Assembly: GCA_001824295.1 (NCBI GenBank) | Contig: MHWY01000002.1 | Coordinates: forward strand, 73,354 to 137,353 | Direction: 5' to 3' | DNA length: 64,000 nucleotides | DNA from: Candidatus Zambryskibacteria bacterium RIFOXYD1_FULL_40_13 | Lineage (GTDB): Bacteria > Patescibacteriota > Minisyncoccia > Phycocordibacterales > DATDWN01 | Shown here: in pieces, positions 1 through 64,000 of the stretch | How positions within the stretch are numbered: the first letter of the stretch is position 1 | Layout of the letters: each line of letters starts with the position of its first letter | The notes under the pieces: model-generated | Database searches by the model: none | Told to the model about the DNA's origin: nothing | Seen by the model: only the letters and a program-made list of their open reading frames with translations | Made by a program: the position numbers and the translations under genes

Positions 1-1
1 G

Positions 2-115
2 AGAGAATCTGGTATTAGAGGTTTTATATCAAAAGGAATAAACATTTTGTCCATAAAGGATGTGACTCCGGTGCCACATAATGGACCAAAACCAAAGAAA
101 CCACGAAGAGTGTAA
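2..115 (+). CDS. rpsK: 30S ribosomal protein S11, 3' fragment (gene starts upstream of window)
   Basis: The frame ending at TAA 113-115 translates ...[23 protein letters not shown], the conserved S11 C-terminus. It lies directly upstream of rpsD. Confidence 0.85.
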
Positions 116-177
116 ACGAGTTTATAAAGTCAAAAGTCTATAAAGTTCATAAAGTAAAATCCAAATAAAATAAAACA

Positions 178-786
178 ATGATAATCGGACCAAAATACAA
201 AATAGCTAGACGCCTTGGGGCCCCAATATTTGAGAAAACTCAAACACAGAAATATGCATTGCATTTGGAGCGAAAGGGAAAAAAGCGTGGTTTTTCTAAA
301 GCGAAATCAGAATATGGCTTGCAGATGAATGAAAAGCAAAAAGCCAGATTTACTTATGGTTTATCCGAAAAGCAGTTTTCAAACTATGTTAAAGAAGCTT
401 TGACAAAGAAGACACCCAATACCTCACAAACCATCTATGAGTATTTGGAGTTAAGACTGGATAACGTTTTGTACAGGTTGGGATTTTCTACCACAAGACT
501 TGGTAGTCGTCAGATAGTCTCGCATGGTCACGTAATGGTAAATGGCAGAAAGGTAGATACTCCATCTAGACGACTTATTCTTGGAGATAAGGTTGAAATA
601 ACCCCTCGTTCACTTGCAAAGCCCATATTTAAAGATTTAGATGACAAAATCAGAAATGTTGTTGTTCCATCATGGATAAAGTTTGATTCAGCAAAAAAAG
701 TGGCCGAAATTCAGGGCAAGCCACAGATGGTCAAGACAGAAAATATGTTTGATTTAAACGCTGTTATAGAATTCTATAGTAGATAA
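178..786 (+). CDS. rpsD: 30S ribosomal protein S4
   Basis: The ORF product is S4-like throughout (GPKYKIARRLG..., VSHGHVMVNGRKV). It sits in the rpsK-rpsD-rpoA-rplQ order. Confidence 0.95.
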   Translation: MIIGPKYKIARRLGAPIFEKTQTQKYALHLERKGKKRGFSKAKSEYGLQMNEKQKARFTYGLSEKQFSNYVKEALTKKTPNTSQTIYEYLELRLDNVLYRLGFSTTRLGSRQIVSHGHVMVNGRKVDTPSRRLILGDKVEITPRSLAKPIFKDLDDKIRNVVVPSWIKFDSAKKVAEIQGKPQMVKTENMFDLNAVIEFYSR

Positions 787-856
787 TGTTTTGTTCTGGT
801 CTTGCAAAGTTATGTATATTAATGTAGAATTTATCAATTAATTTTTTAAACAAACC

Positions 857-1813
857 ATGTCTGATTTTACAATTGTATTGCCATCAAAACCCAAAATTGT
901 ATCTGAGGTAGAGTTCAGCGGTTCATATGAAATCGATGGATTGTACCCCGGCTATGGACACACACTAGGAAACTCACTGAGACGTATTATTTTGTCTTCT
1001 CTTCCTGGGTCTTCTGTTACAGCTGTGAAGATTACTGGAGTAGCGCATGAGTTTTCAGTTATTCCTCATGTAAAAGAAGATGTTATTACCATTCTTCTTA
1101 ACTTGAAAAAAATACGATTGAATGTTGTAAGTAATGAGCCACAAATATTATCGCTAAAGGTTAAGGGAGTGAAGGAGGTTACAGCAGGAAATATTAAATT
1201 ATCCGGTGGTGTTGAGGTACTAAATCCAGAATTGGTAATTGCAAATTTGACAGACAAGAACGCAGACCTTGATATGGAAATTACAGTAGAAAAAGGGCTT
1301 GGTTTTGTATCAAAGGAAGTTCTTCAGAAAAACAGAGTAGACATCGGGCAGATAACTCTTGATGCTATTTTCACACCGATAAGACGAGTAAGTTATGAAG
1401 TGGAAAATATGCGAGTTGGTGACAGAACTGACTTCAACCGCCTGAAAATTTTTATTGAGACAGACGGGACAATTACACCAAAGGAAGCACTTGAGAAATC
1501 AATCGAAACAATGATTAATCAACTTAAGGCTATAATCGGTTTCAAGGAAGAAGAGGTTATGGTTCCAGCTGAATCAAGGAAAGCAGGGGAGTCTCACAAA
1601 GTTGACATGGATGACGAGGTTCTAAAGACCCGAATAGAGACCCTTAACCTATCTGCCAGGACACTTAATGCTTTGGCAAATGCAAATATCCGCACTGTTG
1701 GTGGTTTGACACGCAAGAAAGAAAAGGATATTTTGGAAATTGAAGGTTTGGGTCAAAAGGCTTTAACGGAAATTAAGGAAGTTTTGAGTGCTCTTGGAAT
1801 AACACTAAAATAG
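857..1813 (+). CDS. rpoA: DNA-directed RNA polymerase subunit alpha
   Basis: The N-terminal domain is alpha-like (GYGHTLGNSLRRILLSS) and the C-terminal domain fits the alpha CTD (...LSARTLNAL...). Confidence 0.95.
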   Translation: MSDFTIVLPSKPKIVSEVEFSGSYEIDGLYPGYGHTLGNSLRRIILSSLPGSSVTAVKITGVAHEFSVIPHVKEDVITILLNLKKIRLNVVSNEPQILSLKVKGVKEVTAGNIKLSGGVEVLNPELVIANLTDKNADLDMEITVEKGLGFVSKEVLQKNRVDIGQITLDAIFTPIRRVSYEVENMRVGDRTDFNRLKIFIETDGTITPKEALEKSIETMINQLKAIIGFKEEEVMVPAESRKAGESHKVDMDDEVLKTRIETLNLSARTLNALANANIRTVGGLTRKKEKDILEIEGLGQKALTEIKEVLSALGITLK

Positions 1814-1822
1814 GATGTATGA

Positions 1823-1947
1823 CCCGGTAGTAGAAAATGACATTGAATAAATTCAAGTAATAAGTAATATGAACAAGTCAACATTAACAACAGATAACCA
1901 TAAAATAACATTTTGCTCGTAGAGCGATGTCATTTTTCACTACCGGG
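1823..1947. repeat. Palindromic element copy 1 (TIRs CCCGGTAGTAGAAAATGACATTG / GATGTCATTTTTCACTACCGGG, ~80-bp AT-rich spacer)
   Basis: The two arms are 20/22 nt complementary. It lies between the rpoA stop and the rplQ start. The spacer contains the gctcgtagagc hairpin. Confidence 0.6.
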
Positions 1948-2295
1948 ATGAATCACCACAAAAAAACCAGAAAATTTGGAAGATTAAAAAAAGTCAGAGA
2001 CGAAATGATGAAGTCTCTTGCCCTGTCTCTTGTTTTAAAAGGCAAAATAAAAACAACAGACGCAAAGGCTAGAGAACTTAGACCTTTTGTGGAGAAACTT
2101 GTTAGCCAAGGAAGAATCGGTACGGTCGCATCAAGGAGAGCACTAGTAGCAAAGGTTGGAAATCTCGGTGCTGACAAGATAGTCAAGGATTTATCACCAA
2201 AGTATCTGAAGAGGGCAGGGGGATATACTCGCATAACAAAACTTCCAGCAAGAGTCAGTGACGGTAGTCTTATGGCCGTTATTGAATTTGTATAA
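1948..2295 (+). CDS. rplQ: 50S ribosomal protein L17
   Basis: The product is L17-like (HHKKTRKFGRLKK...). The start was moved to the second Met (MNHHKK). The 21 nt upstream are a palindromic-element arm, not L17 sequence. Confidence 0.88.
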   Translation: MNHHKKTRKFGRLKKVRDEMMKSLALSLVLKGKIKTTDAKARELRPFVEKLVSQGRIGTVASRRALVAKVGNLGADKIVKDLSPKYLKRAGGYTRITKLPARVSDGSLMAVIEFV

Positions 2296-2304
2296 CAAAA
2301 TTTT

Positions 2305-2649
2305 ATGAAATACACACTTGATGCACAAAATAAGAAAATCGGAAGAGTAGCAACGCAAGCTGCTGTATATCTCATGGGTAAAAATACTCCATCCTTCAAA
2401 CGAAATTTAAACCCAGAAACTGTTGTGGAGATAATAAACGCATCCAAAGCTTCAGTTGCAGAAACTAAAATGGATACAAAGACATATAGTAGATACTCCG
2501 GATATCCTGGAGGATTAAAGCAACCCACAATGAAACAAGTAATCGTAAAAAAGGGGTATTCCGAGATAATGAGAGAGGCGGTTTCAGGCATGATTCCAAA
2601 AAATAAACTTAGAGCAAAAATGTTGAAAAATTTAATAATTACAGAATAA
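2305..2649 (+). CDS. rplM: 50S ribosomal protein L13
   Basis: The product is L13-like, and the gene forms the usual rplM-rpsI pair. Confidence 0.93.
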   Translation: MKYTLDAQNKKIGRVATQAAVYLMGKNTPSFKRNLNPETVVEIINASKASVAETKMDTKTYSRYSGYPGGLKQPTMKQVIVKKGYSEIMREAVSGMIPKNKLRAKMLKNLIITE

Positions 2650-2660
2650 TACATACCAAA

Positions 2661-3062
2661 ATGGAAACAAAGTCAGGAGAAAGATATATAGAAACAGTTG
2701 GTCGCCGAAAGACAAGTGTGGCGCGTGTTCGTATTACACCAGCAACAAAGACCACTTTTTTGGTTAATGAAAAAGAGCTAGAAAACTATTTTCCAACAAA
2801 AGAAATGCAGAATATTGTGAGACAAGCTCTTTCTGATATCAAGGATAAATTCAAAGTCACTGTTAAAATAAACGGTGGTGGAATTCACTCACAGTCTGAA
2901 GCTGTACGACATGGTATAGCTAGAGCCCTAGTAAGCTTCGATTTAGAACTAAGAAAATCACTTAAGAAGGCAGGCTACCTAAAACGAGACCCTCGAAGTA
3001 AAGAGAGACGAAAATTCGGATTGAAGAAGGCAAGGAAGGCTCCTCAGTGGTCAAAACGATAA
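2661..3062 (+). CDS. rpsI: 30S ribosomal protein S9
   Basis: The product carries the S9 C-terminus ...GYLKRDPRSKERRKFGLKKARKAPQWSKR. Confidence 0.95.
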   Translation: METKSGERYIETVGRRKTSVARVRITPATKTTFLVNEKELENYFPTKEMQNIVRQALSDIKDKFKVTVKINGGGIHSQSEAVRHGIARALVSFDLELRKSLKKAGYLKRDPRSKERRKFGLKKARKAPQWSKR

Positions 3063-3077
3063 AGTCTTCTCCACATC

Positions 3078-3251
3078 ATGATTTATAGACACGCATAAAC
3101 CCCTATTGGGGTTTTGCTATTCTCGTCGATCAAGAAAACAATCTTCCTCGACACTGGCACTCTCGCAAACTCGGCTTTGCCTCAAACAATGCTTCGTGCT
3201 GACGTGCCTCGTCGTTGTTTTCTAATTGACTGCGAAATGTCTATAAATCAT
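3078..3251. repeat. Conserved ~150-bp intergenic element, copy A
   Basis: It has 13-bp complementary arms: ATGATTTATAGAC at 3078-3090 and GTCTATAAATCAT at 3239-3251. The arms enclose the rpsI terminator and a ~125-bp core (ctattctcgtcgatcaagaaaacaat...cgtcgttgttttctaattgactgcgaaatg). The core is nearly identical to positions 7289-7446. Confidence 0.6.
3097..3115 (+). terminator. Intrinsic terminator of rpsI (aaaCCCCtattGGGGtttt)
   Basis: A perfect 4-bp GC stem is followed by a T-tract, 35 nt after the rpsI stop codon. Confidence 0.6.
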
Positions 3252-3279
3252 GGTGTGTCGAATTGATGAAATTAAATAA

Positions 3280-3334
3280 GGAAAAACCGCCAGTCGTGTG
3301 TGACTGGGGGATTTCCCCAGCGCCACGATGGCGG
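3280..3334 (-). terminator. GC-rich intrinsic terminator T1 (ccgccatcgtg...cacgactggcgg + TTTTTCC on the minus strand)
   Basis: A long GC-rich hairpin is followed by a T-tract on the minus strand. It lies directly downstream of the small minus-strand ORF ending at 3335. Both of its ends are shared with T2 at 3750-3804. Confidence 0.6.
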
Positions 3335-3496
3335 TTATATGTTGAGGCTCCCATTTGCCCGAAGGGCAGTCTGCGCCTCCTGTGTACTTCGAAGTGTTTT
3401 TTCCCACTCGTGGTATCTCTTGAGCTGTTTCTCGAGCCGTTTGACCTTTCTCTCGAGTTGCTCTCTCGTCAACCTCTTCTTTAGTACTATTGCCAT
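3335..3496 (-). CDS. Small Lys/Arg/Glu-rich coiled-coil protein, 53 aa (MAIVLKKRLTREQLERKVKRLEKQLKRYHEWEKTLRSTQEAQTALRANGSLNI). Not in the ORF track.
   Basis: The ATG at 3496 is preceded by GGGAGGAAGG. The terminator T1 follows. The ORF sits in a GC-rich island with a3/a2/a1 gene organisation. Confidence 0.45.
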   Translation of the reverse strand: MAIVLKKRLTREQLERKVKRLEKQLKRYHEWEKTLRSTQEAQTALRANGSLNI

Positions 3497-3509
3497 GCCT
3501 TCCTCCCGG

Positions 3510-3686
3510 TTATTCTGTTGGGTCGCTATCGTCGCTCATCCCAAAGATGAACGACCCACACGGGCACGTCGGCCATTCGGCCAAAGCCCCTTCGGGCTGT
3601 GTCTTTGGGAGCTGACTGTGTTCCTCCTCGCTGAACTTCTTGCCGCAGGTCATGCAGTGGTAGATGGTCTTGATTACCTTCGACAT
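3510..3686 (-). CDS. Small Cys-rich zinc-ribbon-like protein, 58 aa (MSKVIKTIYHCMTCGKKFSEEEHSQLPKTQPEGALAEWPTCPCGSFIFGMSDDSDPTE). Not in the ORF track.
   Basis: The ATG at 3686 is preceded by GGAGGG, 9 nt upstream. The protein contains CxxC...CPC. The codon usage is GC-rich. Confidence 0.5.
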   Translation of the reverse strand: MSKVIKTIYHCMTCGKKFSEEEHSQLPKTQPEGALAEWPTCPCGSFIFGMSDDSDPTE

Positions 3687-3749
3687 GGTCGGTACCCTCC
3701 ATTTATCAATTTACCACCATTTAATACTCTGTCAATCAGATTTTATATA

Positions 3750-3804
3750 GGAAAACCGCCAGTCGTGCTAGGCTGGCGGAATTCCGCACAGCGCCACGTT
3801 GGCG
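3750..3804 (-). terminator. GC-rich intrinsic terminator T2, paralogous to T1
   Basis: The hairpin ccgccaacgtggcg...ccagcctagcacgactggcgg is followed by TTTTCCTATAT on the minus strand. It lies 13 nt downstream of the ORF ending at 3817. Confidence 0.6.
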
Positions 3805-3816
3805 GTGTTGGTCTGA

Positions 3817-4062
3817 CTAGACCTTGAAGGTGAACCTATAGTTACCAAATCTCACGGACGACCATGCACCCTCACCCTCGAGGTACCGTCGCCTCACCTC
3901 TGCGATCACTCGCTCTGTCGGGAGCGTGTTGATGTTGACCATGTACTCTGTCTCTCCCGGTCGGAACAGGCTCTCGAGTTTACTGTCGATCTCCACCTCT
4001 AACGAGGTGGCAACCCGCATCTCTTCGTCGGTCAGCTTCAAATCTCTCGGCTTGAGCGCCAT
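3817..4062 (-). CDS. Hypothetical protein, 81 aa, GC-rich ORFan
   Basis: The ATG at 4062 is preceded by AAGGGGG. The GC content is elevated against an AT-rich backbone, and the terminator T2 lies downstream. Confidence 0.55.
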   Translation of the reverse strand: MALKPRDLKLTDEEMRVATSLEVEIDSKLESLFRPGETEYMVNINTLPTERVIAEVRRRYLEGEGAWSSVRFGNYRFTFKV

Positions 4063-4159
4063 ATGGCACCCCCTTTCTTCTTCCTAAGTAATAGCACATA
4101 CCTTTGTATCTGTCAACTATTTTTGAATACTTTAAATACTATGTTAAAATACACACAAC

Positions 4160-4771
4160 ATGACAGATGAAGATAAAAAAGATATTGAAAATAACGACAT
4201 TTTGGCGGAAGAGCCAGAAATAGACACCGACCCTGGAGACGATGTGGTGTTTGAGGATAACACAGAAGTTACAGGAGCTGATTATAAGATTAAAACGGAC
4301 AAACTTCGTACTAAAATAAAAGAATTGGAAAAGAAAAATGCTGAACTCCTAGATGGCTGGCAGAGGGACAAAGCTGAATTCGTTAATGCTAGAAAAAGGG
4401 ACGAAGAGCAGAAAATGGAGTTTTTGAAGTTTTCAAAGGCGGATATTATTGCTGAACTTCTCGCAGTTTTGGATTCTTTTGAATCTGCGTTTAAAAATAA
4501 GGAAGCCTGGGAAAAGGCAGACAAAAATTGGAGAATGGGTGTAGAATACATCCACACTCAACTCATGAACATAATGACTCAGAATGGTTTGAAGGTTGTA
4601 AACCCAGTGGGGGAGAATTATGACCACAATAGGGATGAGGCGGTAGAGACAGTAAAAGTTGACGACGAAAAAGATAATGATAAAATATTGGACGTAATAC
4701 GGGTAGGGTATGAGTTACATGGTAAAGAAATAAGGCCACCAAAGGTAAAAGTTGGACATTATGAAAAATAA
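4160..4771 (+). CDS. grpE: Nucleotide exchange factor GrpE
   Basis: The product has a GrpE-like coiled coil followed by a C-terminal beta domain. The gene lies upstream of dnaK. Confidence 0.93.
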   Translation: MTDEDKKDIENNDILAEEPEIDTDPGDDVVFEDNTEVTGADYKIKTDKLRTKIKELEKKNAELLDGWQRDKAEFVNARKRDEEQKMEFLKFSKADIIAELLAVLDSFESAFKNKEAWEKADKNWRMGVEYIHTQLMNIMTQNGLKVVNPVGENYDHNRDEAVETVKVDDEKDNDKILDVIRVGYELHGKEIRPPKVKVGHYEK

Positions 4772-5069
4772 TATTTTAATAACACAGCCGATTGGGAGTT
4801 TCGTACAAAGAATAATCCGAGACAAGAACGGGCAACTTGTTCGTGCTACTTTTTGTGTGTACGAATGTTCTGGGCACATCAAAGCTCGCCTTATAACTGC
4901 TGAACTTATTCAGGAGGTATTACCATATAAGAAAATCTTTGCTTTGGCTGGTTTCGTTCAGAAGGAATTCAGAAACTGGATTTTAAATGTGGGTAAAGTT
5001 GTCTCACCTTATTTTAGTTTAAACACATTATTCTTCTCAGGCTCTAAGCCAAGAGCACCAACTTTTTAA
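4752..5069 (+). CDS. Hypothetical protein, 105 aa
   Basis: The ORF uses AT-rich, backbone-like codons and lies between grpE and dnaK. No motif was recognised. Confidence 0.4.
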   Translation: MDIMKNNILITQPIGSFVQRIIRDKNGQLVRATFCVYECSGHIKARLITAELIQEVLPYKKIFALAGFVQKEFRNWILNVGKVVSPYFSLNTLFFSGSKPRAPTF

Positions 5070-5071
5070 TA

Positions 5072-5105
5072 AATGAGAACGCCGAGAACGATGGCGTTCT
5101 CGGCG
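5072..5105 (-). terminator. GC-rich intrinsic terminator (cgccgagaacg-ccat-cgttctcggcg + T-rich on the minus strand)
   Basis: A perfect 11-bp stem lies directly downstream of the minus-strand small ORF ending at 5109. Confidence 0.6.
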
Positions 5106-5108
5106 AGG

Positions 5109-5300
5109 TTACTTCTTCGTGACGGGGAACAGTCGAAGTGTCATGGAATCTTCGGGAGTTGCCGGCCAAGTGTTTGGACCGAGCATCAGCATACCGCCAG
5201 GCCCGCCGGCAACCCTCAACACTTTTGCGAGGATTCGGGCCTCTTCTGAGGTTTCTGTGATGAGCAGAACGTCATCTACGGTCTCTTCGATCAGCTTCAT
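5109..5300 (-). CDS. Small GC-rich ORFan, 63 aa (MKLIEETVDDVLLITETSEEARILAKVLRVAGGPGG...)
   Basis: The start is placed at ATG 5300, which has TAAGGAG 9 nt upstream. The ORF-track start at 5330 is probably too long. The GC content is elevated and the ORF has its own terminator. Confidence 0.55.
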   Translation of the reverse strand: MKLIEETVDDVLLITETSEEARILAKVLRVAGGPGGMLMLGPNTWPATPEDSMTLRLFPVTKK

Positions 5301-5369
5301 GTGCACACTCCTTACTAAACAATATAACATTATATAATAATTGTCAATTATAAATTTAAACTAAAAATT

Positions 5370-7271
5370 ATGAGTAAAACAATTGGTATAGATTTAGGAA
5401 CAACAAACTCTGCCGTGGCCATAATGGAGGCAGGAAATCCAAAAATATTAGAAAATGCAGAGGGTGCTAGAACAACACCTTCCATTATTGCTGTCTCCAA
5501 AACTGGAGAAAGAATTGTTGGTCTCTTAGCCAAGAGACAGGCAGTAACAAATCCAAAGAACACAATCTTTGGTATAAAGAGATTTATTGGTCACACATTT
5601 GATGATGAAGGTGTGCAGAAGGACAAAGCCGTAGTGCCTTTTGAGGTGCTTAAATCAACAACTGGTGGGGTGAAGGTAAAAATGTCAGATAAGGAATACA
5701 CACCAGAGGAAATTTCAGCAATGGTTCTTTCAAAAATCAAGGCGGATGTTGAAGCAAAGATTGGTGAGAAAGTTACAGATGCAATCATTACAGTACCTGC
5801 ATACTTTAACGACTCCCAAAGACAAGCCACAAAGGATGCTGGTGCTATTGCGGGGCTTAATGTCCTCAGAATCATAAACGAACCAACAGCCGCCGCACTT
5901 GCCTATGGATTTGATAAGGGCAAGAAGGAAGAAAAAATAGTTGTCTTCGACTTTGGTGGTGGTACATTTGATGTTTCTGTCTTGGAGGTTGGAGATGCTG
6001 TTGTGGAGGTAAAATCAACAGATGGAGACTCACACATGGGAGGCAAGGATATTGACCAAAAGATTATAAACTTCCTAGCAGATGAATTCAAAAAGGAGTC
6101 CGGAATTGATTTGCGAACCGATACTCTTGCATTACAGAGACTAGATGAATCAGCGGAGAAAGCAAAGATTGAACTTTCCACGGCCATGGAGTCAGAAATA
6201 AATATTCCATTTATCACATCAGACGCATCTGGGCCTAAACACCTACTCATTAAACTAAGTCGAGCAAAACTTGAAGAACTAACTAGTGAATTTATTGACA
6301 GAGCAATGGCTATCACAAAAAGGGCTATGGAGGCTTCTGGATTTGCCGTATCAGATATACACGAAGTTATCCTCGTCGGTGGTCAAACTCGTATGCCAAA
6401 AATGGCAGAGAAGGTCAAGGAGTACTTTGGGAAAGAACCAAACAAATCTATTAACCCCGATGAGGTTGTGGCTCTCGGAGCGGCTATACAGGGTGGTATC
6501 CTTGCAGGAGATGTGAAAGATGTCCTGCTCCTAGATGTTATACCATTGTCGCTTGGTATAGAGACAATGGGAGGGGTTGCCACAAAACTTGTAGATAGAA
6601 ATACCACTATTCCAGCCTCTAGATCACAAGTTTTCTCGACCGCAGCCGATAATCAAACTTCTGTAGAGATACATATTGTGCAAGGAGAGAGAGCTATGGC
6701 TTCGGACAACAAGTCTCTTGGAAGGTTTATCTTAGACGGGATTCCACCTGCACCACGAGGAATGCCACAAATTGAGGTCTTATTTGACGTGGATGCAAAC
6801 GGTATTTTGTCAGTAAAGGCAAAGGATAAGGCTACAAGCAAAGAGCAGTCAATCCGCATTGAAGCACGCTCAAGTCTGTCAAAAGAAGAAATAGAAAAGA
6901 TGCAAAAAGATGCAGAAATGCACGCCCAGGATGACTTGAAGAAAAAAGATTTGGTTGAAGCTAAAAATATAAGTGAACAGCTTATCTACACCGCCGAGAA
7001 ATCGCTTCGTGATGCTGGGGAGAAAGTACCAGCTGAGCTTCGGGTTTCTATCGAAAACAAAGTTACAGACCTTAAGAAAATAAATGATGGAGATGATATG
7101 GAGGCAATTAAGAAAGCCACAACAGAGCTTTCCACAGAGCTTTCCAAAGTAGGGGAGATAATAAACAAAGCCGCACAGGCCGAAGGAGCGAAGAGCGACG
7201 GAGGTGCCGGCACTCAGCAGAGTGACGACAAGGTACGTGATGCGGATTTTGAGGAGAAGAAGGCGGAATAG
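5370..7271 (+). CDS. dnaK: Chaperone DnaK (Hsp70)
   Basis: The product carries the Hsp70 signatures [16 protein letters not shown] and [11 protein letters not shown]. Confidence 0.98.
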
Positions 7272-7275
7272 TTTT

Positions 7276-7459
7276 CTTAATTTAGAACACGTATAAATCG
7301 TTGGTACGATTTTACTATTCTCGTCAATCAAGAAAACAATTTTCCTCAGTGCTGGCCCTTTCGCAAACTCCTCGTTGATTACAACTTCGTCAAACAGTGC
7401 TTCGGGCAGGCGCACTTCGTCGTTGTTTTCTAATTGACTGCGAAATGTTCTAAAATTAA
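7276..7459. repeat. Conserved ~150-bp intergenic element, copy B
   Basis: The arms are CTTAATTTAGAAC at 7276-7288 and GTTCTAAAATTAAG at 7446-7459. They are complementary to each other but differ in sequence from the copy-A arms. The core at 7289-7446 matches 3091-3239. Confidence 0.6.
7295..7314 (+). terminator. Intrinsic terminator of dnaK (aaATCGttggtaCGATtttt)
   Basis: A stem plus T-tract lies 24 nt after the dnaK stop codon. It occupies the same position as the rpsI terminator inside the conserved element. Confidence 0.5.
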
Positions 7460-7483
7460 GAAACTATTCCTCTGGTAGGAAAT

Positions 7484-7533
7484 ACGCAAAAACCCACCAA
7501 CGAAAGTGGACTAGTGCGTCCAGTGTTGGTGGG
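7484..7533 (-). terminator. GC-rich intrinsic terminator (cccaccaac...gttggtggg + TTTTTGCGTAT on the minus strand)
   Basis: The hairpin is followed by a T-tract. A near-identical copy lies at 7756-7804. It sits downstream of the small ORF ending at 7543. Confidence 0.6.
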
Positions 7534-7542
7534 GGGTGGTTG

Positions 7543-7707
7543 TTAGAGTTTCTTCGCGAGACTCTTTTCGAGCCATGATAGTGTAAGGAACACTGTCCCC
7601 ATCACACCACCAAGACCAATGCTCTTGGCGAAGGTGACTCCGAAACCCATACTGATAACACAGACGAGAGCGCCGAGTACCAGGCTTGCGATAGCCGATC
7701 TCTTCAT
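7543..7707 (-). CDS. Small hydrophobic protein, 54 aa (MKRSAIASLVLGALVCVISMGFGVTFAKSIGLGGVMGTVFLTLSWLEKSLAKKL). It is in a different frame from track ORF 7511..7744.
   Basis: The ATG at 7707 is preceded by GGAGGAC. The product looks like a signal peptide or transmembrane segment, and a terminator follows. The track ORF reads through the terminator hairpin and is rejected. Confidence 0.5.
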   Translation of the reverse strand: MKRSAIASLVLGALVCVISMGFGVTFAKSIGLGGVMGTVFLTLSWLEKSLAKKL

Positions 7708-7755
7708 GCAGGTCCTCCAAAATAAATAATATATCAGGAATCACAAATAAACAAT

Positions 7756-7804
7756 ACGCAAAAACCCACCAACGAAAGTGGACTAGTGCGTCCGTGTTGG
7801 TGGG
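7756..7804 (-). terminator. GC-rich intrinsic terminator, paralogue of 7484-7533
   Basis: It shares the cccaccaac/gttggtggg stem. It lies 5 nt downstream of the ORF ending at 7809. Confidence 0.6.
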
Positions 7805-7808
7805 TAGA

Positions 7809-8024
7809 CTACTTCAGGCTAGTCATTTTCCGAAGACGGTTGATGACGGCCTTGCCGCAGTAATTATCAGGCTCTGTCCGGTACCACAGGTTCGTCGATA
7901 CCGTGGATTTCTTGAAGCCTCTTTTCCGTAGCTGGGTCTCCACTTCCTTACGTGTGGCTGGGCCAAAAGGCCCATCGTTTCCCCAAATTGTTCCCGTGTA
8001 GTTCACGACATACTTGGTCTCCAT
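7809..8024 (-). CDS. GC-rich ORFan, 71 aa
   Basis: The ATG at 8024 has AAGGAGG 5 nt upstream. A terminator follows. Confidence 0.55.
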   Translation of the reverse strand: METKYVVNYTGTIWGNDGPFGPATRKEVETQLRKRGFKKSTVSTNLWYRTEPDNYCGKAVINRLRKMTSLK

Positions 8025-8158
8025 CTGTGCCTCCTTAACTAATAATACACCAAATAGTTAAGATAGTCAAGTGCAATAATTATCAAAAAATAGTATTATA
8101 AATTCTGAATTATTTGTAGCCATTCGTTGATTCGTATAATTCGCATATTCGTATCTTT

Positions 8159-9238
8159 ATGTCAAAAGATTATTACCAAACATTAGGTGTTGATAAAAAG
8201 GCCTCAAAGGACGATATAAAGAAGGCCTTTAGGACTTTGGCGCACAAGTATCATCCGGATAAGAAGACTGGAGATGACGCCAAATTCAAGGAAATCAACG
8301 AGGCCTACTCCATATTGTCAGATGACAGTAAAAGAGCTCAGTACGACCAGTTTGGGAGCAATTTTGGCGCATCTGGAGGTGGCTATAGCCAGCAAGGAGA
8401 CTTCGGTGGCTTTGATTTCTCTCAGTTTACCCAGGGGGGCAACTCTGGTGGGTTTGAGTTTGATTTCAGTGACTTGTTTGGAAATGCCTTTGGTGGTGGA
8501 CGTCGTCAGCAAGCAAAACGAGGCCGGGACATATCTATTGATATTGAACTTTCATTTGAGGAGTCTGTGTTCGGTGTAGAAAGAACAGTTCTCTTAAACA
8601 AAGTATCAAAGTGTGACAGTTGTGCTGGTTCTGGTGCAGAAAATGGAACTGAGATGATTAAATGCTCCACCTGTAATGGCAATGGTCAAATAAGAGAGGT
8701 CAAGAGAACTTTTTTTGGTCAATTTGAAACAACGAATACATGTGAAGCCTGTCTTGGGAAAGGTAAGATTCCGAAGGCAAAGTGTTCGGCCTGTCATGGT
8801 CAAGGTATTCTCAAGAAAGAAAGCGAAATAAAAGTGAAAATTCCTCCAGGAATAGACAGCGGTGAGATGATGCGTCTAACAGGCGCTGGTGAGGCAGTTT
8901 CTGGTGGGCAAAACGGAGACCTGTATATTAAAATCTATGTAAAGAAACATTCTGTGTTTAGAAAAGATGGGCACAACCTCCTAATGGATTTGAACATCAA
9001 GCTTTCGGATGCACTTTTGGGTGGTGAAGAGTCAGTAAACACCCTAGATGGAGCAATAAAGGTCAAAATTCCAGAGGGAGTAACTCATGGAGAGACGCTT
9101 AGGATCAAGAATAAGGGAGTGCCTTATGAAAAAAACTATCGTGGAGATATTCTTATAAAACTTCACATCTCTTTACCGAGAAAACTATCAAAGGAAGCAA
9201 GGAAAACTATTGAAAATCTAAAGAAGGAAGGAATATAA
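8159..9238 (+). CDS. dnaJ: Chaperone DnaJ
   Basis: The product has a J-domain with HPD, a Gly/Phe-rich linker, four CxxCxGxG zinc-finger repeats and a DnaJ C-terminal domain. Confidence 0.97.
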   Translation: MSKDYYQTLGVDKKASKDDIKKAFRTLAHKYHPDKKTGDDAKFKEINEAYSILSDDSKRAQYDQFGSNFGASGGGYSQQGDFGGFDFSQFTQGGNSGGFEFDFSDLFGNAFGGGRRQQAKRGRDISIDIELSFEESVFGVERTVLLNKVSKCDSCAGSGAENGTEMIKCSTCNGNGQIREVKRTFFGQFETTNTCEACLGKGKIPKAKCSACHGQGILKKESEIKVKIPPGIDSGEMMRLTGAGEAVSGGQNGDLYIKIYVKKHSVFRKDGHNLLMDLNIKLSDALLGGEESVNTLDGAIKVKIPEGVTHGETLRIKNKGVPYEKNYRGDILIKLHISLPRKLSKEARKTIENLKKEGI

Positions 9239-9288
9239 AAACTAGTTTGGTTCTGTCATAAAATATATCCATTTGGTATAATATTTTT

Positions 9289-9771
9289 ATGTCACAACTA
9301 TTATCAAAGGTTACAAGTGCATTATCAAGCGATATTGTTTTTTTGGCATTTTTGTTTTTGGTATTCTTTATTTGTGTGATGTATTTTGGCAAAAACAAGA
9401 TGGCTACAATGCTCATCGTTTTTTATCCTGCAGTATTTGTATTTGGAAATATTCCGTTTCTAAGTAAATTAGTTTTTATGAGTGGGGAACGCGGAGTTTT
9501 ATTAAGTAAGTTTATTGTGTTTGTGGCGGTATTTGCTCTAATATATTTTGCAGTAAACAAGTATTTCATAACCTTCAACGAGCCGTCTGGTTTTCTTGGA
9601 AAAGCTGGTCTATCTCTGGGTTTACTCATAGCTTTTGTAGTTTTTTCTTATAAAGTTGTTAGTTTGGATTTCATTCATAACTTTTCTGGCTCAGTTGATA
9701 CCATCATAACGGGCGGGAATAGGGAATTTTGGTGGGGAATTGCTCCCCTAGCCATTTTGGCATTTTTCTAG
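9289..9771 (+). CDS. Hypothetical polytopic membrane protein
   Basis: The 160-aa product contains several hydrophobic helices. Confidence 0.55.
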   Translation: MSQLLSKVTSALSSDIVFLAFLFLVFFICVMYFGKNKMATMLIVFYPAVFVFGNIPFLSKLVFMSGERGVLLSKFIVFVAVFALIYFAVNKYFITFNEPSGFLGKAGLSLGLLIAFVVFSYKVVSLDFIHNFSGSVDTIITGGNREFWWGIAPLAILAFF

Positions 9772-9908
9772 TAAGCCCAACACCACAAGCTTGATTTTTC
9801 CCCAATTTAGGTTTTACTTTAAATCACAAATATATGGCTATAAATAGGTATTAGTTTACCCTTTTCATACCCTAATTTTTGTGTTGTTTCATTGACAGAG
9901 TGGTGCTT

Positions 9909-10101
9909 AGTGTGATATACTATACCTAACTCAGTAGATCTGAGTTTTTCCGTCAGTTCCAGCTATTTGTTAGCTTCGAGATGGAGGATAAGAGGTAGCT
10001 TACCCCTTAGCTTATCTTGGAGTGAATAAACCAGGTGGAGCAGACCACGATAGAATTAACATCTAATTTTAGACTTTATTTTAAATTTTACAGCAGCTGG
10101 T
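9909..10101 (+). promoter_or_regulatory. Sigma70-like promoter (TTGACA-18-TATACT) plus a ~160-nt structured leader upstream of the Rpf-like gene. Candidate riboswitch or attenuator.
   Basis: The promoter is ttgacagagtggtgcttagtgtgatatact. The leader starts with the hairpin ctcagtagatctgag followed by TTTTT, and then has GC-richer segments (gatggaggataagaggtagcttacccc, ccaggtggagcagaccacg). Confidence 0.3.
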
Positions 10102-10545
10102 TTGTTTATGATTGTTTCGTCTATTACAGGCGTTACAAGTCCGGTCACGGTCACTGAAGTTCCAAGAATGGAAACAAGTGCCGTAAAGGAGATATCTAGA
10201 AAAGAAATTGAAAATATAATGAGTACGGAAGAATATGTACGACAGTACTTTTCTGATATACCTATTATGATTCAAATCGCTAAATGTGAATCAACATTCA
10301 GACAGCTAGATAGAACTGGTGAAGTTCATAGAGGAAGGGTTAACAGTAAAGATGTAGGAGTTATGCAAATTAACGAATACTATCACTTAGACCAGTCCGT
10401 AGATAAGGAACATAATATTTACACCATAGAAGGTAACACCGCATATGCGAGAGACCTATATGAGAGAGAAGGTACAAAGCCTTGGGCCTCATCGAGGGCT
10501 TGCTGGGGTAAATATGAGAACAAGAACCTAGCAATAAATAAATAA
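10102..10545 (+). CDS. Transglycosylase-like (Rpf/SLT-like) domain protein
   Basis: The product contains IAKCESTFRQ...VGVMQINEYYH. This resembles the CES and G-x-MQ-I-N motifs of the resuscitation-promoting-factor / lytic transglycosylase fold. Confidence 0.55.
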   Translation: MFMIVSSITGVTSPVTVTEVPRMETSAVKEISRKEIENIMSTEEYVRQYFSDIPIMIQIAKCESTFRQLDRTGEVHRGRVNSKDVGVMQINEYYHLDQSVDKEHNIYTIEGNTAYARDLYEREGTKPWASSRACWGKYENKNLAINK

Positions 10546-10570
10546 CCAAAATCATCAAATGATACACATA

Positions 10571-10594
10571 GACCCCGAAAGGGGTTTTTGTGTT
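10571..10594 (+). terminator. Intrinsic terminator (ACCCCgaaaGGGGTttttgtgtt)
   Basis: A stem plus T-tract follows the Rpf-like gene. Confidence 0.6.
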
Positions 10595-10973
10595 GAAAAT
10601 TATTTTGCTAAATATATTTATACCCACAGTCTGACTAGGCGGGAATAGAAGTGATAGAAAAGTTTTATTAATTTATAGTTATATTTATGTGGGGGATAAT
10701 AATATAAGCGTGTCGCACAATATATCTTTTACATACTTACCACAGAGCAAAGCCTCCAAACAAAAGAAAAAATTATTTAGAGAAAAAACGAGGATGTATT
10801 CCCCATTGGACAGTAAAAGAATTTAACCTGGGTCATTATACGATGTCGTTTTTGTGTCAGAATCCCCTAATTTATGAAATACAGACAAAAAAGGACCAAG
10901 CCACCTTTTTCAATTTTTTCCTACTAGGGGACTCATGTTTTAAGTTTATATGGATTACTTGGTTCGCACTCCC

Positions 10974-12233
10974 CTATTTGGGGTCCACCTTTGATCCAGC
11001 AACGAATCCAGTGGTCCAACACAACTGCAAAGAAAATCCTCCGGACGGTCTTTCTATATGTAAAATATCACCAGTTAGATACAAATTCGGCACTAGTTTA
11101 GATTGCATTGTACGCATATCTACTTCGTCCAAACTAACACCGCCGTCAGCAATAACGGCATTATCAAAACCTTTAAGGCCTGTAATTCTAACTGGCAAGG
11201 CGTTCAAAAGTTTTGAAATTTCTTTGCGAATTTCTTTTGTCACACTATGAGTTTTTTGCTCCGGGTCAAGAGCTGGAAGTAGACTGAGTAGCACCTTACT
11301 CATGCCTTTTGGGGCAATCTCTGCAAAGACATTTTTTAAACTCTTATTTTTATTGTTATCAAAAATTTGAATCATATATTTCTCTAACTCACCAACGCTC
11401 CAATCTGGAAAACAGTTTATACTTGCCGTAACTAGGGCTTCGTGAAGCATGTCACCTACCCGCTTTGAGCTATTCAAAATGGTTGGGCCAGACAGTCCAT
11501 AATGTGTGCATAGTATCGGTCCAGATTTTGAAAAAACCTTTACTCCGTCCAGATAGAAGGTAATCTTGGCAAATTCAAAGGAGTGGCCAGATAAGCTCTT
11601 TATCCATTCATCCTCAACAACCACAGGTACTATAGATGGAGTTGGTGGATAGATTTTGTGCCCCAGATAGCTGAGCCATTTGAAACCATCTCCTGTTGAG
11701 CCTGTTTCACTGTGTGATAGACCACCAGTTGCTACCACAACGGCCCTTGCAACATAAGTTGTTTTCTGCGAGGTGACAGTAAACATTCCATTTGCATTCC
11801 TTTCTAATTTATTAACTGACACTCCTGTTTTAACTAGAACATTATTGTTCTTCATATATAAAACTAGTGCAGACAAAACATCCTCAGCTTTTTCTGTGTT
11901 AGGAAAAACTCTGTTCCTTGCTTGTGTGACTAGGGGAAGTCCAAGTGACTGAAAAAAACTATGTGTTTCTATAACACCAAATTCAGAAAAAGAAGAATAC
12001 AAAAGTTGTTTTGAACTACCATAGTTACTCAAAAGTTTATGGATATCAAATTCAGCGTTTGTTATGTTACAGCGACCACCGCCTGTTATTACAAGTTTCC
12101 TACCAAGAGATTTGTTTTTTTCAAGCAACAGCACAGATAGACCCCGTCCCCCTGCCCTACCAGCAGCAATCATTCCTGATGGGCCACCACCAATGACAAT
12201 GACATCAAATTCAGTATTAATTTGTTTTGCCAT
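10974..12233 (-). CDS. HI0933/BaiN-family FAD-dependent flavoprotein
   Basis: The product has the N-terminal dinucleotide-binding motif VIGGGPSG, and its length and organisation fit the family. Confidence 0.8.
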   Translation of the reverse strand: MAKQINTEFDVIVIGGGPSGMIAAGRAGGRGLSVLLLEKNKSLGRKLVITGGGRCNITNAEFDIHKLLSNYGSSKQLLYSSFSEFGVIETHSFFQSLGLPLVTQARNRVFPNTEKAEDVLSALVLYMKNNNVLVKTGVSVNKLERNANGMFTVTSQKTTYVARAVVVATGGLSHSETGSTGDGFKWLSYLGHKIYPPTPSIVPVVVEDEWIKSLSGHSFEFAKITFYLDGVKVFSKSGPILCTHYGLSGPTILNSSKRVGDMLHEALVTASINCFPDWSVGELEKYMIQIFDNNKNKSLKNVFAEIAPKGMSKVLLSLLPALDPEQKTHSVTKEIRKEISKLLNALPVRITGLKGFDNAVIADGGVSLDEVDMRTMQSKLVPNLYLTGDILHIERPSGGFSLQLCWTTGFVAGSKVDPK

Positions 12234-12244
12234 TAAGGAAATAA

Positions 12245-12442
12245 CTAATTGAGAAGACCTCTTATGAAATCATCAAGCCATGCGTACAAGGTTTTAAAGA
12301 ATGTGATTGTTGGTTGAATTATCTCTTGTGCTTTGGGTGATTTTACCCACTCAACTAAATCAAAATCTAGGAAATATTTTAGTGCAATTATTGCAATTAT
12401 TACTAATATTATTCGTCCTATAAAACCTTGGTTATTTTTCAT
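12245..12442 (-). CDS. Small hypothetical membrane protein, 65 aa
   Basis: The ORF is hydrophobic and tightly packed against neighbours on the same strand. Confidence 0.35.
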   Translation of the reverse strand: MKNNQGFIGRIILVIIAIIALKYFLDFDLVEWVKSPKAQEIIQPTITFFKTLYAWLDDFIRGLLN

Positions 12443-12486
12443 AATTTATTGTTTATGTTATATATCTTTTATATTGTACCACCACT

Positions 12487-13779
12487 TTATATTGCTGGAA
12501 AATAAGCCAGTGGATCGAGATATGCCTTGACATCAGCAAGTGGCATTGTTACTTGTTTACAGCCAATACTATTTACATATTTCTCTATACGTACTCCTTG
12601 CGTAGCATAAAGACTAATATGGAGGTGTGGCCCGGTAGAATACCCAGTATTTCCACTATATCCAACTAGGTCTCCAGTTTTCAATCGTTGCCCGACTGAA
12701 CTACTTATAACCGATAAATGTCCATAAATGGTGGATAGGCCGTTATCATGTTTTATCATTACCCATTTACCAAATGAGTAACATCCAGGGTACAAATCCG
12801 TGTTTCCCGTGCCAACCACAACTCCATCTAATACGCTTTTAACTTTAGTACCAACACTTGCTCTAAAGTCAACACCGTTGTGACTTCCTGAAACATAAAG
12901 TTTCTTTGCATCTACAGTTTTACCAAACTTTTGGGTTATATAGACATTGTCCAATGGCCAAGAAATCACACCATGCTTTTCAGCGGGGTACCAACTTGAA
13001 TTTATAGTCATATTAAGCTGGGATTCATATTCATACACCTCTCTTTCAAACTGGGCCTTCTGCTCTTCTCTCGTTTTAACTAATTCCTTAAATGTTTCTT
13101 CTTTATTTTTAGTTTGAGCTAGTAAGGTTTCCTTTTCCTTGGCAGTGTATATTACTGCCTGCTTTTTGCCATTCAAATCCTGTTTTAGGTTTAACAAACT
13201 TGTTTTCTGGCCAGTGAGACTATTTTGTTTTACTTGCATATCGTTCTTCAATACCGCCAATTCCTTTGAGCGTTTCCTAATAACATCTCTTGTTTCCTCT
13301 ATTGAATTGATTTCGTTCCAAATGTCACCCAAATTCTTTTTGGATAGCATAATTTCCACAATGCTTGTTTTTTCAAGCATTTGCGTATCCTGAATTGCAT
13401 CAATTATTACTTCCTTATTAACGTCAATACTATTCTGGGTTTTTTTGATTTCATCACCTAGTTGCTCTATTGTTAGAACTGTTTTGTTTATTTTATTCTC
13501 GGTAAGATTTATATCTGTTCCAATCTTTTTCTTTGTCAGGTCTAGGGTTTTTAGAGTATTTTTCAGGGTTACAGCCTGTTTTATTGAATTATCTACCTCA
13601 ATATTATACTGCCTTATTTCCTCCTCAAGCTGTTTAATTTGGCTAGTTCTTTCTTCAATTTTAGTCACTAAATCGGTGGTGGTATCCTCTGCAGAAACAT
13701 TTTGCACTAAGGCAAGACAAAAAATCACAACTATCAAAAAGGAAACTGTTTGGGTTATCTGTTTTTTTACCTGATTCAT
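12487..13779 (-). CDS. M23-family peptidoglycan endopeptidase with an N-terminal coiled coil (EnvC-like)
   Basis: The product has a signal peptide, long coiled coils, and a C-terminal M23 (LytM) domain (HNGVDF...GNTGYSTGPHLHI). Confidence 0.85.
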   Translation of the reverse strand: MNQVKKQITQTVSFLIVVIFCLALVQNVSAEDTTTDLVTKIEERTSQIKQLEEEIRQYNIEVDNSIKQAVTLKNTLKTLDLTKKKIGTDINLTENKINKTVLTIEQLGDEIKKTQNSIDVNKEVIIDAIQDTQMLEKTSIVEIMLSKKNLGDIWNEINSIEETRDVIRKRSKELAVLKNDMQVKQNSLTGQKTSLLNLKQDLNGKKQAVIYTAKEKETLLAQTKNKEETFKELVKTREEQKAQFEREVYEYESQLNMTINSSWYPAEKHGVISWPLDNVYITQKFGKTVDAKKLYVSGSHNGVDFRASVGTKVKSVLDGVVVGTGNTDLYPGCYSFGKWVMIKHDNGLSTIYGHLSVISSSVGQRLKTGDLVGYSGNTGYSTGPHLHISLYATQGVRIEKYVNSIGCKQVTMPLADVKAYLDPLAYFPAI

Positions 13780-13787
13780 TTTTTAAA

Positions 13788-15242
13788 TTACAATTTTTTT
13801 ATAGCTGTTTGTATGCGAGAAGCCGTCTCTTCTTTCCCAAGAATATAGATAAGGGTGAAGGGATCAGGGCTTTTGTCTTTACCCGACAGGGCAACCCTAA
13901 GTGGCCACAGAACTTCTCCCCTACCCTTTTCAGTAGCATAATCAAACAGTAGTGACTTTATTTTCTCCGTGCTAGTAAACAAATTATCGTCAGCTGACTC
14001 CAGCGTGCTTAGACAAAACTCAAGGTGCATCTTTGCAATTTTTTTATCACTACCCTTCCAACTCAGAAGCTCAGCATTATACTCTGGTGAGTGAAAATAA
14101 TACTCTAACTCCCCTGCCCCAACAAGAGCATCTATGTCTCCCCATTTTGATATATGGTCAAAAATTACGGGACACAGCTTCACTAGAAAACGTTCATCAG
14201 CAGAAATCGAATTACTTTTTAGTCTATTAATAATTTCAGTATTTCTCTCATTTTCAGACATCAGTTTCATATGTTCCTTGTTAAGCCAGTCAAGTTTTGT
14301 ACTGTTCAACTGTGCGCCAGATTTCTGTATTTTTGATATTTCAAAAACTTTTATTAATTCCTCAGTTGTAAATATTTCTTTGTCACCCCCAGGGTTCCAT
14401 CCCAGAAAAGCAAGGAAATTAATCATTGCCACTGGCAAATATCCTTCCTTCCTGTATTCCAAAATATCCTTAGCCCCATCTCTTTTCCCAAGTTTTTTCT
14501 TGCCTCCATCTGCCATAATATGTGGTAAGCACGCATATTCTGGTGGATTTACACCAAGAGCTCCATACACAGAAAGGTACTTTGGTGTTGAGGCAATATA
14601 TTCTTGACCCCTCATGACCAAAGTGACACCCATTTCAATATCATCAACTATGTGTGCAAAATTATATGTTGGATAACCATCACTTTTAATAAGAATAAAA
14701 TCATCAAGCATTTCAGGCCCAGCTGACAAATCCCCAAAAACCATATCGTGCCAGTGGTAGTCTTTCACGGTTGGAACCTTGAAACGCAAAGGCATTGTTC
14801 CATCCCAAGGAGGAGGATTCTGTGGTCTGAATTCACGAAAAAGAAAAGGTCTTTTTTCCTCTTCGGCTTTTTTTCTTAACTCTTCAATCTGCTCTTCACT
14901 TGTGTTATCGGTGTAAGCAAAACCACCATCAATTAATTTTTGTGCGTATTTTTTATACAAATCTAACCTTTCTGATTGTAAATACGTGGCACTCGGCCCG
15001 CCAATTCCAGGACCTTCATCCCAATTTAGCCCAAGCCATTTAAGTGACTCCTGTATGTGCTCGACAGAACCCGAAACCTCTCTTTCCTTATCAGTATCCT
15101 CAATACGCAGAATAAATGTACCGTTATTTTTCTTTGTCCACAGCCAGGCATACAAAGCTGCACGAACATTACCAACATGCATAAAACCTGTTGGGGATGG
15201 TGCAAATCTTGTTACTATTTTTTTGTCATTTATATTTTGCAT
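13788..15242 (-). CDS. gltX: Glutamate--tRNA ligase
   Basis: The product shows the class I HIGH motif (PSPTGFMHVGN) and a GluRS-like architecture. Confidence 0.93.
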   Translation of the reverse strand: MQNINDKKIVTRFAPSPTGFMHVGNVRAALYAWLWTKKNNGTFILRIEDTDKEREVSGSVEHIQESLKWLGLNWDEGPGIGGPSATYLQSERLDLYKKYAQKLIDGGFAYTDNTSEEQIEELRKKAEEEKRPFLFREFRPQNPPPWDGTMPLRFKVPTVKDYHWHDMVFGDLSAGPEMLDDFILIKSDGYPTYNFAHIVDDIEMGVTLVMRGQEYIASTPKYLSVYGALGVNPPEYACLPHIMADGGKKKLGKRDGAKDILEYRKEGYLPVAMINFLAFLGWNPGGDKEIFTTEELIKVFEISKIQKSGAQLNSTKLDWLNKEHMKLMSENERNTEIINRLKSNSISADERFLVKLCPVIFDHISKWGDIDALVGAGELEYYFHSPEYNAELLSWKGSDKKIAKMHLEFCLSTLESADDNLFTSTEKIKSLLFDYATEKGRGEVLWPLRVALSGKDKSPDPFTLIYILGKEETASRIQTAIKKL

Positions 15243-15284
15243 TTACTTTATGGACTTTATAAACTTTACAGACTTTCAACTATT

Positions 15285-16424
15285 CTATTTATCATGTTCC
15301 AGGGCAATGGCAACAATCTCTTTCGCTATTAACTTAGCTGAATCTTTTCTTGCAAAATCATTCGCAGATTTTATCATTTTTTCCTTTTCTCCTGGTGTTT
15401 CCAAAATTCTATCAATTTCAGATACAAGGAGACTATCGGCCAAATTCTTCTCTTCTATGACTATTGCTGCGCCGGATCTTGCATAGGAATACGCGTTAGT
15501 CCTCTGGTCGTGGGAGGTCGGTTCTGGGATTGGAATAATAATTGATGGTTTACCCCAAGAAGCAATTTCAAAAATTGTCGAGCCTGCCCTTGAAACGACA
15601 ATATCACAGAGACCAGCAGATGCGCGCAAGTTCAGCAGGTTTAGGTAATCAAAGGGTTTATATCTTTTTCTATCTGTGTTCCCGCGCAGAATGACATCTG
15701 CGACTTCTTGGATTGCCTTAAAGTTATTTTTTCCTGTTTGATGAATTACTTGATACTTACTTAAAAGTCTTGGCAGAGCATCCATGACTACCTCGTTTAT
15801 AAAAACCGCTCCTTGTGAACCGCCAATAATTAGAACAGTAGGAATATCCTCATCTAACCCGAGAATCTCGCCAGCACCAGTGGTTAATGGCTCACGAACT
15901 TCTTTCCTTAGTGGATTGCCTGTATAAGCCACTTTCTCCTTTTTGAAATAATTTATTGCCTCTGGGTAGGATATAGCGATTTTTCTAGCAAATTTACCGG
16001 CCCAGTTGTTAACCTTGCCAGGTGTGCTGTCAGATTCATGAATGACAACAGGTATTCTAAGTATTCTTGCAGCCAAAAGTGTGGGAAAGCTGGCATAACC
16101 ACCCTTACCGAAAACAACGTCTGGATATATTACATAAACTCTCCAGAGAGCATTTATAGAACCAAAAAAAATCTTAAACAAATCAATAAAATTCAAAAAT
16201 AAGTTTTTGATAGAAATTCTTCTTCTAATTTTTCCGGCACTGACAGGAACAAAGGTAATATTGTTTTCAAATAACAGCCCTTCGTTATATGGGTCAGTAG
16301 ACATATAATAAATTTCTGGCCTAAGGAGGTGATTTTCCTTTACCAGCTCATTTATTTCTTCTGCAATTGCAATAATGGGATAGAAGTGTCCGCCACTACC
16401 TCCACCAGTAAGTAATATTTTCAT
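15285..16424 (-). CDS. murG: UDP-GlcNAc:lipid I N-acetylglucosaminyltransferase
   Basis: The N-terminus is GGGSGGHFYP. The gene sits in the mraY-ftsW-murG neighbourhood. Confidence 0.92.
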   Translation of the reverse strand: MKILLTGGGSGGHFYPIIAIAEEINELVKENHLLRPEIYYMSTDPYNEGLLFENNITFVPVSAGKIRRRISIKNLFLNFIDLFKIFFGSINALWRVYVIYPDVVFGKGGYASFPTLLAARILRIPVVIHESDSTPGKVNNWAGKFARKIAISYPEAINYFKKEKVAYTGNPLRKEVREPLTTGAGEILGLDEDIPTVLIIGGSQGAVFINEVVMDALPRLLSKYQVIHQTGKNNFKAIQEVADVILRGNTDRKRYKPFDYLNLLNLRASAGLCDIVVSRAGSTIFEIASWGKPSIIIPIPEPTSHDQRTNAYSYARSGAAIVIEEKNLADSLLVSEIDRILETPGEKEKMIKSANDFARKDSAKLIAKEIVAIALEHDK

Positions 16425-16427
16425 TTT

Positions 16428-17552
16428 CTACTGTTTAATTAATTTTTGACCTTTGGAAACATTCAAGACAATGCCAACCGCAAATAGAGTCATAAACAGT
16501 GCGGTTCCCCCATGACTTACAAACGGCAAGGTTATTCCAGACAATGGTAAAACACCAACCATTGCCGCAATGTTAACAAATGCCTGGGATACTATCATTA
16601 TAACAATTCCAGAGACCATAAGTCTACCAAAGGTGTCTTGGGTATTTATGGATATTTTCAGCCCTCTAAAAGCAAAAAATATATACAAAAGTATTAAACC
16701 AGCGCCACCAAGAAAACCAAATTCTTCAGAGGCAACGGCAAAAATTGAGTCCCCTATAGGCTCTGGTAGGACATTAAATTTTTGGATGCTTTGCCCAAAA
16801 CCCCTACCCATTAAACCGCCAGAGCCAATAGCGATTAATGATTGCTGGATTTGATATCCACTTCCAAGGGCATTGTCTCCGGGATTGACAAAGGTATTAA
16901 TTCTACTCATCACATATGGTCTCATTAGGGCCAAGCTTCCCACAGCCATTACTGCCACTAGTCCAGATATAAACAAATATTTCCACCCGCCCCCACTTAT
17001 AAGAAAAATAGAAAACCCAGAGATTGCCATAATTACAAAAGTGTCAGTATCTGGTTGTTTCAGTAAAATTGCTCCAACTACGACAATCATTATTGCAAAT
17101 GGCAAGAACCCGTATTTGAAAGTCTTTGTTTTATCCTTAACCCTAGCCATCCAGGCAGAGAGAAAAATAATGAAGCCAATTTTTAGAAACTCTGATGGCT
17201 GAAATGAGATAAAACCAAGGTCTATCCACCGGCTTGCCCCACCGTGAGCTAAGCCAAGTCCAGGAACAAAAACAAGTAATGTGGCAACTATTGAAAACAA
17301 AAAGATAAACAGTGAATATTTTCTGTATATTTTGTAGTTTATTTTAGATGCAACAATGCAAGCAATGACACCCAGGAATAGCCCATAAAAGGTCTGATTG
17401 AAGGACACGTTGGCGTATTTGATTGGCTGTTTAGACAAAAGCCCAAAAGATGCAGAAGTAAAAATTATATAACCAGCTATAACCAGTACACAGATAGAAA
17501 TTAAAAAAGGTATGTCAACTTTAATTTTTCTCATTTGGTTATTAACTAACAA
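16428..17552 (-). CDS. ftsW: SEDS-family peptidoglycan polymerase FtsW/RodA
   Basis: The product is a polytopic SEDS-like membrane protein encoded between mraY and murG. Confidence 0.88.
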   Translation of the reverse strand: MLVNNQMRKIKVDIPFLISICVLVIAGYIIFTSASFGLLSKQPIKYANVSFNQTFYGLFLGVIACIVASKINYKIYRKYSLFIFLFSIVATLLVFVPGLGLAHGGASRWIDLGFISFQPSEFLKIGFIIFLSAWMARVKDKTKTFKYGFLPFAIMIVVVGAILLKQPDTDTFVIMAISGFSIFLISGGGWKYLFISGLVAVMAVGSLALMRPYVMSRINTFVNPGDNALGSGYQIQQSLIAIGSGGLMGRGFGQSIQKFNVLPEPIGDSIFAVASEEFGFLGGAGLILLYIFFAFRGLKISINTQDTFGRLMVSGIVIMIVSQAFVNIAAMVGVLPLSGITLPFVSHGGTALFMTLFAVGIVLNVSKGQKLIKQ

Positions 17553-18597
17553 GTGCCAATATTACCCCCATGATTGCAAAAACAACACTTATAATCCAAT
17601 ACCTCATAACAACTTTTTCTTTTGACCAGCCTATGGCCTCAAAGTGATGGTGCAGAGGAGCAACCCTAAATACTCTGTGTTTATTAAAGTGCTTATACGA
17701 AACCATTTGTATAATAACCGAAAGAGATGTAATCATTAAAGGAAAAGCAATTATAGGTAACAACAAAACCGTATCGGTTAAAAAGGCAATAACGGCTAGT
17801 GTAACAGTAAGTCCAAGCATCCCAGTTTCACTCATGTAGAACCTTGCTGGTGGAACGTTATACCAAAGAAAGGCAAGTGTACCCCCCGCTATGACCGCAC
17901 ACAGAGCTGAAATATCTATCTGATTCTGGACAAATGCGATTACTGAATATGCAGTAAAAATTGTAGCCATTACTCCACCAGAGAGACCATCTATTCCATC
18001 TATAACACTTGTTGAAAAGACACCAAGCATAATAATAATGAAAAAAGGAATATACATCATGCCCAAATCAATATCTATCCAGAATGGCATGTGAATAGTG
18101 GTTACTCCAAGCTTAAAATAAAACCAGTAGCTGATAGCTAGTCCGATTATCACTATGCTGGCAATTTTTACCCTTCTATAAACGATATTATCCTTTGCAT
18201 AACTCCCCCTCCCAATAATTTGAAGTATGTCGTCCACTAGTCCTATTAGTGACGCAAGAAGTAGAGACGCTAGTGGAATGAGTGTCTGGCTTCTGCTAAA
18301 AAAATTGAGTTTCTGTGTCAAGTCGTTAGGAACAATTATGTGTAGCAGATATATTAGTGCCACGGTGAGAAGTACTGAGACCCATATTATTACACCGCCC
18401 ACTCTTGGTGTAGATAATTCCCCTTTTGTATTATGAACCTTTGCAAAATCGGGTGTAGTGATATCACCAGCCTCCGTTCGTGGATTTTTCTTCCACATTT
18501 TATATTTGTAAAAATAATGTGTGAAAAAAGGAGTAATCAAAATACCCAAAAAAAATGTAAGAACGGAAGGGACAACTACTTTTATTACATCTATCAT
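17542..18597 (-). CDS. mraY: Phospho-N-acetylmuramoyl-pentapeptide transferase
   Basis: The product has the MraY membrane topology and motifs (DDxxD-like region, VIDGIDGL). Confidence 0.92.
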   Translation of the reverse strand: MIDVIKVVVPSVLTFFLGILITPFFTHYFYKYKMWKKNPRTEAGDITTPDFAKVHNTKGELSTPRVGGVIIWVSVLLTVALIYLLHIIVPNDLTQKLNFFSRSQTLIPLASLLLASLIGLVDDILQIIGRGSYAKDNIVYRRVKIASIVIIGLAISYWFYFKLGVTTIHMPFWIDIDLGMMYIPFFIIIMLGVFSTSVIDGIDGLSGGVMATIFTAYSVIAFVQNQIDISALCAVIAGGTLAFLWYNVPPARFYMSETGMLGLTVTLAVIAFLTDTVLLLPIIAFPLMITSLSVIIQMVSYKHFNKHRVFRVAPLHHHFEAIGWSKEKVVMRYWIISVVFAIMGVILALVS

Positions 18598-18608
18598 ACT
18601 TAAATAAA

Positions 18609-20480
18609 TTATACTGAATTCACATTCACTTGATAACTTTCGACTTTTAACTTTTGACTAATGAACACATCATACCACAGTGCCAGCATGAGTAATAAGT
18701 ATATTTTCCTTGAATTATCAACAGTTTTCGCGTTGTGGTCATTTATTATTGTTTGTATATAGGCCATATCCATGTTCTCTTTTATATACTTATTATTCAA
18801 TATCCTCTGATAAACGTCAGGTCTCTCTGCATTAAACCAGTTTCTAACCGGAGTTGGAAAACCTAGTTTTTTCCTGTTTCGTGTGGTTTCAGGAATGATT
18901 TCCTTAAAAGCCTCTCTTAGAAGGTATTTAGTTACTCCATTGTGCCATTTAAGGTGGTCAGGAAGAGTTTTGGCTAGGCTAGCTACATCCTTATCTAGAA
19001 AAGGTACTCGTAGCTCTAGGGAGTTAGCCATTGTCATTTTATCGGCTTTTGCCAATATGTCCCCGACAAGCCAGGTATTTATATCAATAAACTGCATTTT
19101 TGAAGAATCACTAACACTATTTATTTTTTTATACAGTGGTGAAAGTGAGAGCGGTTTAATTTTCCTGCCTTTCCAAAGCAAGCTGATTTCTTCTTTTTTG
19201 AAAATTGAAGCATTGCCAATATACCAGTCTTCAAGTTTATTATGCGCCCTTCTTATATAGTTTTTTCCAAAAAATGGAAAAGGAATCGTGAGCGCTATCT
19301 CGAGAAATTTTCTCGGTATCCAGGAGATTTTATTGTATGCAAATGGCGCAAGATAAATATTATATCCTCCAAATAGTTCATCTGCACCCTCGCCCGATAG
19401 AACTACCGTAACGTGTTTTCTCGCTTCTCTGGCAACAAAGTACAGACCAATTGCAGAAGGGTCAGCAACAGGTTCATCAAAATGATAAACGGCTTTTGGA
19501 AGGATGCTGAAATACTCGTCAGCACTAATTTTAATCTCTGTGTGGTCCGTACCCAGAAAATTAGAAGTTTCTTCGGCTTCCCTACCTTCAGTTAGGTCAT
19601 CGAAGCCTACGGTAAATGTCTTTATTTTCTTATCACCACAAATCTTTTGCATTAGTGTGGTAATTATTGAACTATCTACACCACCAGAGAGAAATGCCCC
19701 AACAGGAACATCGGCTATCATGTGATGCTCTACGGAATCCCTGATTATTTCTTGTATTTTGGTCGTTGTCCTGGCCTCTTCTAGAGTCTCATCTTGATTA
19801 AACTCAAATGACCAGTACTTTTCAATGTGACTTTCGTTGGTTTCTAGGTTGATTGATAGATAGTGACCTGGTGGTAATTTGTACACATCCTTAAAAAACG
19901 TCTCAGTAAGAGGGTTATACTGATATGACAGATAATTTACTACGGCCTCGTCATTTACTTCTGGTTGAAATTCTGGCAGGGCTAAGAAACTTTTAATTTC
20001 TGAGGAGAAAGCAGTAATTTGTCCATCTTTGTTTACAAGGTAATAGAGTGGTTTAATACCGAAGAAGTCTCTTGCAAGAAATATTTTCCTTGTCTCAATA
20101 TTGTAAATACAAAAAGCAAACATCCCACGTAACATTGGTAGCATTTTTTCTCCGTATTCCTCAAATAAATGAAGAATAACTTCCGTATCAGTTTGGGTTT
20201 TGAAATGGTAACCTTTCTCCTCGAGCTCTAGCCTAAGTTCTTTATAGTTGTATATTTCACCATTTAAAAAAATAAGTAGCTTTTCATCAGATGATGTTAT
20301 TGGTTGTCTGCCAGTAGAAAGATCTATGATAGATAGCCTTCTCATACCAAGACCAACCGACTTATCAACATAAAAACCATCATCGTCTGGTCCACGATGT
20401 GTAATCTTTGCAACCATACCCGTAATTGCTTTTTCTATATTCTCGATTTTTGGGTCTATGACACCTGCAATTCCACACAT
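18609..20480 (-). CDS. asnB: Asparagine synthase (glutamine-hydrolysing)
   Basis: The N-terminus is MCGIAG (an Ntn amidotransferase Cys2), and a PP-loop SGGVDSS is present. Confidence 0.9.
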   Translation of the reverse strand: MCGIAGVIDPKIENIEKAITGMVAKITHRGPDDDGFYVDKSVGLGMRRLSIIDLSTGRQPITSSDEKLLIFLNGEIYNYKELRLELEEKGYHFKTQTDTEVILHLFEEYGEKMLPMLRGMFAFCIYNIETRKIFLARDFFGIKPLYYLVNKDGQITAFSSEIKSFLALPEFQPEVNDEAVVNYLSYQYNPLTETFFKDVYKLPPGHYLSINLETNESHIEKYWSFEFNQDETLEEARTTTKIQEIIRDSVEHHMIADVPVGAFLSGGVDSSIITTLMQKICGDKKIKTFTVGFDDLTEGREAEETSNFLGTDHTEIKISADEYFSILPKAVYHFDEPVADPSAIGLYFVAREARKHVTVVLSGEGADELFGGYNIYLAPFAYNKISWIPRKFLEIALTIPFPFFGKNYIRRAHNKLEDWYIGNASIFKKEEISLLWKGRKIKPLSLSPLYKKINSVSDSSKMQFIDINTWLVGDILAKADKMTMANSLELRVPFLDKDVASLAKTLPDHLKWHNGVTKYLLREAFKEIIPETTRNRKKLGFPTPVRNWFNAERPDVYQRILNNKYIKENMDMAYIQTIINDHNAKTVDNSRKIYLLLMLALWYDVFISQKLKVESYQVNVNSV

Positions 20481-20523
20481 AAAAACAGTATACCCCCAGA
20501 TGGAAGTTTCTCCAAATCGTGCT

Positions 20524-21468
20524 CTAATTTAGCCCTGTTATGTAATTCTCTGTTGCTTTGACAAGCTTTGCAACATCTTCAAACCTACCATCAATTGATG
20601 AGCCCAAAACAACTATGACTATTGGCCTACCAATTGAGTGGTCAAAAGCAATAACAAGATTACCACCAGCTAAATCAGTGTATCCTGTTTTTGAAGCGAG
20701 CAATCCTCTGATTTTTTCTACACCGACATTTGTGTTTTTTGCCGAATGAACCATCTCTGTTGACGGAATATTCATCGCTTTATATTTTGTTGCCTCTAAT
20801 ATTTCAGGATGGTGTACCAATATGTACTGCATTAGTTTACTAACATCGATGGCCGAACCATAACCACCCGAGGTTGCTCCATCGTCTAATCCACTCTCGT
20901 TTATAAAGTATGTTTGTTTCAACCCTAACTCCTCTGCCATTTCGTTCATCTTTGTAATAAAGCTTTTTCTGCCCAAATCATAGTCTGGGCTTTCCAGTTG
21001 TGTTGCACCAATAACTGAAGCTATGGAACGAGCACCATCATTAGATGAGACCAGAAGTGAAAAATCTAGAAGGTCTTTAAGCTTCCAAGACTCATCCACA
21101 AGTAGTCCAGTATCTCCCTCTTCTGCAAGAAAATCTTTTCTTATGGTGATTTGAGTATTTTTTGGTAACAGTTCCGTAGCTACAAGTGCAGTCATAAGCT
21201 TAGTAATAGATGCGAGTGGTAATTGAATAAATTCATTTTTCTTATATATAACCTCATTTTTTACAATATCAAAGACATATGCAGAATCTGCCTCTATATT
21301 TACATCAGCAAATATTCTTTGGCTGGTTTCTTCGTTATATGTTATTACTTCTTTTGTAAATGGTTTATTTAGCGCTCCATAAATTGTAAAGACCATAAAA
21401 ACAATAGACACAACAAGAAGTGCATTTAGAACAAGGAGTTTTTTTGTAATATGTTGTTGCTCGTCCAT
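20524..21468 (-). CDS. D-alanyl-D-alanine carboxypeptidase (S11, PBP5/6-like)
   Basis: The product has SITK (SxxK), SSN and KTG motifs and an N-terminal membrane anchor. Confidence 0.85.
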   Translation of the reverse strand: MDEQQHITKKLLVLNALLVVSIVFMVFTIYGALNKPFTKEVITYNEETSQRIFADVNIEADSAYVFDIVKNEVIYKKNEFIQLPLASITKLMTALVATELLPKNTQITIRKDFLAEEGDTGLLVDESWKLKDLLDFSLLVSSNDGARSIASVIGATQLESPDYDLGRKSFITKMNEMAEELGLKQTYFINESGLDDGATSGGYGSAIDVSKLMQYILVHHPEILEATKYKAMNIPSTEMVHSAKNTNVGVEKIRGLLASKTGYTDLAGGNLVIAFDHSIGRPIVIVVLGSSIDGRFEDVAKLVKATENYITGLN

Positions 21469-21475
21469 ATAAGTC

Positions 21476-22045
21476 TTAGTTATTTGCTGTATCTAGGTCT
21501 TCTTCCTTTTCTTCAGCAACATCTAGCTGTTGACGCAGCTCATTATACTCAGGTAATTCAGAAATATGGCTTAGACCAAGAAATCGTAAAGCATCAGCTG
21601 TTATATTATAACCTATTACCCTCATATCTGTCTCGCTATTTTTCTTCTCTATAAGACCTCTTAACAATAAATTCCGTAAAGAATACTGAGAATTCACACC
21701 TCTGATATATTCAATCTCCTTCTTACTAACCGGTCCCTTGTAGGCGATTATAGACAATGTCTCTATTCCAGATTTTCCTAAATCTTTTTCTCTCTCTTCT
21801 TTAATTATTTTTTCGATTGTTTCTGAATATTCTGGTGCTGTAGTAATAAGAACCTCATCGTTGTGAACCACAAGTCTCACACCCCGCTCGGACAAGGACT
21901 CGGCAAGACTCTTAGTAGCGACCAAAACATCCTCCTTGGATATATCCAGTGTTTTAGCCAGAAAATCAATACTGACCGGCTCAGCCAAATAAAAAAGTAC
22001 CGCTTCTATCTTATTCACTAATTGTCCTTGGTTTTCTTGCATCAT
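21476..22045 (-). CDS. scpB: Segregation and condensation protein B
   Basis: The product has ScpB winged-helix repeats. The gene lies downstream of scpA. Confidence 0.88.
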   Translation of the reverse strand: MMQENQGQLVNKIEAVLFYLAEPVSIDFLAKTLDISKEDVLVATKSLAESLSERGVRLVVHNDEVLITTAPEYSETIEKIIKEEREKDLGKSGIETLSIIAYKGPVSKKEIEYIRGVNSQYSLRNLLLRGLIEKKNSETDMRVIGYNITADALRFLGLSHISELPEYNELRQQLDVAEEKEEDLDTANN

Positions 22046-22091
22046 GAATTTACTTTACAAACTTTATAACTTTTTACTTTTAACCTGAAAA

Positions 22092-22820
22092 TCAATATTT
22101 TGGAACACCAATATGTTGATTTTCCATCTGTATATCCTGAAAATTATTATCTTGCCTTACTCTTATAATACCCTGTTTTACTAATTCTAGCATAGCAAGA
22201 AAACTAACAATAACATTTACCTTCTCTGCCTTGCCTACACCGGCGAAATCCTTAAAACTCATTCTCATACTTTCCGTAATTCGCAGAGTTAAGTTCTCCA
22301 TCATTTCCTCAAGTGAAATAACTTTTTCTACAATAGCTTTCGGAACAAATTCTTTTTTTGGTATCTCAATAATTACAGATTTTACTGCTTCAAAAATCGT
22401 ATTTACTGTTACGCTCTCGTCGGGAGCGAAAACAACAATTTTTTCCTTTGAGGGTTGGCGGAGATACTCAACATGGATATTAAATCTTTCTTTTAGATGT
22501 CGGCTTAACTCCTTATATTTTTGATATTCACGCAACCTTGCTTCCAAATCCTCAATATTGTGCTCTTCCTCTTCAGAAAGCACTAGGTTAGGAAGAAGAG
22601 ACTTTGACTTTATAAGCACTAGGGTTGAGGCAATCAGAATAAAATGTGCAGAATCAGCGATTGGAAAATCATCAAAGCTCTTTATATATGCAATATAATC
22701 ATCAGCAACCTGTGCTAGTGAAATATCATTTATAAAAAGCTTCCTTTTTTCAATAAGAGAAAGGAGGGTGTCGAGTGGCCCCTCAAAAATGTGTGTTTTA
22801 ACTTGATATTCCGAATCCAT
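22092..22820 (-). CDS. scpA: Segregation and condensation protein A
   Basis: The product has the ScpA-like N-terminus ...FEGPLDTLLSLIEKRKL... (kleisin). Confidence 0.88.
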   Translation of the reverse strand: MDSEYQVKTHIFEGPLDTLLSLIEKRKLFINDISLAQVADDYIAYIKSFDDFPIADSAHFILIASTLVLIKSKSLLPNLVLSEEEEHNIEDLEARLREYQKYKELSRHLKERFNIHVEYLRQPSKEKIVVFAPDESVTVNTIFEAVKSVIIEIPKKEFVPKAIVEKVISLEEMMENLTLRITESMRMSFKDFAGVGKAEKVNVIVSFLAMLELVKQGIIRVRQDNNFQDIQMENQHIGVPKY

Positions 22821-22851
22821 ATAGATTAATTTACAAGCAGATGAGGTGATT

Positions 22852-24144
22852 TTAAGGATTTAAACGTTTAACATCACGAGGCAAATATGTCGCCTCCCTA
22901 ACATTTGGCAAATCAAGAATCTTCATAACAAATCTTCCTGGGCCTATTCCAGCACCACCGTGAGGAGGACAGCCGTATCTGAAGAAATTTATATAATCCT
23001 TCAATGGTTCAAGAGACATGCCCTTATCCTCTGCTTGTTTAATCAAAACATCCACTCTGTGCTCCCTTTGGGCGAGTGTCGTCACCTCAATCCCTTTGTA
23101 CAAGAGGTCAGCCCTTCTTGAAAAATCACTTCCCTCCTTTAGTCTCATGTGGTAAAAAGCACTTTTTGATTTATGATACTCAGTGATAAAAACAAAATCA
23201 TGGTTTTTTTCCTTTTTGACATGCTCACAAATAACTCTCTCTTCTTCAGGCGAAAGGTCGTATGGCTCTGCACTCTCAACACCAAGCTTAAGAAGAATCT
23301 CCTTAGCTTCTATCATAGTAATACGAGGAAATGGTCGCTCAGGAACAGAAATGTTTGTATCAGGAAATTTTTCAAGCACCGACTTAAATCCTTCAACTAT
23401 CATTCCCTCTTCCGCATCCATAACATCATTATGAGAGTCAATATATGATATTTCGAAATCCCAACCTGTAAACTCTGTTAAGTGCCTTGTAGTAAAAGAC
23501 AATTCTGCCCGAAAAACTGGTGCAACCATAAATACTCGCTCAAATCCACTGGCCATACCCATTTGTTTGTAAAACTGTGGTGATTGAGCTAGATATGCCT
23601 TCCTGTCAAAATAGTTCACAGTGAAAACATCTGCACCAGTTTCTGAAGCGGTAGACATGAAAGCAGGTGGGTACAACTGAACAAAGTTATTTTCATGCCA
23701 ATATTTTCTAAAGCCCTTTTCTAATTCAGTCCAGACTTGAAATATCCTAGTTTTTTCTGGTTTCCTTAAATCTAGCCAGCGGTAGTCGAGTCTTGTTGGG
23801 GCTTCTGTTTCTTCGTCTCCCCCCTTCATCACAACGGGAATTGGTAGTTCAGGATCCGCAACAGAGAGTACCTCAATGCTTTTAACAGAAATCTCGAAAC
23901 CACCCATAGCTTGTTTTGCTTCCTTGACAGTACCAGTTATTTTTACCACTGACTCATGTGAAAGGTTCTTTGCTGTTTCAAAAGATGTGCTACTTGTCTC
24001 AACAACATTCTGAATAATACCCGTTACATCTCTAAGAAGAAGAAAAATTATTTTGCTTTGCACACGAAGTGTGTGAACAAAACCCATCACAACCACCTCC
24101 TTGCCAACATGCTGACCAATCTCTTTGTTGTATGTTCTTTTCAT
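22852..24144 (-). CDS. aspS: Aspartate--tRNA ligase, archaeal/eukaryotic type (class IIb)
   Basis: The product has class II motifs (FRAE, GGAGIGPGR) and an N-terminal OB domain. Its ~430-aa length fits the archaeal-type AspRS. The start was moved to ATG 24144 (MKRTYNK), downstream of the T-box terminator. Confidence 0.85.
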   Translation of the reverse strand: MKRTYNKEIGQHVGKEVVVMGFVHTLRVQSKIIFLLLRDVTGIIQNVVETSSTSFETAKNLSHESVVKITGTVKEAKQAMGGFEISVKSIEVLSVADPELPIPVVMKGGDEETEAPTRLDYRWLDLRKPEKTRIFQVWTELEKGFRKYWHENNFVQLYPPAFMSTASETGADVFTVNYFDRKAYLAQSPQFYKQMGMASGFERVFMVAPVFRAELSFTTRHLTEFTGWDFEISYIDSHNDVMDAEEGMIVEGFKSVLEKFPDTNISVPERPFPRITMIEAKEILLKLGVESAEPYDLSPEEERVICEHVKKEKNHDFVFITEYHKSKSAFYHMRLKEGSDFSRRADLLYKGIEVTTLAQREHRVDVLIKQAEDKGMSLEPLKDYINFFRYGCPPHGGAGIGPGRFVMKILDLPNVREATYLPRDVKRLNP

Positions 24145-24147
24145 AAT

Positions 24148-24380
24148 ATTTCCAATGGAGAAACAAAAAAGCCCCTCCGAATTCATTTAATAATAAATTC
24201 GCAGGGGCGATTTCGTTCGCGGTGCCACCCTGTTTTGTTCTCTTTATTTGCATATCGGAGCAAATCCGGAAGATTCTACTTGCCTCTTTAGAGACTTTCT
24301 TTCTTCACCTCACCGGTGTTGGCCGGATCATAGGATTAACTACATTATATAAACTCTGATAAGAATTGCAAATACCTTTT
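24148..24380 (-). promoter_or_regulatory. T-box riboswitch leader of aspS
   Basis: The minus strand contains the canonical T-box sequence aacAGGGTGGCACCGCGaacg (plus strand 24218-24231). It is followed by the terminator GCCCCTGCGAATT...AATTCGGAGGGGC + TTTTTTG and then the aspS ATG. The specifier codon was not resolved. Confidence 0.6.
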
Positions 24381-24383
24381 GCA

Positions 24384-25367
24384 CTAGTATAGCTTAACCC
24401 CTATTGAGTTACGGACTTGCTCCATTTTCCTCTCAGCCTTTACTTTAGCTCTTTTTCCACCATCCTTAAGAACATCTAGTACGAAATCCATATCATGGGT
24501 AAGCTGTTCTCGTTTTTCCCGTAGTGGTGCGATAAATGCCTCAATATTTTTTATTAGCATTTCCTTTGACTCTTTGTGACCCATTCCCCCTTTTTGATAT
24601 CGCTCTCTTAAGACAAGTAGCTCATCCTGCTTAGCAAACAACTTGTGCAATTTGAAAACATTGTCTTCGTCCGGATTTCTTGATTCGGTAATTGGTTTGG
24701 AGTCTGTTGGTATAGACATAACCGCCTTTGTGATTTCATCCAATGTTGCAAAAAGTCCGATAGTATTTCCATAACTCTTGCTCATCTTTTGTCCGTCAGT
24801 TCCTGGCACCACAGCTACTTCTGGCATAATTTTGGATTCAGGTAGTTTAAACACCTCTTCTTTGAAAATAAAATTAAATTTTTGGGCGGTGTCTCTGGCA
24901 TATTCCACATGTTGTTTTTGGTCCTGACCCACCGGCACCACATCTACATCATAGAGCAAAATGTCGCCAGCCATAAGCATTGGGTAGTTAAATGTTCCAA
25001 CACTTATCTCTTTGTCCTTTGCTTCCGCATCCTTGTATGCATGCGCTCGCATCAAATATGGCATTGTTGTTATGGTATCAAAAATCCATGCCAACTCTGT
25101 GTGTTCAGAAACATCCGACTGTTTGAAGATTATTGATTTCTGGGGGTCGAGACCCAATGCAAGGTAGTCAATAGTCAAATCAAGGATGCTTTGATTTAGC
25201 TCCTCCTTATTTTGAATGAAATTAAGCGCATGATAATCAGCCACCATATACATGGCCTGATAGTCATCCTGTAAGTCCACAAATTGCCTCAACGCACCAA
25301 AATAATTACCAATATGTGGTCTACCTGTTGGTTTTACACCGGATAGCAATGTTTTTTTACTACTCAT
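24384..25367 (-). CDS. trpS: Tryptophan--tRNA ligase
   Basis: The product has HIGH-like (PTGRPHIGNY) and KMSKS motifs. Confidence 0.95.
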   Translation of the reverse strand: MSSKKTLLSGVKPTGRPHIGNYFGALRQFVDLQDDYQAMYMVADYHALNFIQNKEELNQSILDLTIDYLALGLDPQKSIIFKQSDVSEHTELAWIFDTITTMPYLMRAHAYKDAEAKDKEISVGTFNYPMLMAGDILLYDVDVVPVGQDQKQHVEYARDTAQKFNFIFKEEVFKLPESKIMPEVAVVPGTDGQKMSKSYGNTIGLFATLDEITKAVMSIPTDSKPITESRNPDEDNVFKLHKLFAKQDELLVLRERYQKGGMGHKESKEMLIKNIEAFIAPLREKREQLTHDMDFVLDVLKDGGKRAKVKAERKMEQVRNSIGVKLY

Positions 25368-25384
25368 CTTTATATTGTATCAGA

Positions 25385-25440
25385 TTTTGTTTAAAACAGA
25401 AAAGTCCCAAGCGCAGAGGGCGCTTGAGGCCCTCCTGCTT
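25385..25440 (-). terminator. GC-rich intrinsic terminator after the ClpP-like gene
   Basis: The hairpin gcgccctctgcgc/agcaggagggcc is followed by CTTTTCTGTTTT on the minus strand. Confidence 0.45.
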
Positions 25441-25450
25441 GAGACTGCGT

Positions 25451-26017
25451 CTAAACTCGAGATGGATCACGAATGTCCTCTTCTTTCACGATGACTTGGT
25501 CAAGCAACCCAAGTGAGAGAGCATCACCCACGGGTAGCTGACAGTCAAGCTCGCACATTTTACGAATTTCTTCGTGCGATCTTCCTGTTCGGTTGACGAG
25601 AATTTCGTCGAGTTTTTTCTGGTCGGCCTCCATCGAATTGATGTAATCGGCAAGCATCATCGGATCTCTTGCCACATCAAGCCTGAACGCAGTACTTGTA
25701 ATGTGGTGGACCAGTATTCTGGAATGGGGCGTTGCTGTGCGCCAATCACAAGCCTGGAGAATCACTCCAGAGATTGAGTTTGCAATGCCATTCACAATAC
25801 CAATCTTATGTCCGACGTAGAACCTCAACAGATCGAAGATATCAAGTCCGGCAGTTACGTTACCGCCCTTACTTGTTATGTAGATCGTAATTGGCGGGGA
25901 GCCTCTTATGAGGAGGTTCCAAATCGCCGAGGATACGTACGCATGGGTTTCTGTCGTGACTTCTCCAGAGATGGACAATCGGTTCTGCGACAGAGCAATC
26001 GCTTGATCCTGTGTCAT
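25451..26017 (-). CDS. ClpP/S14-family serine peptidase (GC-rich, acquired-looking)
   Basis: The product contains ITSKGGNVTAGLDIFD (a ClpP signature), a candidate Ser (GIANSISG) and a candidate His (ILVHHI). It has an AGGAGG SD. The GC content is about 50% or more, against a backbone of about one-third. Confidence 0.75.
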   Translation of the reverse strand: MTQDQAIALSQNRLSISGEVTTETHAYVSSAIWNLLIRGSPPITIYITSKGGNVTAGLDIFDLLRFYVGHKIGIVNGIANSISGVILQACDWRTATPHSRILVHHITSTAFRLDVARDPMMLADYINSMEADQKKLDEILVNRTGRSHEEIRKMCELDCQLPVGDALSLGLLDQVIVKEEDIRDPSRV

Positions 26018-26099
26018 GGGGCCTGCCTCCTTGGGGGTGTACGGTCTAAGCTAACAATATGTGAGTTCAAAATTTTAGTCAAATATCGTGCATGTTTAG

Positions 26100-26134
26100 A
26101 CAAAAGAAATCCGCCACCCAAAGCTGGGTGGCGG
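26100..26134 (-). terminator. GC-rich intrinsic terminator after the ABC exporter (ccgccacccagctttgggtggcgg + TTTCTTTTG on the minus strand)
   Basis: A perfect hairpin plus T-tract lies directly downstream of the gene ending at 26148. Confidence 0.6.
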
Positions 26135-26147
26135 AAATTTACGCAAC

Positions 26148-28028
26148 TTACACAACAATTCCCTGGTCGTCAGCGAGCATCTTGAAAGTTCTGGAGATGC
26201 CGTAGAGTTCCTCAAACGACGAGGCTACTGCCTCAACCTGAGTGTCGCCATTTGTCAGCTCGTCGCTAGACCTGAGAACGACAAACTTGTCGCAGAGGTG
26301 CCTAACAGTAGAGAGCCGATGAGCAATGACCACCGCTGTGACATTCCCCGACAGAAGCTTCTGTAGCCCGGCCTGAACAAGCCTCTCGGTAGTTGAGTCC
26401 AAGCTTGATGTGGCTTCATCGATGAGCATCATTCGAGGACGCTTGATAGCGGCAGCTCCGATGATGAGCCTCTGTGCTTGCCCACCAGAGAGCTTGATTC
26501 CGTTTGTGCCAACTTCGGTATAGATGCCGTTCGTCAGACGCTTTCCGAAGTCAATCTGGAGGTCACGCATGAGGCTCCAGATTTCTGGGTCACCCATTTT
26601 CTGCTTTTCCTCATCACTGAGTGCATATGTCAGGTTGTAGCGGATACTTCCGTCGAAAATCTGAGCCTGCTGTGGAATGTATCCGAGAGTTCTAATCCAC
26701 GATGCGGAGTTGACCTGTCTCATGTCAATTCCGTTCACTAGGATTTTGCCGTTTGACGGATCCATCGAACGCAAGAGAAGTCGGGCCAAGGTTGACTTGC
26801 CTGCTCCTGACTGGCCGATGATTGCCACCTTCTGCCCAGCGTCTACCGCGAAGCTTACGCGCTGTAGTGCGTGTGGGTTTTCCTCTTCGTCTGTACTATC
26901 CAAGGTGGGGCCGTGTTCCGGGTATGTGTACGACACATCCTGGAACTCAATTGCTATCGGAGCATCCTGGAGGATTTCCACGCAACCCTCTGCATCCGTA
27001 GCTTCAGGTGGTATGGACAATGCCTCTATCTTGGCTTTGACGGCAGGCATGTTCCAGTTAATCATGTGTTCAATCCTGCCGATTTGCCACACACTTGATA
27101 CGATGGTACTTGTCCACATGAAGATAGGATACAAGTTGCCGATGTTCATGTGACCCTGCCACACCTGCCATGTGCCATAGCTAATGACAGTCATGAAGGC
27201 AAGCATGGTCGCAGTATCGCGAAAGGCGTTGTGCTTGATGAACCAGAGCCAGAACCTACGGTCATCCTTGAGGTTGTCGGCAAACTCGACCGACATCTCG
27301 CGAAGTTCCCTTGTGGACATGCCACTGGTCTTAACTCTCTCCACCTTGGACCATCGGTCAAGTCGCCTACGATTGAGAACACGGAAACGCTTGTCGATGT
27401 TTGTGCACTCCAAAACCACCTTGTGGTTAAGAAAGAGTGTCCATGTGATGTAAACCACGAACGAGAGACTGATTGCCAAACCAGAGACCGGTGAGACAAC
27501 CCAGATGAGAATGTAGGCAACCAGAAGAGTTGATAGAACCTGAAAACCTTCGAACAGGAGAAGCCCTTGAAGGTCTAGGAGTTTCCACCGACCCTTGTCA
27601 ATGTTGCCAACATTCAGAGTGCCACTGTGCTCAGCGTGTTGCCCCAAGGACTTCTCGAACATCATCCGTGTGATGTAGTCGTCGAGTGTACCCTGGAGAT
27701 AGCCAAGTATGAGCTCTCTGTAGGTGGCCTGCTTGAAGTGAAACAGTTTCTGGATTGCCATGAGCGCGAATGTCACGGCAATCCCTACCGCCACATACTC
27801 CCGACTTTTCTCCGCGAGACCGCGGAAAATTAGTGAGATTGTGAACGGGATTGTCATTTGAGTCAGGATGTTTGCGGACATGTAGCTAAACATTCTCCGC
27901 AACCATTTCACCTGCTCAGGCGATTCCAGAAACCTCCAAGTCCAAACAAGAACCCTTAGGGATTCCTTTGCACTTGAAAGGTATTCGGTAATCGTGGCCG
28001 GCGTTTTTTCTCTGTCATCGAAGTCCAT
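26148..28028 (-). CDS. ABC exporter with fused permease and ATPase (GC-rich island)
   Basis: The product has six N-terminal TM helices plus Walker A (GQSGAGKST), the ABC signature LSGGQAQR and Walker B (MMLIDEATS). The start was moved to ATG 28028 (MDFDD), which has AAGGAGG upstream. Confidence 0.85.
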   Translation of the reverse strand: MDFDDREKTPATITEYLSSAKESLRVLVWTWRFLESPEQVKWLRRMFSYMSANILTQMTIPFTISLIFRGLAEKSREYVAVGIAVTFALMAIQKLFHFKQATYRELILGYLQGTLDDYITRMMFEKSLGQHAEHSGTLNVGNIDKGRWKLLDLQGLLLFEGFQVLSTLLVAYILIWVVSPVSGLAISLSFVVYITWTLFLNHKVVLECTNIDKRFRVLNRRRLDRWSKVERVKTSGMSTRELREMSVEFADNLKDDRRFWLWFIKHNAFRDTATMLAFMTVISYGTWQVWQGHMNIGNLYPIFMWTSTIVSSVWQIGRIEHMINWNMPAVKAKIEALSIPPEATDAEGCVEILQDAPIAIEFQDVSYTYPEHGPTLDSTDEEENPHALQRVSFAVDAGQKVAIIGQSGAGKSTLARLLLRSMDPSNGKILVNGIDMRQVNSASWIRTLGYIPQQAQIFDGSIRYNLTYALSDEEKQKMGDPEIWSLMRDLQIDFGKRLTNGIYTEVGTNGIKLSGGQAQRLIIGAAAIKRPRMMLIDEATSSLDSTTERLVQAGLQKLLSGNVTAVVIAHRLSTVRHLCDKFVVLRSSDELTNGDTQVEAVASSFEELYGISRTFKMLADDQGIVV

Positions 28029-28116
28029 CTCACTCCTCCTTCTACACAAGCCCTAATTGTTGTTGAAGTTGTCAAAGAACTACTGTATCAGAGCAAAGCT
28101 CGATACACGGAAACTT

Positions 28117-28142
28117 AAAACGCCGCAGTACGCGGCGTTTTA
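28117..28142. terminator. Hairpin aaaACGCCGCagtaGCGGCGTttta (bidirectional-looking)
   Basis: A perfect GC stem is flanked by A/T runs between the methyltransferase gene and the ABC-exporter island. Confidence 0.35.
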
Positions 28143-28366
28143 AGTCTTCGAAGAAATTTTAGTTTCAAACACTTAGAACACAGCGTAATCTTTCCACATT
28201 GTTTGCGGAATTATATTTATTTGGAAGCACGATGAAAGAGACAAGCCCTTTTCTGCACGTGTTCCAGATATTCTTTTGGTTACGCAAGTTTTTCATTGCC
28301 TATTTATCATACATAAAATTAATTAAAAGTCAATCTAGTTATTGACAGATGATAAAGTGCAATATT

Positions 28367-29050
28367 TTAACTCTTTCCCAAATAGCATATCCAGAAGTTT
28401 CTTTTATACACACGGTTGTTTATTCTTGAGTAGCTAGTTTTTTTCTCAAGATTAAAAATTACAAAATATTTCTCATAAAAAGAGATGAGATCATCTTTAC
28501 TCCAAACTCTTTCTGTAACGCCGAGACCTGGCATTATGTATGTATCTTTCTCTTTTCCAGGATTATTTTTAAGTAGGTATTTTGCATTTGCATCCCCATC
28601 TTTACACAGAGCTTTCACAAGAAAATATCCACCCACTTTCAGCACTCTATTGGTTTCAGATAAATATATCTCTCTTTCCCCTTCTGATAAGGAATTTGAA
28701 GATGTAACATCTAAAACAATGTCGACTGATTCATCTTCTAGTGGAAATTTCTCTCCGATGCTTTGTTTAACATATTTTATATTCAGTCTAGCCTTCTTAG
28801 AATTCTCATTTGAAATCTGAATGGCAGTTTTAGAGATTTCAAGACCAACCACACCTGCCCCCATTTCAGCAAAATAAAAACTGTTTCTCCCCGCACCGGA
28901 GCCCAAATCCAAAACTCTGCATTTAGCAAGCTCTACCCCCTGTTTTCTTAAAAATTTAGTAAACCTAACCACATCCGACTGTGGTTTATTGTCCTTTGTC
29001 AGAAGTTTAGATTTTATATATTCCCTATCCCAGGCAAGCTCTTGTGACAT
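28367..29050 (-). CDS. Class I SAM-dependent methyltransferase
   Basis: The product has motif I (VLDLGSGAGRNS). The gene is AT-rich like the backbone. Confidence 0.8.
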   Translation of the reverse strand: MSQELAWDREYIKSKLLTKDNKPQSDVVRFTKFLRKQGVELAKCRVLDLGSGAGRNSFYFAEMGAGVVGLEISKTAIQISNENSKKARLNIKYVKQSIGEKFPLEDESVDIVLDVTSSNSLSEGEREIYLSETNRVLKVGGYFLVKALCKDGDANAKYLLKNNPGKEKDTYIMPGLGVTERVWSKDDLISFYEKYFVIFNLEKKTSYSRINNRVYKRNFWICYLGKS

Positions 29051-29096
29051 AAAGCAATTGTAACACAGAGTAGTTTCCTGTATATTTTAGTAACAC

Positions 29097-29648
29097 ATGG
29101 CTTTTTTGTACCTCATTTTTCTCCTAGTTGCCTTCTTTCTCTCTATTTTTTTTGTATTCTTTATGCTGGCCCAAACCATATCGACCTTGCTTGGTGATGT
29201 ACCATATATTCCAATTCCAAAGATTACTGAGAAAAATGTAATTGAGGTTCTCAAACTTGATAACAACAGTGTGTTCTATGATTTGGGCTGTGGTGATGGT
29301 AGAGTTCTATTGAGAGCAGTCGAACAATTCCCTCAAATCAGAGCAGTGGGGGTTGATATTGGTTTTATACCATTTTTTTTGGCTAAATTTTATATAAGAA
29401 AGTATAAAAATATTAGTATAAAAAGAGAAAACATATATAAGACCGACATACATGATGCCACGCACATTTTTCTCTATCTCTATCCAAAAGTTGTAGATAG
29501 AATATTTGTTAATATACTCAAGCAGTGCAAACCAGGCACAAAAATCGTATCCTGTGATTTTGAGCTAATAGATGTCACCCCTACTGAGATAATTAACCTA
29601 GAAACAAAAGCCCTAAGAGGAAAAACCCTTTTTGTTTATACTTTATGA
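29097..29648 (+). CDS. Membrane-anchored class I SAM-dependent methyltransferase
   Basis: The product has an N-terminal TM helix and motif I (DLGCGDGR). Confidence 0.7.
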   Translation: MAFLYLIFLLVAFFLSIFFVFFMLAQTISTLLGDVPYIPIPKITEKNVIEVLKLDNNSVFYDLGCGDGRVLLRAVEQFPQIRAVGVDIGFIPFFLAKFYIRKYKNISIKRENIYKTDIHDATHIFLYLYPKVVDRIFVNILKQCKPGTKIVSCDFELIDVTPTEIINLETKALRGKTLFVYTL

Positions 29649-29687
29649 GGTATAATGATGGCTTTATTAATATCTAGATAATTAATT

Positions 29688-30443
29688 ATGAACTACATTT
29701 TATTTTCTAAAAACGAATTATTCCGAGAGGGTGCTGAAAAAATTAAAATAGAAGCCCAAAAACAAAACAAACAATGTGAAGTTTTGGAGATACATAGCAT
29801 TACAAAAAATGGCATTTTAAGACAAAAGATTGATAATACTTCCTTGGTTTATTTTTTAACGAATGATGTATGTATACCAGAATATATAGAACTATTGAAA
29901 AAAAAAGGGGCTTATATTGTTAATGAGGCTCCCTTATCTGGAGACCTGAAAAAATACATACTTCAAAATAAGGTAAAGAATAACGGAGTACGTGTCCCTA
30001 AAAATATATGTTTATCTAGTGACAAGGAAACAGGCAGGCTTAATCTAAAGTACCCTGTTTATATTAAAAGTCAAAAACAAGGAAGTTTGGTTATCTATAA
30101 TCTAAATCCAGATGAATTAAATAAAAACATAATATCTATAGGCAACATAAATGAATTTTATTTTGAGGAAGCGGTCGAAATAAAGGGTTTTGTACTAAGA
30201 AAATTCTACTATATTAAGGAAGTGATTATTGACATGGATAAAAAAAATACGGATCCTGTGCCAGATTGGCTATATATAGTCTTAAAAAATATCTCATTAT
30301 CGTTAAAATTAGAAGTTTTTTCTTCTGACATTTTTGTAAATTGGTCCAGCCAAGAATATTTCTGTATTGATATCAACCCAGCTTCATCATTTTTTAAATC
30401 TGAAAAAGCTCGCAAAGAATTTGTTAGAAATATTTTAATATAA
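29688..30443 (+). CDS. ATP-grasp-like protein (tentative)
   Basis: The arrangement of K-rich strand motifs and the C-terminal D-x-N region (CIDINPASSF) resembles ATP-grasp ligases. The assignment is weak. Confidence 0.45.
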   Translation: MNYILFSKNELFREGAEKIKIEAQKQNKQCEVLEIHSITKNGILRQKIDNTSLVYFLTNDVCIPEYIELLKKKGAYIVNEAPLSGDLKKYILQNKVKNNGVRVPKNICLSSDKETGRLNLKYPVYIKSQKQGSLVIYNLNPDELNKNIISIGNINEFYFEEAVEIKGFVLRKFYYIKEVIIDMDKKNTDPVPDWLYIVLKNISLSLKLEVFSSDIFVNWSSQEYFCIDINPASSFFKSEKARKEFVRNILI

Positions 30444-31117
30444 TGACTTGGCCAGAAATATATAAAGCAAAAATTGCAAAAAAGGGTGGTTTACTACCTT
30501 TTATATTAAATAAAGAAAAAAGATCAGCTGGTGCATTAATAACTAGGTTGAAGAAAAAATTAAAACCTGAATCAAAAATACTAGAAATAGGTACTGGAAC
30601 TGGAGCTATTGGTGCTTTACTTATAAAACACGGTTTTGATGTTACTGGTATAGATATTGATGAAGAAATGATAAAAATTGCAAAAAAATCTTTTAAATTA
30701 TTTGGAAATCATAATAAAGTTTTTGTAATGGATGGAAATAACATAGTTAGTAGATTTAGAGAGAATTCTTTTGACTGTGTCATAACCCACGGAATGCTAG
30801 AACATTATTCCAATGAAGATATATATCTCCACATTAGTAATCAATTAAAAATTTCACCACTTACTATATGTGTTGTCCCCATGAAAGCAATGTCACCACT
30901 TTACCGTTCTGGTGGGTTAGGGGACGAAAGATACCTTCCAACTAGCTATTGGAAAAGGTTATTGTCAAAAAATTTTCACATCCAGAGTATTTATGGATAT
31001 GGCTTCAAAGAAACAAATAGTATACACCTGTCTGAAAAAATAATTAGGATAAATATTTTAGCAAAAATTTTTGCTCCACTTTGTGCTTTCAATGAGTTTT
31101 GGATTACTAAGAAGTAA
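30443..31117 (+). CDS. Class I SAM-dependent methyltransferase
   Basis: The product has motif I (ILEIGTGTG) and downstream motifs. Confidence 0.8.
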   Translation: MTWPEIYKAKIAKKGGLLPFILNKEKRSAGALITRLKKKLKPESKILEIGTGTGAIGALLIKHGFDVTGIDIDEEMIKIAKKSFKLFGNHNKVFVMDGNNIVSRFRENSFDCVITHGMLEHYSNEDIYLHISNQLKISPLTICVVPMKAMSPLYRSGGLGDERYLPTSYWKRLLSKNFHIQSIYGYGFKETNSIHLSEKIIRINILAKIFAPLCAFNEFWITKK

Positions 31118-31523
31118 CTACACTATTAACTATGGATGATACGTTCCTAAAATAGTTCTTTAGATTATCGTAACTAAGCTTTTCAATGACTTCATCCTTT
31201 GATACCCACATAATAACATCCCCTTCGAGCTCTAATCTAAGTTGTGTGTCATCGTTAGAACTAACCAGAAACATTTTTGTAGAAATACAATTTCCGTTAG
31301 AATGAATGTACTCCATATCAGGTAAGGGTTTTATTACATTTACAGTTAAGCCGGTTTCCTCTTTCATCTCTCTGACCATTGTTTGGGTTGAATTTTCTCC
31401 TAGATCAACATGACCCTTGGGAAAAGACCAGTCTTTTTCCCTGCCTCTATATAACAATGCTATGTTATTTTTATTCTCGCTACTCAAAATTATAGCTCCG
31501 GCTTTTTGTATTTTTTCAGACAT
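31107..31523 (-). CDS. NUDIX hydrolase
   Basis: The product has the Nudix box GHVDLGENSTQTMVREMKEETGL. The start was moved to MSEKIQK. Confidence 0.75.
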   Translation of the reverse strand: MSEKIQKAGAIILSSENKNNIALLYRGREKDWSFPKGHVDLGENSTQTMVREMKEETGLTVNVIKPLPDMEYIHSNGNCISTKMFLVSSNDDTQLRLELEGDVIMWVSKDEVIEKLSYDNLKNYFRNVSSIVNSVVTS

Positions 31524-31539
31524 AAAATAAAAGAAAAGT

Positions 31540-31585
31540 GACCCCTTTATCTTATCAAAGGGGCCACTTGGAGTCAAAGAAGATG
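31540..31585 (-). terminator. Intrinsic terminator after the P-loop / radical-SAM operon (CCCCTTTgataagatAAAGGGG + TCACTTTTCTTTTATTTT on the minus strand)
   Basis: A 7-bp stem is followed by a long T-tract. It lies between the end of the GC-rich island and the Nudix gene start. Confidence 0.55.
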
Positions 31586-31596
31586 CCACCAGTACA

Positions 31597-32124
31597 CTAG
31601 ATCCTACCTGACGACTTGAGATGATCCACTAGCGCGTCGGCCTCGAGTGCCCGGAGTGCCTCGCTGGCAACTCCGCTAAACGACCACTCAACCTGAGCGA
31701 GCAAGCATGTCTGGTGGCTGTGCCAGAAACGCTCACGCTTAATATCGAGCGCCATGTCCTCGGGGGTGCTTCGAGACAACCTGCATTTCTTGGGAACAAC
31801 GACACTCACCAACAAAGCCTCGGGCTCAATTTCAAGTACAGCCTTCCACTCATCAGGTGTGTGAATCGCGTCAAGCAGAACCACATCCTTTGAGTTTCGA
31901 TCGTACTTCATCAGCCTGAGAAGATGGTGCATGATTTCGTAACTCCCCATGTTGTGGTAGAGATCACGATACCATTCGGTGAACACTTCCTCGTTGTTGT
32001 CGATTGACGACCATTCGCGAAGAAGTTCTCTCTTCACAACATGTCGCCAACTGTAGTTATTAACAAAGAACTCCGAGAGATCACTCTTCCCAGAGCTGTG
32101 ATAACCAGCTATCCCGATGATCAT
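31597..32124 (-). CDS. P-loop NTPase/kinase-like protein (GC-rich island)
   Basis: The product has Walker A GIAGYHSSGKS at its N-terminus. It overlaps the upstream radical-SAM gene by 4 nt. Confidence 0.65.
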   Translation of the reverse strand: MIIGIAGYHSSGKSDLSEFFVNNYSWRHVVKRELLREWSSIDNNEEVFTEWYRDLYHNMGSYEIMHHLLRLMKYDRNSKDVVLLDAIHTPDEWKAVLEIEPEALLVSVVVPKKCRLSRSTPEDMALDIKRERFWHSHQTCLLAQVEWSFSGVASEALRALEADALVDHLKSSGRI

Positions 32125-33314
32125 TTTGACCTCATGAAATGGAGAGGTTGGACATCACTGCTCTTCAACGCCAGTGCGATCGCGAGACAGTTTGTCTTCG
32201 GTCCGGAAGTGGAAGAGTTGTAGCCGGGTAGCAGGAACCTCATGGACTCAATGTGTTGAGAGTCAACGAGTTTTCTCCAAACCCCAGAAAACCGCTCGTT
32301 CACGAGATTGCCGACCGACATTTCACCGAGCGGACCAAGAAAGCCACAGGTTTGCACATTGCCGTCTGGCAGAACCACCATTCCACGGTGACCTGCACTA
32401 CACGACTGACGTTCAAATGGAAGTGAAATCCGTGGTGCAACCTTGTCGTCCTTGATGTAGTGACCACGAACGTGCTTTGTCGAATCTGATGTCAAATGTC
32501 CGAGCCTCTTCCTCAGAACTTCATACTCTTCCTGAGAGAGCATTTCGCCTGACATGTTGTCTGCACGACCAGCAGGAATCAACCTGCGAATCATGACCGG
32601 CACGCTCAGATTTGAAAAAAACTCGGTAACGCGAACCACTTCATCAATGTTACTCTTCATGACGACAGTGTTCACCCTGACTGGGATACCGACATGTTTG
32701 AGCTCGATTATCCCCTTCATCGTTTTTCTGAAGGAACCAGCGCCTCTGATTGAGTCGTGAACACTCCTCATGCCATCAACACTAACGACGGCCAGGTTAA
32801 GACCAACATCTGCAAGTCTCCTTGCGATATCAGGCTTCACCAGTATGCCATTTGTGCCGATTGACGTTCGAAGACCATTGCGTCGCAGGAGCCTAATGAT
32901 GTCGTACACGACGTTGACCACGAGAGGTTCTCCGCCAGTGAGACGAACCTCTTGGACTCCAGAATTAATGAGATCTTGAACCAACCTAAGCCTTTGTGCG
33001 TCGGACATCTCGTTCGACATACGCCTACCTGAGTTGTTAAAGCAGAATGTGCAATTGATGTTGCACGCTCTGGTGATCTCAAAAAAAATGGTATCCGGTG
33101 CGCTGAAGTTGTTGCCCGGCAGGTAGGACGGCTCACGAATGAGCACGCTGTCCGTCGATAACTGAATCTCTCGCTGGAGATGTTCAGGTACACTACCGGA
33201 CTGAGAGATCGACTCGTACTCGTCTCTATTAATGTATGCGCGCTTGCCTGAGTCCGAATTAAACAGTGTACCACCAAAGACTTCTTTTCGAAGCAGTGCT
33301 TGTCCCTTAGTCAT
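32121..33314 (-). CDS. Radical SAM enzyme with a C-terminal SPASM-like Cys cluster and a ~90-aa N-terminal extension
   Basis: The product has CNINCTFC (CxxxCxxC) and a later Cys-rich segment (CSAGHRG...VQTCGF). The start was moved to ATG 33314 (MTKGQ), which has an AGGAGAG SD and lies downstream of a TTGACA-17-TATTAT promoter. Confidence 0.85.
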   Translation of the reverse strand: MTKGQALLRKEVFGGTLFNSDSGKRAYINRDEYESISQSGSVPEHLQREIQLSTDSVLIREPSYLPGNNFSAPDTIFFEITRACNINCTFCFNNSGRRMSNEMSDAQRLRLVQDLINSGVQEVRLTGGEPLVVNVVYDIIRLLRRNGLRTSIGTNGILVKPDIARRLADVGLNLAVVSVDGMRSVHDSIRGAGSFRKTMKGIIELKHVGIPVRVNTVVMKSNIDEVVRVTEFFSNLSVPVMIRRLIPAGRADNMSGEMLSQEEYEVLRKRLGHLTSDSTKHVRGHYIKDDKVAPRISLPFERQSCSAGHRGMVVLPDGNVQTCGFLGPLGEMSVGNLVNERFSGVWRKLVDSQHIESMRFLLPGYNSSTSGPKTNCLAIALALKSSDVQPLHFMRSK

Positions 33315-33386
33315 CTTTACTCTCCTCTGAATGTTAATGTGCGAACAACCACAAGAAAATCCTGTGGTTATTTGTTTTCTAGCCAA

Positions 33387-33415
33387 ATAATAGAACTAAT
33401 TTTAAGTAATGTCAA
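33387..33415 (-). promoter_or_regulatory. Sigma70-like promoter of the radical-SAM operon (TTGACA-17-TATTAT on the minus strand)
   Basis: The spacing and hexamers are near-consensus. A hairpin (ccacaggattttcttgtgg) and an SD follow before the ATG. Confidence 0.4.
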
Positions 33416-33472
33416 TTTTTATTTTTGAGTAGTTCTAGCAAAAATAATCATGTTAAAGACAAGCGTTCTATA

Positions 33473-34000
33473 TTACACTTTTCTATTAATTCTAAACACA
33501 TCAGAAAGTGCCTCACTAAAAGAGGTTTCTCTATTGATTATGCTCGCAACCAACTTTTTTTGTTCATCTGTTCCGTTCATAATAATATCTTTCTCATATT
33601 TTCTGATTTCTACACCAAACTGAGCACCGTTTTTTACATTATCTGACACAGTTATAGGTAAGGGTAATTTTTTACTTAAACCAGTATAAACAGCACCTTT
33701 TGGATTAATGATTGAAACAACGCATAATAAATGGTACAGACCATCAACATCTACCAATCCTCCTTCCATACCCACCGAAAAACTATAGTCACCCTTCCCG
33801 TATGAAATAATTGCATTTCTGGCCCTATTAACAGAACCAGAAATTGTTGTTCTCTCATCAAGTGGTTGATCAGTAATATTTGAACTAACATCATAGGAAA
33901 TAATTTCAGTATCGATGTTTTTTATTAGAAACCGTTTAAGCGGGCTGATTTTTTGTTCCGAAGTTGTTCCAATTAAAACAATTGTTTTTTGCATGTTCAT
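33473..34000 (-). CDS. YjjX-family inosine/xanthosine triphosphatase (non-canonical NTPase)
   Basis: The product aligns by eye with E. coli YjjX. GTTSEQKI corresponds to ATTNPAKI, TDQPLDERTTISGSVNRARNA to [21 protein letters not shown], and KKLPLP to ATLPLP. Confidence 0.7.
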   Translation of the reverse strand: MNMQKTIVLIGTTSEQKISPLKRFLIKNIDTEIISYDVSSNITDQPLDERTTISGSVNRARNAIISYGKGDYSFSVGMEGGLVDVDGLYHLLCVVSIINPKGAVYTGLSKKLPLPITVSDNVKNGAQFGVEIRKYEKDIIMNGTDEQKKLVASIINRETSFSEALSDVFRINRKV

Positions 34001-34503
34001 TGTTGATTTTCAAAATTTGCCTTTAGCTCCAATGCTCTTTGCATGATTCTACCCCCGATTTCACCCCAATCAAAATATTGTTTGTAGTCTTTTGGGTCTA
34101 TTAGCTTTATCTCCGTTATGTCGCCGTCAGGATCTGCATCTGCTATAAAATCGCCATATGGTTCAACGATGCATACTGAGCGAGTTTGTCGAACAATGTT
34201 ACCTAATTCCTTTACATCAATAAAACCAATCAATTGCTGTTTTAAAACTTGCATGTTTGTTTCCTCCGCAACTTCTCGTATCACTGTCTCCTCAATGGTT
34301 TCTCCGGGTTCAATATGTCCACCAGGTGGTTGCCAGCCATGATTTTTATGTTTTACAAGGACTAATTTATTGTCATAAAAACAATATGCGTGCACGCCTT
34401 CTAGAATTTTCCCATCTAGGTTTTGCACTGGATCAATATCTTCGTAATATTCATAGTTTAATACTTTGCCGGAGTGGCCAGTTAACGTTGATTTTATTTG
34501 CAT
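33997..34503 (-). CDS. NUDIX hydrolase
   Basis: The product has the Nudix box GGHIEPGETIEETVIREVAEETN. The start was moved to MQIKS to avoid overlap with the kinase gene. Confidence 0.75.
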   Translation of the reverse strand: MQIKSTLTGHSGKVLNYEYYEDIDPVQNLDGKILEGVHAYCFYDNKLVLVKHKNHGWQPPGGHIEPGETIEETVIREVAEETNMQVLKQQLIGFIDVKELGNIVRQTRSVCIVEPYGDFIADADPDGDITEIKLIDPKDYKQYFDWGEIGGRIMQRALELKANFENQQ

Positions 34504-34507
34504 AATT

Positions 34508-36064
34508 TTAGCTCTTCGGTAGTTCCATATAGAAAGTAGAACCTTTGTCTTTTCCTTCGGATTCAACGCCGACTTTACCACCGTGAGCTTCAACCACATT
34601 CTTTACGAACACAAGACCGTAACCAGTTGAATTTACATTAACCTTAAGTGAATTAGCTCCCCTTCCGCCCGACTTGAATAGTCGCTCTCTGTCCTCTGGT
34701 GCGATACCGACTCCGGTATCCTTAATTTTGACTAGTACAGACTTGTCTGTTTGTGATAGTTCTACATCTACACTTCCAGCCAGGGTATAGTTTATGGAAT
34801 TATCAATAAGGTTTCTGACTGATTCTCCAAGTTGGATAATATCCCCAGTGGTATGATAATCTCCTTCTTCAATTCTGAGATTAACACTGAGACCCTTTTT
34901 CTCAGCGTTTTCCTTCTGTTTTTCGTACACCTCCTGTACAACCACCTTCATATCCATCGGTTTCATGTCGTACTGTAGTTTTCCGCTTTCTGCACTTGAA
35001 CCGTTAAGGATTCCCTGAAGATAACTTACGCCAAGGTTTGCCTCGTCTAAACCTTTTTGAAGTAATGGCAAGGTGGCTGGTGGCATTGTCCCATAGTCAT
35101 CAGTCAAAAGCTCAGCAAAAATATTTTTTGATATGCCAAACTTACCCTTAACCTGATGATTCATAAAGTGCATTAGACTTGCCTGATTACGATTTGTTTC
35201 CTGTAACTGGTCTGCCAACTTTTCAATTTTTTCCTTCTGCTCAACCTCCTTATAAACTCCCCTAACGAGAAAGCCACTGAAAATTGAAATTAAAACAAGT
35301 AGTATAAATCTAATTACCCATGATGATGATGTATCTGTTTCCAATAAATTAAAGAGAAAAACAAGGAAAATAGCACCGCTAAATAATTGCGCTGAAATAA
35401 TCTTGATGTTAAACATTTTGTACTTCAATACTCCGTAACTCATAAACATTACATATAGCAATATAAAGTAATTTCCGAATGGATATATATTTATCACTTG
35501 CGGAAAAAAATCAGTAATTCCACCACCAAAACCAATTAAACCAGCAATTAATGTGTTTCTAATTTGTGCATGAAAAATAGGCCTGTCTTTACTTTTTATA
35601 TATGCATCAATAAGAAAAAATAATGATGTTGTAACAACAAGAGCAAAAAATATTGGAAAGACAATATAATACTCTCCAGGGCTAACCCAAAAAAAACCAA
35701 ATCTTGTGGTCATTCCGGCCTTAAAATAATGTGTAACACTAAAAATAGCTAAAATTGAACCAAGGTACAAGAAAAATCTTCTTAAAAAAAAGAGCTTAAT
35801 TTCTAGTAATTCACAGACAAAAGCAAAATATGTTATTGGTATAAAAATCGCAGAAATATCAAGCAAATATTGCCATCGTAAAGCAACAGCTACATTACTT
35901 GTTGAGGTGACACCATACAGACCTAACCCCCAAAGTGAAGTTGCAATTGAAACAGCAAACCACATTTTGATAATCTTTGATTTTCTATCTGAAGAATACA
36001 AAAAAAGACCAAAGCCAAGACCGGCAAAGAAAATCATCACACTTGTTATGCCAAACAGGTTCAT
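34508..36064 (-). CDS. Sensor histidine kinase with a multi-TM N-terminal domain (no adjacent response regulator)
   Basis: About ten N-terminal TM helices are followed by a DHp His region (SLMHFMNHQVKGKF) and HATPase_c G-boxes (DTGVGI, GYGL). Confidence 0.8.
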   Translation of the reverse strand: MNLFGITSVMIFFAGLGFGLFLYSSDRKSKIIKMWFAVSIATSLWGLGLYGVTSTSNVAVALRWQYLLDISAIFIPITYFAFVCELLEIKLFFLRRFFLYLGSILAIFSVTHYFKAGMTTRFGFFWVSPGEYYIVFPIFFALVVTTSLFFLIDAYIKSKDRPIFHAQIRNTLIAGLIGFGGGITDFFPQVINIYPFGNYFILLYVMFMSYGVLKYKMFNIKIISAQLFSGAIFLVFLFNLLETDTSSSWVIRFILLVLISIFSGFLVRGVYKEVEQKEKIEKLADQLQETNRNQASLMHFMNHQVKGKFGISKNIFAELLTDDYGTMPPATLPLLQKGLDEANLGVSYLQGILNGSSAESGKLQYDMKPMDMKVVVQEVYEKQKENAEKKGLSVNLRIEEGDYHTTGDIIQLGESVRNLIDNSINYTLAGSVDVELSQTDKSVLVKIKDTGVGIAPEDRERLFKSGGRGANSLKVNVNSTGYGLVFVKNVVEAHGGKVGVESEGKDKGSTFYMELPKS

Positions 36065-36720
36065 GATTTAAAATAAATAATTGGCCATTTTTTGATAATT
36101 GCAAACTTTTTTAACTCACCAGTTGGATTAACAGCATACGGATGCGTAACTAGAGAAAGAGATGAGATGTCTGAATGGTGGTCTGTGTATTCCCACGAGT
36201 TATTGAGAGATATCCTGTTTACTTTCACGTAATTTTGGATAGCCTCGTCTTTCAGTTTACCATATATTATGTCTCCGGAAATCCTTCCTGTGTATAGCCC
36301 ATCAACTATTTCAAGTTTTGTAGATATATAATCACTAATTTCTAAATATTTACTGAGTGGCTCAATCAATACGCCAACAGCATTGGAAACTAATATGACC
36401 CTTCGGTTATTTTTTTTGTGCTCCTCAATAATTTTTATTGATTCTTTATATATTTTATTCTTAAGTACTGACTCAAAAAAATCATTAGTAATGGTGCTGA
36501 TTTGAACCTCAGATTTTCCTCTTGCAAACGAAAAAGCATATTCCATTGCGGGCCTTGGGTTTTTTATTAAACCCATTTTATAGAGAATAAACCAACTAAT
36601 TAATCGAATATAAAAAAAAGTAGAAATATAGCCTTTTTCATACAGATAACTCAAAAAAAGTTTCTGGCTCTGTCCGTTTATTATTGTATCGTCAACATCA
36701 AATATGATTAATTCCTTCAT
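36061..36720 (-). CDS. HAD-IB family hydrolase
   Basis: The product has the DxDxT motif (IFDVDDTI). Confidence 0.7.
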   Translation of the reverse strand: MKELIIFDVDDTIINGQSQKLFLSYLYEKGYISTFFYIRLISWFILYKMGLIKNPRPAMEYAFSFARGKSEVQISTITNDFFESVLKNKIYKESIKIIEEHKKNNRRVILVSNAVGVLIEPLSKYLEISDYISTKLEIVDGLYTGRISGDIIYGKLKDEAIQNYVKVNRISLNNSWEYTDHHSDISSLSLVTHPYAVNPTGELKKFAIIKKWPIIYFKS

Positions 36721-37412
36721 ATCATTTTGCCGTAATGTGGATAATTTCTGTCAGATAACCTTGATATCTCCATGATAATTTTATCTGTTAATTCGCGATA
36801 CTTTGTTTCCTCTAACTCCTTACCGGCATGCTCAACAAAGTGTAATGGTTTTCCAATGTGAAAGGTGACTATTTTTCTGAATTTTGGTTTTTTATCATGC
36901 TTCGCCATAACAAAGTATGTACCCTTAATCCCAACTGGAACAACTGGCACATTTGCACGTGTGGCATATTTTGCAACACCCGTAAACGCATGGAGCATCT
37001 CTGATTCGTGGGGTGAACGAGTTCCTTCTGGAAAGATACCAATAACCTTCCCGTGTGCAAGATGACTATGGATTGTTTCATGTAGAATTTGTTTATCGTG
37101 ATCTTTTCTTTCAACCTTTATTTGGCTGGTCATTTTCATTAACCATGACCAAAGTTTATTTGAAAAAAACTTTTCCGCAGTTAAATAGTGAATATGCCGT
37201 GGGCAAATTGAAACAAAACAAAGGAAGTCAAAAAAACTCTGGTGGTTGAAAGCAATAATCGCGGGTCCTGTTTTTGGAATATTTTCTAGCCCCTCAACTT
37301 TCTTGATCCATATTGTGCGAACAATAGTGCCGAGCGTAATTTTAATAAAGTCATATGATAAATCCATTAACAGACTATCGTGATATTCTATATTAGAATT
37401 TTCTCTTTCCAT
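36717..37412 (-). CDS. Lysophospholipid acyltransferase (PlsC family)
   Basis: The product has the NHQSFFD (HX4D) and FPEGTRS motifs. Confidence 0.8.
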   Translation of the reverse strand: MERENSNIEYHDSLLMDLSYDFIKITLGTIVRTIWIKKVEGLENIPKTGPAIIAFNHQSFFDFLCFVSICPRHIHYLTAEKFFSNKLWSWLMKMTSQIKVERKDHDKQILHETIHSHLAHGKVIGIFPEGTRSPHESEMLHAFTGVAKYATRANVPVVPVGIKGTYFVMAKHDKKPKFRKIVTFHIGKPLHFVEHAGKELEETKYRELTDKIIMEISRLSDRNYPHYGKMI

Positions 37413-37488
37413 ATCAACTTTATCTTATCACAAAAACTAGCAATTTGCAGTGCAAAGCGTTTGTTTCTTATCCTTGTGTAATACTAAA

Positions 37489-37938
37489 CTACTTATTTAA
37501 AATTTCTAGCAATTTCCTTCTATAATTTCCTGCAAGTCTGTGGTCTGCCCCTGGAATAACAATGATTGATTTTACACAACTTAGTGTCTTTGACACCCTC
37601 TTGGTTTCTTTATGTGTCCACTTTTCTTTTTCTCCAACCAAAAAAATAACCTCATCTGCCTTAATATTCTTTAAAGTCTCAACCCCAGGCATCATCGAAC
37701 ACAAAACAAGTTTTTGAAATTTCTTTTGAGTAGACAATTCACAAGCCAAAATAGCTCCCATAGAAAAACCCACCAACACTTTTGTCTCCTTAGGAACTTT
37801 AACTTTCCATGTATTCCAGTCTATTTCAGGTACATTAAAATATACCTCAAATTCTTTGAAATCTTTCTTTAGCCCCTGTCCATATAAAAAAGTAACTAAT
37901 TCGTGTTTCATAGAAAAGTATAGTTTGTGAGATTTCAC
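37489..37938 (-). CDS. Alpha/beta hydrolase-like protein
   Basis: The product has GFSMG (GxSxG). Confidence 0.5.
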   Translation of the reverse strand: MKSHKLYFSMKHELVTFLYGQGLKKDFKEFEVYFNVPEIDWNTWKVKVPKETKVLVGFSMGAILACELSTQKKFQKLVLCSMMPGVETLKNIKADEVIFLVGEKEKWTHKETKRVSKTLSCVKSIIVIPGADHRLAGNYRRKLLEILNK

Positions 37939-38013
37939 ATATCCGACTATTCAATTATTATGTTTGAGTACTGATAGTTTACCCATCTATACTTGATAAG
38001 TTAGACACGCAGC

Positions 38014-38694
38014 TTAATCTAACACCTCCTGTATCTTATCCAGCACCTTTTGTGAAGCCAAACGAAACTCGGGAACAGTTGGTTTTGGTGTAAATATCAA
38101 ATCGTTTTTGACTAGTGGCTTACATATTGTTATTACAACCTTTCGCCTAGAACAAAAATACTCTTTGAAAGACATTTTATACAGAGTGTTAATTGCTATC
38201 GGTAACACTGTTGCCCCAGTAGCATATACCATGTATCCAAGGCCACCATGAGCTTCCCCTATTTTTCCATCCACCGTAATCCTACCCTCTGGAAAAATAC
38301 AAATATTATTTCCTGATTTTAAAAGTGCCAGATGATCTTTTAACGAAATAGCATAGTTTTTGTAGCCTGAATAAACTGAAGAGCCGCCAAGTAAATCAAA
38401 AAATAATCCTCCATAAAAATAACTTCTAAAACCACTAATTCTTTCTTTGTATGTTTTTTTTGGAAATGTCGCAAAATATATTGGAAAAAATTTTGAAAAA
38501 ATGGGAAAAATAAGTGGTACGGCTGTTACATCAAGTTCACTGGTATGATTAGGTGCCAAAATAATTGGTCCATTTAAATTTAGTAAATTTTCTCTGCCAT
38601 TAATTTCTAGGTGTAAAAATATGTGATGCAAAATATAAAAAACAATATATCCTATTTTTTGCAAAATAAATGGTATGTAATAAAATTTCTTCAT
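38014..38694 (-). CDS. PlsC-family acyltransferase
   Basis: The product has NHTSELD (HX4D) and FPEGR motifs. Confidence 0.7.
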   Translation of the reverse strand: MKKFYYIPFILQKIGYIVFYILHHIFLHLEINGRENLLNLNGPIILAPNHTSELDVTAVPLIFPIFSKFFPIYFATFPKKTYKERISGFRSYFYGGLFFDLLGGSSVYSGYKNYAISLKDHLALLKSGNNICIFPEGRITVDGKIGEAHGGLGYMVYATGATVLPIAINTLYKMSFKEYFCSRRKVVITICKPLVKNDLIFTPKPTVPEFRLASQKVLDKIQEVLD

Positions 38695-38983
38695 TTTGTT
38701 CTTAATTAAGAAAAAACGCCCGCAAAAGGGACGCTTTTCTCTCTATTTAGGCCGATTCTGGGATTTCTAGCTCTAATAACAAAGTGGCGTCTCGTGTTTC
38801 CAAACGGGGTTCTATTTTTTCCTTACAAATAACCTCTTTTTTCAGATACTCTAACATTGGCTAATTTATAGCATTTTATTGAAAAAACATCAACTTTTTC
38901 GCATTAAGGCGAATACTTTTATTATACAAATAGTATTAAATTATGCTCATTATCCCAAAACATCCACTACTCCAAATAGTAAC

Positions 38984-39424
38984 TTAGTCATTCTTTATAA
39001 CATAGGCAATTGTAATGTGTGGGACAAAGACATTGTCTTGATACTCAGAGAAATGCGGAAACTCTAAAAGAGCATCATGAATCATGGCAAGCTTACCATC
39101 AGAGTCATTTATTTTTATAATTAGTATTTTGCATCCTGGTTGTTTTGTGTGAAAAGCGTCAAGACTTCCAAGTTGTAATTTACTAATTTGGAAATTAGCT
39201 AGATAATTGGAAATCATTTCGTGGTTTAGTTTGCTATCATTGATACCAAAAAATAAAGTCATATGGGCATCATTCGCAACATTTCCCCCTTCTTGTTTAT
39301 CGTTAATTTTCATTGTAAACAAATCCCCTTCCGGAATTTGTTTAGACCAATTAACCAGTCCTTGAATTACTTCAGGGATAAAATCTATTGTGACATAGCC
39401 AATTTTATGTTTTGTTTGCTTCAT
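38984..39424 (-). CDS. 2H phosphoesterase (LigT/cyclic-phosphodiesterase-like)
   Basis: The product has two H-x-T/S-x motifs (HMTLFF, HITIAY) with the appropriate spacing. Confidence 0.6.
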   Translation of the reverse strand: MKQTKHKIGYVTIDFIPEVIQGLVNWSKQIPEGDLFTMKINDKQEGGNVANDAHMTLFFGINDSKLNHEMISNYLANFQISKLQLGSLDAFHTKQPGCKILIIKINDSDGKLAMIHDALLEFPHFSEYQDNVFVPHITIAYVIKND

Positions 39425-39567
39425 ACAAATAGTTTATGACATAACTAAAACCTGGGGTGTATCGTTTGAATCACTTTTTGAGTACACGGTGTGGCCTCTT
39501 TTAGTTTCAATAACAAGCCTACCGTCATACTCGGGGTAATTATTTATTCAGATCCTAGGGTTTCTGA

Positions 39568-40191
39568 TTGATTATATTCAAAATAATGATAACATATTAT
39601 CAAATGAAAAATAAAAGGTTGCTATATATAATCCCAGCGCTTGGAGAGACAACAAGATCAAAAAATTATAGGGAAATAATTAAATCAGCAAAACAATCTG
39701 GACTTACAATAAAACCAATTACTATTGACTGGGACATAGATATGACAATGCCTGATTATATTGAGCAGGCTGATAAACAAATACCAGATAATATACCCAA
39801 TGACTTTATACTCGGCTTCTCTTTTGGCGCCTATATCGCTTCGATATTATCAATAAAAAAAAGGGCCAGAGGGTACATTTTTTGCTCAATCTCACCATAC
39901 TTTAAGGATGACATAAGATATATTCCAGACGAGAGTAAAAAATATTTTGGAAAAAAGATGATGGATAGTTTCAAAAAATATTCCTTTCCAAAAAAAACAT
40001 TTGGCCAGGCATGGTTTCTGGTGGGTGAAAAAGATTGGGATCTTGCGAAGAGCCGTGCAAGCAAGGCATATGCTATGTGGAATAAAGGAAAAACACTAAA
40101 AATCATAAAAGGTGCTGGTCATGAATTAACAGATTTGAATTATACGAATGCAATTAATTCTATAACAAAAAGGCTCCGGGATTTCTCCTAG
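39568..40191 (+). CDS. Alpha/beta hydrolase-like protein (start may be at MKNKRL, 39604)
   Basis: The product has GFSFG (GxSxG) and C-terminal GHEL. Confidence 0.5.
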   Translation: MIIFKIMITYYQMKNKRLLYIIPALGETTRSKNYREIIKSAKQSGLTIKPITIDWDIDMTMPDYIEQADKQIPDNIPNDFILGFSFGAYIASILSIKKRARGYIFCSISPYFKDDIRYIPDESKKYFGKKMMDSFKKYSFPKKTFGQAWFLVGEKDWDLAKSRASKAYAMWNKGKTLKIIKGAGHELTDLNYTNAINSITKRLRDFS

Positions 40192-40217
40192 AGCCTTGAG
40201 AGGAATAAGTCTACATT

Positions 40218-41486
40218 TCATTTTTTGGATGGAAGAATGATTTCAGTAAATGTCCATTCTGGGTTAAATACTTCTTTTGTAAAATTGATAATACCTTTGT
40301 ACGTCGTGGCTTTTACATTTATCAGCTCCTCAGATAGAGATGTAATTTTACCATACTTACTTTTTTCATTAATAGCGCCCTCAACAATATCCTCTGACAG
40401 AAGTTCCGCAGAGATTATTTGGTCTATTGTAACTTTTTTTAATACATTAAACCTCTTCTTATGTTTTCCTTTTTCTATTTCCTTGATAATAGTCCAAAAT
40501 TCTTTTTGGACTATCTCTATGTTTTTCTCATCAGTTTTTATATTCATAAATATCTCACTGAAATCCTTATGAAGCCAAGTCTTGACCGTCACTCCGTAAC
40601 AAAGACCTTTTTCAGTTCTCAATCGTTCATTTAACAAATCCCATATGAGTGACCTGAAGAGCGGTACAATTTGTGCCTTTTTCTCTGGTAACCAGTCTGT
40701 TGCCCTATAAATGGTTATCTCGACTTGTTCTTGTGGGTCTCCTATATCATCACTATTTACAACACTTTTTTTGTTTTTTGGTTTTTGAACTAATCCTTTT
40801 TCATATTCAGAAAAAATCCCTTCTGGGATATTATTTACAAAAACATCTACTAGCTTAAGGTCTTTCTCTTTTATTGCACCCGCGAGAAAGATACTCATAT
40901 TTTTTTTAACGTATTTTTCTTTGTGGTAGTTTTTAATATCTAGATGGGAAATTTTTGCAATTGTCTCTGGCCAACCTAGGGCACTAGAGACCCTGGAAAA
41001 ATTGTGTCCTGTATATAAATTTTCTAAATATTTTCTTGTATAGGCTAAAAATTTCTGGTTTTTGAATCTTTTCCATGCTTCTTGAGTTATTACTTTTCTT
41101 TCATGTTCAACATCTTTTGCTTTTAGAAGCGGATTAAAAATCATATCTTTCATGCCCACTAATACATCCTTGTAGTTCTCCGGTAGACACCTTAAATGAA
41201 AAACTGTTTGATAGAGGTTTGTGTATGCGTTCCATGAATTTAGTGCGTACTTTTTTGACCACTCTTTTTGTAGTTTTTTATTTTTTATTTTTTTTGATCC
41301 ATTAAATATCATATGCTCAAGATAATGAGACAAACCTTCTTTGCCGATTGGATCAATAAAAGCCCCAGTATTAAAAACCACATATACATTTATGCAGGGA
41401 GCCCAAGGAAGGTTTTTGTAATACACAGACACACCGCCAATCTCCTTCTTAGAAAAATCATATGGATCAAAGTTCTTTATGTGCAT
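40218..41486 (-). CDS. M16-family (insulinase-like) zinc peptidase
   Basis: The product has the inverted zinc motif HYLEHMIF (HxxEH). Confidence 0.8.
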   Translation of the reverse strand: MHIKNFDPYDFSKKEIGGVSVYYKNLPWAPCINVYVVFNTGAFIDPIGKEGLSHYLEHMIFNGSKKIKNKKLQKEWSKKYALNSWNAYTNLYQTVFHLRCLPENYKDVLVGMKDMIFNPLLKAKDVEHERKVITQEAWKRFKNQKFLAYTRKYLENLYTGHNFSRVSSALGWPETIAKISHLDIKNYHKEKYVKKNMSIFLAGAIKEKDLKLVDVFVNNIPEGIFSEYEKGLVQKPKNKKSVVNSDDIGDPQEQVEITIYRATDWLPEKKAQIVPLFRSLIWDLLNERLRTEKGLCYGVTVKTWLHKDFSEIFMNIKTDEKNIEIVQKEFWTIIKEIEKGKHKKRFNVLKKVTIDQIISAELLSEDIVEGAINEKSKYGKITSLSEELINVKATTYKGIINFTKEVFNPEWTFTEIILPSKK

Positions 41487-41500
41487 AATTTTATTGGTTA

Positions 41501-42166
41501 TTATTGTTTCAATTCTGAAACGGCTTTAATAATTTTATGTATGTCAGGAAAATTAACATCATATATTTCAGTTATTTTCTCTGTGTTACGTGGATTTCTT
41601 TGTAATTTCTGCCTTTCTGGAAAAAATCTATTTATGGTTAGGTCAACGATTCGTTCCTTTGTCCAGTGTTCTATATCATATTCCTCTATCAGCGGTTGAA
41701 TCGTCAAATGAACTATCTCATGCGCAATTGTATAATGTGCTGTATCTCCTCTATCAATATTTAATATGACTTTGCTTGGATAATGATAACTTCCTCCACC
41801 ACCATATCTTGTAAGCGAAATAAAATATTTATTCTGAATTGGCATTCCAAGAACCCTAAGATTTTCAAAAAAACCACTTTTTACAACATTCCAGGCTTTT
41901 TCTATTAAAACCCGAGTCTTTTCTAATTCTTCACCGCTGAATTCACAAGAAACTGCTTTCTCTATATCCTCATCCGTTATATCAGAAACATCTGGAAGTC
42001 TCATGGTTATTGCCTGTGGAAATTTTAGTTTGTACCCACGCTCCATGTACCATGCATATTTATCCAACGTAGTTCTCACTCTGCCAAACTCTTCAGAAAT
42101 CGAGTATAGAAAACTTAGTTCGGGGGTAGGCACTGCCTCCTGTGGTGTTAGGTCTTCAATTGTCAT
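41501..42166 (-). CDS. Putative HExxH metallopeptidase-like protein
   Basis: The product has TIAHEIVHL (HExxH). Otherwise it is unassigned. Confidence 0.45.
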   Translation of the reverse strand: MTIEDLTPQEAVPTPELSFLYSISEEFGRVRTTLDKYAWYMERGYKLKFPQAITMRLPDVSDITDEDIEKAVSCEFSGEELEKTRVLIEKAWNVVKSGFFENLRVLGMPIQNKYFISLTRYGGGGSYHYPSKVILNIDRGDTAHYTIAHEIVHLTIQPLIEEYDIEHWTKERIVDLTINRFFPERQKLQRNPRNTEKITEIYDVNFPDIHKIIKAVSELKQ

Positions 42167-42252
42167 ATTATTAATTTATATAAATATATCACGATAACAA
42201 ACTGTGGATAAGTCTTGACTTTACCCAATAATCAGCTATACTATCAATATCA

Positions 42253-42297
42253 TTATGAAAAAGACCCCTGTGTAGATACGTCTACACTGGGGGCTTT
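42253..42297 (-). terminator. Intrinsic terminator (gacccctgtgtaga...tctacactggggg flanked by A/T runs)
   Basis: A 12-bp stem with one mismatch lies downstream of the NYN gene. Confidence 0.55.
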
Positions 42298-42301
42298 TTC
42301 T

Positions 42302-42784
42302 TTATGCCTTGTTAGAAAATTTATGATACAGGTCATTAAGAAAGGTTATTTCTATGTTTTTATTTCTCAATAAAAATGAGCATTTATTTATGTCTGGTGC
42401 AATTATATTCCTTATTGACTTATTCTCTTGTAAAAATTCAACCAAACATCCAAAATCCCCATCTCCAGTTATTAGAATGCATGAGTTAAATGATTTTGTG
42501 TAGAAATCAGAAACAGCTTTTAATACTAGCTCTGCATCACAATTTCCTTTGATTTTTTCCCCGATCGAAACTGTTTGCTTGAAAACTAAAATATAACCAC
42601 ATTTTTGCAAATACTCATAGAATTTAGCCCTTCCTGGTACAAGCCCTATAAACAAATACACAAATTCGGGGTTGTATTTCTGACGAAGCCACCCACGAAA
42701 CTTCTTGTAATCAATTTCAAAACCTAACTCCTTGGCACTGCGATAAAGATTGTTTCCATCAATATAAATAATAGTTTTATTCAT
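42302..42784 (-). CDS. NYN-domain (LabA/YacP-like) ribonuclease-fold protein
   Basis: The product has IYIDGNNLY...ITGDGDF, the hallmark NYN/PIN-like acidic residues. Confidence 0.7.
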   Translation of the reverse strand: MNKTIIYIDGNNLYRSAKELGFEIDYKKFRGWLRQKYNPEFVYLFIGLVPGRAKFYEYLQKCGYILVFKQTVSIGEKIKGNCDAELVLKAVSDFYTKSFNSCILITGDGDFGCLVEFLQENKSIRNIIAPDINKCSFLLRNKNIEITFLNDLYHKFSNKA

Positions 42785-42822
42785 ACAAAATATTTTACCA
42801 CAAATCAATATGAGGTAATTAA

Positions 42823-44067
42823 TTATTCAGATCTTAGTGCTTCTATTGGGTCCATTCTTGAGGCAGAACGAGCTGGAAAAACCCCAAAGAAAATACCTAT
42901 AGAAGCAGATACACCAAAGGCAAGTAAGACTGCGTAAATTGGTACGGAAAAAGTCCAGGTCATATTGGCATTTGTCGCGATTAGGGACACTACCCATCCC
43001 AGAAATGCTCCAAAAGCAATACCTATTATTCCACCAAAAACAGTTACCAAAACCGCCTCCATTAGAAATTCATTCATTATATCTCCCTCCCTGGCACCCA
43101 AAGCTTTTTTAAGGCCAATTTCTGCAGTACGCTCTGTCACAACAACATACATAATATTCATAATACCTACACCACCAACAATCAAAGAAATAGTTGCGAT
43201 TGCAATGAGAAGATAAGTGATTCCAGAAAAAATGGTATTGAATGTTGCCATGGCCTCATCCATGGTTTGAACACTGAAGTCATCTTTATATGGGTCAGTT
43301 ATATTATGGTTATCTCGTACCAAAATTTTTATTTGCTCTACGGTTGAATCGGCTTTGGTTATATCCGCCAACTGAATAATACCTATAGACATATAATCTA
43401 TACCCAATAATTTTTTTTGGGCAGTGGTGATTGGGATAAAGACGATGCCGTCTGTATCAGAAAGCGCTCCTTGTGATTCATACACTCCTATCACCTGAAA
43501 GTTCAAATTACCAAGTCGGAATAGTTTTCCAAGCGGGTCGTCTTGTCCAAACAAGTCCTCTGCGACCTTGCTACCAAGTATGGCAACGGTCGCGCCACTG
43601 CTATCTTCGGCCTCACTATATACCCTACCCTTTGCAAGTTCTGTTTTATCAAAATTAAAACGAGATGCTGACGAGGCATAATAGATTGTACTTTTTTTAT
43701 TACTTCTGTAGATAGCTAGAGCTTGGCCTGTAACTATTCCATAACTGTCAACAACATTCGGCAACTTTTCTATATCATCCAAATCCCTTTGTTTAAAACT
43801 TGTTATCGTAACACCACTGAAGGCAGAACTTATACTTTGTGAGTTTGAGGCCCTGTTCTTGGTTGTGGGAGGGACTTTGGTCTGAATAAATATTGTGTTG
43901 GTACCAAGAGTATCAACCTCGTTGTCTATAAGAGAGCGGAATCCTGCGCCAGCAGACAAAACTAGAATAACCGTACCAATACCAATAATAATACCAAGCA
44001 TTGTCAGGGCAGTTCGTCCGGGATTTGATTTAAGTGCTTTGATGGATTGTTTTAGTGCTGTAATCAT
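42823..44067 (-). CDS. ABC transporter permease, FtsX/MacB-like
   Basis: One N-terminal TM helix is followed by a large periplasmic domain and a C-terminal three-TM FtsX domain. Confidence 0.85.
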   Translation of the reverse strand: MITALKQSIKALKSNPGRTALTMLGIIIGIGTVILVLSAGAGFRSLIDNEVDTLGTNTIFIQTKVPPTTKNRASNSQSISSAFSGVTITSFKQRDLDDIEKLPNVVDSYGIVTGQALAIYRSNKKSTIYYASSASRFNFDKTELAKGRVYSEAEDSSGATVAILGSKVAEDLFGQDDPLGKLFRLGNLNFQVIGVYESQGALSDTDGIVFIPITTAQKKLLGIDYMSIGIIQLADITKADSTVEQIKILVRDNHNITDPYKDDFSVQTMDEAMATFNTIFSGITYLLIAIATISLIVGGVGIMNIMYVVVTERTAEIGLKKALGAREGDIMNEFLMEAVLVTVFGGIIGIAFGAFLGWVVSLIATNANMTWTFSVPIYAVLLAFGVSASIGIFFGVFPARSASRMDPIEALRSE

Positions 44068-44113
44068 AAATTTACTTTACTAACTTTATGGACTTTATAG
44101 ACTTTCGACTATT

Positions 44114-45385
44114 TTATTCGTACCTTAACGCCTCTATGGGGTCAAGTCTTGATGCTTTGAATGATGGATAAAGTCCAAATATAACTCCGGTCAAAATAGA
44201 AACACCCACGGCCAAGACTACAGAAGTAATAGAAATAACAAACTCCCAATCAAAATCCAGATACTGCATGAGCATAGCCATGAGATAGGAAACAATAACA
44301 CCAACGACAATTCCTATAAGCCCACCAATAGATGTAAGAATACTTGCCTCCAATATAAATTGTCGCATGATTACTCTGTTTGTAGCTCCAACGGCCTTTC
44401 TCAAACCAATCTCTCGTGTTCTCTCGGCAACAGTAACAAGCATAATATTGAGAATTCCAATACCGCCGACAATGAGAGCAACCGCGGCCATTGAGGTTAG
44501 AAACAAACTTAATGCTGATGTAATAGTGGTGAGCATCTCCACGGCACTTGCTTGGTTTCTCACGGTAAAATCTATATCGTCATCCGAAATGATATGGTGT
44601 CTCTGTTTCAACACCCTCGTTACATCATCAATTGTTTGATCAATATTATCCGCCGAATCCACTTTCAAACTAATGGCCTGTAAATGATGGATACCAAGAA
44701 GCTGTCCTTGTGCAATAGCTAGCGGAATAAATATTTGGTCATCTTGATCTTGAAAAAAAGCACTACCTCTGGGTGTTATCACGCCCACAATTCTAAGTGG
44801 TACACCACCAGCGTTTTCTTGTGAGGCACTTCTGACCTTGATGATTTGGCCAACTGGGTCAACGCCAGTGCCGTCAAACAAGGCACTACTTACCGTTGAA
44901 CCAAGTACCACGACATTGGCGGAACCATCTATATCTCCGGAATCCATAAACTGTCCCTCCTGCATTGTAAAGTTAACCACTTTTGGATACCCAGAATCAG
45001 TGCCAACAAAATTTGTATCAACGCTTTTGTTTTGCCAAGTCACAGTAGCCACACCGTTTACTACAGCACTTACACCAATAGCGTGCGGAACCTGAGAAGG
45101 AGAACGCAACGCTTCGGTATCAGCGTTAACAAGTGTAGTAATAATAACTCCGTAAACCTGCGCCGGTGGGCCCTTTGGATCACTTTTGCCAGGCTGAACA
45201 CTTAGGAGGTTTGAACCGAGTTTGTTTACTTGTCCCAAGACAAGCGACTGAGCGCCAGCCCCAAGTGAAATAATTATTATCACACCAGCAACACCGATGA
45301 CGATACCCAGCATAGTCAGAAATGACCGCCCTTTTCTTGCCAGAAGATTCCTTACCGTCATTTTAATTGTTGAGATAAAACCCAT
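44114..45385 (-). CDS. ABC transporter permease, FtsX/MacB-like (second paralogue)
   Basis: The product has the same architecture as the previous permease. Confidence 0.85.
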   Translation of the reverse strand: MGFISTIKMTVRNLLARKGRSFLTMLGIVIGVAGVIIIISLGAGAQSLVLGQVNKLGSNLLSVQPGKSDPKGPPAQVYGVIITTLVNADTEALRSPSQVPHAIGVSAVVNGVATVTWQNKSVDTNFVGTDSGYPKVVNFTMQEGQFMDSGDIDGSANVVVLGSTVSSALFDGTGVDPVGQIIKVRSASQENAGGVPLRIVGVITPRGSAFFQDQDDQIFIPLAIAQGQLLGIHHLQAISLKVDSADNIDQTIDDVTRVLKQRHHIISDDDIDFTVRNQASAVEMLTTITSALSLFLTSMAAVALIVGGIGILNIMLVTVAERTREIGLRKAVGATNRVIMRQFILEASILTSIGGLIGIVVGVIVSYLMAMLMQYLDFDWEFVISITSVVLAVGVSILTGVIFGLYPSFKASRLDPIEALRYE

Positions 45386-45419
45386 AGAATTAATTGCGAA
45401 GATAAACTTAGTCGAAATG

Positions 45420-46136
45420 CTATTTATTCAAAACCTTATCGGGGGTAGCAATCGTTCGTTTCAAAACTTTTTCATCACTGACAATCAAGCCATCTTTTAT
45501 GTGAATGATTCTCTTTGCGTGATTTGCCGTATCCTGCTCGTGAGTTACTAAAATGATTGTGTGTCCCTTATTATTAAGACTTTGAAGAATCTCCAATACT
45601 GCATTACCTGACCGCGAATCAAGGTTACCTGTTGGTTCGTCTGCAAAAATAACAGCGGGGTTACAGACAAGAGCACGTGCGATAGCAACCCTTTGCTTCT
45701 CCCCTCCAGATATTTGGTTTGTAAAAAAGTCCAAACGATGTGATAGACCTACGTCAGCCAAGGCTTTTTTGGCAAGGTCATCATGGTTTTTTTTCTTGCT
45801 ATATATGAGAGGTAATTTTACATTATCCAGTACTGTAGTTCGTGCAAGCAGGTTAAAGGACTGAAAAACGAAACCAATCCTTTCATTTCTAAGGTTAGCT
45901 AAGTAGTCTTTATCAAAATCCTTTGTATCACTGCCTTCAAATTTATATAAACCTCCAGTAGGACGGTCAAGAAAACTGAGTATATGCATAAGAGTAGACT
46001 TACCAGAACCTGATGGTCCCATGATAGCCACAAACTCTCCCTGTTCCATAATAAAATCCACTCCATGTAGTACAGGGGTTACTACTCCATCGTTTGTGTA
46101 ATCCTTCTGTAAATTTTCTACTTCAATAATAGGCAT
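45420..46136 (-). CDS. ABC transporter ATP-binding protein (MacB/LolD-type)
   Basis: The product has Walker [10 protein letters not shown], the signature ISGGEKQR and Walker [12 protein letters not shown]. Confidence 0.9.
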
Positions 46137-46148
46137 AGAAGCAACTGG

Positions 46149-47741
46149 TTATTTCATGTATGTAATTACTTCCTGACCTTCGGTTAGCCCTGAAAGTATT
46201 TCTGTCAGTCCACTATCAGCCTCTAGTCCTGTCGTAACCTCAACTTCGTGAAATGTTTTGAGCTCTGGATTATCCACAACTTTAACAAACCTTTTACTTT
46301 CCTTATTTACAATCGCAGAAGACGGAACGGTCAATACTGCATCTTTTTCCGCAACCAGGATGGTCATATTTGCAGTCATTCCAGGTTTTATGTTTGGAAT
46401 ATTATCCAAGCTTCCTATAACCTTATAATTAACCACCCCAGAAACAACAGTTGAGGCTGGATTAACAACCAAGACCTTGCTTTGAAAATGTTCGAACGGT
46501 CCAAGCGCATCAAATGTGTTATCAATAACTTGTCCGACTTCGACAGAAGCGATGTCAGCTTCACTAACAAGAGCTTCGGCGTGAAGTTGCCCTATATTCT
46601 GTAATTTCATCACCTCTTTCATTGCCTGTGCCTGCTCACCAAGTTTAATATCCACTTTTGTAATAGTACCTGATGCTGGAGCACGAAGAACTGTATTACT
46701 AAGCGCCACTTGTGCAGAATCTAGCTGACCTTGAGCTGATAGAAGTTGTGCTTTCGCAATATCTAAATCTTCCTGTCTTGCAGGGGCCTTTTTCAAGGAA
46801 AGCGTAGCCTTAGCCTGGTTTAAGCTGGCCTCAGCAGTTTTGATTGCTTGTTTATATGTGATTATGGCAGTAGATAAAGAGTCAACAGTAGTTTTTCCTG
46901 TCACCACTGCTGACTGATAAGCCGTTACGGTTGTCTGACTTCCACTTGATGAAACCTGTGTATGTATAGACAACAAAGCAATAATATCAGTCAGGTGTTC
47001 ACTTATGGTCGTAAGGTAGGAAATAGAATTATCCGTCACTAAATCAAGATTGGTTTCACTAGCTGTTGAGATTTCAATAGGCCAGCGTGAAAGTAGTAAA
47101 TCTATTATCACGTGCTGATTATTAGCATCAATAACCATCTGTTGATTTGTCTGAACCGTACCGCTTATTTCGAACTGCGGAAAGCTCGATTGTGGATTAG
47201 AAAATAGATTATTTGTATTAGATATAATGACAGTATTCGCATTATTATATGCAGTCGTGAGTTGATTTAGGAGATTTTGTTTTGCATTAAGAAGTGCTGT
47301 CTCTGCTACATCAACACTAGCTTGGCTGACAGCCACATCCTGATCTGTCGCAGCAGAAAGAATCTTGTTGTAATTCGCCTCAGCTTGAGCAAAAGCCCCT
47401 TGTGCCGTCTTAAGACTAGCCAGTGCTATACCCTGATCCAAAACCGCCAGTGTTTGTCCAGCAAGGACAACACTACCCTCTTTTACATTAACTTGCCTTA
47501 CAACTCCACCACCCTGAAAACTTAAGCTCAAGTCTACGAGACTTACCACCTGGCCAGTTGTCAAAACAGTTTTCTTTATGTCTTGAATCTTTGCTGTATC
47601 GGTCTGAATATTACCATTTGAATCCCCACCCCCAAAAATCCAGAAACCAAGAAGTAACACTAGGACTATAATTGTAGTCCAAATAATTTTTTTCTTGGTA
47701 AAAAAGACTTTTATTTTTGAAATCATTGTAGAGGTATTCAT
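46149..47741 (-). CDS. HlyD/MacA-family periplasmic adaptor (membrane fusion protein)
   Basis: An N-terminal TM helix is followed by long coiled-coil/lipoyl/beta-barrel segments. It is the first structural gene of the efflux operon. Confidence 0.75.
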   Translation of the reverse strand: MNTSTMISKIKVFFTKKKIIWTTIIVLVLLLGFWIFGGGDSNGNIQTDTAKIQDIKKTVLTTGQVVSLVDLSLSFQGGGVVRQVNVKEGSVVLAGQTLAVLDQGIALASLKTAQGAFAQAEANYNKILSAATDQDVAVSQASVDVAETALLNAKQNLLNQLTTAYNNANTVIISNTNNLFSNPQSSFPQFEISGTVQTNQQMVIDANNQHVIIDLLLSRWPIEISTASETNLDLVTDNSISYLTTISEHLTDIIALLSIHTQVSSSGSQTTVTAYQSAVVTGKTTVDSLSTAIITYKQAIKTAEASLNQAKATLSLKKAPARQEDLDIAKAQLLSAQGQLDSAQVALSNTVLRAPASGTITKVDIKLGEQAQAMKEVMKLQNIGQLHAEALVSEADIASVEVGQVIDNTFDALGPFEHFQSKVLVVNPASTVVSGVVNYKVIGSLDNIPNIKPGMTANMTILVAEKDAVLTVPSSAIVNKESKRFVKVVDNPELKTFHEVEVTTGLEADSGLTEILSGLTEGQEVITYMK

Positions 47742-47819
47742 TTGTAGGAATTTATGTTGTTAAATTTAGTTACCAGCTGTGCATTATATCACGATTGGCG
47801 CTTGTTCTCAAATACGGCT

Positions 47820-48281
47820 TCACTTCAACCCCTTACAGTTAGACGCTGGTAAGTATCCAGCATTACGGGCTTCTTCTGTGGAGGCAAACTTAATCTGGTT
47901 TTCTGGTTTAATCATTTTGACAGTGCCACACCATGGAAAATAATATTTTTTGCCATTTTTTGAGCCGATGACTTCCCCATTATTCACTGTAGAATTGGGG
48001 CTAATTTGGGCCACATTCTGGGAAAGTGACTGCAATACTGCCCCCGTCTGAACATTAGCCACATATTCAATCTTTATTGGTTCGTGGTGTTCCTCAAGAG
48101 CTGAAAGCCTACCAAGGGCGAAGAAAATAATACCAGTGAGTATTATGACGAATAATACATAAAACGACTTTACCCGGTAGTGAATTTTGGCATCACTTAC
48201 TGTTTGCTCTGAAGGAGCAATGCCAAAATCTACTACCGGGTTGCTTTTTCTCCATAAATCCTTTATACTCATGAAGTTCAT
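47820..48281 (-). CDS. Hypothetical membrane-anchored protein with a C-terminal Cys-containing domain. A palindromic element lies in-frame in its N-terminal tail.
   Basis: The product has one TM helix and a C-terminus ...KYYFPWCG...GYLPASNC. No alternative in-frame start exists downstream of the palindromic element at 48173-48240. Confidence 0.5.
   Translation of the reverse strand: MNFMSIKDLWRKSNPVVDFGIAPSEQTVSDAKIHYRVKSFYVLFVIILTGIIFFALGRLSALEEHHEPIKIEYVANVQTGAVLQSLSQNVAQISPNSTVNNGEVIGSKNGKKYYFPWCGTVKMIKPENQIKFASTEEARNAGYLPASNCKGLK
48173..48240. repeat. Palindromic element copy 2 (CCCGGTAGTGAATTTTGGCAT ... ATGCCAAAATCTACTACCGGG), inside CDS 47820..48281
   Basis: The 21-bp inverted repeat has 2 mismatches and a 26-bp spacer containing the ttgctctgaaggagcaa hairpin. 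It is translated in-frame as the N-terminal tail of the host protein. Confidence 0.6.
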
Positions 48282-48350
48282 TTTACAGCATTTAGTGGGT
48301 ATTATAAAGGTCTATTTTAATCATTATCATACAGATTTACATAGTAGAAT

Positions 48351-48420
48351 TTCTAATTTCTAATTTCTAATCTCTAAACAATTTCTAATGTTTGAGAATT
48401 GAAAATTGAAAATTGAAAAT
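48351..48420. repeat. Two short tandem heptamer arrays (ATTTCTA x3-4, then AATTGAA x3) upstream of rpmA
   Basis: Read directly from the sequence: atttctaatttctaatttctaatctcta...gaattgaaaattgaaaattgaaaatttt. Confidence 0.6.
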
Positions 48421-48444
48421 TTTGTTTATGTAACCATAAACAAC

Positions 48445-48717
48445 ATGGCACATAAAAAATCAGCGGGAACAACAAAAAACGGACGAGATTCAAATCCAAA
48501 ATACCTTGGGGTTAAAATTACTGAAGGAGACAAGGCTCAAACTGGTTCAGTTATCATACGCCAAAGAGGCACAGATATTTTGCCTGGAAAGAATGTTGGC
48601 ATGGGTAAAGACCACACACTATTTGCCCTTACAGAAGGAACAGTAAAATTCGGCACCAAAAGAAAGATGCATTTCGACAACAAAGTAATGGTCAAAAAAG
48701 TTGTGCACATCATCTAA
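48445..48717 (+). CDS. rpmA: 50S ribosomal protein L27
   Basis: The product begins [24 protein letters not shown]. The start was moved to MAHKK. Confidence 0.93.
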
Positions 48718-48734
48718 ATAAATTAGACTCAAAA

Positions 48735-48765
48735 CAAAACAACCTCGAAAGAGGTTGTTTTGTTT
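48735..48765. terminator. Bidirectional terminator between rpmA(+) and rplI(-) (aaaacAACCTCgaaaGAGGTTgtttt)
   Basis: A perfect stem is flanked by A-runs on one side and T-runs on the other. Confidence 0.6.
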
Positions 48766-48781
48766 TAACCAAATCTTGGTT

Positions 48782-49225
48782 TTACTTTGCTTCTACAACT
48801 ACTGCAAACTCGGCCCTTTTACCAAGCACTTCAACCGCAACCTTATATTCCCCTATTTCCTTTATTGGTTTCTCTAGAATAATTGATTCTGGATCAAGAT
48901 TGAGTCTCGCAGTTTTTATTATCTCCTCTACCAACCTTTCTTTTGTAATACCCGCAAAGAGATGGCCTTTCTCGTTCGCCTTTTCTTTGAGATTTATTAC
49001 TAGAGTCTTTATCACTTCAAGATTTTTCAAGAGTAATTCCACCTGAATCTTTCTCTCAACCATATCCTTTGATTTCATCAGTTCAATATTTTTTTCGCTC
49101 TGTGAAGTTGCTATTTGAGCCAAACCTTTGGGAATAAGCAGGTTTAATGCGTAACCATCGGCCACATTTTTTATGTCATATTTTTTTCCAACCTTTGGAA
49201 TATCTTTGAGTAATATTATTTTCAT
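48782..49225 (-). CDS. rplI: 50S ribosomal protein L9
   Basis: The product begins MKIILLKDIPKVGKKYDIKNVADGYALN. Confidence 0.9.
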   Translation of the reverse strand: MKIILLKDIPKVGKKYDIKNVADGYALNLLIPKGLAQIATSQSEKNIELMKSKDMVERKIQVELLLKNLEVIKTLVINLKEKANEKGHLFAGITKERLVEEIIKTARLNLDPESIILEKPIKEIGEYKVAVEVLGKRAEFAVVVEAK

Positions 49226-49266
49226 ATGATTCAGAATATACGAATATATAAATTATGCAAACCTGA

Positions 49267-50493
49267 CTATTGATTAAGAATTTCTATGGCTTTGTTTAGC
49301 TGAACATCAACCCCTTTTGCAAATTCCTTTTCATCGAACTTGACTTCGACATCAGGAGTTAAGCCACCGCTAGATATTGAAAGACCGTTGGGTGTAAGCC
49401 ACCTAGCAATAGTGACCTTAAGAGATGTATCAGGCGTTATTTCCACTAATTCCTGGACAGAACCTTTACCGTATGACTGTGAGCCAACGAGTGTTGCCAC
49501 TCCATGTTCATGTAGGGCTCCGGCCAAAATTTCCGAGGCACTTGCCGAACCGCCATCTATAAGTATTGCAAGCCTGAGCTGGTCATTAAAAATATTATAT
49601 CCATGACTCCTAAAGAGTTTGGCATCTTCCTCACTTTTGAAATCTTCTTTGACGATTATTTTTCCAGCAGGAAGAAACCAGGAAGCCATGTCAACTGCTG
49701 CTTCAAGATATCCCCCAGGATTACCACGAAGGTCTATAATGAGTTTGTATTTACCCGACTCAACAAATTTTCTCAATGCTTCTCTGAAAACATCAGGAGA
49801 TGTTGCCGAAAAATTATAGAGTCTAATAATAAAGACTTCACTTTTTACTTCTGTATCTATTGTTGGAATATTTATAATATCCCTAACAACATCTATTATT
49901 AACGGCTCGTCGTGACCTTCACGACCAATCGTTAATTTCACTTTTGTACCCCTCTTCCCTTTGATAAGTTTTATGGATTCAGTTGTACTTAGCCCGTCGG
50001 TAAATGTGTCATCAATTTTTATAATTTTATCACCAGACTTAATACCAGCCCGGTATGCGGGAGTATCCTTAAGTGGAGCAATAACTGTCAGTACTCCTTC
50101 CTTTATACCAACCTCCATACCTACCCCTTCAAAGTTTCCACTTATTTCTTCGCTAAAGCTCTTTGATTCAACCGGAGGAAAGAAAATGGTATATGGGTCG
50201 TCCAAGGACTCCACCATACCCTCTATAGCACCATATACCCTAGCTTGGTCAGTTACCTCTCTAGTTGTAGTGGAATTTGTTGAAACATATTTTTCATTTA
50301 TGACCTGCCAAGCTTTCCAAAATGCATCAAAGTCAACACCTGCTGATACTTCAGAGTCCTTGTTGGATAATGCAACAATTTTATCCTTGTCCGACTGTTC
50401 ATTCTTCCCAGCATAAAAACCAGAGTAAAAAACAGCAAGAAGAACTATCACTACACCAAAAACATATGCTCTGTATTTAAAAAAATTATTCAT
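49267..50493 (-). CDS. ctpA: Carboxy-terminal processing protease (S41)
   Basis: A PDZ domain is followed by the S41 core (IIDLRGNPGGYL) and a catalytic Ser/Lys region. Confidence 0.88.
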   Translation of the reverse strand: MNNFFKYRAYVFGVVIVLLAVFYSGFYAGKNEQSDKDKIVALSNKDSEVSAGVDFDAFWKAWQVINEKYVSTNSTTTREVTDQARVYGAIEGMVESLDDPYTIFFPPVESKSFSEEISGNFEGVGMEVGIKEGVLTVIAPLKDTPAYRAGIKSGDKIIKIDDTFTDGLSTTESIKLIKGKRGTKVKLTIGREGHDEPLIIDVVRDIINIPTIDTEVKSEVFIIRLYNFSATSPDVFREALRKFVESGKYKLIIDLRGNPGGYLEAAVDMASWFLPAGKIIVKEDFKSEEDAKLFRSHGYNIFNDQLRLAILIDGGSASASEILAGALHEHGVATLVGSQSYGKGSVQELVEITPDTSLKVTIARWLTPNGLSISSGGLTPDVEVKFDEKEFAKGVDVQLNKAIEILNQ

Positions 50494-50559
50494 CTAGTTT
50501 ACCAATTATCTCAAAAAAAAATATTGTGGTCAACCCAAAATTCCGATATACTTTTAGAT

Positions 50560-51966
50560 ATGAACAAGATTTTCTTACACAACACACTTACAGGCAAAAA
50601 GGAGGAATTCAAACCAATTAACCCTGATGAAATCGGTATCTATTCTTGTGGTCCAACGGTTTACTGGAATCAACACATAGGCCATATGTACGCTTATGTT
50701 CAATGGGATTCATTGGTAAGGTCACTAAAGTATCTAGGATATAACACCAAATGGGTTATGAACCTTACAGACGTTGGCCATCTAACGGGAGACAATGAGG
50801 GTGACGCAGACACGGGTGAGGATAGAATGGAAAAAGGTGCAACGAGAGAGGGCCTAAGTGTTTGGGAAATTGCTGACAAATACATAGTCCAATTCCAGGA
50901 AAGTTTAAGAATGCTTAACATTCTTTCACCAGATGTATTGTGTAGAGCTACAGAACATATTCCAGAGCAGATAGAACTCATAAAAAAGATGGAGGAACAC
51001 AATTTTACTTACAAGACCAAAACCGGCCTGGTTTTTGATACTGAGAAATTTCCCAGATATTCTGAATTTGCACACCTTGATTTGGAAAACCAAAACGCGG
51101 GCAGTCGTGTATCTGTGGATGTAGACAAGAAGAAACCTTGGGACTTTCTCTTGTGGATTACGAATCAACCAAACCATATTATGAAATGGGAGTCACCTTG
51201 GGGAGTTGGTTTCCCCGGATGGCATGTAGAATGTACAGCCATGTCAACAAAGTATCTCGGAGAAACATTTGATATCCATACAGGAGGAAAGGAACACATA
51301 CCAATACACCACACAAACGAAATCGCCCAGGGGTTCGGGGCTTTTGGTCACCAAACAGCAAATTACTGGTTGCATAATGAATGGATGCTTTTTGATAATA
51401 AGAAAATCAGCAAAAGTTTAGGAAATTCTATCCTAGTTAGTGACCTACAGGAAAAGGGATTCTCTCCCCTCTCACTTCGTTATCTTATACTAACCACTCA
51501 TTATAAAACCGGACTTAATTTCACCTGGGAGAGTCTCTCTGCAGTTGAAACAGCATACAGCAAACTTCTGGAGAATATTGCTAATTTGAAAAAGGAGGTT
51601 ACTAACGCCGATGTAAGTGATAAAACGATACTAGAGAAATATCAGGGTGAATTTAGAGAATGTCTAGCTGACGACCTCAATTTTGCTAAATCTATTGGAC
51701 TTCTATGGCAGATATTGAAATCAACCGAAATTGATTCAAAAACAAAACTGGATTTGGTTTTGGATTTTGACAAAGTGCTTGGTTTGAATTTGGATAATAC
51801 AGATGCCTTTGTAATACCTGAAAACATTCAGAAGCTTATTGACGAACGCGATAAAGCACGGGCAAATAAGGACTTCCAAAGCAGTGACAAAATCAGACAA
51901 GATATTGAATCTCAGGGCTTTAATGTGAGAGATACTGATAAAGGAACTACGGTGACTCCTCGTTAG
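50560..51966 (+). CDS. cysS: Cysteine--tRNA ligase
   Basis: The product has HIGH (NQHIGHMY) and KMSKS-like (KISKSLGN) motifs. The start was moved to MNKIFLHN. Confidence 0.92.
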   Translation: MNKIFLHNTLTGKKEEFKPINPDEIGIYSCGPTVYWNQHIGHMYAYVQWDSLVRSLKYLGYNTKWVMNLTDVGHLTGDNEGDADTGEDRMEKGATREGLSVWEIADKYIVQFQESLRMLNILSPDVLCRATEHIPEQIELIKKMEEHNFTYKTKTGLVFDTEKFPRYSEFAHLDLENQNAGSRVSVDVDKKKPWDFLLWITNQPNHIMKWESPWGVGFPGWHVECTAMSTKYLGETFDIHTGGKEHIPIHHTNEIAQGFGAFGHQTANYWLHNEWMLFDNKKISKSLGNSILVSDLQEKGFSPLSLRYLILTTHYKTGLNFTWESLSAVETAYSKLLENIANLKKEVTNADVSDKTILEKYQGEFRECLADDLNFAKSIGLLWQILKSTEIDSKTKLDLVLDFDKVLGLNLDNTDAFVIPENIQKLIDERDKARANKDFQSSDKIRQDIESQGFNVRDTDKGTTVTPR

Positions 51967-52036
51967 ACACAACTTGCCCACAGGTTAAACACAATTACAA
52001 TATTTGCATGTATTTTTTACATGATAGAATATCTGC

Positions 52037-53434
52037 ATGGCACAAGCTCAAACCGTTATTACCCAAACAGTAACAAACAGACTAAGAATCCCTCCACAAA
52101 GTCTTGAGGCAGAGATGGCTCTACTTGGTTCAATAATGCTTCGCCCTGAAGCTCTCTTTGATATTATGGAAGTGGTTATTCCAGATTCCTTCTACTCGGA
52201 AAAACACCGAGTTATTTTTGAAACAATGTTGGAATTATTTACCAAGCGTTCCCCTATTGACTTACTATCTGTATCCACCAAACTCAAGGAAAAAGGTTGG
52301 CTAGACCAAATCGGCGGAAATACTTATTTAACTGAACTTGTAAATGTCGTTCCATCTTCGGCCAATGTAGGATACTACGCAGAAATTGTTCAAAAAAAAT
52401 ATATGATGCGCAGACTCATAGAAGCATCTGACCATATTTCCCAAATCGGATATGATGAGAACAAAGAGTTAATTGAAATGCTTGATGTTGCAGAAAAAAA
52501 ACTTTTTGATGTAACTCAATCTCATGCATCTCACAAATTTGTCTCGCTCAAGGATGAACTAACTGAAGCCTGGGACAGACTAGATAAACTGCACACGGAA
52601 GGACAAGGCATTCGTGGAATACCAACAGGTTTTGCTGACTTGGATTTCAAACTTGCCGGTTTTCAAAAGTCAGACCTTATTATTCTAGCTGCTAGACCAT
52701 CAATGGGTAAGACGGCTCTTGCCCTAGATATTGCCAGACAAACTGCAGTCAATCATGGAACTTCGGTTGGAATATTTTCTCTTGAAATGTCCTCTCAACA
52801 GCTTGTAGATAGAATGCTGGCTGCCCAGTCAAATGTTGACGCATGGAAAATGCGAACAGGTAAACTCTCAAGGCAAGATGATTTTGAATCAATCCGCAAT
52901 GGTCTGGATTTGCTCAGCAAAGCCCCAATATATATTGACGACCAGCCCGGAAACAATATCTTGAAAATGCGTTCAATTGCCAGAAGACTAAAGAGTGAGA
53001 AAGGTTTAGGACTTATAGTGGTTGACTATCTACAGCTTATGGTACCGACAAACACTAAGACAGATAACTTGGTACAACAAACCACAGAAATATCTAGGTC
53101 ACTCAAAAACTTGGCCCGCGAGCTCGATGTCCCCGTGCTTGCTCTTTCACAGCTTTCTCGTGCCGTAGAGGCCCGTGGAGGCCGTCCACGCCTCTCTGAC
53201 CTCAGGGATTCAGGTTCTATTGAGCAGGACGCAGATGTTGTTATGTTCATTCACCGAGAGGACAAGTACAAAGATGAATCAGAAAAAACAAACATTGCTG
53301 AAATTTTGATAGAAAAGCACAGAAACGGTGAGACAGGCAAAGTTGATTTATTTTTCAACGAAAAAAAGGCAACATTTCAGTCAATGGATAAGTCGCAATA
53401 TGGAGGAGTTGAGAAAGAGTTTTCAGATTTCTAA
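52037..53434 (+). CDS. dnaB: Replicative DNA helicase
   Basis: A DnaB N-terminal domain is followed by a RecA-like core (ARPSMGKTALALDIA). Confidence 0.95.
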   Translation: MAQAQTVITQTVTNRLRIPPQSLEAEMALLGSIMLRPEALFDIMEVVIPDSFYSEKHRVIFETMLELFTKRSPIDLLSVSTKLKEKGWLDQIGGNTYLTELVNVVPSSANVGYYAEIVQKKYMMRRLIEASDHISQIGYDENKELIEMLDVAEKKLFDVTQSHASHKFVSLKDELTEAWDRLDKLHTEGQGIRGIPTGFADLDFKLAGFQKSDLIILAARPSMGKTALALDIARQTAVNHGTSVGIFSLEMSSQQLVDRMLAAQSNVDAWKMRTGKLSRQDDFESIRNGLDLLSKAPIYIDDQPGNNILKMRSIARRLKSEKGLGLIVVDYLQLMVPTNTKTDNLVQQTTEISRSLKNLARELDVPVLALSQLSRAVEARGGRPRLSDLRDSGSIEQDADVVMFIHREDKYKDESEKTNIAEILIEKHRNGETGKVDLFFNEKKATFQSMDKSQYGGVEKEFSDF

Positions 53435-53468
53435 TATACGAAAATAGAAATCTACGAATAATTAACGA

Positions 53469-53849
53469 ATGTATACGAAAAATAAAGTTAGCGAAAAGGT
53501 TTTTTTTCCTGAGCTATCTTACATGCTCAGTGGTATATTTTTTAGTGTTCACAATGAGCTTGGCTGTTTTGCCAGGGAAAAACAATATGGAGATTTAATA
53601 GAAATAAAGTTAAATGAATCAAAAATTAAATACGAGCGTGAGGTAAATATAAGTAACAGTGGTAATGTTCTTGATTTTGTTATTGATGGTAAAATAATAT
53701 TGGAATTGAAATCAACAAGAAGAATTATCAGTGAACACTTTCGCCAAATACAAAACTATTTGCAACAAGCCAATATTGAACTTGGAATTTTGGTCAATTT
53801 CAGATATAAATACATTAAACCAATTAGAATTATTCGTATACATTCGTAA
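53469..53849 (+). CDS. GxxExxY-family protein (PD-(D/E)xK-like)
   Basis: The product has ...GCFAREKQY...VLDFVIDGKIILELK...IQNYL...LGILVNF, the signature layout of the GxxExxY family. Confidence 0.65.
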   Translation: MYTKNKVSEKVFFPELSYMLSGIFFSVHNELGCFAREKQYGDLIEIKLNESKIKYEREVNISNSGNVLDFVIDGKIILELKSTRRIISEHFRQIQNYLQQANIELGILVNFRYKYIKPIRIIRIHS

Positions 53850-53878
53850 CCATTTTGACTTAATTTTCGTATCTTACT

Positions 53879-54490
53879 ATGGATAACACTGAAAAACTAA
53901 TAGAGCTTTTTAAGGAATTTCCTGGAATCGGACCAAGACAAGCAAAAAGGTTTGTCTACTTTCTGCTTAACCGAAACCCTGGGTATGCAAGTGACCTGGC
54001 CAAACTCATGACAGAAGTCAGGGCTACGGTACATTCATGTGATACCTGTTTTAGATTCTTTCCAAATACCACAAACACCACCTGTTCTGTTTGCAGAGAC
54101 AACACTCGTGACAAGAAACTCCTTATGGTTGTCTCACATGATGTTGATTTTGAAAACATTGAGAAAACACATTTCTATAATGGCTACTATTTTATTCTCG
54201 GTGGAGCGGTGCCCATACTAGAAAAAACACCAGAAAAAAGAATCCGCCAAGATGATTTGGTCAAAACTATTGAAATGAAAGCAAAAAGTGGTTTAGCAGA
54301 AATCATTATGGCACTAAACTATAATCCCGAAGGAGAAAACACACTGACCTACCTCTCTCAGATACTTAAACCCATAGCTGAAAAAAATAATATAAAAATA
54401 TCAACTCTTGGCCGAGGACTTTCTACTGGCACGGAACTTGAATACTCGGATTCAGACACAATCAAAAACGCACTAAAAAACAGACAATAA
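53879..54490 (+). CDS. recR: Recombination protein RecR
   Basis: The product has a helix-hairpin-helix (FPGIGPRQAKR), a C4 zinc finger (CDTC...CSVC) and a Toprim domain. Confidence 0.93.
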   Translation: MDNTEKLIELFKEFPGIGPRQAKRFVYFLLNRNPGYASDLAKLMTEVRATVHSCDTCFRFFPNTTNTTCSVCRDNTRDKKLLMVVSHDVDFENIEKTHFYNGYYFILGGAVPILEKTPEKRIRQDDLVKTIEMKAKSGLAEIIMALNYNPEGENTLTYLSQILKPIAEKNNIKISTLGRGLSTGTELEYSDSDTIKNALKNRQ

Positions 54491-54491
54491 A

Positions 54492-54517
54492 AACAACCTC
54501 CGAGTGGAGGTTGTTTT
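54492..54517. terminator. Bidirectional terminator between recR(+) and rplU(-) (aaacAACCTCCgagtGGAGGTTgtttt)
   Basis: A perfect stem is flanked by A-runs on one side and T-runs on the other. Confidence 0.6.
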
Positions 54518-54519
54518 AT

Positions 54520-54837
54520 TTATTTTATTGTATCAATTTTTACTTTAAACCAAGGCTGTCTGTGTCCGTTCTTTTTGAAATATCTGCTTTTTTGTTTGTA
54601 TTTAACTACATCCACGGTCTTGTTTCTGCCAATCTCTGCAAGAGTTGCTTCCACCTTGGCAGTAGCTATGTATGGAGTTCCGATTTTTGTATCCTTACCA
54701 TCTTCCACAAGTAAAACCTCGTTAAAGGTTATCTTGTCTCCGACTTTAAAATCTCCCTTGAATTTCTCAATCTTAACAACATCTCCTTTGGAGACCTTGT
54801 ACTGCTTTCCACCTGTTTTTATGATAGCAAATTCCAT
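54520..54837 (-). CDS. rplU: 50S ribosomal protein L21
   Basis: The product begins MEFAIIKTGGKQYKVSKGDVV. The start was moved to MEFAII. Confidence 0.9.
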   Translation of the reverse strand: MEFAIIKTGGKQYKVSKGDVVKIEKFKGDFKVGDKITFNEVLLVEDGKDTKIGTPYIATAKVEATLAEIGRNKTVDVVKYKQKSRYFKKNGHRQPWFKVKIDTIK

Positions 54838-54888
54838 ATATTTAAGTCCTAGTAATATACACAAAATAGCCTAACTTTGCAAGTATTA

Positions 54889-54923
54889 TAGAGAAACCCC
54901 GCACCAAGGCTTTTGGCACGGGG
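54889..54923 (-). terminator. GC-rich intrinsic terminator (ccccgugcc...ggugcgggg + TTTCTCTAT on the minus strand)
   Basis: A 9-bp stem with two G-U pairs lies downstream of the small ORF ending at 54947. Confidence 0.5.
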
Positions 54924-54946
54924 GTCCGTTAGTTACCGACTGATGC

Positions 54947-55159
54947 TCAGATCCTAGCGATCCTCGCATCGATGGCGTCAATCTTGTCCAAATAGTGGGC
55001 CCTGTAGAAACGAGCCATATCGACACCCTCTAGGTCGTCCTCCTTCCGAGCTTCCCTCTCAGCAATGCGCCAGTATACCGCATCTTCTCGGGCTAGCTGT
55101 CGACGCCAGCGGTACCATGCACGAAGAACACTTCTTTTGACCCAGGCAATGGTCCTCAT
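54947..55159 (-). CDS. GC-rich Arg/Trp-rich ORFan, 70 aa
   Basis: The ATG has AGGGAGGG 7 nt upstream. The GC content is elevated and the ORF has its own terminator. Confidence 0.5.
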   Translation of the reverse strand: MRTIAWVKRSVLRAWYRWRRQLAREDAVYWRIAEREARKEDDLEGVDMARFYRAHYLDKIDAIDARIARI

Positions 55160-55208
55160 CGGAAATCCCTCCCTATCAGTATTTAATACTAATTTTGGTA
55201 TTTGTCAA

Positions 55209-56246
55209 CTATTCCTCTACTTCCGGTTTATCCAACAATGTTGGTTCAAAATCTATTGAGTTACCGGTGATACGAACAACATCCTTATCTATCTTTTTGA
55301 ACTCCTTGCTTGAACTATTGAAATGGTTTACAACCGTTCCAAGCGCTGACCCAAGTTTACTATGATAATCCTCGTACTTCTTCAGGTGAGTTCCTATCTC
55401 CCCCACCCTTTTTATAATATCCTTTGTTGTCTCTTCTATCTGCATGGCCTTAAGACCCTGCAAAACAGTTTGGAGGTAGGCCAAGAAGGAGGTTGGCGAA
55501 ACAATAATCACCTTGTATTTCCCCGCTGCCCGCTGAATAAGGTTCTCTGTGTCTTCCGTCACTGCTCCTATTTTATTTATAAGCAAATCATAGTAAATTG
55601 CCTCATGTGGAATAAACATGAAAGCAAATTCCATCGTACCTTCATTTGGACGAATATATTTTGCTGTTTCTGTAATACGAAGCTTCAGGTCATTTACAAA
55701 AAGTTTTTCCAATCTATCCTTTTCACTCTGGTCTGTTGTCCCTATCATTCTGTTATAGTTTTCCAGTGAAAACTTTGAGTCAATGGGTATAATCTTATCC
55801 TTAACAAAAACTACTGCATCCACTATTTCCCCGTTGCTAAACGCGTACTGCATTTGGTACTGACCAGGAGGCATTATATTTTTTAGAAGTGTTTCAAGGT
55901 AGTACTCTCCGAGAATTCCCCTCTGTTTTGGATTCTTCAAAATATCTTGAAGGTTCTGAAGTTGGTCGGCAAAAGAAACCACCTGGCGATTAGTCTCGTC
56001 TAGTTTTGTCAGCCCTTTTGTCACCTCACGAATAAGATTTGCGGACTCTCCGAGCTGTGACCTTACCGACTCATTCATGTGTCTTGTACTTTCACCGATT
56101 TTGGAATCAACAGTTCTGTTAAGTTCGTTTATTTGTTGGAGTATTAGTTTAAGTCCTGTTTCATCTGTGGATGATTTTGGTTTCAAGAAATAGACGGCAA
56201 GACCACCGAGGGCAAGTCCAATCAAAATGTACAGTAATATTTCCAT
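55209..56246 (-). CDS. rmuC: DNA recombination protein RmuC
   Basis: An N-terminal TM helix is followed by a coiled coil and an RmuC-like core (...RGILGEYYLETLLKN...). Confidence 0.75.
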   Translation of the reverse strand: MEILLYILIGLALGGLAVYFLKPKSSTDETGLKLILQQINELNRTVDSKIGESTRHMNESVRSQLGESANLIREVTKGLTKLDETNRQVVSFADQLQNLQDILKNPKQRGILGEYYLETLLKNIMPPGQYQMQYAFSNGEIVDAVVFVKDKIIPIDSKFSLENYNRMIGTTDQSEKDRLEKLFVNDLKLRITETAKYIRPNEGTMEFAFMFIPHEAIYYDLLINKIGAVTEDTENLIQRAAGKYKVIIVSPTSFLAYLQTVLQGLKAMQIEETTKDIIKRVGEIGTHLKKYEDYHSKLGSALGTVVNHFNSSSKEFKKIDKDVVRITGNSIDFEPTLLDKPEVEE

Positions 56247-56341
56247 ACAAACATTATACTAAATATAGATAAAATGTGATAATATTTTCATTGTACCCAC
56301 TTTATAAACTTTAAGACTTTCAACTTTCTAACTATATTTTT

Positions 56342-56797
56342 ATGACTCTACATCAAACACTTAAGGAACAAATAAAGGAAGCAATGAAAGCCCACGAAGC
56401 CACTCGTCTCAGTGTCTTGAGAGGCCTAGTTTCAAGCTGTACAAACGAGCTTGTGGCCATGAAAAAACTACCCACAGATGAGCTCACAGATGATGAAGTT
56501 CTAAATGTTATCAGGCGAGCAGTAAAACAGAGAAAAGACTCAATCGAACAGTTTACAAAAGGCAACCGTGAGGACTTAGCAACAAGCGAAAAAGCAGAGC
56601 TTCTTATCCTAGAAAGGTATCTCCCACAGATGATGTCTGAAGATGAGGTTATGACTTTTGCAAAGAACAAAATGATAGAGCTTGGGGATATAGATAAATC
56701 TAAATCTGGTATGTTTGTGGGCATTCTCATGAAGGAACTCAAAGGAAAAGCAGACGGAGACACCGTTAAAGCTGTAGTTGATAAGCTATCAAGCTAA
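56342..56797 (+). CDS. yqeY: GatB/YqeY-domain protein
   Basis: The whole product resembles YqeY (MTLHQTLKEQIKEAMKA...). Confidence 0.85.
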   Translation: MTLHQTLKEQIKEAMKAHEATRLSVLRGLVSSCTNELVAMKKLPTDELTDDEVLNVIRRAVKQRKDSIEQFTKGNREDLATSEKAELLILERYLPQMMSEDEVMTFAKNKMIELGDIDKSKSGMFVGILMKELKGKADGDTVKAVVDKLSS

Positions 56798-56874
56798 CAG
56801 GTCGACAAAACCACACTACACTGGGTAACCCTATGTAATGTGGTTTTTGTTGACAATAAGTGGATATCGAGCAT

Positions 56875-56903
56875 TGACAAATGCGTATTTAACATAGTAT
56901 AAT
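56875..56903 (+). promoter_or_regulatory. Consensus sigma70 promoter TTGACA-17-TATAAT
   Basis: The -35 hexamer TTGACA lies at 56875-56880, the spacer is 17 nt, and the -10 hexamer TATAAT lies at 56898-56903. The promoter is about 24 nt upstream of the SD and ATG of the small ORF at 56927. Confidence 0.5.
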
Positions 56904-56926
56904 ACTGACAGAGAAAGGGGCACCCC

Positions 56927-57181
56927 ATGATACCGAGAAGGATTATGGAGCGGATGATTGAGAAGGCTCGAGTCCGCTACGCAAAGGAAATGGCGGCCTA
57001 CAAAGGCGGGCTAGTGAGAAAGCCACCAAGCTTCCAGAGCATTAAGTTCGCGATCCTCCTTGAGGAGGGATACGACCTCATGGAGTCACCCAATGCCATG
57101 GCAGAGCTCACTTCTGCCTACAATCGGGAACGGGAACGAAGAAAGGCTCTGTGGAGAGAAAGAATCTCCAGGGGTGCCTAG
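56927..57181 (+). CDS. GC-rich ORFan, 84 aa
   Basis: It has a consensus promoter, an AAAGGGG SD and a downstream hairpin terminator. The GC content is elevated. Confidence 0.55.
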   Translation: MIPRRIMERMIEKARVRYAKEMAAYKGGLVRKPPSFQSIKFAILLEEGYDLMESPNAMAELTSAYNRERERRKALWRERISRGA

Positions 57182-57189
57182 CACACCAC

Positions 57190-57217
57190 AAGGGGCGACC
57201 ATCGCAGGTCGCCCTTA
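57190..57217 (+). terminator. Hairpin aaggggcgacc-atcgca-ggtcgccctt
   Basis: The stem is near-perfect and lies directly after the ORF. The T-tract is weak. Confidence 0.45.
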
Positions 57218-57232
57218 AACACCTCTACTTTT

Positions 57233-57300
57233 CCCGGTAGTAGATTTTGCCATTGCTCTTTCAGAGCGGGCAAAGCCCAATGTCAAAATTCACTACCGGG
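57233..57300. repeat. Palindromic element copy 3 (CCCGGTAGTAGATTTTGCCATTG ... CAATGTCAAAATTCACTACCGGG)
   Basis: The 23-bp inverted repeat has a 22-bp spacer with nested hairpins (gctctttcagagc; gggcaaagccc). The right arm overlaps the last codons and supplies the TAG stop of the 916-aa gene. Confidence 0.6.
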
Positions 57301-60043
57301 TTTTATACTTACTTAAAATATTTTCTTCTATCTCCTTCCTGTCCCCACCATAAGTCAAATACGAAAGCTGTCTTAGAGAGTCCATTATTTCTGGATTGCC
57401 CTTTGGGGGAAAACCCTCTTTAAAGTTAAAGGCCTTTGTTGTCTTTCCACCGACAAGCATTTTTATATAGGCACTAAGGTTATCTATATTCATAATATCT
57501 TTTGCTGTAAATACTGGACTGAATTGTTTTTCTAGGAATTCTGCATCTTCTGCTCCAACCCGGAAGGAAACGATAGAGCCCACATTTCCAAAAACAGCAT
57601 CACGAATATCTTCTTGTAGTTGAGCGATAAACTGGTGGGCAATATTTAGTGACAACTTATATTTTCTAGCTTCAGAAAGAATAGTTGAGATTGAGTCTGT
57701 GGTAATGTTCTGAAACTCATCGATGTATAGATAAAATGGTGGAAAATCCTTGCCGAGCGAATCAACGCGAGAAAGAGCGGCCATCAAAATCTTACCCACA
57801 AGAATAAGTCCAATAAGGTTTGCATTTATATCGCCAAGTCTTCCTTTCGATAGGTTTACAAGTAAAATCTTTTTGTTATCCATTATCTCTCGGAAATCAA
57901 ATGATGATTTTTCTTGAGCAATAATCGGACGCATAATATCATTTGCAAGAAAGACATCAAACTTACTTGTGATATAGGGAACAATGTTTGCAAGTGACGC
58001 TTCCCCACCAGCCTTTTCTGCCACCTCTGTCCAAAACTGAACCACCACAGGATTCTTGCATCGAGAAATTTTCAAATCGCGGAAGGCTTTGTTCGTCATA
58101 ACTCTAGAAACATCAAGCAGTGTACAACCACTATCTGGGTCTTCTATGACAAGCATCGTAGCGTTTCTGAAATACTGTTCAAACATAGGACCAAGGGACT
58201 CGGGTACTCCACCATACAACTTTTGGAAGATACTAAACAACTCGTTAACAACAAAGGTCTTCTGTTCTGGGTGTGACCTATCGTATTCAAGCATATTGAG
58301 GGCCATTGGTCTCTCTGTGTGGCTTGGGTCAAAATATATGACATCGTGAAAGCGTTCTTGTGGAATGTTAGCGAGTATATCCTGAACATCACTGCCGTGC
58401 GGGTCAATAAAACAACATCCCTTTCCTGCATTAATATCTTGGATAATCATATTTTTTAGGAATACGGTTTTTCCGGTTCCTGTCTGCCCTATAACATAAA
58501 CATGCCTTAGTCTGTCATCGTCACGCATGTATATCGGTGTTTCAATATTACGATAACTGTTTGTGCCCAGAAATGTACCTTCTGTGCCCATCTCGGCAGG
58601 AGGTGGGGCAAATATGGCCTGGGTTTGTTTAAGCTGTGGAGTTGCATCAAGAGCTGAATTCTGGAAATGAATGACTGATGATATCTCGTGAAGATTGAGT
58701 GGCAGAAGCTGTGTCTCATCATAACTTCTGAAAGAGAAAGCCCTAAACATTTTTTGCAATGCAGTTTTATCAAGTCTCTTTGGTTTAAGTCCATTTGCAG
58801 ATGGGTCTGTAAACTGGTTGAAACTTGATTCCAGTCCACGCAGAATCCTCTCTGCATCTAACCTACTCTGGGCAGAAGCTATAAGACGAATGTTTGTGGC
58901 AACAATAGTACTTGCCATTTTCTGTTTTATTTTCTGTATTGCCTCTGTGTCTATTGGCTTTTTCTCCTCACCTTCCTTTGGGGGCGCTTTAAACAAAGAA
59001 AAAACAGTCTTTTTGAATTCGCCCGTTATTGTTTCTGGTAAATCTACGGCTTCTTTCAATGGCACACCTTTCTCTATCTGATCTATGGCATATTTGTATT
59101 TCTTATGGAAATAGTCCTCTTTTGGAGCAAAAACAATTTGAATCCCAGCCCCCTCTCCATTTTTCTGAATCTTTGAAAAACTATTTAGAATAATGTTGAG
59201 TGGGTCGTGGTCAAAGCTCTCATATGTTTTGAATGGATAAATCGGGTTATTGGTTGACTCCAGGTATGACCCTAGCGAGATACCGTCTTGATTGAATATG
59301 TTGTAATCAGATGTTGCCTCGGTCAGCTTGGCATTACTGAAAACAGCCACGATCTGCTTTTCAAACAAGGCCTTGTAGGCATTTGGAACAGAAACATAGA
59401 AAACAAACTGGTCACTGCCATTTGCGTTGGCAATTTCTAAAACGATATAATTCTTCTTGTAGTTCTTTGTATCATCCTTGGAAATAACAGAGAGCATTCC
59501 AGACAGAAACTGCTCCATGCTGGAAATAAGTTCTTTCAGAGGTTTGCTCTTTTCCTTTCCATCCAAATCAAGGTCCTCCGGCAAGACAACTTCATAAAGT
59601 GTCATTCCGAGTCCACGAAACTCTTCATCTGATATGTTGAGACCCTTCGCATCATAACCATGCTTCAAATACTGAGTAAGGAAACGATGGAAATCATCTT
59701 CTAGATGTGGGTCTTTGAATCCAGCTAAAACTGACATAGTATTTTTTATGCCATTTTCGCTTAGGATGCTCAATAATTCTTCTATTTTCTTGTCATGGGT
59801 TTCTGGCTCAAGATTCAAAACAATTGATTCCATATTGGCCTTGGCCATAGCATAAGTATCATCTAAAACTTGGGTTGGTAAAATGTTTTTATAGCGTTCA
59901 ATTTCCCCCTTAACAACATCATCAATTTTGTAATCTGCCTTAGTCGTGCGAAGTTCAAGTTCCTTATTTGAAATCTGCTCACGCAAGAAAGCTATTTCTT
60001 CCTCTGGACTAGTAAAGTTAAGACCTTCAAGATTTTTCTCCAT
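57293..60043 (-). CDS. Large soluble P-loop ATPase. The C-terminal ~400 aa are VirD4/TrwB/TraD (type IV coupling protein)-like; the N-terminal ~500 aa are unknown.
   Basis: The product has Walker A VIGQTGTGKT and IDPHG...YFDPS (cf. TrwB VDPNGD). LYIDEF...KYKLSLNIAHQF...QLQ matches the TrwB Walker B/arginine-finger region. No N-terminal TM helices are evident. Confidence 0.7.
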   Translation of the reverse strand: MEKNLEGLNFTSPEEEIAFLREQISNKELELRTTKADYKIDDVVKGEIERYKNILPTQVLDDTYAMAKANMESIVLNLEPETHDKKIEELLSILSENGIKNTMSVLAGFKDPHLEDDFHRFLTQYLKHGYDAKGLNISDEEFRGLGMTLYEVVLPEDLDLDGKEKSKPLKELISSMEQFLSGMLSVISKDDTKNYKKNYIVLEIANANGSDQFVFYVSVPNAYKALFEKQIVAVFSNAKLTEATSDYNIFNQDGISLGSYLESTNNPIYPFKTYESFDHDPLNIILNSFSKIQKNGEGAGIQIVFAPKEDYFHKKYKYAIDQIEKGVPLKEAVDLPETITGEFKKTVFSLFKAPPKEGEEKKPIDTEAIQKIKQKMASTIVATNIRLIASAQSRLDAERILRGLESSFNQFTDPSANGLKPKRLDKTALQKMFRAFSFRSYDETQLLPLNLHEISSVIHFQNSALDATPQLKQTQAIFAPPPAEMGTEGTFLGTNSYRNIETPIYMRDDDRLRHVYVIGQTGTGKTVFLKNMIIQDINAGKGCCFIDPHGSDVQDILANIPQERFHDVIYFDPSHTERPMALNMLEYDRSHPEQKTFVVNELFSIFQKLYGGVPESLGPMFEQYFRNATMLVIEDPDSGCTLLDVSRVMTNKAFRDLKISRCKNPVVVQFWTEVAEKAGGEASLANIVPYITSKFDVFLANDIMRPIIAQEKSSFDFREIMDNKKILLVNLSKGRLGDINANLIGLILVGKILMAALSRVDSLGKDFPPFYLYIDEFQNITTDSISTILSEARKYKLSLNIAHQFIAQLQEDIRDAVFGNVGSIVSFRVGAEDAEFLEKQFSPVFTAKDIMNIDNLSAYIKMLVGGKTTKAFNFKEGFPPKGNPEIMDSLRQLSYLTYGGDRKEIEENILSKYKTR

Positions 60044-60066
60044 GAATTTATTATATATTATGAAAA

Positions 60067-60420
60067 CTAACCGACAAAATGATTATAAAAAACCAGAACG
60101 CCAACAGCGAAGGCGCCAAGACAGACTATCAAGACAAACCCAGCCATCGTATCCTTTATTTTAGCTATGATTGAATCGTGCTTTGGCTCAACTTTATTGC
60201 ACAAGTCCTCAATAGCAGTATTGACTATTTCTGCAGTAAGAACCATTACAATTGCAAGTACAGAAAAAGTGGTTTCAATAAATGTGAAGTCAAAAAAAAT
60301 GATACAAAACAGCACAACAGCGCCAGCTAGGATTTCTAGTCTAAAGTTATGCTCTTCCCGCCATGTGGTTTTGAGGCCATTTAGGGCAAATAAAAATGAG
60401 TGATATATTTTAGTTATCAT
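60067..60420 (-). CDS. dgkA: Diacylglycerol kinase family protein (DgkA-like)
   Basis: The 117-aa product has three TM helices and the E...NTAIE...D motifs. Confidence 0.8.
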   Translation of the reverse strand: MITKIYHSFLFALNGLKTTWREEHNFRLEILAGAVVLFCIIFFDFTFIETTFSVLAIVMVLTAEIVNTAIEDLCNKVEPKHDSIIAKIKDTMAGFVLIVCLGAFAVGVLVFYNHFVG

Positions 60421-60424
60421 GCGT

Positions 60425-60495
60425 TTATTATATCAAAAAAGCCTCCAACCGGAAACCGATTGGGGGCGTGGCTTCGTGAGATAACGCCAGCTGGT
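60425..60495 (-). terminator. GC-rich double-hairpin terminator (ggcttcgtg...acgaagcc; ccaatcgg...ggttgg + CTTTTTTG on the minus strand)
   Basis: It lies downstream of the GC-rich Nudix-like ORF. It is followed by a TATAAT-like box and the dgkA start. Confidence 0.5.
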
Positions 60496-60496
60496 G

Positions 60497-61009
60497 CTAA
60501 CCCACGAAGCCTAGTTTCTTAAAGTGTTCATATCCCTCTACAAACGCGCACCGATGCGACCTGTAGAGGTTTGCTACATCATGGAGGTCTTTCACCTCTT
60601 CCCACCTCGGCGGGTAGAGCTTTTGGTCGCCGTCGATTTTGTACTTGCCTCGACGCAGGTTACCTGTGCAGTCACCGAACTTCACTGCATAGAAGTACCT
60701 CTGAATACGACCTAGCCTCGCACGAGAGTAGCACACGAGGTCTACTTTCACACTGGGTCCAACGATAAGCCCAGTCTCCTCCCGAATCTCTCGACGAAAG
60801 GTGGTAACTGGATCTTCATCTTCGGGCTTGGGTGGGAGATTTCTCGTCCCGCCTGGATACATCGGGCGGATTGTCTGGGAATACTTTGGATCCAAGGACT
60901 CTGAATCCTGTATTAGCTGATACAGCTTATACAGGCCAGTAGTCTCATCCAACTTGTAATCCCAGATAATCCCAAAGGATGCCCACTTTTCTGGCTCTTT
61001 CCTGCGCAC
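60497..61009 (-). CDS. GC-rich NUDIX-fold protein, ~170 aa (GTG start with AAGGAGG SD)
   Basis: The product has the Nudix-box-like PEDEDPVTTFRREIREETGL (E-x7-REIREETG). The GTG at 61009 has AAGGAGG 4 nt upstream. The track ORF start at 61084 lies in an AT-rich promoter-like sequence. Confidence 0.5.
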   Translation of the reverse strand: MRRKEPEKWASFGIIWDYKLDETTGLYKLYQLIQDSESLDPKYSQTIRPMYPGGTRNLPPKPEDEDPVTTFRREIREETGLIVGPSVKVDLVCYSRARLGRIQRYFYAVKFGDCTGNLRRGKYKIDGDQKLYPPRWEEVKDLHDVANLYRSHRCAFVEGYEHFKKLGFVG

Positions 61010-61162
61010 TTGGCCTCCTTGGTCTATTCTGGGACACCCCAGATTCCCACATATAAGGATACAATACTTATAATATAAAGTCAATAAGGTAGTTAAATTT
61101 GCTAATTTAGGCGAAATTGCTTTGATTTATATGTGTAAAATGTTATAGTTTTTTAGTTCAGT

Positions 61163-61234
61163 TGGCCCTATCGTCTATCGGTTAGGACGGAGCCTTCTCA
61201 AGGCTCAAAGCGCAGTTCGATTCTGCGTAGGGTC
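61163..61234 (+). tRNA. tRNA-Glu (anticodon CUC)
   Basis: The fold was derived by hand: acceptor stem GGCCCTA/TAGGGTC, a 3-bp D-stem as in tRNA-Glu, anticodon stem GAGCC/GGCTC with loop TTCTCAA (U33, CTC, A37), and T-stem CGCAG/CTGCG with loop TTCGATT. No CCA is encoded. Confidence 0.8.
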
Positions 61235-61544
61235 ACACGAAGCGTAAAGTAGGCAAACTGCTTTGCCTGCAAGCGAGTGTGAAACCGCAGTCATGTCTCG
61301 CCAACAGGCGGACAGACGAGGTGAGGTCGACAAGTACTTACATTTTTTGTGAGCTTCGCGAAACAAAAAATTTAGTAACTTGTGATCACATAGACTCCGC
61401 ATACGAAACATACAAATTATTTGACTCTTTTACTAAGTAAATGGTGACTTACCCTATTTTTCCCCAAAATAGAGTTAGGCATTAGATTGTTTTACCTCGT
61501 CAATACCATTCGCAATTTGGAACCAAAAGAGCTATATTATTCCT

Positions 61545-63119
61545 ATGTCTAGAAAAATAATTGAGAAAATTAAAATCAAGAATTTTAAAAGATTTAAGGA
61601 ATTCGAAATTAAGTTTAATGATTCAATTAATTTATTAATTGGAGACAACGAATCAGGGAAAAGTACAATTTTAAATGCTATAGATCTTGTATTAAGTGGT
61701 AGTAGAAGCAAAGTGGAAAGTTGTGGTTTAGATAACATGTTTAATAGTGAAGCAATAAGAGATTTTTTAGCCTCAGGTAAAAAATATGACGATCTTCCAA
61801 CGCTTTATGTTGAATTATATTTTAATGACCAAACAAATAAAGATCTAGATGGTAAGAATAATTCAGATGGAGTTAAGACACATGGCTTAGCACTTCGATG
61901 TGAGCCAAGAGATGACCTAAGTGGAGAAATAAAAGATATTCTAAAACAGAAAGAGAGTAATTTTCCATTTGAATTCTATTCAATAACATTCAAAACTTTC
62001 GAAGGCAGTAGTTATACTGGTTACAGAAAATTTATGAGTCATCTCCTTTTGGACAGTACAGAAATAAATCATGAATATGCAACCAAATCCTATATCAAAA
62101 CTCTTTACAATAATACTGTTGTTGACGAATCAGAAAGAAATAGACATCAAAATGAATACAGGAAACACAAGGAAGCCTTTAAGGATAGCGTGCTAGTTGA
62201 CCTTAATTCAAGAGTAAGTTCTGACGAATACTCTTTCTCAATTAGAAATAATTCTAAGGCAAATTTAGAAACTGATCTAACAATAAAGGAGGGAGATATT
62301 GATTTAGAAAATCGAGGAAAAGGAAGACAATGTTTTATAAAAACAGAATTTGCACTCCAGAAAAATCAAAAGGAGCTTGATGCAATTCTAATTGAAGAAC
62401 CCGAGAACCATCTCAGTCACATCAATATGAAAAAATTAATTGATATGATAAATAAATCAGAAAATAAGCAATTATTTATCACTACTCATAGTAATTTAAT
62501 TAGTTCTAGGCTTGATCTAAGAAAGTCCATTTTGCTGAATAGTAATAGCACAATCCCTATTCTACTTGATCAACTGCCAGAAGACACAGCTAAGTTTTTT
62601 ATGAAAGCACCTGATAATAATATTCTTGAATTTATATTTTCGAAAAAGGTAATTCTTGTAGAGGGTGATTCTGAGTTTATGTTAATGGAATGTTTTTACA
62701 CTAATACAACCTTCAGTAAACTTGAAAATTCTGATATTCACGTAATTTCAGTAGGAGGTACAAGTTTTAAACCTTATTTTGATATTGCAAAAGAATTAAA
62801 AATAGAGACAGCGGTTATAACAGACAACGATGGAAATTATCAAGAAAATTGCGTAAATAGGTATTCAGGTTACAAAGATACAAACATGGCAATTTTTTCT
62901 GAAACTGATAACAAAATATCAACTTTTGAAATTTCGTTATATCAAAACAATACAAAAATTTGTGATGAATTATTCAAAACAGGTAGAAGAACACTCTCAG
63001 TGCAAGATTATATGCTTTCAAATAAAACAAACTGTGCTTTCGAGCTACTTGAAAAAAAATCAACCGAAATTAAAACTCCAAAATATATTGAGCATGCTAT
63101 TCAATGGATAAAAAAATAA
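61545..63119 (+). CDS. gajA: OLD-family ATP-dependent endonuclease (ABC-type ATPase plus Toprim), GajA-like
   Basis: The N-terminus has IKNFKRFK...LIGDNESGKSTILNAIDL (Walker A), followed by LIEEPENHLSH...FITTHS (Walker B/D-loop). The C-terminal Toprim is VILVEGDSEF...VGGTSF...ITDNDGN. Confidence 0.8.
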   Translation: MSRKIIEKIKIKNFKRFKEFEIKFNDSINLLIGDNESGKSTILNAIDLVLSGSRSKVESCGLDNMFNSEAIRDFLASGKKYDDLPTLYVELYFNDQTNKDLDGKNNSDGVKTHGLALRCEPRDDLSGEIKDILKQKESNFPFEFYSITFKTFEGSSYTGYRKFMSHLLLDSTEINHEYATKSYIKTLYNNTVVDESERNRHQNEYRKHKEAFKDSVLVDLNSRVSSDEYSFSIRNNSKANLETDLTIKEGDIDLENRGKGRQCFIKTEFALQKNQKELDAILIEEPENHLSHINMKKLIDMINKSENKQLFITTHSNLISSRLDLRKSILLNSNSTIPILLDQLPEDTAKFFMKAPDNNILEFIFSKKVILVEGDSEFMLMECFYTNTTFSKLENSDIHVISVGGTSFKPYFDIAKELKIETAVITDNDGNYQENCVNRYSGYKDTNMAIFSETDNKISTFEISLYQNNTKICDELFKTGRRTLSVQDYMLSNKTNCAFELLEKKSTEIKTPKYIEHAIQWIKK

Positions 63120-64000
63120 TATTAGCTGTTGCTGGTTCTGGCAAAACCAGTCTTATAATAGATAATTTAAATTTGGAAAAGAGATTTTTACTAGTTACTT
63201 ACACTATTAGTAATACTAGAAATTTGAGAAGTGGAATTATAGAAAAATTTGGGTACTTCCCAGATAACATACAATTATATTCTTATTTCCCGTTTTTATA
63301 TGGCTTTTGTTTTAAGCCCTTTCTATCATACAAGTTAAAAGTTAAGGGTATATTTTGGGATTTTCCACCTGAACATACTTTCAAAAAAAGAAGAGATGAT
63401 CTTTCTTTTTATTTAACAGAAGGAAGAAGATTATATCACAACAGAATTGCAAAACTATTACAAGAATTAAATGTATTAGATGATATTAATGAAAGACTGG
63501 AAAAATACTACGACTGTTTATTTATTGATGAAATTCAAGATTTTGCTGGGCATGATTTTGATTTATTAAAAAGCCTTGTAAAGGCAAAGCTTGAAATTCA
63601 ACTAGTTGGGGATTTTCACCAACACACCTTTGATACCAGTAGAGATGGTACAACAAATAATGATTTACATAATAATTACGAAGAATATATAAAAAGCTTT
63701 GAGCAAATGGGTGTTAGGCCAGATACAAAACATCTAAATAAAAGTTGGAGATGTACCCCAACAATCTGTAATTTTATTACTGAAAATCTTGATATAGAAA
63801 TTTATTCACATAAAAGTAATACATCTATCGTTAAACTTATCTCTAACCCAAAAACAATTGAAGAAATTTTCAATGACAACACAATAGTGAAATTGTTTTA
63901 TCAAGAAAGTACTAAATACGCATGTTTTTCAAGGAACTGGGGAGATTCAAAGGGAGAAAATCAATTTCAAGATGTTTGTGTAGTGCTTAATAAAAATACA
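63104..64000 (+). CDS. gajB: UvrD/PcrA-family helicase, GajB-like (3' truncated by the window end). Not in the ORF track.
   Basis: The ATG at 63104 overlaps the gajA stop by 16 nt. The product begins MDKKIILAVAGSGKTS (Walker A) and has LFIDEIQD (motif II) and LVGDFHQ (motif III). The frame is open to position 64000. Confidence 0.7.
   Translation, partial: MDKKIILAVAGSGKTSLIIDNLNLEKRFLLVTYTISNTRNLRSGIIEKFGYFPDNIQLYSYFPFLYGFCFKPFLSYKLKVKGIFWDFPPEHTFKKRRDDLSFYLTEGRRLYHNRIAKLLQELNVLDDINERLEKYYDCLFIDEIQDFAGHDFDLLKSLVKAKLEIQLVGDFHQHTFDTSRDGTTNNDLHNNYEEYIKSFEQMGVRPDTKHLNKSWRCTPTICNFITENLDIEIYSHKSNTSIVKLISNPKTIEEIFNDNTIVKLFYQESTKYACFSRNWGDSKGENQFQDVCVVLNKNT

Follow-up and report, generated by a model that had tools for sequence, protein, structure and literature searches.

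The three palindromes found in the 64,000-nucleotide stretch analysed here (the window) are miniature transposable elements (MITEs). They probably belong, as non-autonomous members, to a family of tiny mobile elements found widely among Patescibacteria, and their full-length relatives of about 315 bp, which carry a GIY-YIG nuclease gene, look like a bacterial transposon of an unusually small and hitherto undescribed type. Some of the most compact genomes known are those of Patescibacteria (CPR), which are usually called poor in mobile DNA; the results presented here place in them an abundant and ancient transposable element family.

Three insertions in one window

The original prediction proposed a single palindromic element in three copies, at 1823–1947, 48173–48240 and 57233–57300, and all three were found there. 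Their similarity goes beyond chance, as had been claimed: the 9-mer CCCGGTAGT occurs six times in the window, as three inverted pairs, where 0.14 occurrences are expected, and none of 100 shuffled windows reached six. The full 21-mer CCCGGTAGTRRAWWWTGNCAT also has six matches (0.05 expected), and all arms of the 21-bp terminal inverted repeats (TIRs) fit the consensus with no mismatches. An internal hairpin, GCTC-N(3-5)-GAGC, is present in all three copies, and copy 1 has the extra AT-rich interior described for it (125 bp in total vs 68 bp). Each copy is flanked by a 4-bp direct duplication, which reads ATGA/ATGA at copy 1, TTTT/TTTT at copy 3 and a decayed TTTA/TTGC at copy 2. Folded as single-stranded DNA, copies 1, 2 and 3 reach −18.5 kcal/mol (z −5.3), −21.5 kcal/mol (z −8.3) and −20.3 kcal/mol (z −7.3), respectively. 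The copies, their target-site duplications (TSDs) and the genes concerned are as follows.

1819–1822, + strand: left TSD of copy 1, ATGA, the original rplQ start codon, 7 nt past a TAAAAT −10-like box
1823–1947, + strand: copy 1, a 125-bp long-form MITE with arms CCCGGTAGTAGAAAATGACAT and ATGTCATTTTTCACTACCGGG and an AT-rich interior plus a GCTCGTAGAGC hairpin
1948–1951, + strand: right TSD of copy 1, ATGA, in which the ATG at 1948–1950 is the present rplQ start codon
47820–48281, − strand: host gene of copy 2, a small membrane protein of 153 aa (annotated as 150 aa)
48169–48172: decayed TSD of copy 2, one side, TTTA (+ strand), derived from an inferred TTGA (coding strand: TCAA)
48173–48240, − strand: copy 2, a short-form MITE of 68 bp within the coding sequence, read as (N)PVVDFGIAPSEQTVSDAKIHYR(V)
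48241–48244: decayed TSD of copy 2, other side, TTGC (+ strand), from an inferred TTGA
57229–57232: left TSD of copy 3, TTTT
57233–57300, + strand: copy 3, a short-form MITE of 68 bp whose two inner hairpins are GCTCTTTCAGAGC and GGGCAAAGCCC
57301–57304: right TSD of copy 3, TTTT, part of AAA A on the ATPase coding strand
57293–60043, − strand: VirD4/TraG-like ATPase gene, 916 aa (Pfam T4SS-DNA_transf and TraG-D_C)

There are two variants of the arms, AGT-AGA and AGT-GAA, mostly opposed to one another, which gives an A.C and a G.T pair in the stem. At stem positions 13–15, copies 2 and 3 have TTT/AAA and copy 1 has AAA/TTT. We rejected the AGA/GAA difference as a marker of orientation, since all four arm combinations were seen and orthologues of the copy 2 host gene swap the arms while the orientation of the interior is unchanged.

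Copy 1 abuts the start of rplQ as predicted, its right end (...CCGGG) being followed directly by ATGAATCAC. A promoter-like TTGAGT-16-TAAAAT at 1784–1811 faces rplQ. A counterpart about 85% identical to this copy lies at an unrelated site in another locus (L070), and near-identical long-form elements were found at unrelated sites.

Copy 2 had been described as lying entirely within an open reading frame, which the coordinates and translation bear out for the ORF at 47820–48281 (−). There is no alternative start either: ATG, GTG and TTG are absent in frame within and directly downstream of the element. The host protein crosses the membrane once and has a conserved domain at its C terminus (KKYYFPWCG...NCKGLK), and the element entered its N-terminal tail, ahead of the transmembrane helix. 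Together with its 4-bp TSD it makes up a 72-nt in-frame block of 24 codons, contributing the peptide NPVVDFGIAPSEQTVSDAK to the predicted protein. Comparison of orthologues gave a clean presence or absence of exactly these 24 codons. Most orthologues (122–130 aa) are without exactly this 24-residue block, and some, from several species, keep it at the same site. The empty site reads ...ATCAAGCCG in two loci (L162 and L163), and the occupied site in L161 is ATCAA-element-CCAAG, with TCAA duplicated. One protein from a Zambryskibacteria MAG (P0001) is 100% identical to the copy 2 host protein; its annotated start is M4.

Copy 3 closes the ATPase gene. The stop codon was said to be the TAG inside the repeat, and the ORF does end ...AAA ACC CGG TAG, its last 8 nt being the end of the element. 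The closest orthologues stop two residues earlier, after ...KYKK; the stop used here comes from the TIR.

Full-length relatives and a candidate enzyme

Searching relatives for paired repeats confirmed that the family is present in many Patescibacteria. The search returned 80 loci, and the paired matches were all in Patescibacteria MAGs; together with the window they make up 57 paired elements. Viral contigs gave 0 matches to the 21-mer pattern. In dozens of Patescibacteria genomes the TIRs bracket elements of 62–141 bp that have no ORF of their own, dispersed among housekeeping genes and mostly intergenic or at gene edges. TSDs of 3–5 bp surround 42 of 56 MITE copies, compared to 9 of 285 shifted controls, with TTGA/TCAA the commonest. 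The family, its TSDs and the presence/absence of copy 2 support the original reading of a MITE-like palindromic element able to insert in frame.

The same termini also bracket full-length relatives of about 300–320 bp in which the sole ORF is a small GIY-YIG nuclease gene. One example (L022, 3517–3833) has a CATA TSD and a single 91-aa GIY-YIG ORF (Pfam PF01541, E 1.2e-14). Element lengths cluster in three groups, at 60–80, 120–150 and 300–320 bp. The MITEs have either two short hairpins (62–88 bp) or an AT-rich stretch (120–141 bp) in place of the ORF, and the hairpin interior retains no sequence trace of the nuclease ORF. In the full-length elements, the TIRs are 16–25 bp long and read N4-GTAG-(T)RRA..., with about 5 nt after this; the ORF has 85–91 codons, with its stop in or adjoining the right repeat. 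No GIY-YIG ORF was found in the 64-kb window with tblastn or with a profile search of six-frame translations.

These elements were also reached by a metagenome scan that was protein-based and blind to the repeats. It returned 375 nuclease relatives, and in the 80 loci kept from these, N4-GTAG TIRs bound 55 distinct elements, whose median length is 314 bp. Their TSD is 4 bp in 32 of the 55 and 3–5 bp in 43, so its length is variable over that range. Further GIY-YIG elements have related CCGTTAGA-type TIRs. All 14 contigs with one such element (P0122) place it at a single locus, flanked by a peptidase M50 gene and rpsL; thus this copy shows no sign of recent movement. A full-text literature search, incomplete in its coverage, found no description of the repeat or of TIR-bounded GIY-YIG elements.

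The nuclease profile gathers 2,823 clusters at 50% identity (E ≤ 1e-10). Residues Y3, Y5, Y17, G19, R27, H31, N32 and E63 are invariant. The protein belongs to the SLX1/UPF0213 clade of GIY-YIG nucleases, and among solved structures UPF0213 and SLX1 are nearest to it in sequence. The AlphaFold model (pLDDT 86.8) matches Slx1 with an rmsd of 1.4–2.1 Å over about 72 aligned columns, and the element protein has the GIY and YIG motifs, central Arg, C-terminal Glu and alpha/beta fold of some 70–90 residues that characterise the superfamily. Judged by these residues and the model, the nuclease looks functional. Some proteins of the family are annotated with N-terminal extensions of 25–45 residues.

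The earlier suggestion to test for a cognate transposase had a mixed outcome: a candidate enzyme emerged, the ~90-aa GIY-YIG protein of the ~315-bp elements, and a classical transposase did not. We infer from the sequences that this nuclease mobilises both the full-length elements and the MITEs. We further propose, tentatively and as a reading with somewhat less than even chances, that the ~315-bp elements transpose autonomously and represent a new enzymatic class, being the smallest autonomous transposons known, with a bare SLX1-like GIY-YIG nuclease as the transposase. To our knowledge, no GIY-YIG enzyme is known as a transposase; GIY-YIG nucleases hydrolyse DNA, and strand transfer is not known for them.

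The alternative that fares best, which we nevertheless consider unlikely, is that these are ordinary MITEs moved in trans by a conventional transposase (e.g. a DDE enzyme making 4–5-bp duplications), with the GIY-YIG gene as a selfish passenger. TIRs with short TSDs are the classical DDE signature, transposition by a GIY-YIG enzyme is without precedent, and some homologues of the nuclease lack recognisable TIRs (L033 261–494, L040 1641–1886, L129 and L160). A passenger role is also conceivable because GIY-YIG endonuclease genes are frequent invaders of other mobile elements (Dunin-Horkawicz et al. 2006, PMC1564403). Against this, matching TIRs in about 170 loci enclose no ORF of transposase size, and in TIR subfamilies that have diverged deeply the nuclease ORF keeps a fixed position, starting about 16–31 nt from the left end and stopping at the right TIR. 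Subfamily-specific TIRs are, moreover, common to GIY-YIG elements and their MITE neighbours, which at three loci (L118, L123 and L126) also have the same TATG duplication.

In the first 80 loci, TIR pairs 330–6000 bp apart yielded no autonomous element, only separate MITEs, and no DDE, DEDD, HUH, serine or tyrosine transposase lay between pairs at this spacing in the loci searched. A 1.2-kb TIR pair in a Gallionellaceae MAG (L047) was discarded as a chance match within a restriction-modification operon. IS1380, a conceivable parent with its CC ends and 4–5-bp duplications, was superseded as a candidate by the GIY-YIG result.

Gene edges, folding and a possible mechanism

Among 106 elements, 41 lie directly against the ATG of an ORF that has 60 codons or more (controls 20/780) and 17 donate a stop codon (controls 17/780). 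The GIY-YIG ORF is co-directional with the abutted gene in 26 cases and opposed in four, and 15 of 37 outer ATGs have a −10-like box 4–10 nt upstream, compared to 15% of control ORF starts. Abutment of start codons and donation of stop codons are thus habits of the whole family rather than accidents of the window. The persisting copies sit only at positions that appear harmless, and we infer that this is why they persist. Copies at start codons would be tolerated when the duplication recreates the ATG, as for copy 1 and rplQ; those at gene ends when the TAG of the repeat closes the reading frame, as for copy 3; and those in frame when, like copy 2, they add a 72-nt block to a dispensable tail.

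The short MITE is predicted to form, on either strand, a three-way junction that is paired throughout. The prediction gives two hairpins for 72.5% of MITE interiors and for 8.5% of dinucleotide shuffles. We judged conservation of the inner hairpins by these shuffle controls instead of covariation counts, because the stems are of unequal length and aligning them through per-sequence folding would be circular. Across 40 elements the arms are about 90% identical between copies and the interiors about 57%. The interior is thus constrained in fold and not in sequence. G.U pairs make up just 4% of the stems and the two strands fold equally well, and these data point to a constraint at the level of DNA or of either strand.

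These folds bear on a second alternative, in which the repeats are not mobile and are instead conserved structured RNAs or cis-regulatory hairpins (an RNase III site, terminator or mRNA stabiliser) selected at gene boundaries. Folded as RNA, the copies are very stable, most having an MFE between about −35 and −46 kcal/mol within a range of −23 to −47; the two-hairpin structure is kept despite sequence variation, and many positions are indeed at gene boundaries. We still regard this account as very unlikely. TSDs and presence/absence polymorphism indicate insertion, copies also occur within coding sequence, and Rfam, searched both at the gathering threshold and in E-value mode, has no match at the window copies. 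The order of the arms relative to transcription is mixed among the 25 copies with an assignable direction (AGA first in 13, GAA first in nine, symmetric in three); with the equal folding of both strands and the scarcity of G.U pairs, this led us to reject a strand-specific RNA function. The data are compatible with a mobile element that may have a secondary effect as RNA.

It is less probable still, to the point of being hardly credible, that these are REP/REPIN-type palindromes moved by a RAYT (Y1 HUH) transposase. REPINs and IS200/IS605-type elements are not known to duplicate their target, and TSDs are present here. The ORF linked to the termini is GIY-YIG and not HUH, and the two arms belong to a single element as genuine terminal inverted repeats, not to separate REP hairpins. 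The elements do form hairpins, and the GTAG at arm positions 5–8 is conserved across TIR subfamilies; GTAG-tagged palindromes form a known REP superfamily (PMC3733652). Integron attC sites (RYYYAAC/GTTRRRY core sites, in arrays beside an integrase and with no TSD) are ruled out by the CCCGGTAGT ends, the dispersed copies and the TSDs.

If the GIY-YIG nuclease is the mobilising enzyme, it would recognise the ends of the element, possibly as an extruded or single-stranded hairpin, because SLX1-type enzymes cut branched DNA. It would then cut both the ends of the element and the target with a 4-nt stagger, leaving host repair or ligation to finish the move; the staggered cuts and their repair would generate the target duplication. 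As a new class of transposase, it would act with such cuts on a folded (hairpin or cruciform) junction, and the three-way junction of the MITE would be part of the mechanism because it mimics a branched substrate. The family would be specialised on start codons with a −10 box just upstream, presumably those of leaderless genes, so that the nuclease would be driven by the host promoter and the host gene would regain its ATG through the duplication.

Such an enzyme would add a new chemistry to the DDE, DEDD, HUH, serine, tyrosine and Cas1 transposase classes, bring the lower size limit of an autonomous transposon to about 0.3 kb and provide a biological role for at least part of the large, uncharacterised UPF0213 group. 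The family itself appears to persist by inserting neutrally almost to the single nucleotide, at start codons, at stop codons and in frame. Gene callers extend or truncate ORFs across these elements, which could also serve as markers of strain-level variation in CPR populations.

Comparison with known systems

The original prediction likened the palindromes to Rickettsia palindromic elements (RPEs) and to Correia elements. We treat the likeness as one of behaviour and not of sequence homology: the families were compared by their descriptions, and the host lineage here, Patescibacteria, is a different one. Correia elements and other bacterial MITEs are similarly about 60–150 bp long, with TIRs, short target duplications and many copies at gene boundaries. 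Like the elements described here, Correia elements would form long hairpins if transcribed and may carry outward promoters (the hexamers at copy 1 face rplQ). They are found in Neisseria and have 26-bp TIRs and a TA duplication, in contrast to the 4-bp (3–5) duplication of this family, and we know of no autonomous partner for them. Other bacterial MITEs derive from DDE insertion sequences. The present family differs in its interior, a pair of hairpins conserved in fold, and in a candidate autonomous partner that encodes a GIY-YIG nuclease. RPEs are also palindromes in a reduced genome that insert in frame and are translated within host proteins, as the 24 residues of copy 2 are predicted to be. 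They belong to another lineage and probably differ in sequence, whereas the copies here are mostly intergenic or at gene edges, have TSDs and can be matched to an autonomous-looking relative.

REPIN/RAYT systems and IS200/IS605 elements share with this family hairpin repeats with GTAG near the end, very small size, a single small nuclease gene and possibly a dependence on folded DNA. Their enzymes are HUH Y1 proteins and their hairpins subterminal, in contrast to the GIY-YIG fold, TIRs and 4-bp TSDs found here.

SLX1 and the UPF0213 proteins (YhbQ/BH0048-type) are the best sequence and structure matches to the element protein, and the catalytic Y, Y, R, H/N and E are conserved. SLX1 cuts branched DNA, which is consistent with the hairpin-forming ends, yet it serves the host in repair, has a RING domain and works with SLX4 as its partner. 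No mobility is known for UPF0213 proteins, whereas the protein described here is bracketed by TIRs and TSDs. Homing endonucleases such as I-TevI and the Seg proteins offer a parallel for a selfish GIY-YIG gene spreading within mobile DNA. They have a separate DNA-binding domain, cut the cognate empty allele and rely on homologous repair, with no TIRs or TSDs; the element protein, in contrast, is a bare catalytic domain with a basic helix, flanked by TIRs and TSDs and found at many unrelated sites.

The palindromic family

The sequence was re-inspected and all three palindromic copies lie where the original prediction had placed them:

1823-1947, copy 1, at the rplQ start
48173-48240, copy 2, within a small membrane protein gene (47820..48281, minus strand)
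57233-57300, copy 3, at the end of a 916-aa ATPase gene (57293..60043, minus strand)

Their similarity goes beyond chance. In the window the terminal 9-mer CCCGGTAGT is present six times, forming three inverted pairs (0.14 expected), and a 21-mer consensus fits all six arms (terminal inverted repeats, TIRs) with zero mismatches (0.05 expected). Copies 2 and 3 each measure 68 bp, and the extra stretch reported for copy 1 is present, giving a length of 125 bp with an AT-rich interior. Folded as single strands, all three do far better than shuffled sequences (copy 2, z = -8.3; copy 3, z = -7.3; copy 1, z = -5.3). Two arm variants, AGT-AGA-TTTT and AGT-GAA-TTTT, mostly lie opposite each other, and in the copy 1 stem the TTT/AAA part is exchanged for AAA/TTT with pairing preserved. 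Direct repeats of 4 bp flank every copy (ATGA at copy 1, TTTT at copy 3, and a decayed TTTA/TTGC at copy 2).

One genome per species (596 Gb) was scanned for the exact pattern, which gave at least 80 loci. The proposed repeat family does extend to relatives: paired matches among the listed loci all came from Patescibacteria MAGs, in Paceibacterota and Zambryski-, Taylor-, Vogel-, Kaiser-, and Nomurabacteria. About 35 matches would be expected by chance in a scan of this size, and the single matches from other phyla are consistent with that number. Fifty-seven paired elements were extracted for analysis. They are 62-88 or 124-141 bp long, and most copies are intergenic, a few bases from gene ends. 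A direct duplication of 3-5 bp was found in 42/56 elements, compared with 9/285 at shifted positions in the same test; the most frequent length is 4 and the commonest sequence TTGA/TCAA. Terminal inverted repeats combined with target-site duplications (TSDs) identify these as mobile elements of the MITE type (short, non-autonomous).

Interiors of the short MITEs are unrelated between copies (about 57% identity, vs 90% for the arms), and their fold is conserved. Two adjacent hairpins folded in 72.5% of interiors but in only 8.5% of dinucleotide shuffles, and related copies show compensatory changes (e.g. GTCTGTC/GGCAGAC, GCCAGC/GCTGGC, GTCCGC/GCGGAC). Only 4% of stem pairs are G.U, folding is equal on both strands, and arm order relative to transcription is mixed (AGA first in thirteen of twenty-five assignable copies, GAA first in nine, symmetric in three). 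Together with the preserved fold, these observations favor a constraint acting on folded DNA, or on RNA from either strand, and speak against a strand-specific RNA gene. The elements match no Rfam family.

The window has other features of note. Two stretches of about 1 kb, 3067-4160 (after rpsI) and 7287-8158 (between dnaK and dnaJ), lack credible ORFs, and the 2-kb bins containing them have above-average GC (0.44-0.45). They hold direct repeats (3089-3240 with 7287-7448, 77-88% identity; 3266-3319 with 3735-3788; an identical 41-mer at 7481-7521 and 7753-7793) and an inverted repeat (3067-3091/3238-3262). An Rfam scan gave no match in either stretch; they may represent a further repeat family or a family of structured RNAs. 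A motif of 9-bp period (ACTTTATGG ACTTTATAA ACTTTACAG ACTTT...) forms intergenic blocks on both strands at 128-170, 15230-15298, 22041-22067, and 44063-44127, as possible arrays of binding sites or UP-like promoter elements. Upstream of a 444-aa ORF (22852..24186), positions 24200-24340 (minus strand) match the T-box leader below threshold (45.7 bits vs a gathering score of 93, E = 7.5e-7). Bin 26001-28000, mostly a 633-aa ORF (26148..28049), has a GC of 0.51, where the window as a whole has about 0.38; foreign DNA or a gene of unusual composition may explain this.

Relatives encoding a GIY-YIG nuclease

One locus from another genome, L022, carries a 317-bp element with the same ends as the MITEs (CCCGGTAGTGAATTTTCAACT...AGTTGAAAATCTACTACCGGG) and a CATA duplication. 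Its single 91-codon ORF, with the stop inside the right arm, is a GIY-YIG domain (PF01541, E = 1.2e-14). Searching metagenome contigs by protein alone gave 375 relatives, of which eighty loci were kept; in nearly all of these, inverted repeats of this kind bracket the GIY ORF and duplications are present. Anchoring on a conserved GTAG defined fifty-five distinct elements with a median length of 314 bp (302-355) and an ORF start 16-31 nt from the left end. Their duplication is 4 bp in 32/55 and 3-5 bp in 43/55, most often TATG (sixteen cases) or TGGA (seven). Further members carry CCGTTAGA-type or other repeats. Under strict criteria, elements fall into three length groups (60-80, 120-150, and 300-320 bp).

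MITEs and GIY elements thus have termini in common, and at three loci (L118, L123, L126) MITEs adjoin GIY elements with identical subfamily-specific arms and the TATG duplication:

L118, 1891-1963 with 1968-2280, MITE and GIY element, common arms and TATG
L126, 60-135 with 140-461, MITE and GIY element, common arms and TATG

Such sharing is what autonomous and non-autonomous partners usually show.

Elements also pile up head to tail (L118 1875-2300; L126 40-480; L107; L091; L092). Neighbors there have one 4-bp duplication in common, in the order TATG, MITE, TATG, GIY element, TATG-gene, and the duplicated target beside an existing element evidently gets reused. Nested within a GIY-YIG element of L096, in its 3' part (~2270-2310), is a micro-MITE of about 38 bp (TCCCGTAGTAG-TTCGCCAAAAGGCGAA-TCACTACAGGA, TSD TAGG). 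It consists of 11-nt ends and one hairpin, a build suggesting that about 11 nt per end plus one hairpin may be enough for mobilization. L161, from a Zambryskibacteria relative, is syntenic with the copy 2 region and has an 88-aa GIY-YIG gene between transporter genes (5421-5723). The inverted repeat flanking this gene is also perfect over 16 bp but differs in sequence, ATCCGCACACTAACTC; the TIR-plus-GIY-YIG architecture therefore reaches beyond the GTAG subfamilies.

The active site of the nuclease is conserved, with invariant Y3, Y5, Y17, G19, R27, H31, N32, and E63. A profile search of solved structures returned UPF0213 proteins and SLX1 among its matches, and superposing the structure model (pLDDT 86.8) on Slx1 gave an rmsd of 1.4-2.1 Å across about 72 aligned columns, with similarity also to UPF0213 BH0048 and At-HIGLE. 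SLX1-type enzymes cut branched DNA. The profile matched 2,823 clusters at E ≤ 1e-10 in a library of 1.84 billion proteins, and all named matches are from Patescibacteria. Many of the library homologues P0367-P0506 have 25-45 added N-terminal residues (length 110-130, profile match from residue 25-46); we suspect ORF calls from a host ATG that read through the left repeat.

Insertion within and at the ends of genes

The protein interrupted by copy 2 is 100% identical to a hypothetical protein in a Candidatus Zambryskibacteria MAG (gene on the 458-kb contig DNNP01000002.1 of GCA_003497585.1, and in GCA_001823625.1), which places the host among the Patescibacteria (CPR). The protein has 273 homologues, twenty-eight of which were aligned. 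Those of 122-130 aa read MSIKDLxEK-IKPFY... and lack the insert. Exactly 24 residues are added between EK and IKPFY in the protein from the window, as in P0002-P0005, P0012, P0029, and others, bearing out the predicted in-frame insertion. The first residues, NPVV(D/N)FG, and the last, AKI(H/Y)Y(R/W)V, are both arms translated in frame; the 68-nt element and 4-nt TSD make 72 nt, hence 24 codons. A decayed insert occupies the identical place in more distant orthologues (P0072, P0078, P0093, P0114, P0091). The empty site in L162/L163 reads GAAAAAATCAAGCCG and the occupied site in L161 reads ATCAA, CCCTGTAGTG...CTACAGGG, CCAAGCCG, which makes TCAA the target. No in-frame ATG, GTG, or TTG lies within or directly after the element, so translation must pass through it. 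AGA and GAA arms vary among these orthologues while the interior orientation stays constant, and we therefore rejected the arms as an orientation mark.

Copies 1 and 3 are typical family members. The VirD4/TraG-like ATPase ends AAA ACC CGG TAG, the final 8 nt being element, so copy 3 does supply the stop codon. Removing it and one TTTT would give the C-terminus ...SKYKSRGV; the closest orthologues terminate in ...KYKK, which places copy 3 at the natural gene end with at most a few residues altered. In L022 and L059, rny is likewise stopped by an element (...EYAR, TAG inside the arm). The same rny site holds a 317-bp GIY-YIG element in L022 (3517-3833, CATA) and, in L059, a 129-bp MITE whose inner arms differ (3434-3562, CATA/CGTA), through either two separate hits or an exchanged interior. 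Across the family, 17/106 elements (controls 17/780) terminate an ORF of 80 or more codons that enters from upstream, within the first 12 nt of an arm.

Copy 1 adjoins the rplQ start as described, its right ATGA duplication giving the current ATG (1948). The left ATGA (1819) is 7 nt downstream of the TAAAAT box of a promoter-like TTGAGT-16-TAAAAT, and in another genome (L070) an element with ~85% identity to copy 1 occupies an unrelated site. In 41/106 elements (controls 20/780), an ORF of 60 or more codons has its ATG within 3 nt of an element end. Fifteen of thirty-seven ATG-abutting sites have a -10-like box 4-10 nt upstream of the outer ATG, vs 15% of control ORF starts, and GIY ORFs are co-directional with the abutted gene by 26:4. 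These counts suggest that the elements insert, or survive, at leaderless start sites, where the host promoter would drive expression of the nuclease.

Candidate mechanism and known transposons

We propose that the GIY-YIG nuclease may mobilize both MITEs and GIY elements. It would recognize the element ends, perhaps as a folded junction, and cut with a 4-nt stagger, with host repair completing the process; the compact MITE fold would keep harm to host mRNA low. The duplications specific to particular subfamilies (TATG, TGGA) are compatible with two routes: targets chosen by their sequence, or cutting and ligation through cohesive ends. Counting against mobilization by the nuclease, the 64-kb window has no nuclease gene, a few GIY-YIG homologues lack any repeats, and one GIY element occurs at a single locus only. 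We know of no biochemical precedent for GIY-YIG transposition.

In the full-text literature searched, we found neither this repeat nor any Patescibacteria MITE described, and no account of GIY-YIG genes lying between inverted repeats with duplications. It is possible, if somewhat short of probable, that the GIY elements are autonomous transposons of a new enzymatic class, with the GIY-YIG nuclease as transposase. The MITE family is a new member among known MITEs; its apparent partner, a 0.3-kb element with a GIY-YIG nuclease as the only gene, has no counterpart in known transposon classes.

Follow-up and report, generated by a model that had tools for sequence, protein, structure and literature searches.

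Gene content and non-coding elements of the locus

The window analysed here (the whole stretch of DNA, 64,000 nucleotides long) closes with two adjacent, co-oriented genes on the plus strand, downstream of a tRNA-Glu gene. The first, gajA (61545 to 63119), identified by ORF call, PADLOC and Pfam, encodes a 524-aa class 2 OLD-family protein; the second, gajB, begins at 63104, overlapping gajA by 16 nt (63104 to 63119), and its stop-free translation covers the first 299 of 354 codons up to the window end at 64000. The gene was completed from the public contig (11560 to 12624 of L001, the locus of this genome among those compared), giving a 354-aa product and placing the gene end 168 nt past the window. 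The arrangement proposed in the preliminary description, an OLD-family ABC-ATPase/Toprim gene followed by an overlapping UvrD-family helicase gene, is thus the one present in the DNA.

The same adjacency and orientation hold in related loci. In particular, the gajA-gajB order recurs in L082 (a distantly related Paceibacterion, discussed below), in L084 and in the IncFII plasmid locus L165, and in all 65 metagenomic loci that have room for gajB (65/65), gajA is followed by, and overlaps with, the gene for a short GajB. The identical GajA protein is recorded in 76 blocks of the collection, with the same neighbours in the 24 contigs read, so that the locus is not an assembly artefact. Measured against the L082 copies, dN/dS is 0.052 for gajA and 0.067 for gajB. 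A pseudogene or decaying remnant was considered and ruled out, because both ORFs are intact, the motif residues are all invariant and dN/dS lies at 0.05 to 0.07. The two genes are intact, translationally coupled and under strong purifying selection, with every catalytic motif kept.

The tRNA gene, correctly placed directly upstream of the pair in the preliminary description, is a tRNA-Glu with anticodon CTC (61164 to 61236, plus strand) called by ARAGORN and matching Rfam RF00005 with 52.5 bits; an Rfam scan of the whole window returned nothing else. The GC-rich structured segment of about 100 nt noted after it is also real. It spans about 110 nt (61237 to 61345, no strand assigned), shows three hairpins in RNA fold prediction and reaches -47.7 kcal/mol, better than its shuffles (z = -3.4; 1 of 200 as good). 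The segment is unique to this genome: it gave no Rfam match at E <= 1, nothing similar occurs in the window or in the 164 fetched loci, and it is absent from relatives. Likewise, blastn queries with the 230 nt following the tRNA and with the downstream GC-rich 1.2 kb found no relatives in any of the fetched loci.

Two further non-coding stretches precede gajA. A conserved element (61339 to 61424, plus strand), shared only with the other Gabija-bearing genome, can be aligned to each of the two copies of the 103-nt repeat that flanks the island in L082; its core, TTAGTAACTTGTGATCACATA (61372 to 61392), contains the palindrome TGTGATCACA, and the core pattern occurs only in L001, L082 and L083 among the 164 loci. 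The element may be a site for regulation or for recombination, moving along with the cassette. The leader of the transferred block (61466 to 61544, plus strand) is where DNA homology with the L082 cassette starts in blastn. It holds a weak sigma-70-like site (61509 to 61538, TTCGCA-18-TATATT) that agrees at 9 of 12 positions and is no better than chance, and the promoter and terminator scan gave counts at chance level.

GajA and GajB compared with characterized systems

GajA matches the PADLOC GajA profile PDLC00102 with E 2e-115 over almost its full length (residues 5 to 521 against profile positions 2 to 531 of 532), and PDLC00078 with E 3e-38. Pfam recognizes OLD-like_TOPRIM (E 7e-21, aa 364 to 429) and AAA_15 (E 8e-19), and the N terminus additionally matches AAA_23 and SMC_N. 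The ATPase motifs are a Walker A (G33-DNESGK39-ST), a Walker B (I-E284-E-P-E-N-H-L290) and an H-loop (TH315S), while the Toprim residues are E373, G405 and D427-N-D429; the residues of both sets are invariant in 22 homologues. The active site of GajA is described in PMC10781630 as Glu, Gly and DxD, which in the Bacillus cereus protein are E379, G409 and D432/D434, and, judging from motif order and the Pfam Toprim alignment, E373, G405, D427 and D429 would be their counterparts here.

GajB matches the PADLOC GajB profile PDLC00148 with E 5e-54 when the full gene is used (residues 1 to 335 against profile positions 1 to 354 of 369) and with E 2e-48 as the 299-aa fragment; the Pfam UvrD-helicase domain is found with E 1e-7. 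The PADLOC matches of GajA and GajB, together with the gene order kept in the metagenomic loci, bear out the two-gene Gabija architecture suggested at the outset, and the PADLOC and Pfam scores put the family assignment well outside what chance would give. The helicase motifs then quoted, AVAGSGKTS (aa 8 to 16), FIDEIQD (aa 140 to 146) and LVGDFHQ (aa 167 to 173), are all in the translation, and include the Walker A, A10-GSGKT15, and the DEXQD box, DEIQD 142 to 146, both of which are also defined for GajB in PMC10781630. Motifs IV to VI, whose lack in the complete gene had been named as an argument against the assignment, are all there in the 354-aa product: IV is S214-x-R216, V is N278-W-G280..K283-G284 and VI is Y320-V-A322..R325. 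The set I to VI is therefore complete, and its residues are invariant across 22 family members.

Sequence searches against PDB sequences, by phmmer and by profile hmmsearch, did not retrieve B. cereus GajA or GajB, even with family profiles, and gave generic Walker-A or Toprim matches along with PcrA and Rep; PADLOC profiles and fold comparison were used for this reason. The AF2 model of GajA, moderately confident (pLDDT 65) with residues 162 to 339 poorly predicted, has as its best PDB matches in Foldseek B. cereus GajA (8u7i and 8sm3, E about 1e-14), and the Thermus OLD nuclease is also among the top matches. For GajB, the protein modelled was P0121, 86% identical to it (AF2, pLDDT 89), and the top matches of that model are Rep, UvrD1, PcrA and GajB itself (8tk1_F), all around an SF1A helicase core.

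The pair shares with the Gabija system of B. cereus VD045 (PDB 8SM3, 8U7I, 8J4T) an OLD ABC-ATPase/Toprim gene followed by an SF1A UvrD-like gene, the Toprim Glu, Gly and DxD residues, the Walker A and the DEXQD box, as well as a helical 1B-type insertion, located at aa 61 to 137, which in B. cereus makes the GajA-GajB contact. However, the structural alignments show only about 15 to 17% identity, and both proteins differ in length. B. cereus GajA has 578 aa, against the 524 aa of GajA here; the longest solved chain in the Foldseek matches has 626 residues. The 354 aa of GajB compare with 494 aa in B. cereus, leaving no room for the 103-aa C-terminal accessory subdomain. That 2B-like subdomain is placed at residues 314 to 416 of B. 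cereus GajB in PMC10681800. In the protein considered here, motifs IV and V are only about 60 residues apart and the P0121 model has no inserted domain between them, which indicates that the 2B-like subdomain is missing. The 354-aa GajB thus departs from the four-subdomain architecture (1A, 1B, 2A and 2B) of its B. cereus counterpart. Since PADLOC files such short forms as GajB, 2B characterizes the B. cereus type rather than the family in its database definition.

With the PADLOC short-form sub-models (PDLC00102/PDLC00098 and PDLC00148/PDLC00140), matched at full length and with profile lengths (532 and 369) that fit the proteins, there is no difference in kind, the host lineage within the CPR being the unusual element. 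The class 2 OLD nucleases of Burkholderia pseudomallei and Xanthomonas campestris (PDB 6NJV, 6NK8) have in common with the pair the gene arrangement with a helicase partner that defines the class, and the Toprim region matches the C-terminal region of the Xanthomonas protein (E 3e-5); in contrast, they have little sequence similarity to the pair, whose helicase partner is shorter.

We consider it very probable that the pair is a functional short-form Gabija operon, in which a class 2 OLD nuclease is combined with a minimal UvrD-like SF1 helicase/NTPase, carried on an integrase-less islet of about 3 kb located 3' of tRNA-Glu(CTC). The link to the characterized B. cereus proteins rests on the PADLOC profiles, the fold and the gene order. 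As such, the pair is an ordinary member of a very common defence family and no new kind of system.

Origin and boundaries of the cassette

The host is a Zambryskibacteria-like Paceibacterion (CPR), a groundwater bacterium with a tiny genome. Through the neighbouring gene for a 916-aa protein, 80 related Paceibacteria species were recovered, and at this locus neither GajA nor GajB occurs in any of them (0/80). What the closest relatives do retain is the tRNA-Glu together with the order of the genes around it: the same tRNA-Glu is found at the syntenic position of 12 related loci as well as of L082, all of these loci diverge in sequence directly after ...GGGTCAC, and each relative examined has different cargo 3' of the tRNA. 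The locus had been suspected to be an inserted island, with conservation in all relatives as core sequence as the opposing case, and the conserved tRNA and synteny, along with the absence of the pair from the 80 species, place it on the side of insertion.

The composition of the cassette is atypical as well, with 29% GC against 38% in the backbone and a GC3 of 0.21 against 0.35 to 0.40 for backbone genes. Furthermore, the same 2.74-kb cassette is found in one other Paceibacterion, the distantly related L082, where the shared block (L001 9922 to 12662, L082 9923 to 12662) is 84.4% identical over 2742 nt in blastn and has sharp edges. GajA and GajB of the two genomes are 89% and 86% identical, whereas their backbone proteins are 39 to 68% identical. 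A metagenome scan found no further CPR copies of the cassette, and the next-closest homologues after L082, at about 70%, belong to Bacteroidota, whose sequences lie at 60 to 72% identity. The cassette is foreign to this genome, and two divergent CPR lineages have exchanged it at one and the same tRNA.

In L082 the cassette likewise lies 3' of tRNA-Glu and is flanked by direct repeats of 73 nt (96% identical, with a 19-nt perfect core inside) and 103 nt (87%), whose start lies within the final 9 nt of the tRNA; by chance, 0.01 matches would be expected there. The expectation that a direct repeat of the tRNA 3' end would mark the far boundary is therefore strongly borne out in L082 but only weakly in this genome. 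Here, the homologous position, about 194 nt past the window end, reads TGTGGTCACAC against TAGGGTCACAC, a 9/11 match that was recognized only via homology to the L082 repeat and is not significant alone (6 matches found against 3.3 expected); no tRNA-end copy of at least 12 nt appeared among the direct and inverted repeats of L001 9400 to 14500. The shared block ends at a homologous GGTCACA in both genomes. An integrase, to be looked for in the extended contig according to the preliminary description, was not encountered: in L001 as in L082, the 10 kb to each side contain no integrase- or recombinase-domain gene. Apart from gajA and gajB, the only gene in the island is a DUF218 gene in L082; the left part of the island differs between the two genomes, with that gene in L082 and the GC-rich segment here.

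As no integrase is present, the mode of insertion is a matter of likelihood. Most probably, the cassette was inserted by recombination at the 3' end of tRNA-Glu, and this could have come about through an integrase provided in trans, or else through a single crossover of the Campbell type on the duplicated tRNA flank. A competing explanation, which we regard as possible though clearly the less likely, is that the cassette is ordinary cargo of a recombination hot spot, swapped in, once DNA had been taken up, by homologous recombination between flanks that are conserved (tRNA-Glu, the dcw/MurF cluster), with the likeness to the tRNA end in this genome being coincidental. Such an origin would agree with the interval between MurF and the 916-aa gene, which is hypervariable and of mosaic GC in nine relatives, with the lack of an integrase within 10 kb in both genomes, with a tRNA-end match that lacks significance by itself in this genome, and with the unlike left parts of the island. 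It is at odds, however, with the long repeats of L082, which start precisely within the final 9 nt of the tRNA, since such bracketing repeats are the signature of an insertion with target duplication and not of double-crossover replacement, and with the stop of the shared block at the same GGTCACA in both genomes.

The cassette may be likened to the integrase-less, att-flanked islets at tRNA genes known as cis-mobilisable elements (CIMEs). Like them, it is a small unit 3' of a tRNA gene without a recombinase of its own, and the flanking direct repeats of L082 include the tRNA 3' end; what differs is that the repeats are almost erased in this genome and that mobilisation in trans is putative here. 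Going further, it is possible to speculate, with considerable doubt, that the cassette of about 3 kb (palindrome leader, gajA, gajB and a copy of the tRNA 3' end) might be a minimal integrase-less mobile defence unit targeting tRNA-Glu, which would carry immunity from one CPR lineage to another, trace back to Bacteroidota-like donors and be moved by a recombinase in trans or by DNA uptake and a single crossover, with GajB lacking 2B as the minimal functional Gabija core.

Predicted function and distribution of the pair

The mechanism outlined here by analogy with B. cereus draws on the accounts of Gabija in PMC8136825, 10.1101/2023.05.02.539174, PMC10781630 and PMC10681800. GajA would tetramerize and dock GajB through the 1B insertion of the helicase, giving the 4:4 complex of Gabija, and cellular NTP and dNTP would keep the GajA nuclease silent. 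Phage replication would then lower nucleotide levels, and the Toprim site of GajA would become free to nick or cleave DNA; ends produced in this way could stimulate hydrolysis of (d)ATP and (d)GTP by GajB, and further nucleotide depletion together with DNA damage would abort the infection. The B. cereus mechanism may not carry over in full to a GajB without the 2B-like subdomain. Protection from phage is thus a prediction for this pair, with indirect support from the accessory distribution, the horizontal transfer and the purifying selection.

The subfamily counts thousands of members in Bacteroidota, Campylobacterota, Proteobacteria and plasmids, and conjugative plasmids of enterobacteria commonly carry the same short form. 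At below 60% identity, GajA-like matches occur in 2392 plasmid records, 1501 of them conjugative, and close short-form relatives (46 to 49% identity) are plasmid-borne, one of them adjoining vapBC. A scan of IMG/VR and of a phage collection gave no close relatives, the pair being nearly absent there, so that there is no evidence for a phage-borne origin.

This distribution also invites the reading that the pair benefits mobile elements in the first place, as a module for exclusion or maintenance directed at the destruction of competing incoming DNA (such as plasmids, transformed DNA or rival islands) rather than at lytic phages. We judge it improbable: the abundance on conjugative plasmids, the vapBC neighbour, the near absence from phage records and the small transferable cassette on which the pair rides here would all suit it, but it is compatible with anti-phage defence and not exclusive of it, Gabija is experimentally anti-phage according to PMC10781630, and in neither CPR genome is the cassette linked to plasmid or conjugative genes. 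Very unlikely indeed is a housekeeping or accessory module for DNA repair or replication, in which the OLD ATPase-nuclease and the UvrD-like motor would act on the cell's own DNA: the repair and replication helicases UvrD, Rep and PcrA do match the GajB model as well as GajB does, and at least one archaeal OLD-family class is reported in PMC12796447 to have its role in cell-cycle progression instead of defence, but the best full-length matches are the PADLOC GajA and GajB models, the pair is absent from the 80 related species at the conserved locus, it was acquired horizontally and is of atypical composition, and the patchy occurrence of the family across phyla, with its abundance on conjugative plasmids beside toxin-antitoxin genes, fits accessory defence genes rather than core repair.

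An anti-phage system in a reduced-genome bacterium had been regarded as noteworthy in itself; it is less so, given that, of the CPR classes in groundwater, Paceibacteria reportedly show the greatest density of defence systems (PMC12259885). The interest lies in a clean, well-bounded Gabija operon in an ultra-small CPR genome and in how it was acquired, as a 2.7-kb cassette exchanged between divergent Paceibacteria at the same tRNA, with its nearest outside relatives in Bacteroidota. The case is useful for understanding how streamlined symbionts sample a shared pool of defence genes. Moreover, a natural minimal GajB without the 2B-like subdomain could simplify mechanistic work on Gabija.

Gene pair and its place in Gabija

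The tRNA-Glu(CTC) gene identified by ARAGORN and Rfam (window 61164 to 61236, plus strand) is followed on the same strand by gajA (window 61545 to 63119, 524 codons) and by gajB, which starts 16 nt before the gajA stop, at window 63104, and remains without a stop codon up to the window end. The identical 524-aa GajA is recorded on many public contigs; from the longest with the exact protein, the 306-kb ENA scaffold ANAN16-1 scaffold_24, we took the gene with 10 kb on each side (locus L001, where adding 51544 gives the window coordinate). In this locus the gajB ORF is complete, encoding 354 aa (L001 11560 to 12624) and ending 168 nt past the window end. The tRNA and the two overlapping ORFs are thus present as the preliminary description had placed them, and the motifs that it quoted (AVAGSGKTS, FIDEIQD and LVGDFHQ) all occur in the second ORF. 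The same layout, a short GajB after GajA with overlapping ends, was observed in all 65 metagenomic loci having a GajA 45 to 70% identical and at least 900 nt downstream, at locus GC contents from 25% to 65%. The tRNA is the only one in the 64-kb window (1 to 64000), where no other Rfam family reached the gathering threshold.

Pfam assigned the N-terminus of GajA to ATPase families of the ABC/SMC type and recognized an OLD-like Toprim domain (E 7e-21); the protein matched the PADLOC GajA model PDLC00102 end to end (E 2e-115) as well as the 580-position PADLOC GajA model (E 3e-38). An alignment of 22 homologues revealed as invariant the Walker A residues G33..G38-K39, the Walker B region E284-E-P-E-N-H-L290, the H-loop T314-H315 and the Toprim residues E373, G405 and D427-N-D429, the last being the same classes of residue that form the active site of Bacillus cereus GajA (E379, G409 and D432/D434; PMC10781630). 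HMMER, run with single sequences and family profiles against PDB chains, did not reach B. cereus GajA or GajB from either protein; fold comparison, in contrast, linked both to B. cereus Gabija chains. In particular, the AF2 model of GajA, of moderate confidence (pLDDT 65, above 85 in the Toprim domain), found its best PDB matches in B. cereus GajA (8U7I, 8SM3 and 8X5I, E about 1e-14), with a Thermus class 1 OLD nuclease ranking next.

The complete GajB matched the PADLOC GajB model PDLC00148 over residues 1 to 335 (E 5e-54), so that both proteins fall within Gabija models. PADLOC profiles, Pfam, invariant motifs and fold comparison therefore bear out the Gabija architecture proposed from the sequence, and we judge both that observation and its interpretation to be right. 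The pair is a short-form Gabija, a form that PADLOC already models, and belongs to a known and very common kind of system.

A short helicase subunit

Motifs I (A10-G-S-G-K-T15), Ia (T32-Y-T..N37), II (D142-E-x-Q-D146) and III (G169-D..Q173) of GajB are invariant in 22 sequences. Loss of motifs IV to VI would speak against the Gabija reading, but all three were found in the completed gene and are likewise invariant in the 22 sequences (IV, S214-x-R216; V, N278-W-G..K283-G284; VI, Y320-V-A..R325), so this objection fails. The structure was modelled on P0121, an 86%-identical orthologue, and the confident model (pLDDT 89, pTM 0.84) presents an SF1A helicase core, with Rep, UvrD1, PcrA, viral SF1 helicases and GajB 8TK1_F among its top ten matches.

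Different from B. cereus GajB, which has 494 aa, the family consensus is about 343 aa long. The second RecA-like core of B. cereus GajB carries an inserted C-terminal accessory subdomain, residues 314 to 416 (PMC10681800). Since motifs IV and V are here about 60 residues apart and the model has no inserted domain between them, the short GajB lacks this 2B-like subdomain. Like B. cereus GajB, the short protein keeps a helical insertion in its first core (aa 61 to 137), the counterpart of the 1B subdomain through which GajB contacts GajA in B. cereus (PMC10781630).

The tRNA-Glu locus and transfer of the cassette

Relatives were collected through a neighbouring 916-aa gene (80 at species level); all are Patescibacteria, the closest being labelled Zambryskibacteria, Parcubacteria or Paceibacteria and keeping the order MraZ-RsmH-FtsL-PBP-MurF-[variable]-DAGK-916aa-YqeY-RmuC-L21-RecR-DnaB. 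Neither GajA nor GajB occurs at this locus in any of the 80, and the cargo between MurF and the 916-aa gene differs by species, with mosaic GC; conservation as core sequence, which would argue against an island, is thus refuted. In 12 of 12 relatives checked, tRNA-Glu(CTC) lies within the variable interval, inverted in some, and divergence begins right after it. Across related Paceibacteria the interval stands out as a hypervariable hot spot. In nine of their loci (L002, L003, L005, L006, L009, L010, L011, L016 and L046) it spans 1.5 to 5 kb with patches of 50 to 57% GC, the tRNA being inverted in four. The 916-aa gene itself (window 57293 to 60043, minus strand) encodes a DUF8128/TraG-like P-loop ATPase and looks like a core gene, because it is conserved in more than 80 Patescibacteria species at 51 to 83% identity; its weak PADLOC mad8 match (E 1e-12) probably reflects generic P-loop similarity. 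Elsewhere in the window, compositional outliers lie at 25451 to 33386, where a Clp-protease-like protein, a 633-aa ABC transporter and a radical SAM/SPASM enzyme are encoded in patches of 50% GC. Three methyltransferases of 29 to 36% GC are interleaved with them, and the region may represent a peptide-modification and export cluster.

The cassette has a GC content of 29% and a GC3 of 0.21, compared to 0.35 to 0.40 in backbone genes and 0.55 to 0.67 in the flanking ORFs. Three such GC-rich ORFs (GC 0.49 to 0.56; genome 38%) bracket it, at window 60497 to 61084 (minus strand) and, just past the window end, at L001 12726 to 13316 and 13507 to 13833 (both plus strand). One is weakly Nudix-like (E 1e-3); Pfam and PADLOC gave no family for the remaining two. 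The ORFs were probably acquired separately at this hot spot.

Among 5.8 billion clustered proteins, the sole close homologue of GajA (P0001, 89% identity) lies on locus L082 (GCA_023701005.1, JAMPXW010000004.1). The record carries the label "Burkholderiales bacterium", but the contig has 31% GC and its genes follow the Paceibacteria order (MraZ-RsmH-FtsL-PBP-MurF ... RmuC-YqeY); it is probably of CPR origin and wrongly binned or labelled. Identity between the two loci is 89% for GajA and 86% for GajB, compared to 39 to 68% for backbone proteins, and the shared block of 2742 nt (L001 9922 to 12662, window 61466 to about 64206) has sharp edges and 84% DNA identity. With dS about 1.0 and dN/dS 0.05 to 0.07, selection has preserved both copies since the transfer.

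In L082 the island downstream of tRNA-Glu comprises a DUF218 gene, gajA and gajB, and the 19-mer TAGGGTCACAAAAGCTTAA, made up of the final 9 nt of the tRNA and the 10 nt that follow, occurs twice, at the tRNA end and right after gajB, against 0.01 chance matches expected. A 73-nt repeat (96% identical) has this 19-mer as its core and is followed by a 103-nt repeat (87% identical), the first part resembling, by eye, the sequence that natively flanks the tRNA in L006, a relative lacking Gabija; the arrangement has the sequence pattern expected of insertion at the tRNA 3' end with target duplication. The direct repeat sought at the island boundary was therefore found in L082; no long repeat flanks the cassette in the studied genome, where the tRNA-end repeat is down to TGTGGTCACAC versus TAGGGTCACAC, a match that alone is at chance level. 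The homology between the loci stops at the same GGTCACA in both. The integrase also sought was not called within 10 kb of the cassette in either genome.

Upstream of the leader, some 85 nt (window 61339 to 61424) are homologous to the 103-nt repeat of L082. This element contains the motif TTAGTRAYTTGTGAYCACATA (window 61372 to 61392; also L082 9318 to 9338 and 13126 to 13146). The motif includes the palindrome TGTGATCACA and may serve as an operator or a site of recombination. The element was present in no fetched locus other than the two CPR cassette genomes, and probably travelled with the cassette. The GC-rich segment after the tRNA was confirmed as 110 nt of modest structure (z = -3.4); it matched no Rfam family, resembles nothing in the fetched loci and is unique to the studied genome.

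Distribution and significance

The same short form, with proteins of 520 and 340 aa and genes also overlapping by 16 nt, immediately follows the toxin-antitoxin genes vapBC on a conjugative IncFII plasmid of Edwardsiella anguillarum (L165, NZ_CP094310.1, 57688 to 60257), where the annotation reads only "AAA family ATPase" and "DNA helicase UvrD". GajA-like matches in 2392 plasmid records are more distant, and essentially none occurred in phage records and IMG/VR. The named next-closest homologues (at most 72% identical) are from the Bacteroidota Aequorivita, Bizionia, Cellulophaga and Echinicola.

Thus, gajA and gajB are intact, coupled, catalytically complete in their motifs and under purifying selection, and form an accessory, transferable cassette. 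By analogy with B. cereus Gabija (PMC8136825; 10.1101/2023.05.02.539174; PMC10781630), GajA would oligomerise and bind GajB, with the nuclease held off by nucleotides; their depletion by phage replication would release DNA nicking or cleavage, the resulting ends would switch on NTP hydrolysis by GajB, and either the phage genome or the cell it infects would be disabled. Regulation acting via the 2B-like subdomain cannot apply to this GajB, which has lost that subdomain.

An anti-phage system in a reduced-genome bacterium had been considered noteworthy, but the presence of Gabija in a CPR genome is not surprising. Among the CPR classes of groundwater, Paceibacteria reportedly rank first in defence-system density (PMC12259885). 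Of mild interest are the naturally minimal GajB and a compact, integrase-less cassette that two divergent lineages of CPR bacteria share at one and the same tRNA.
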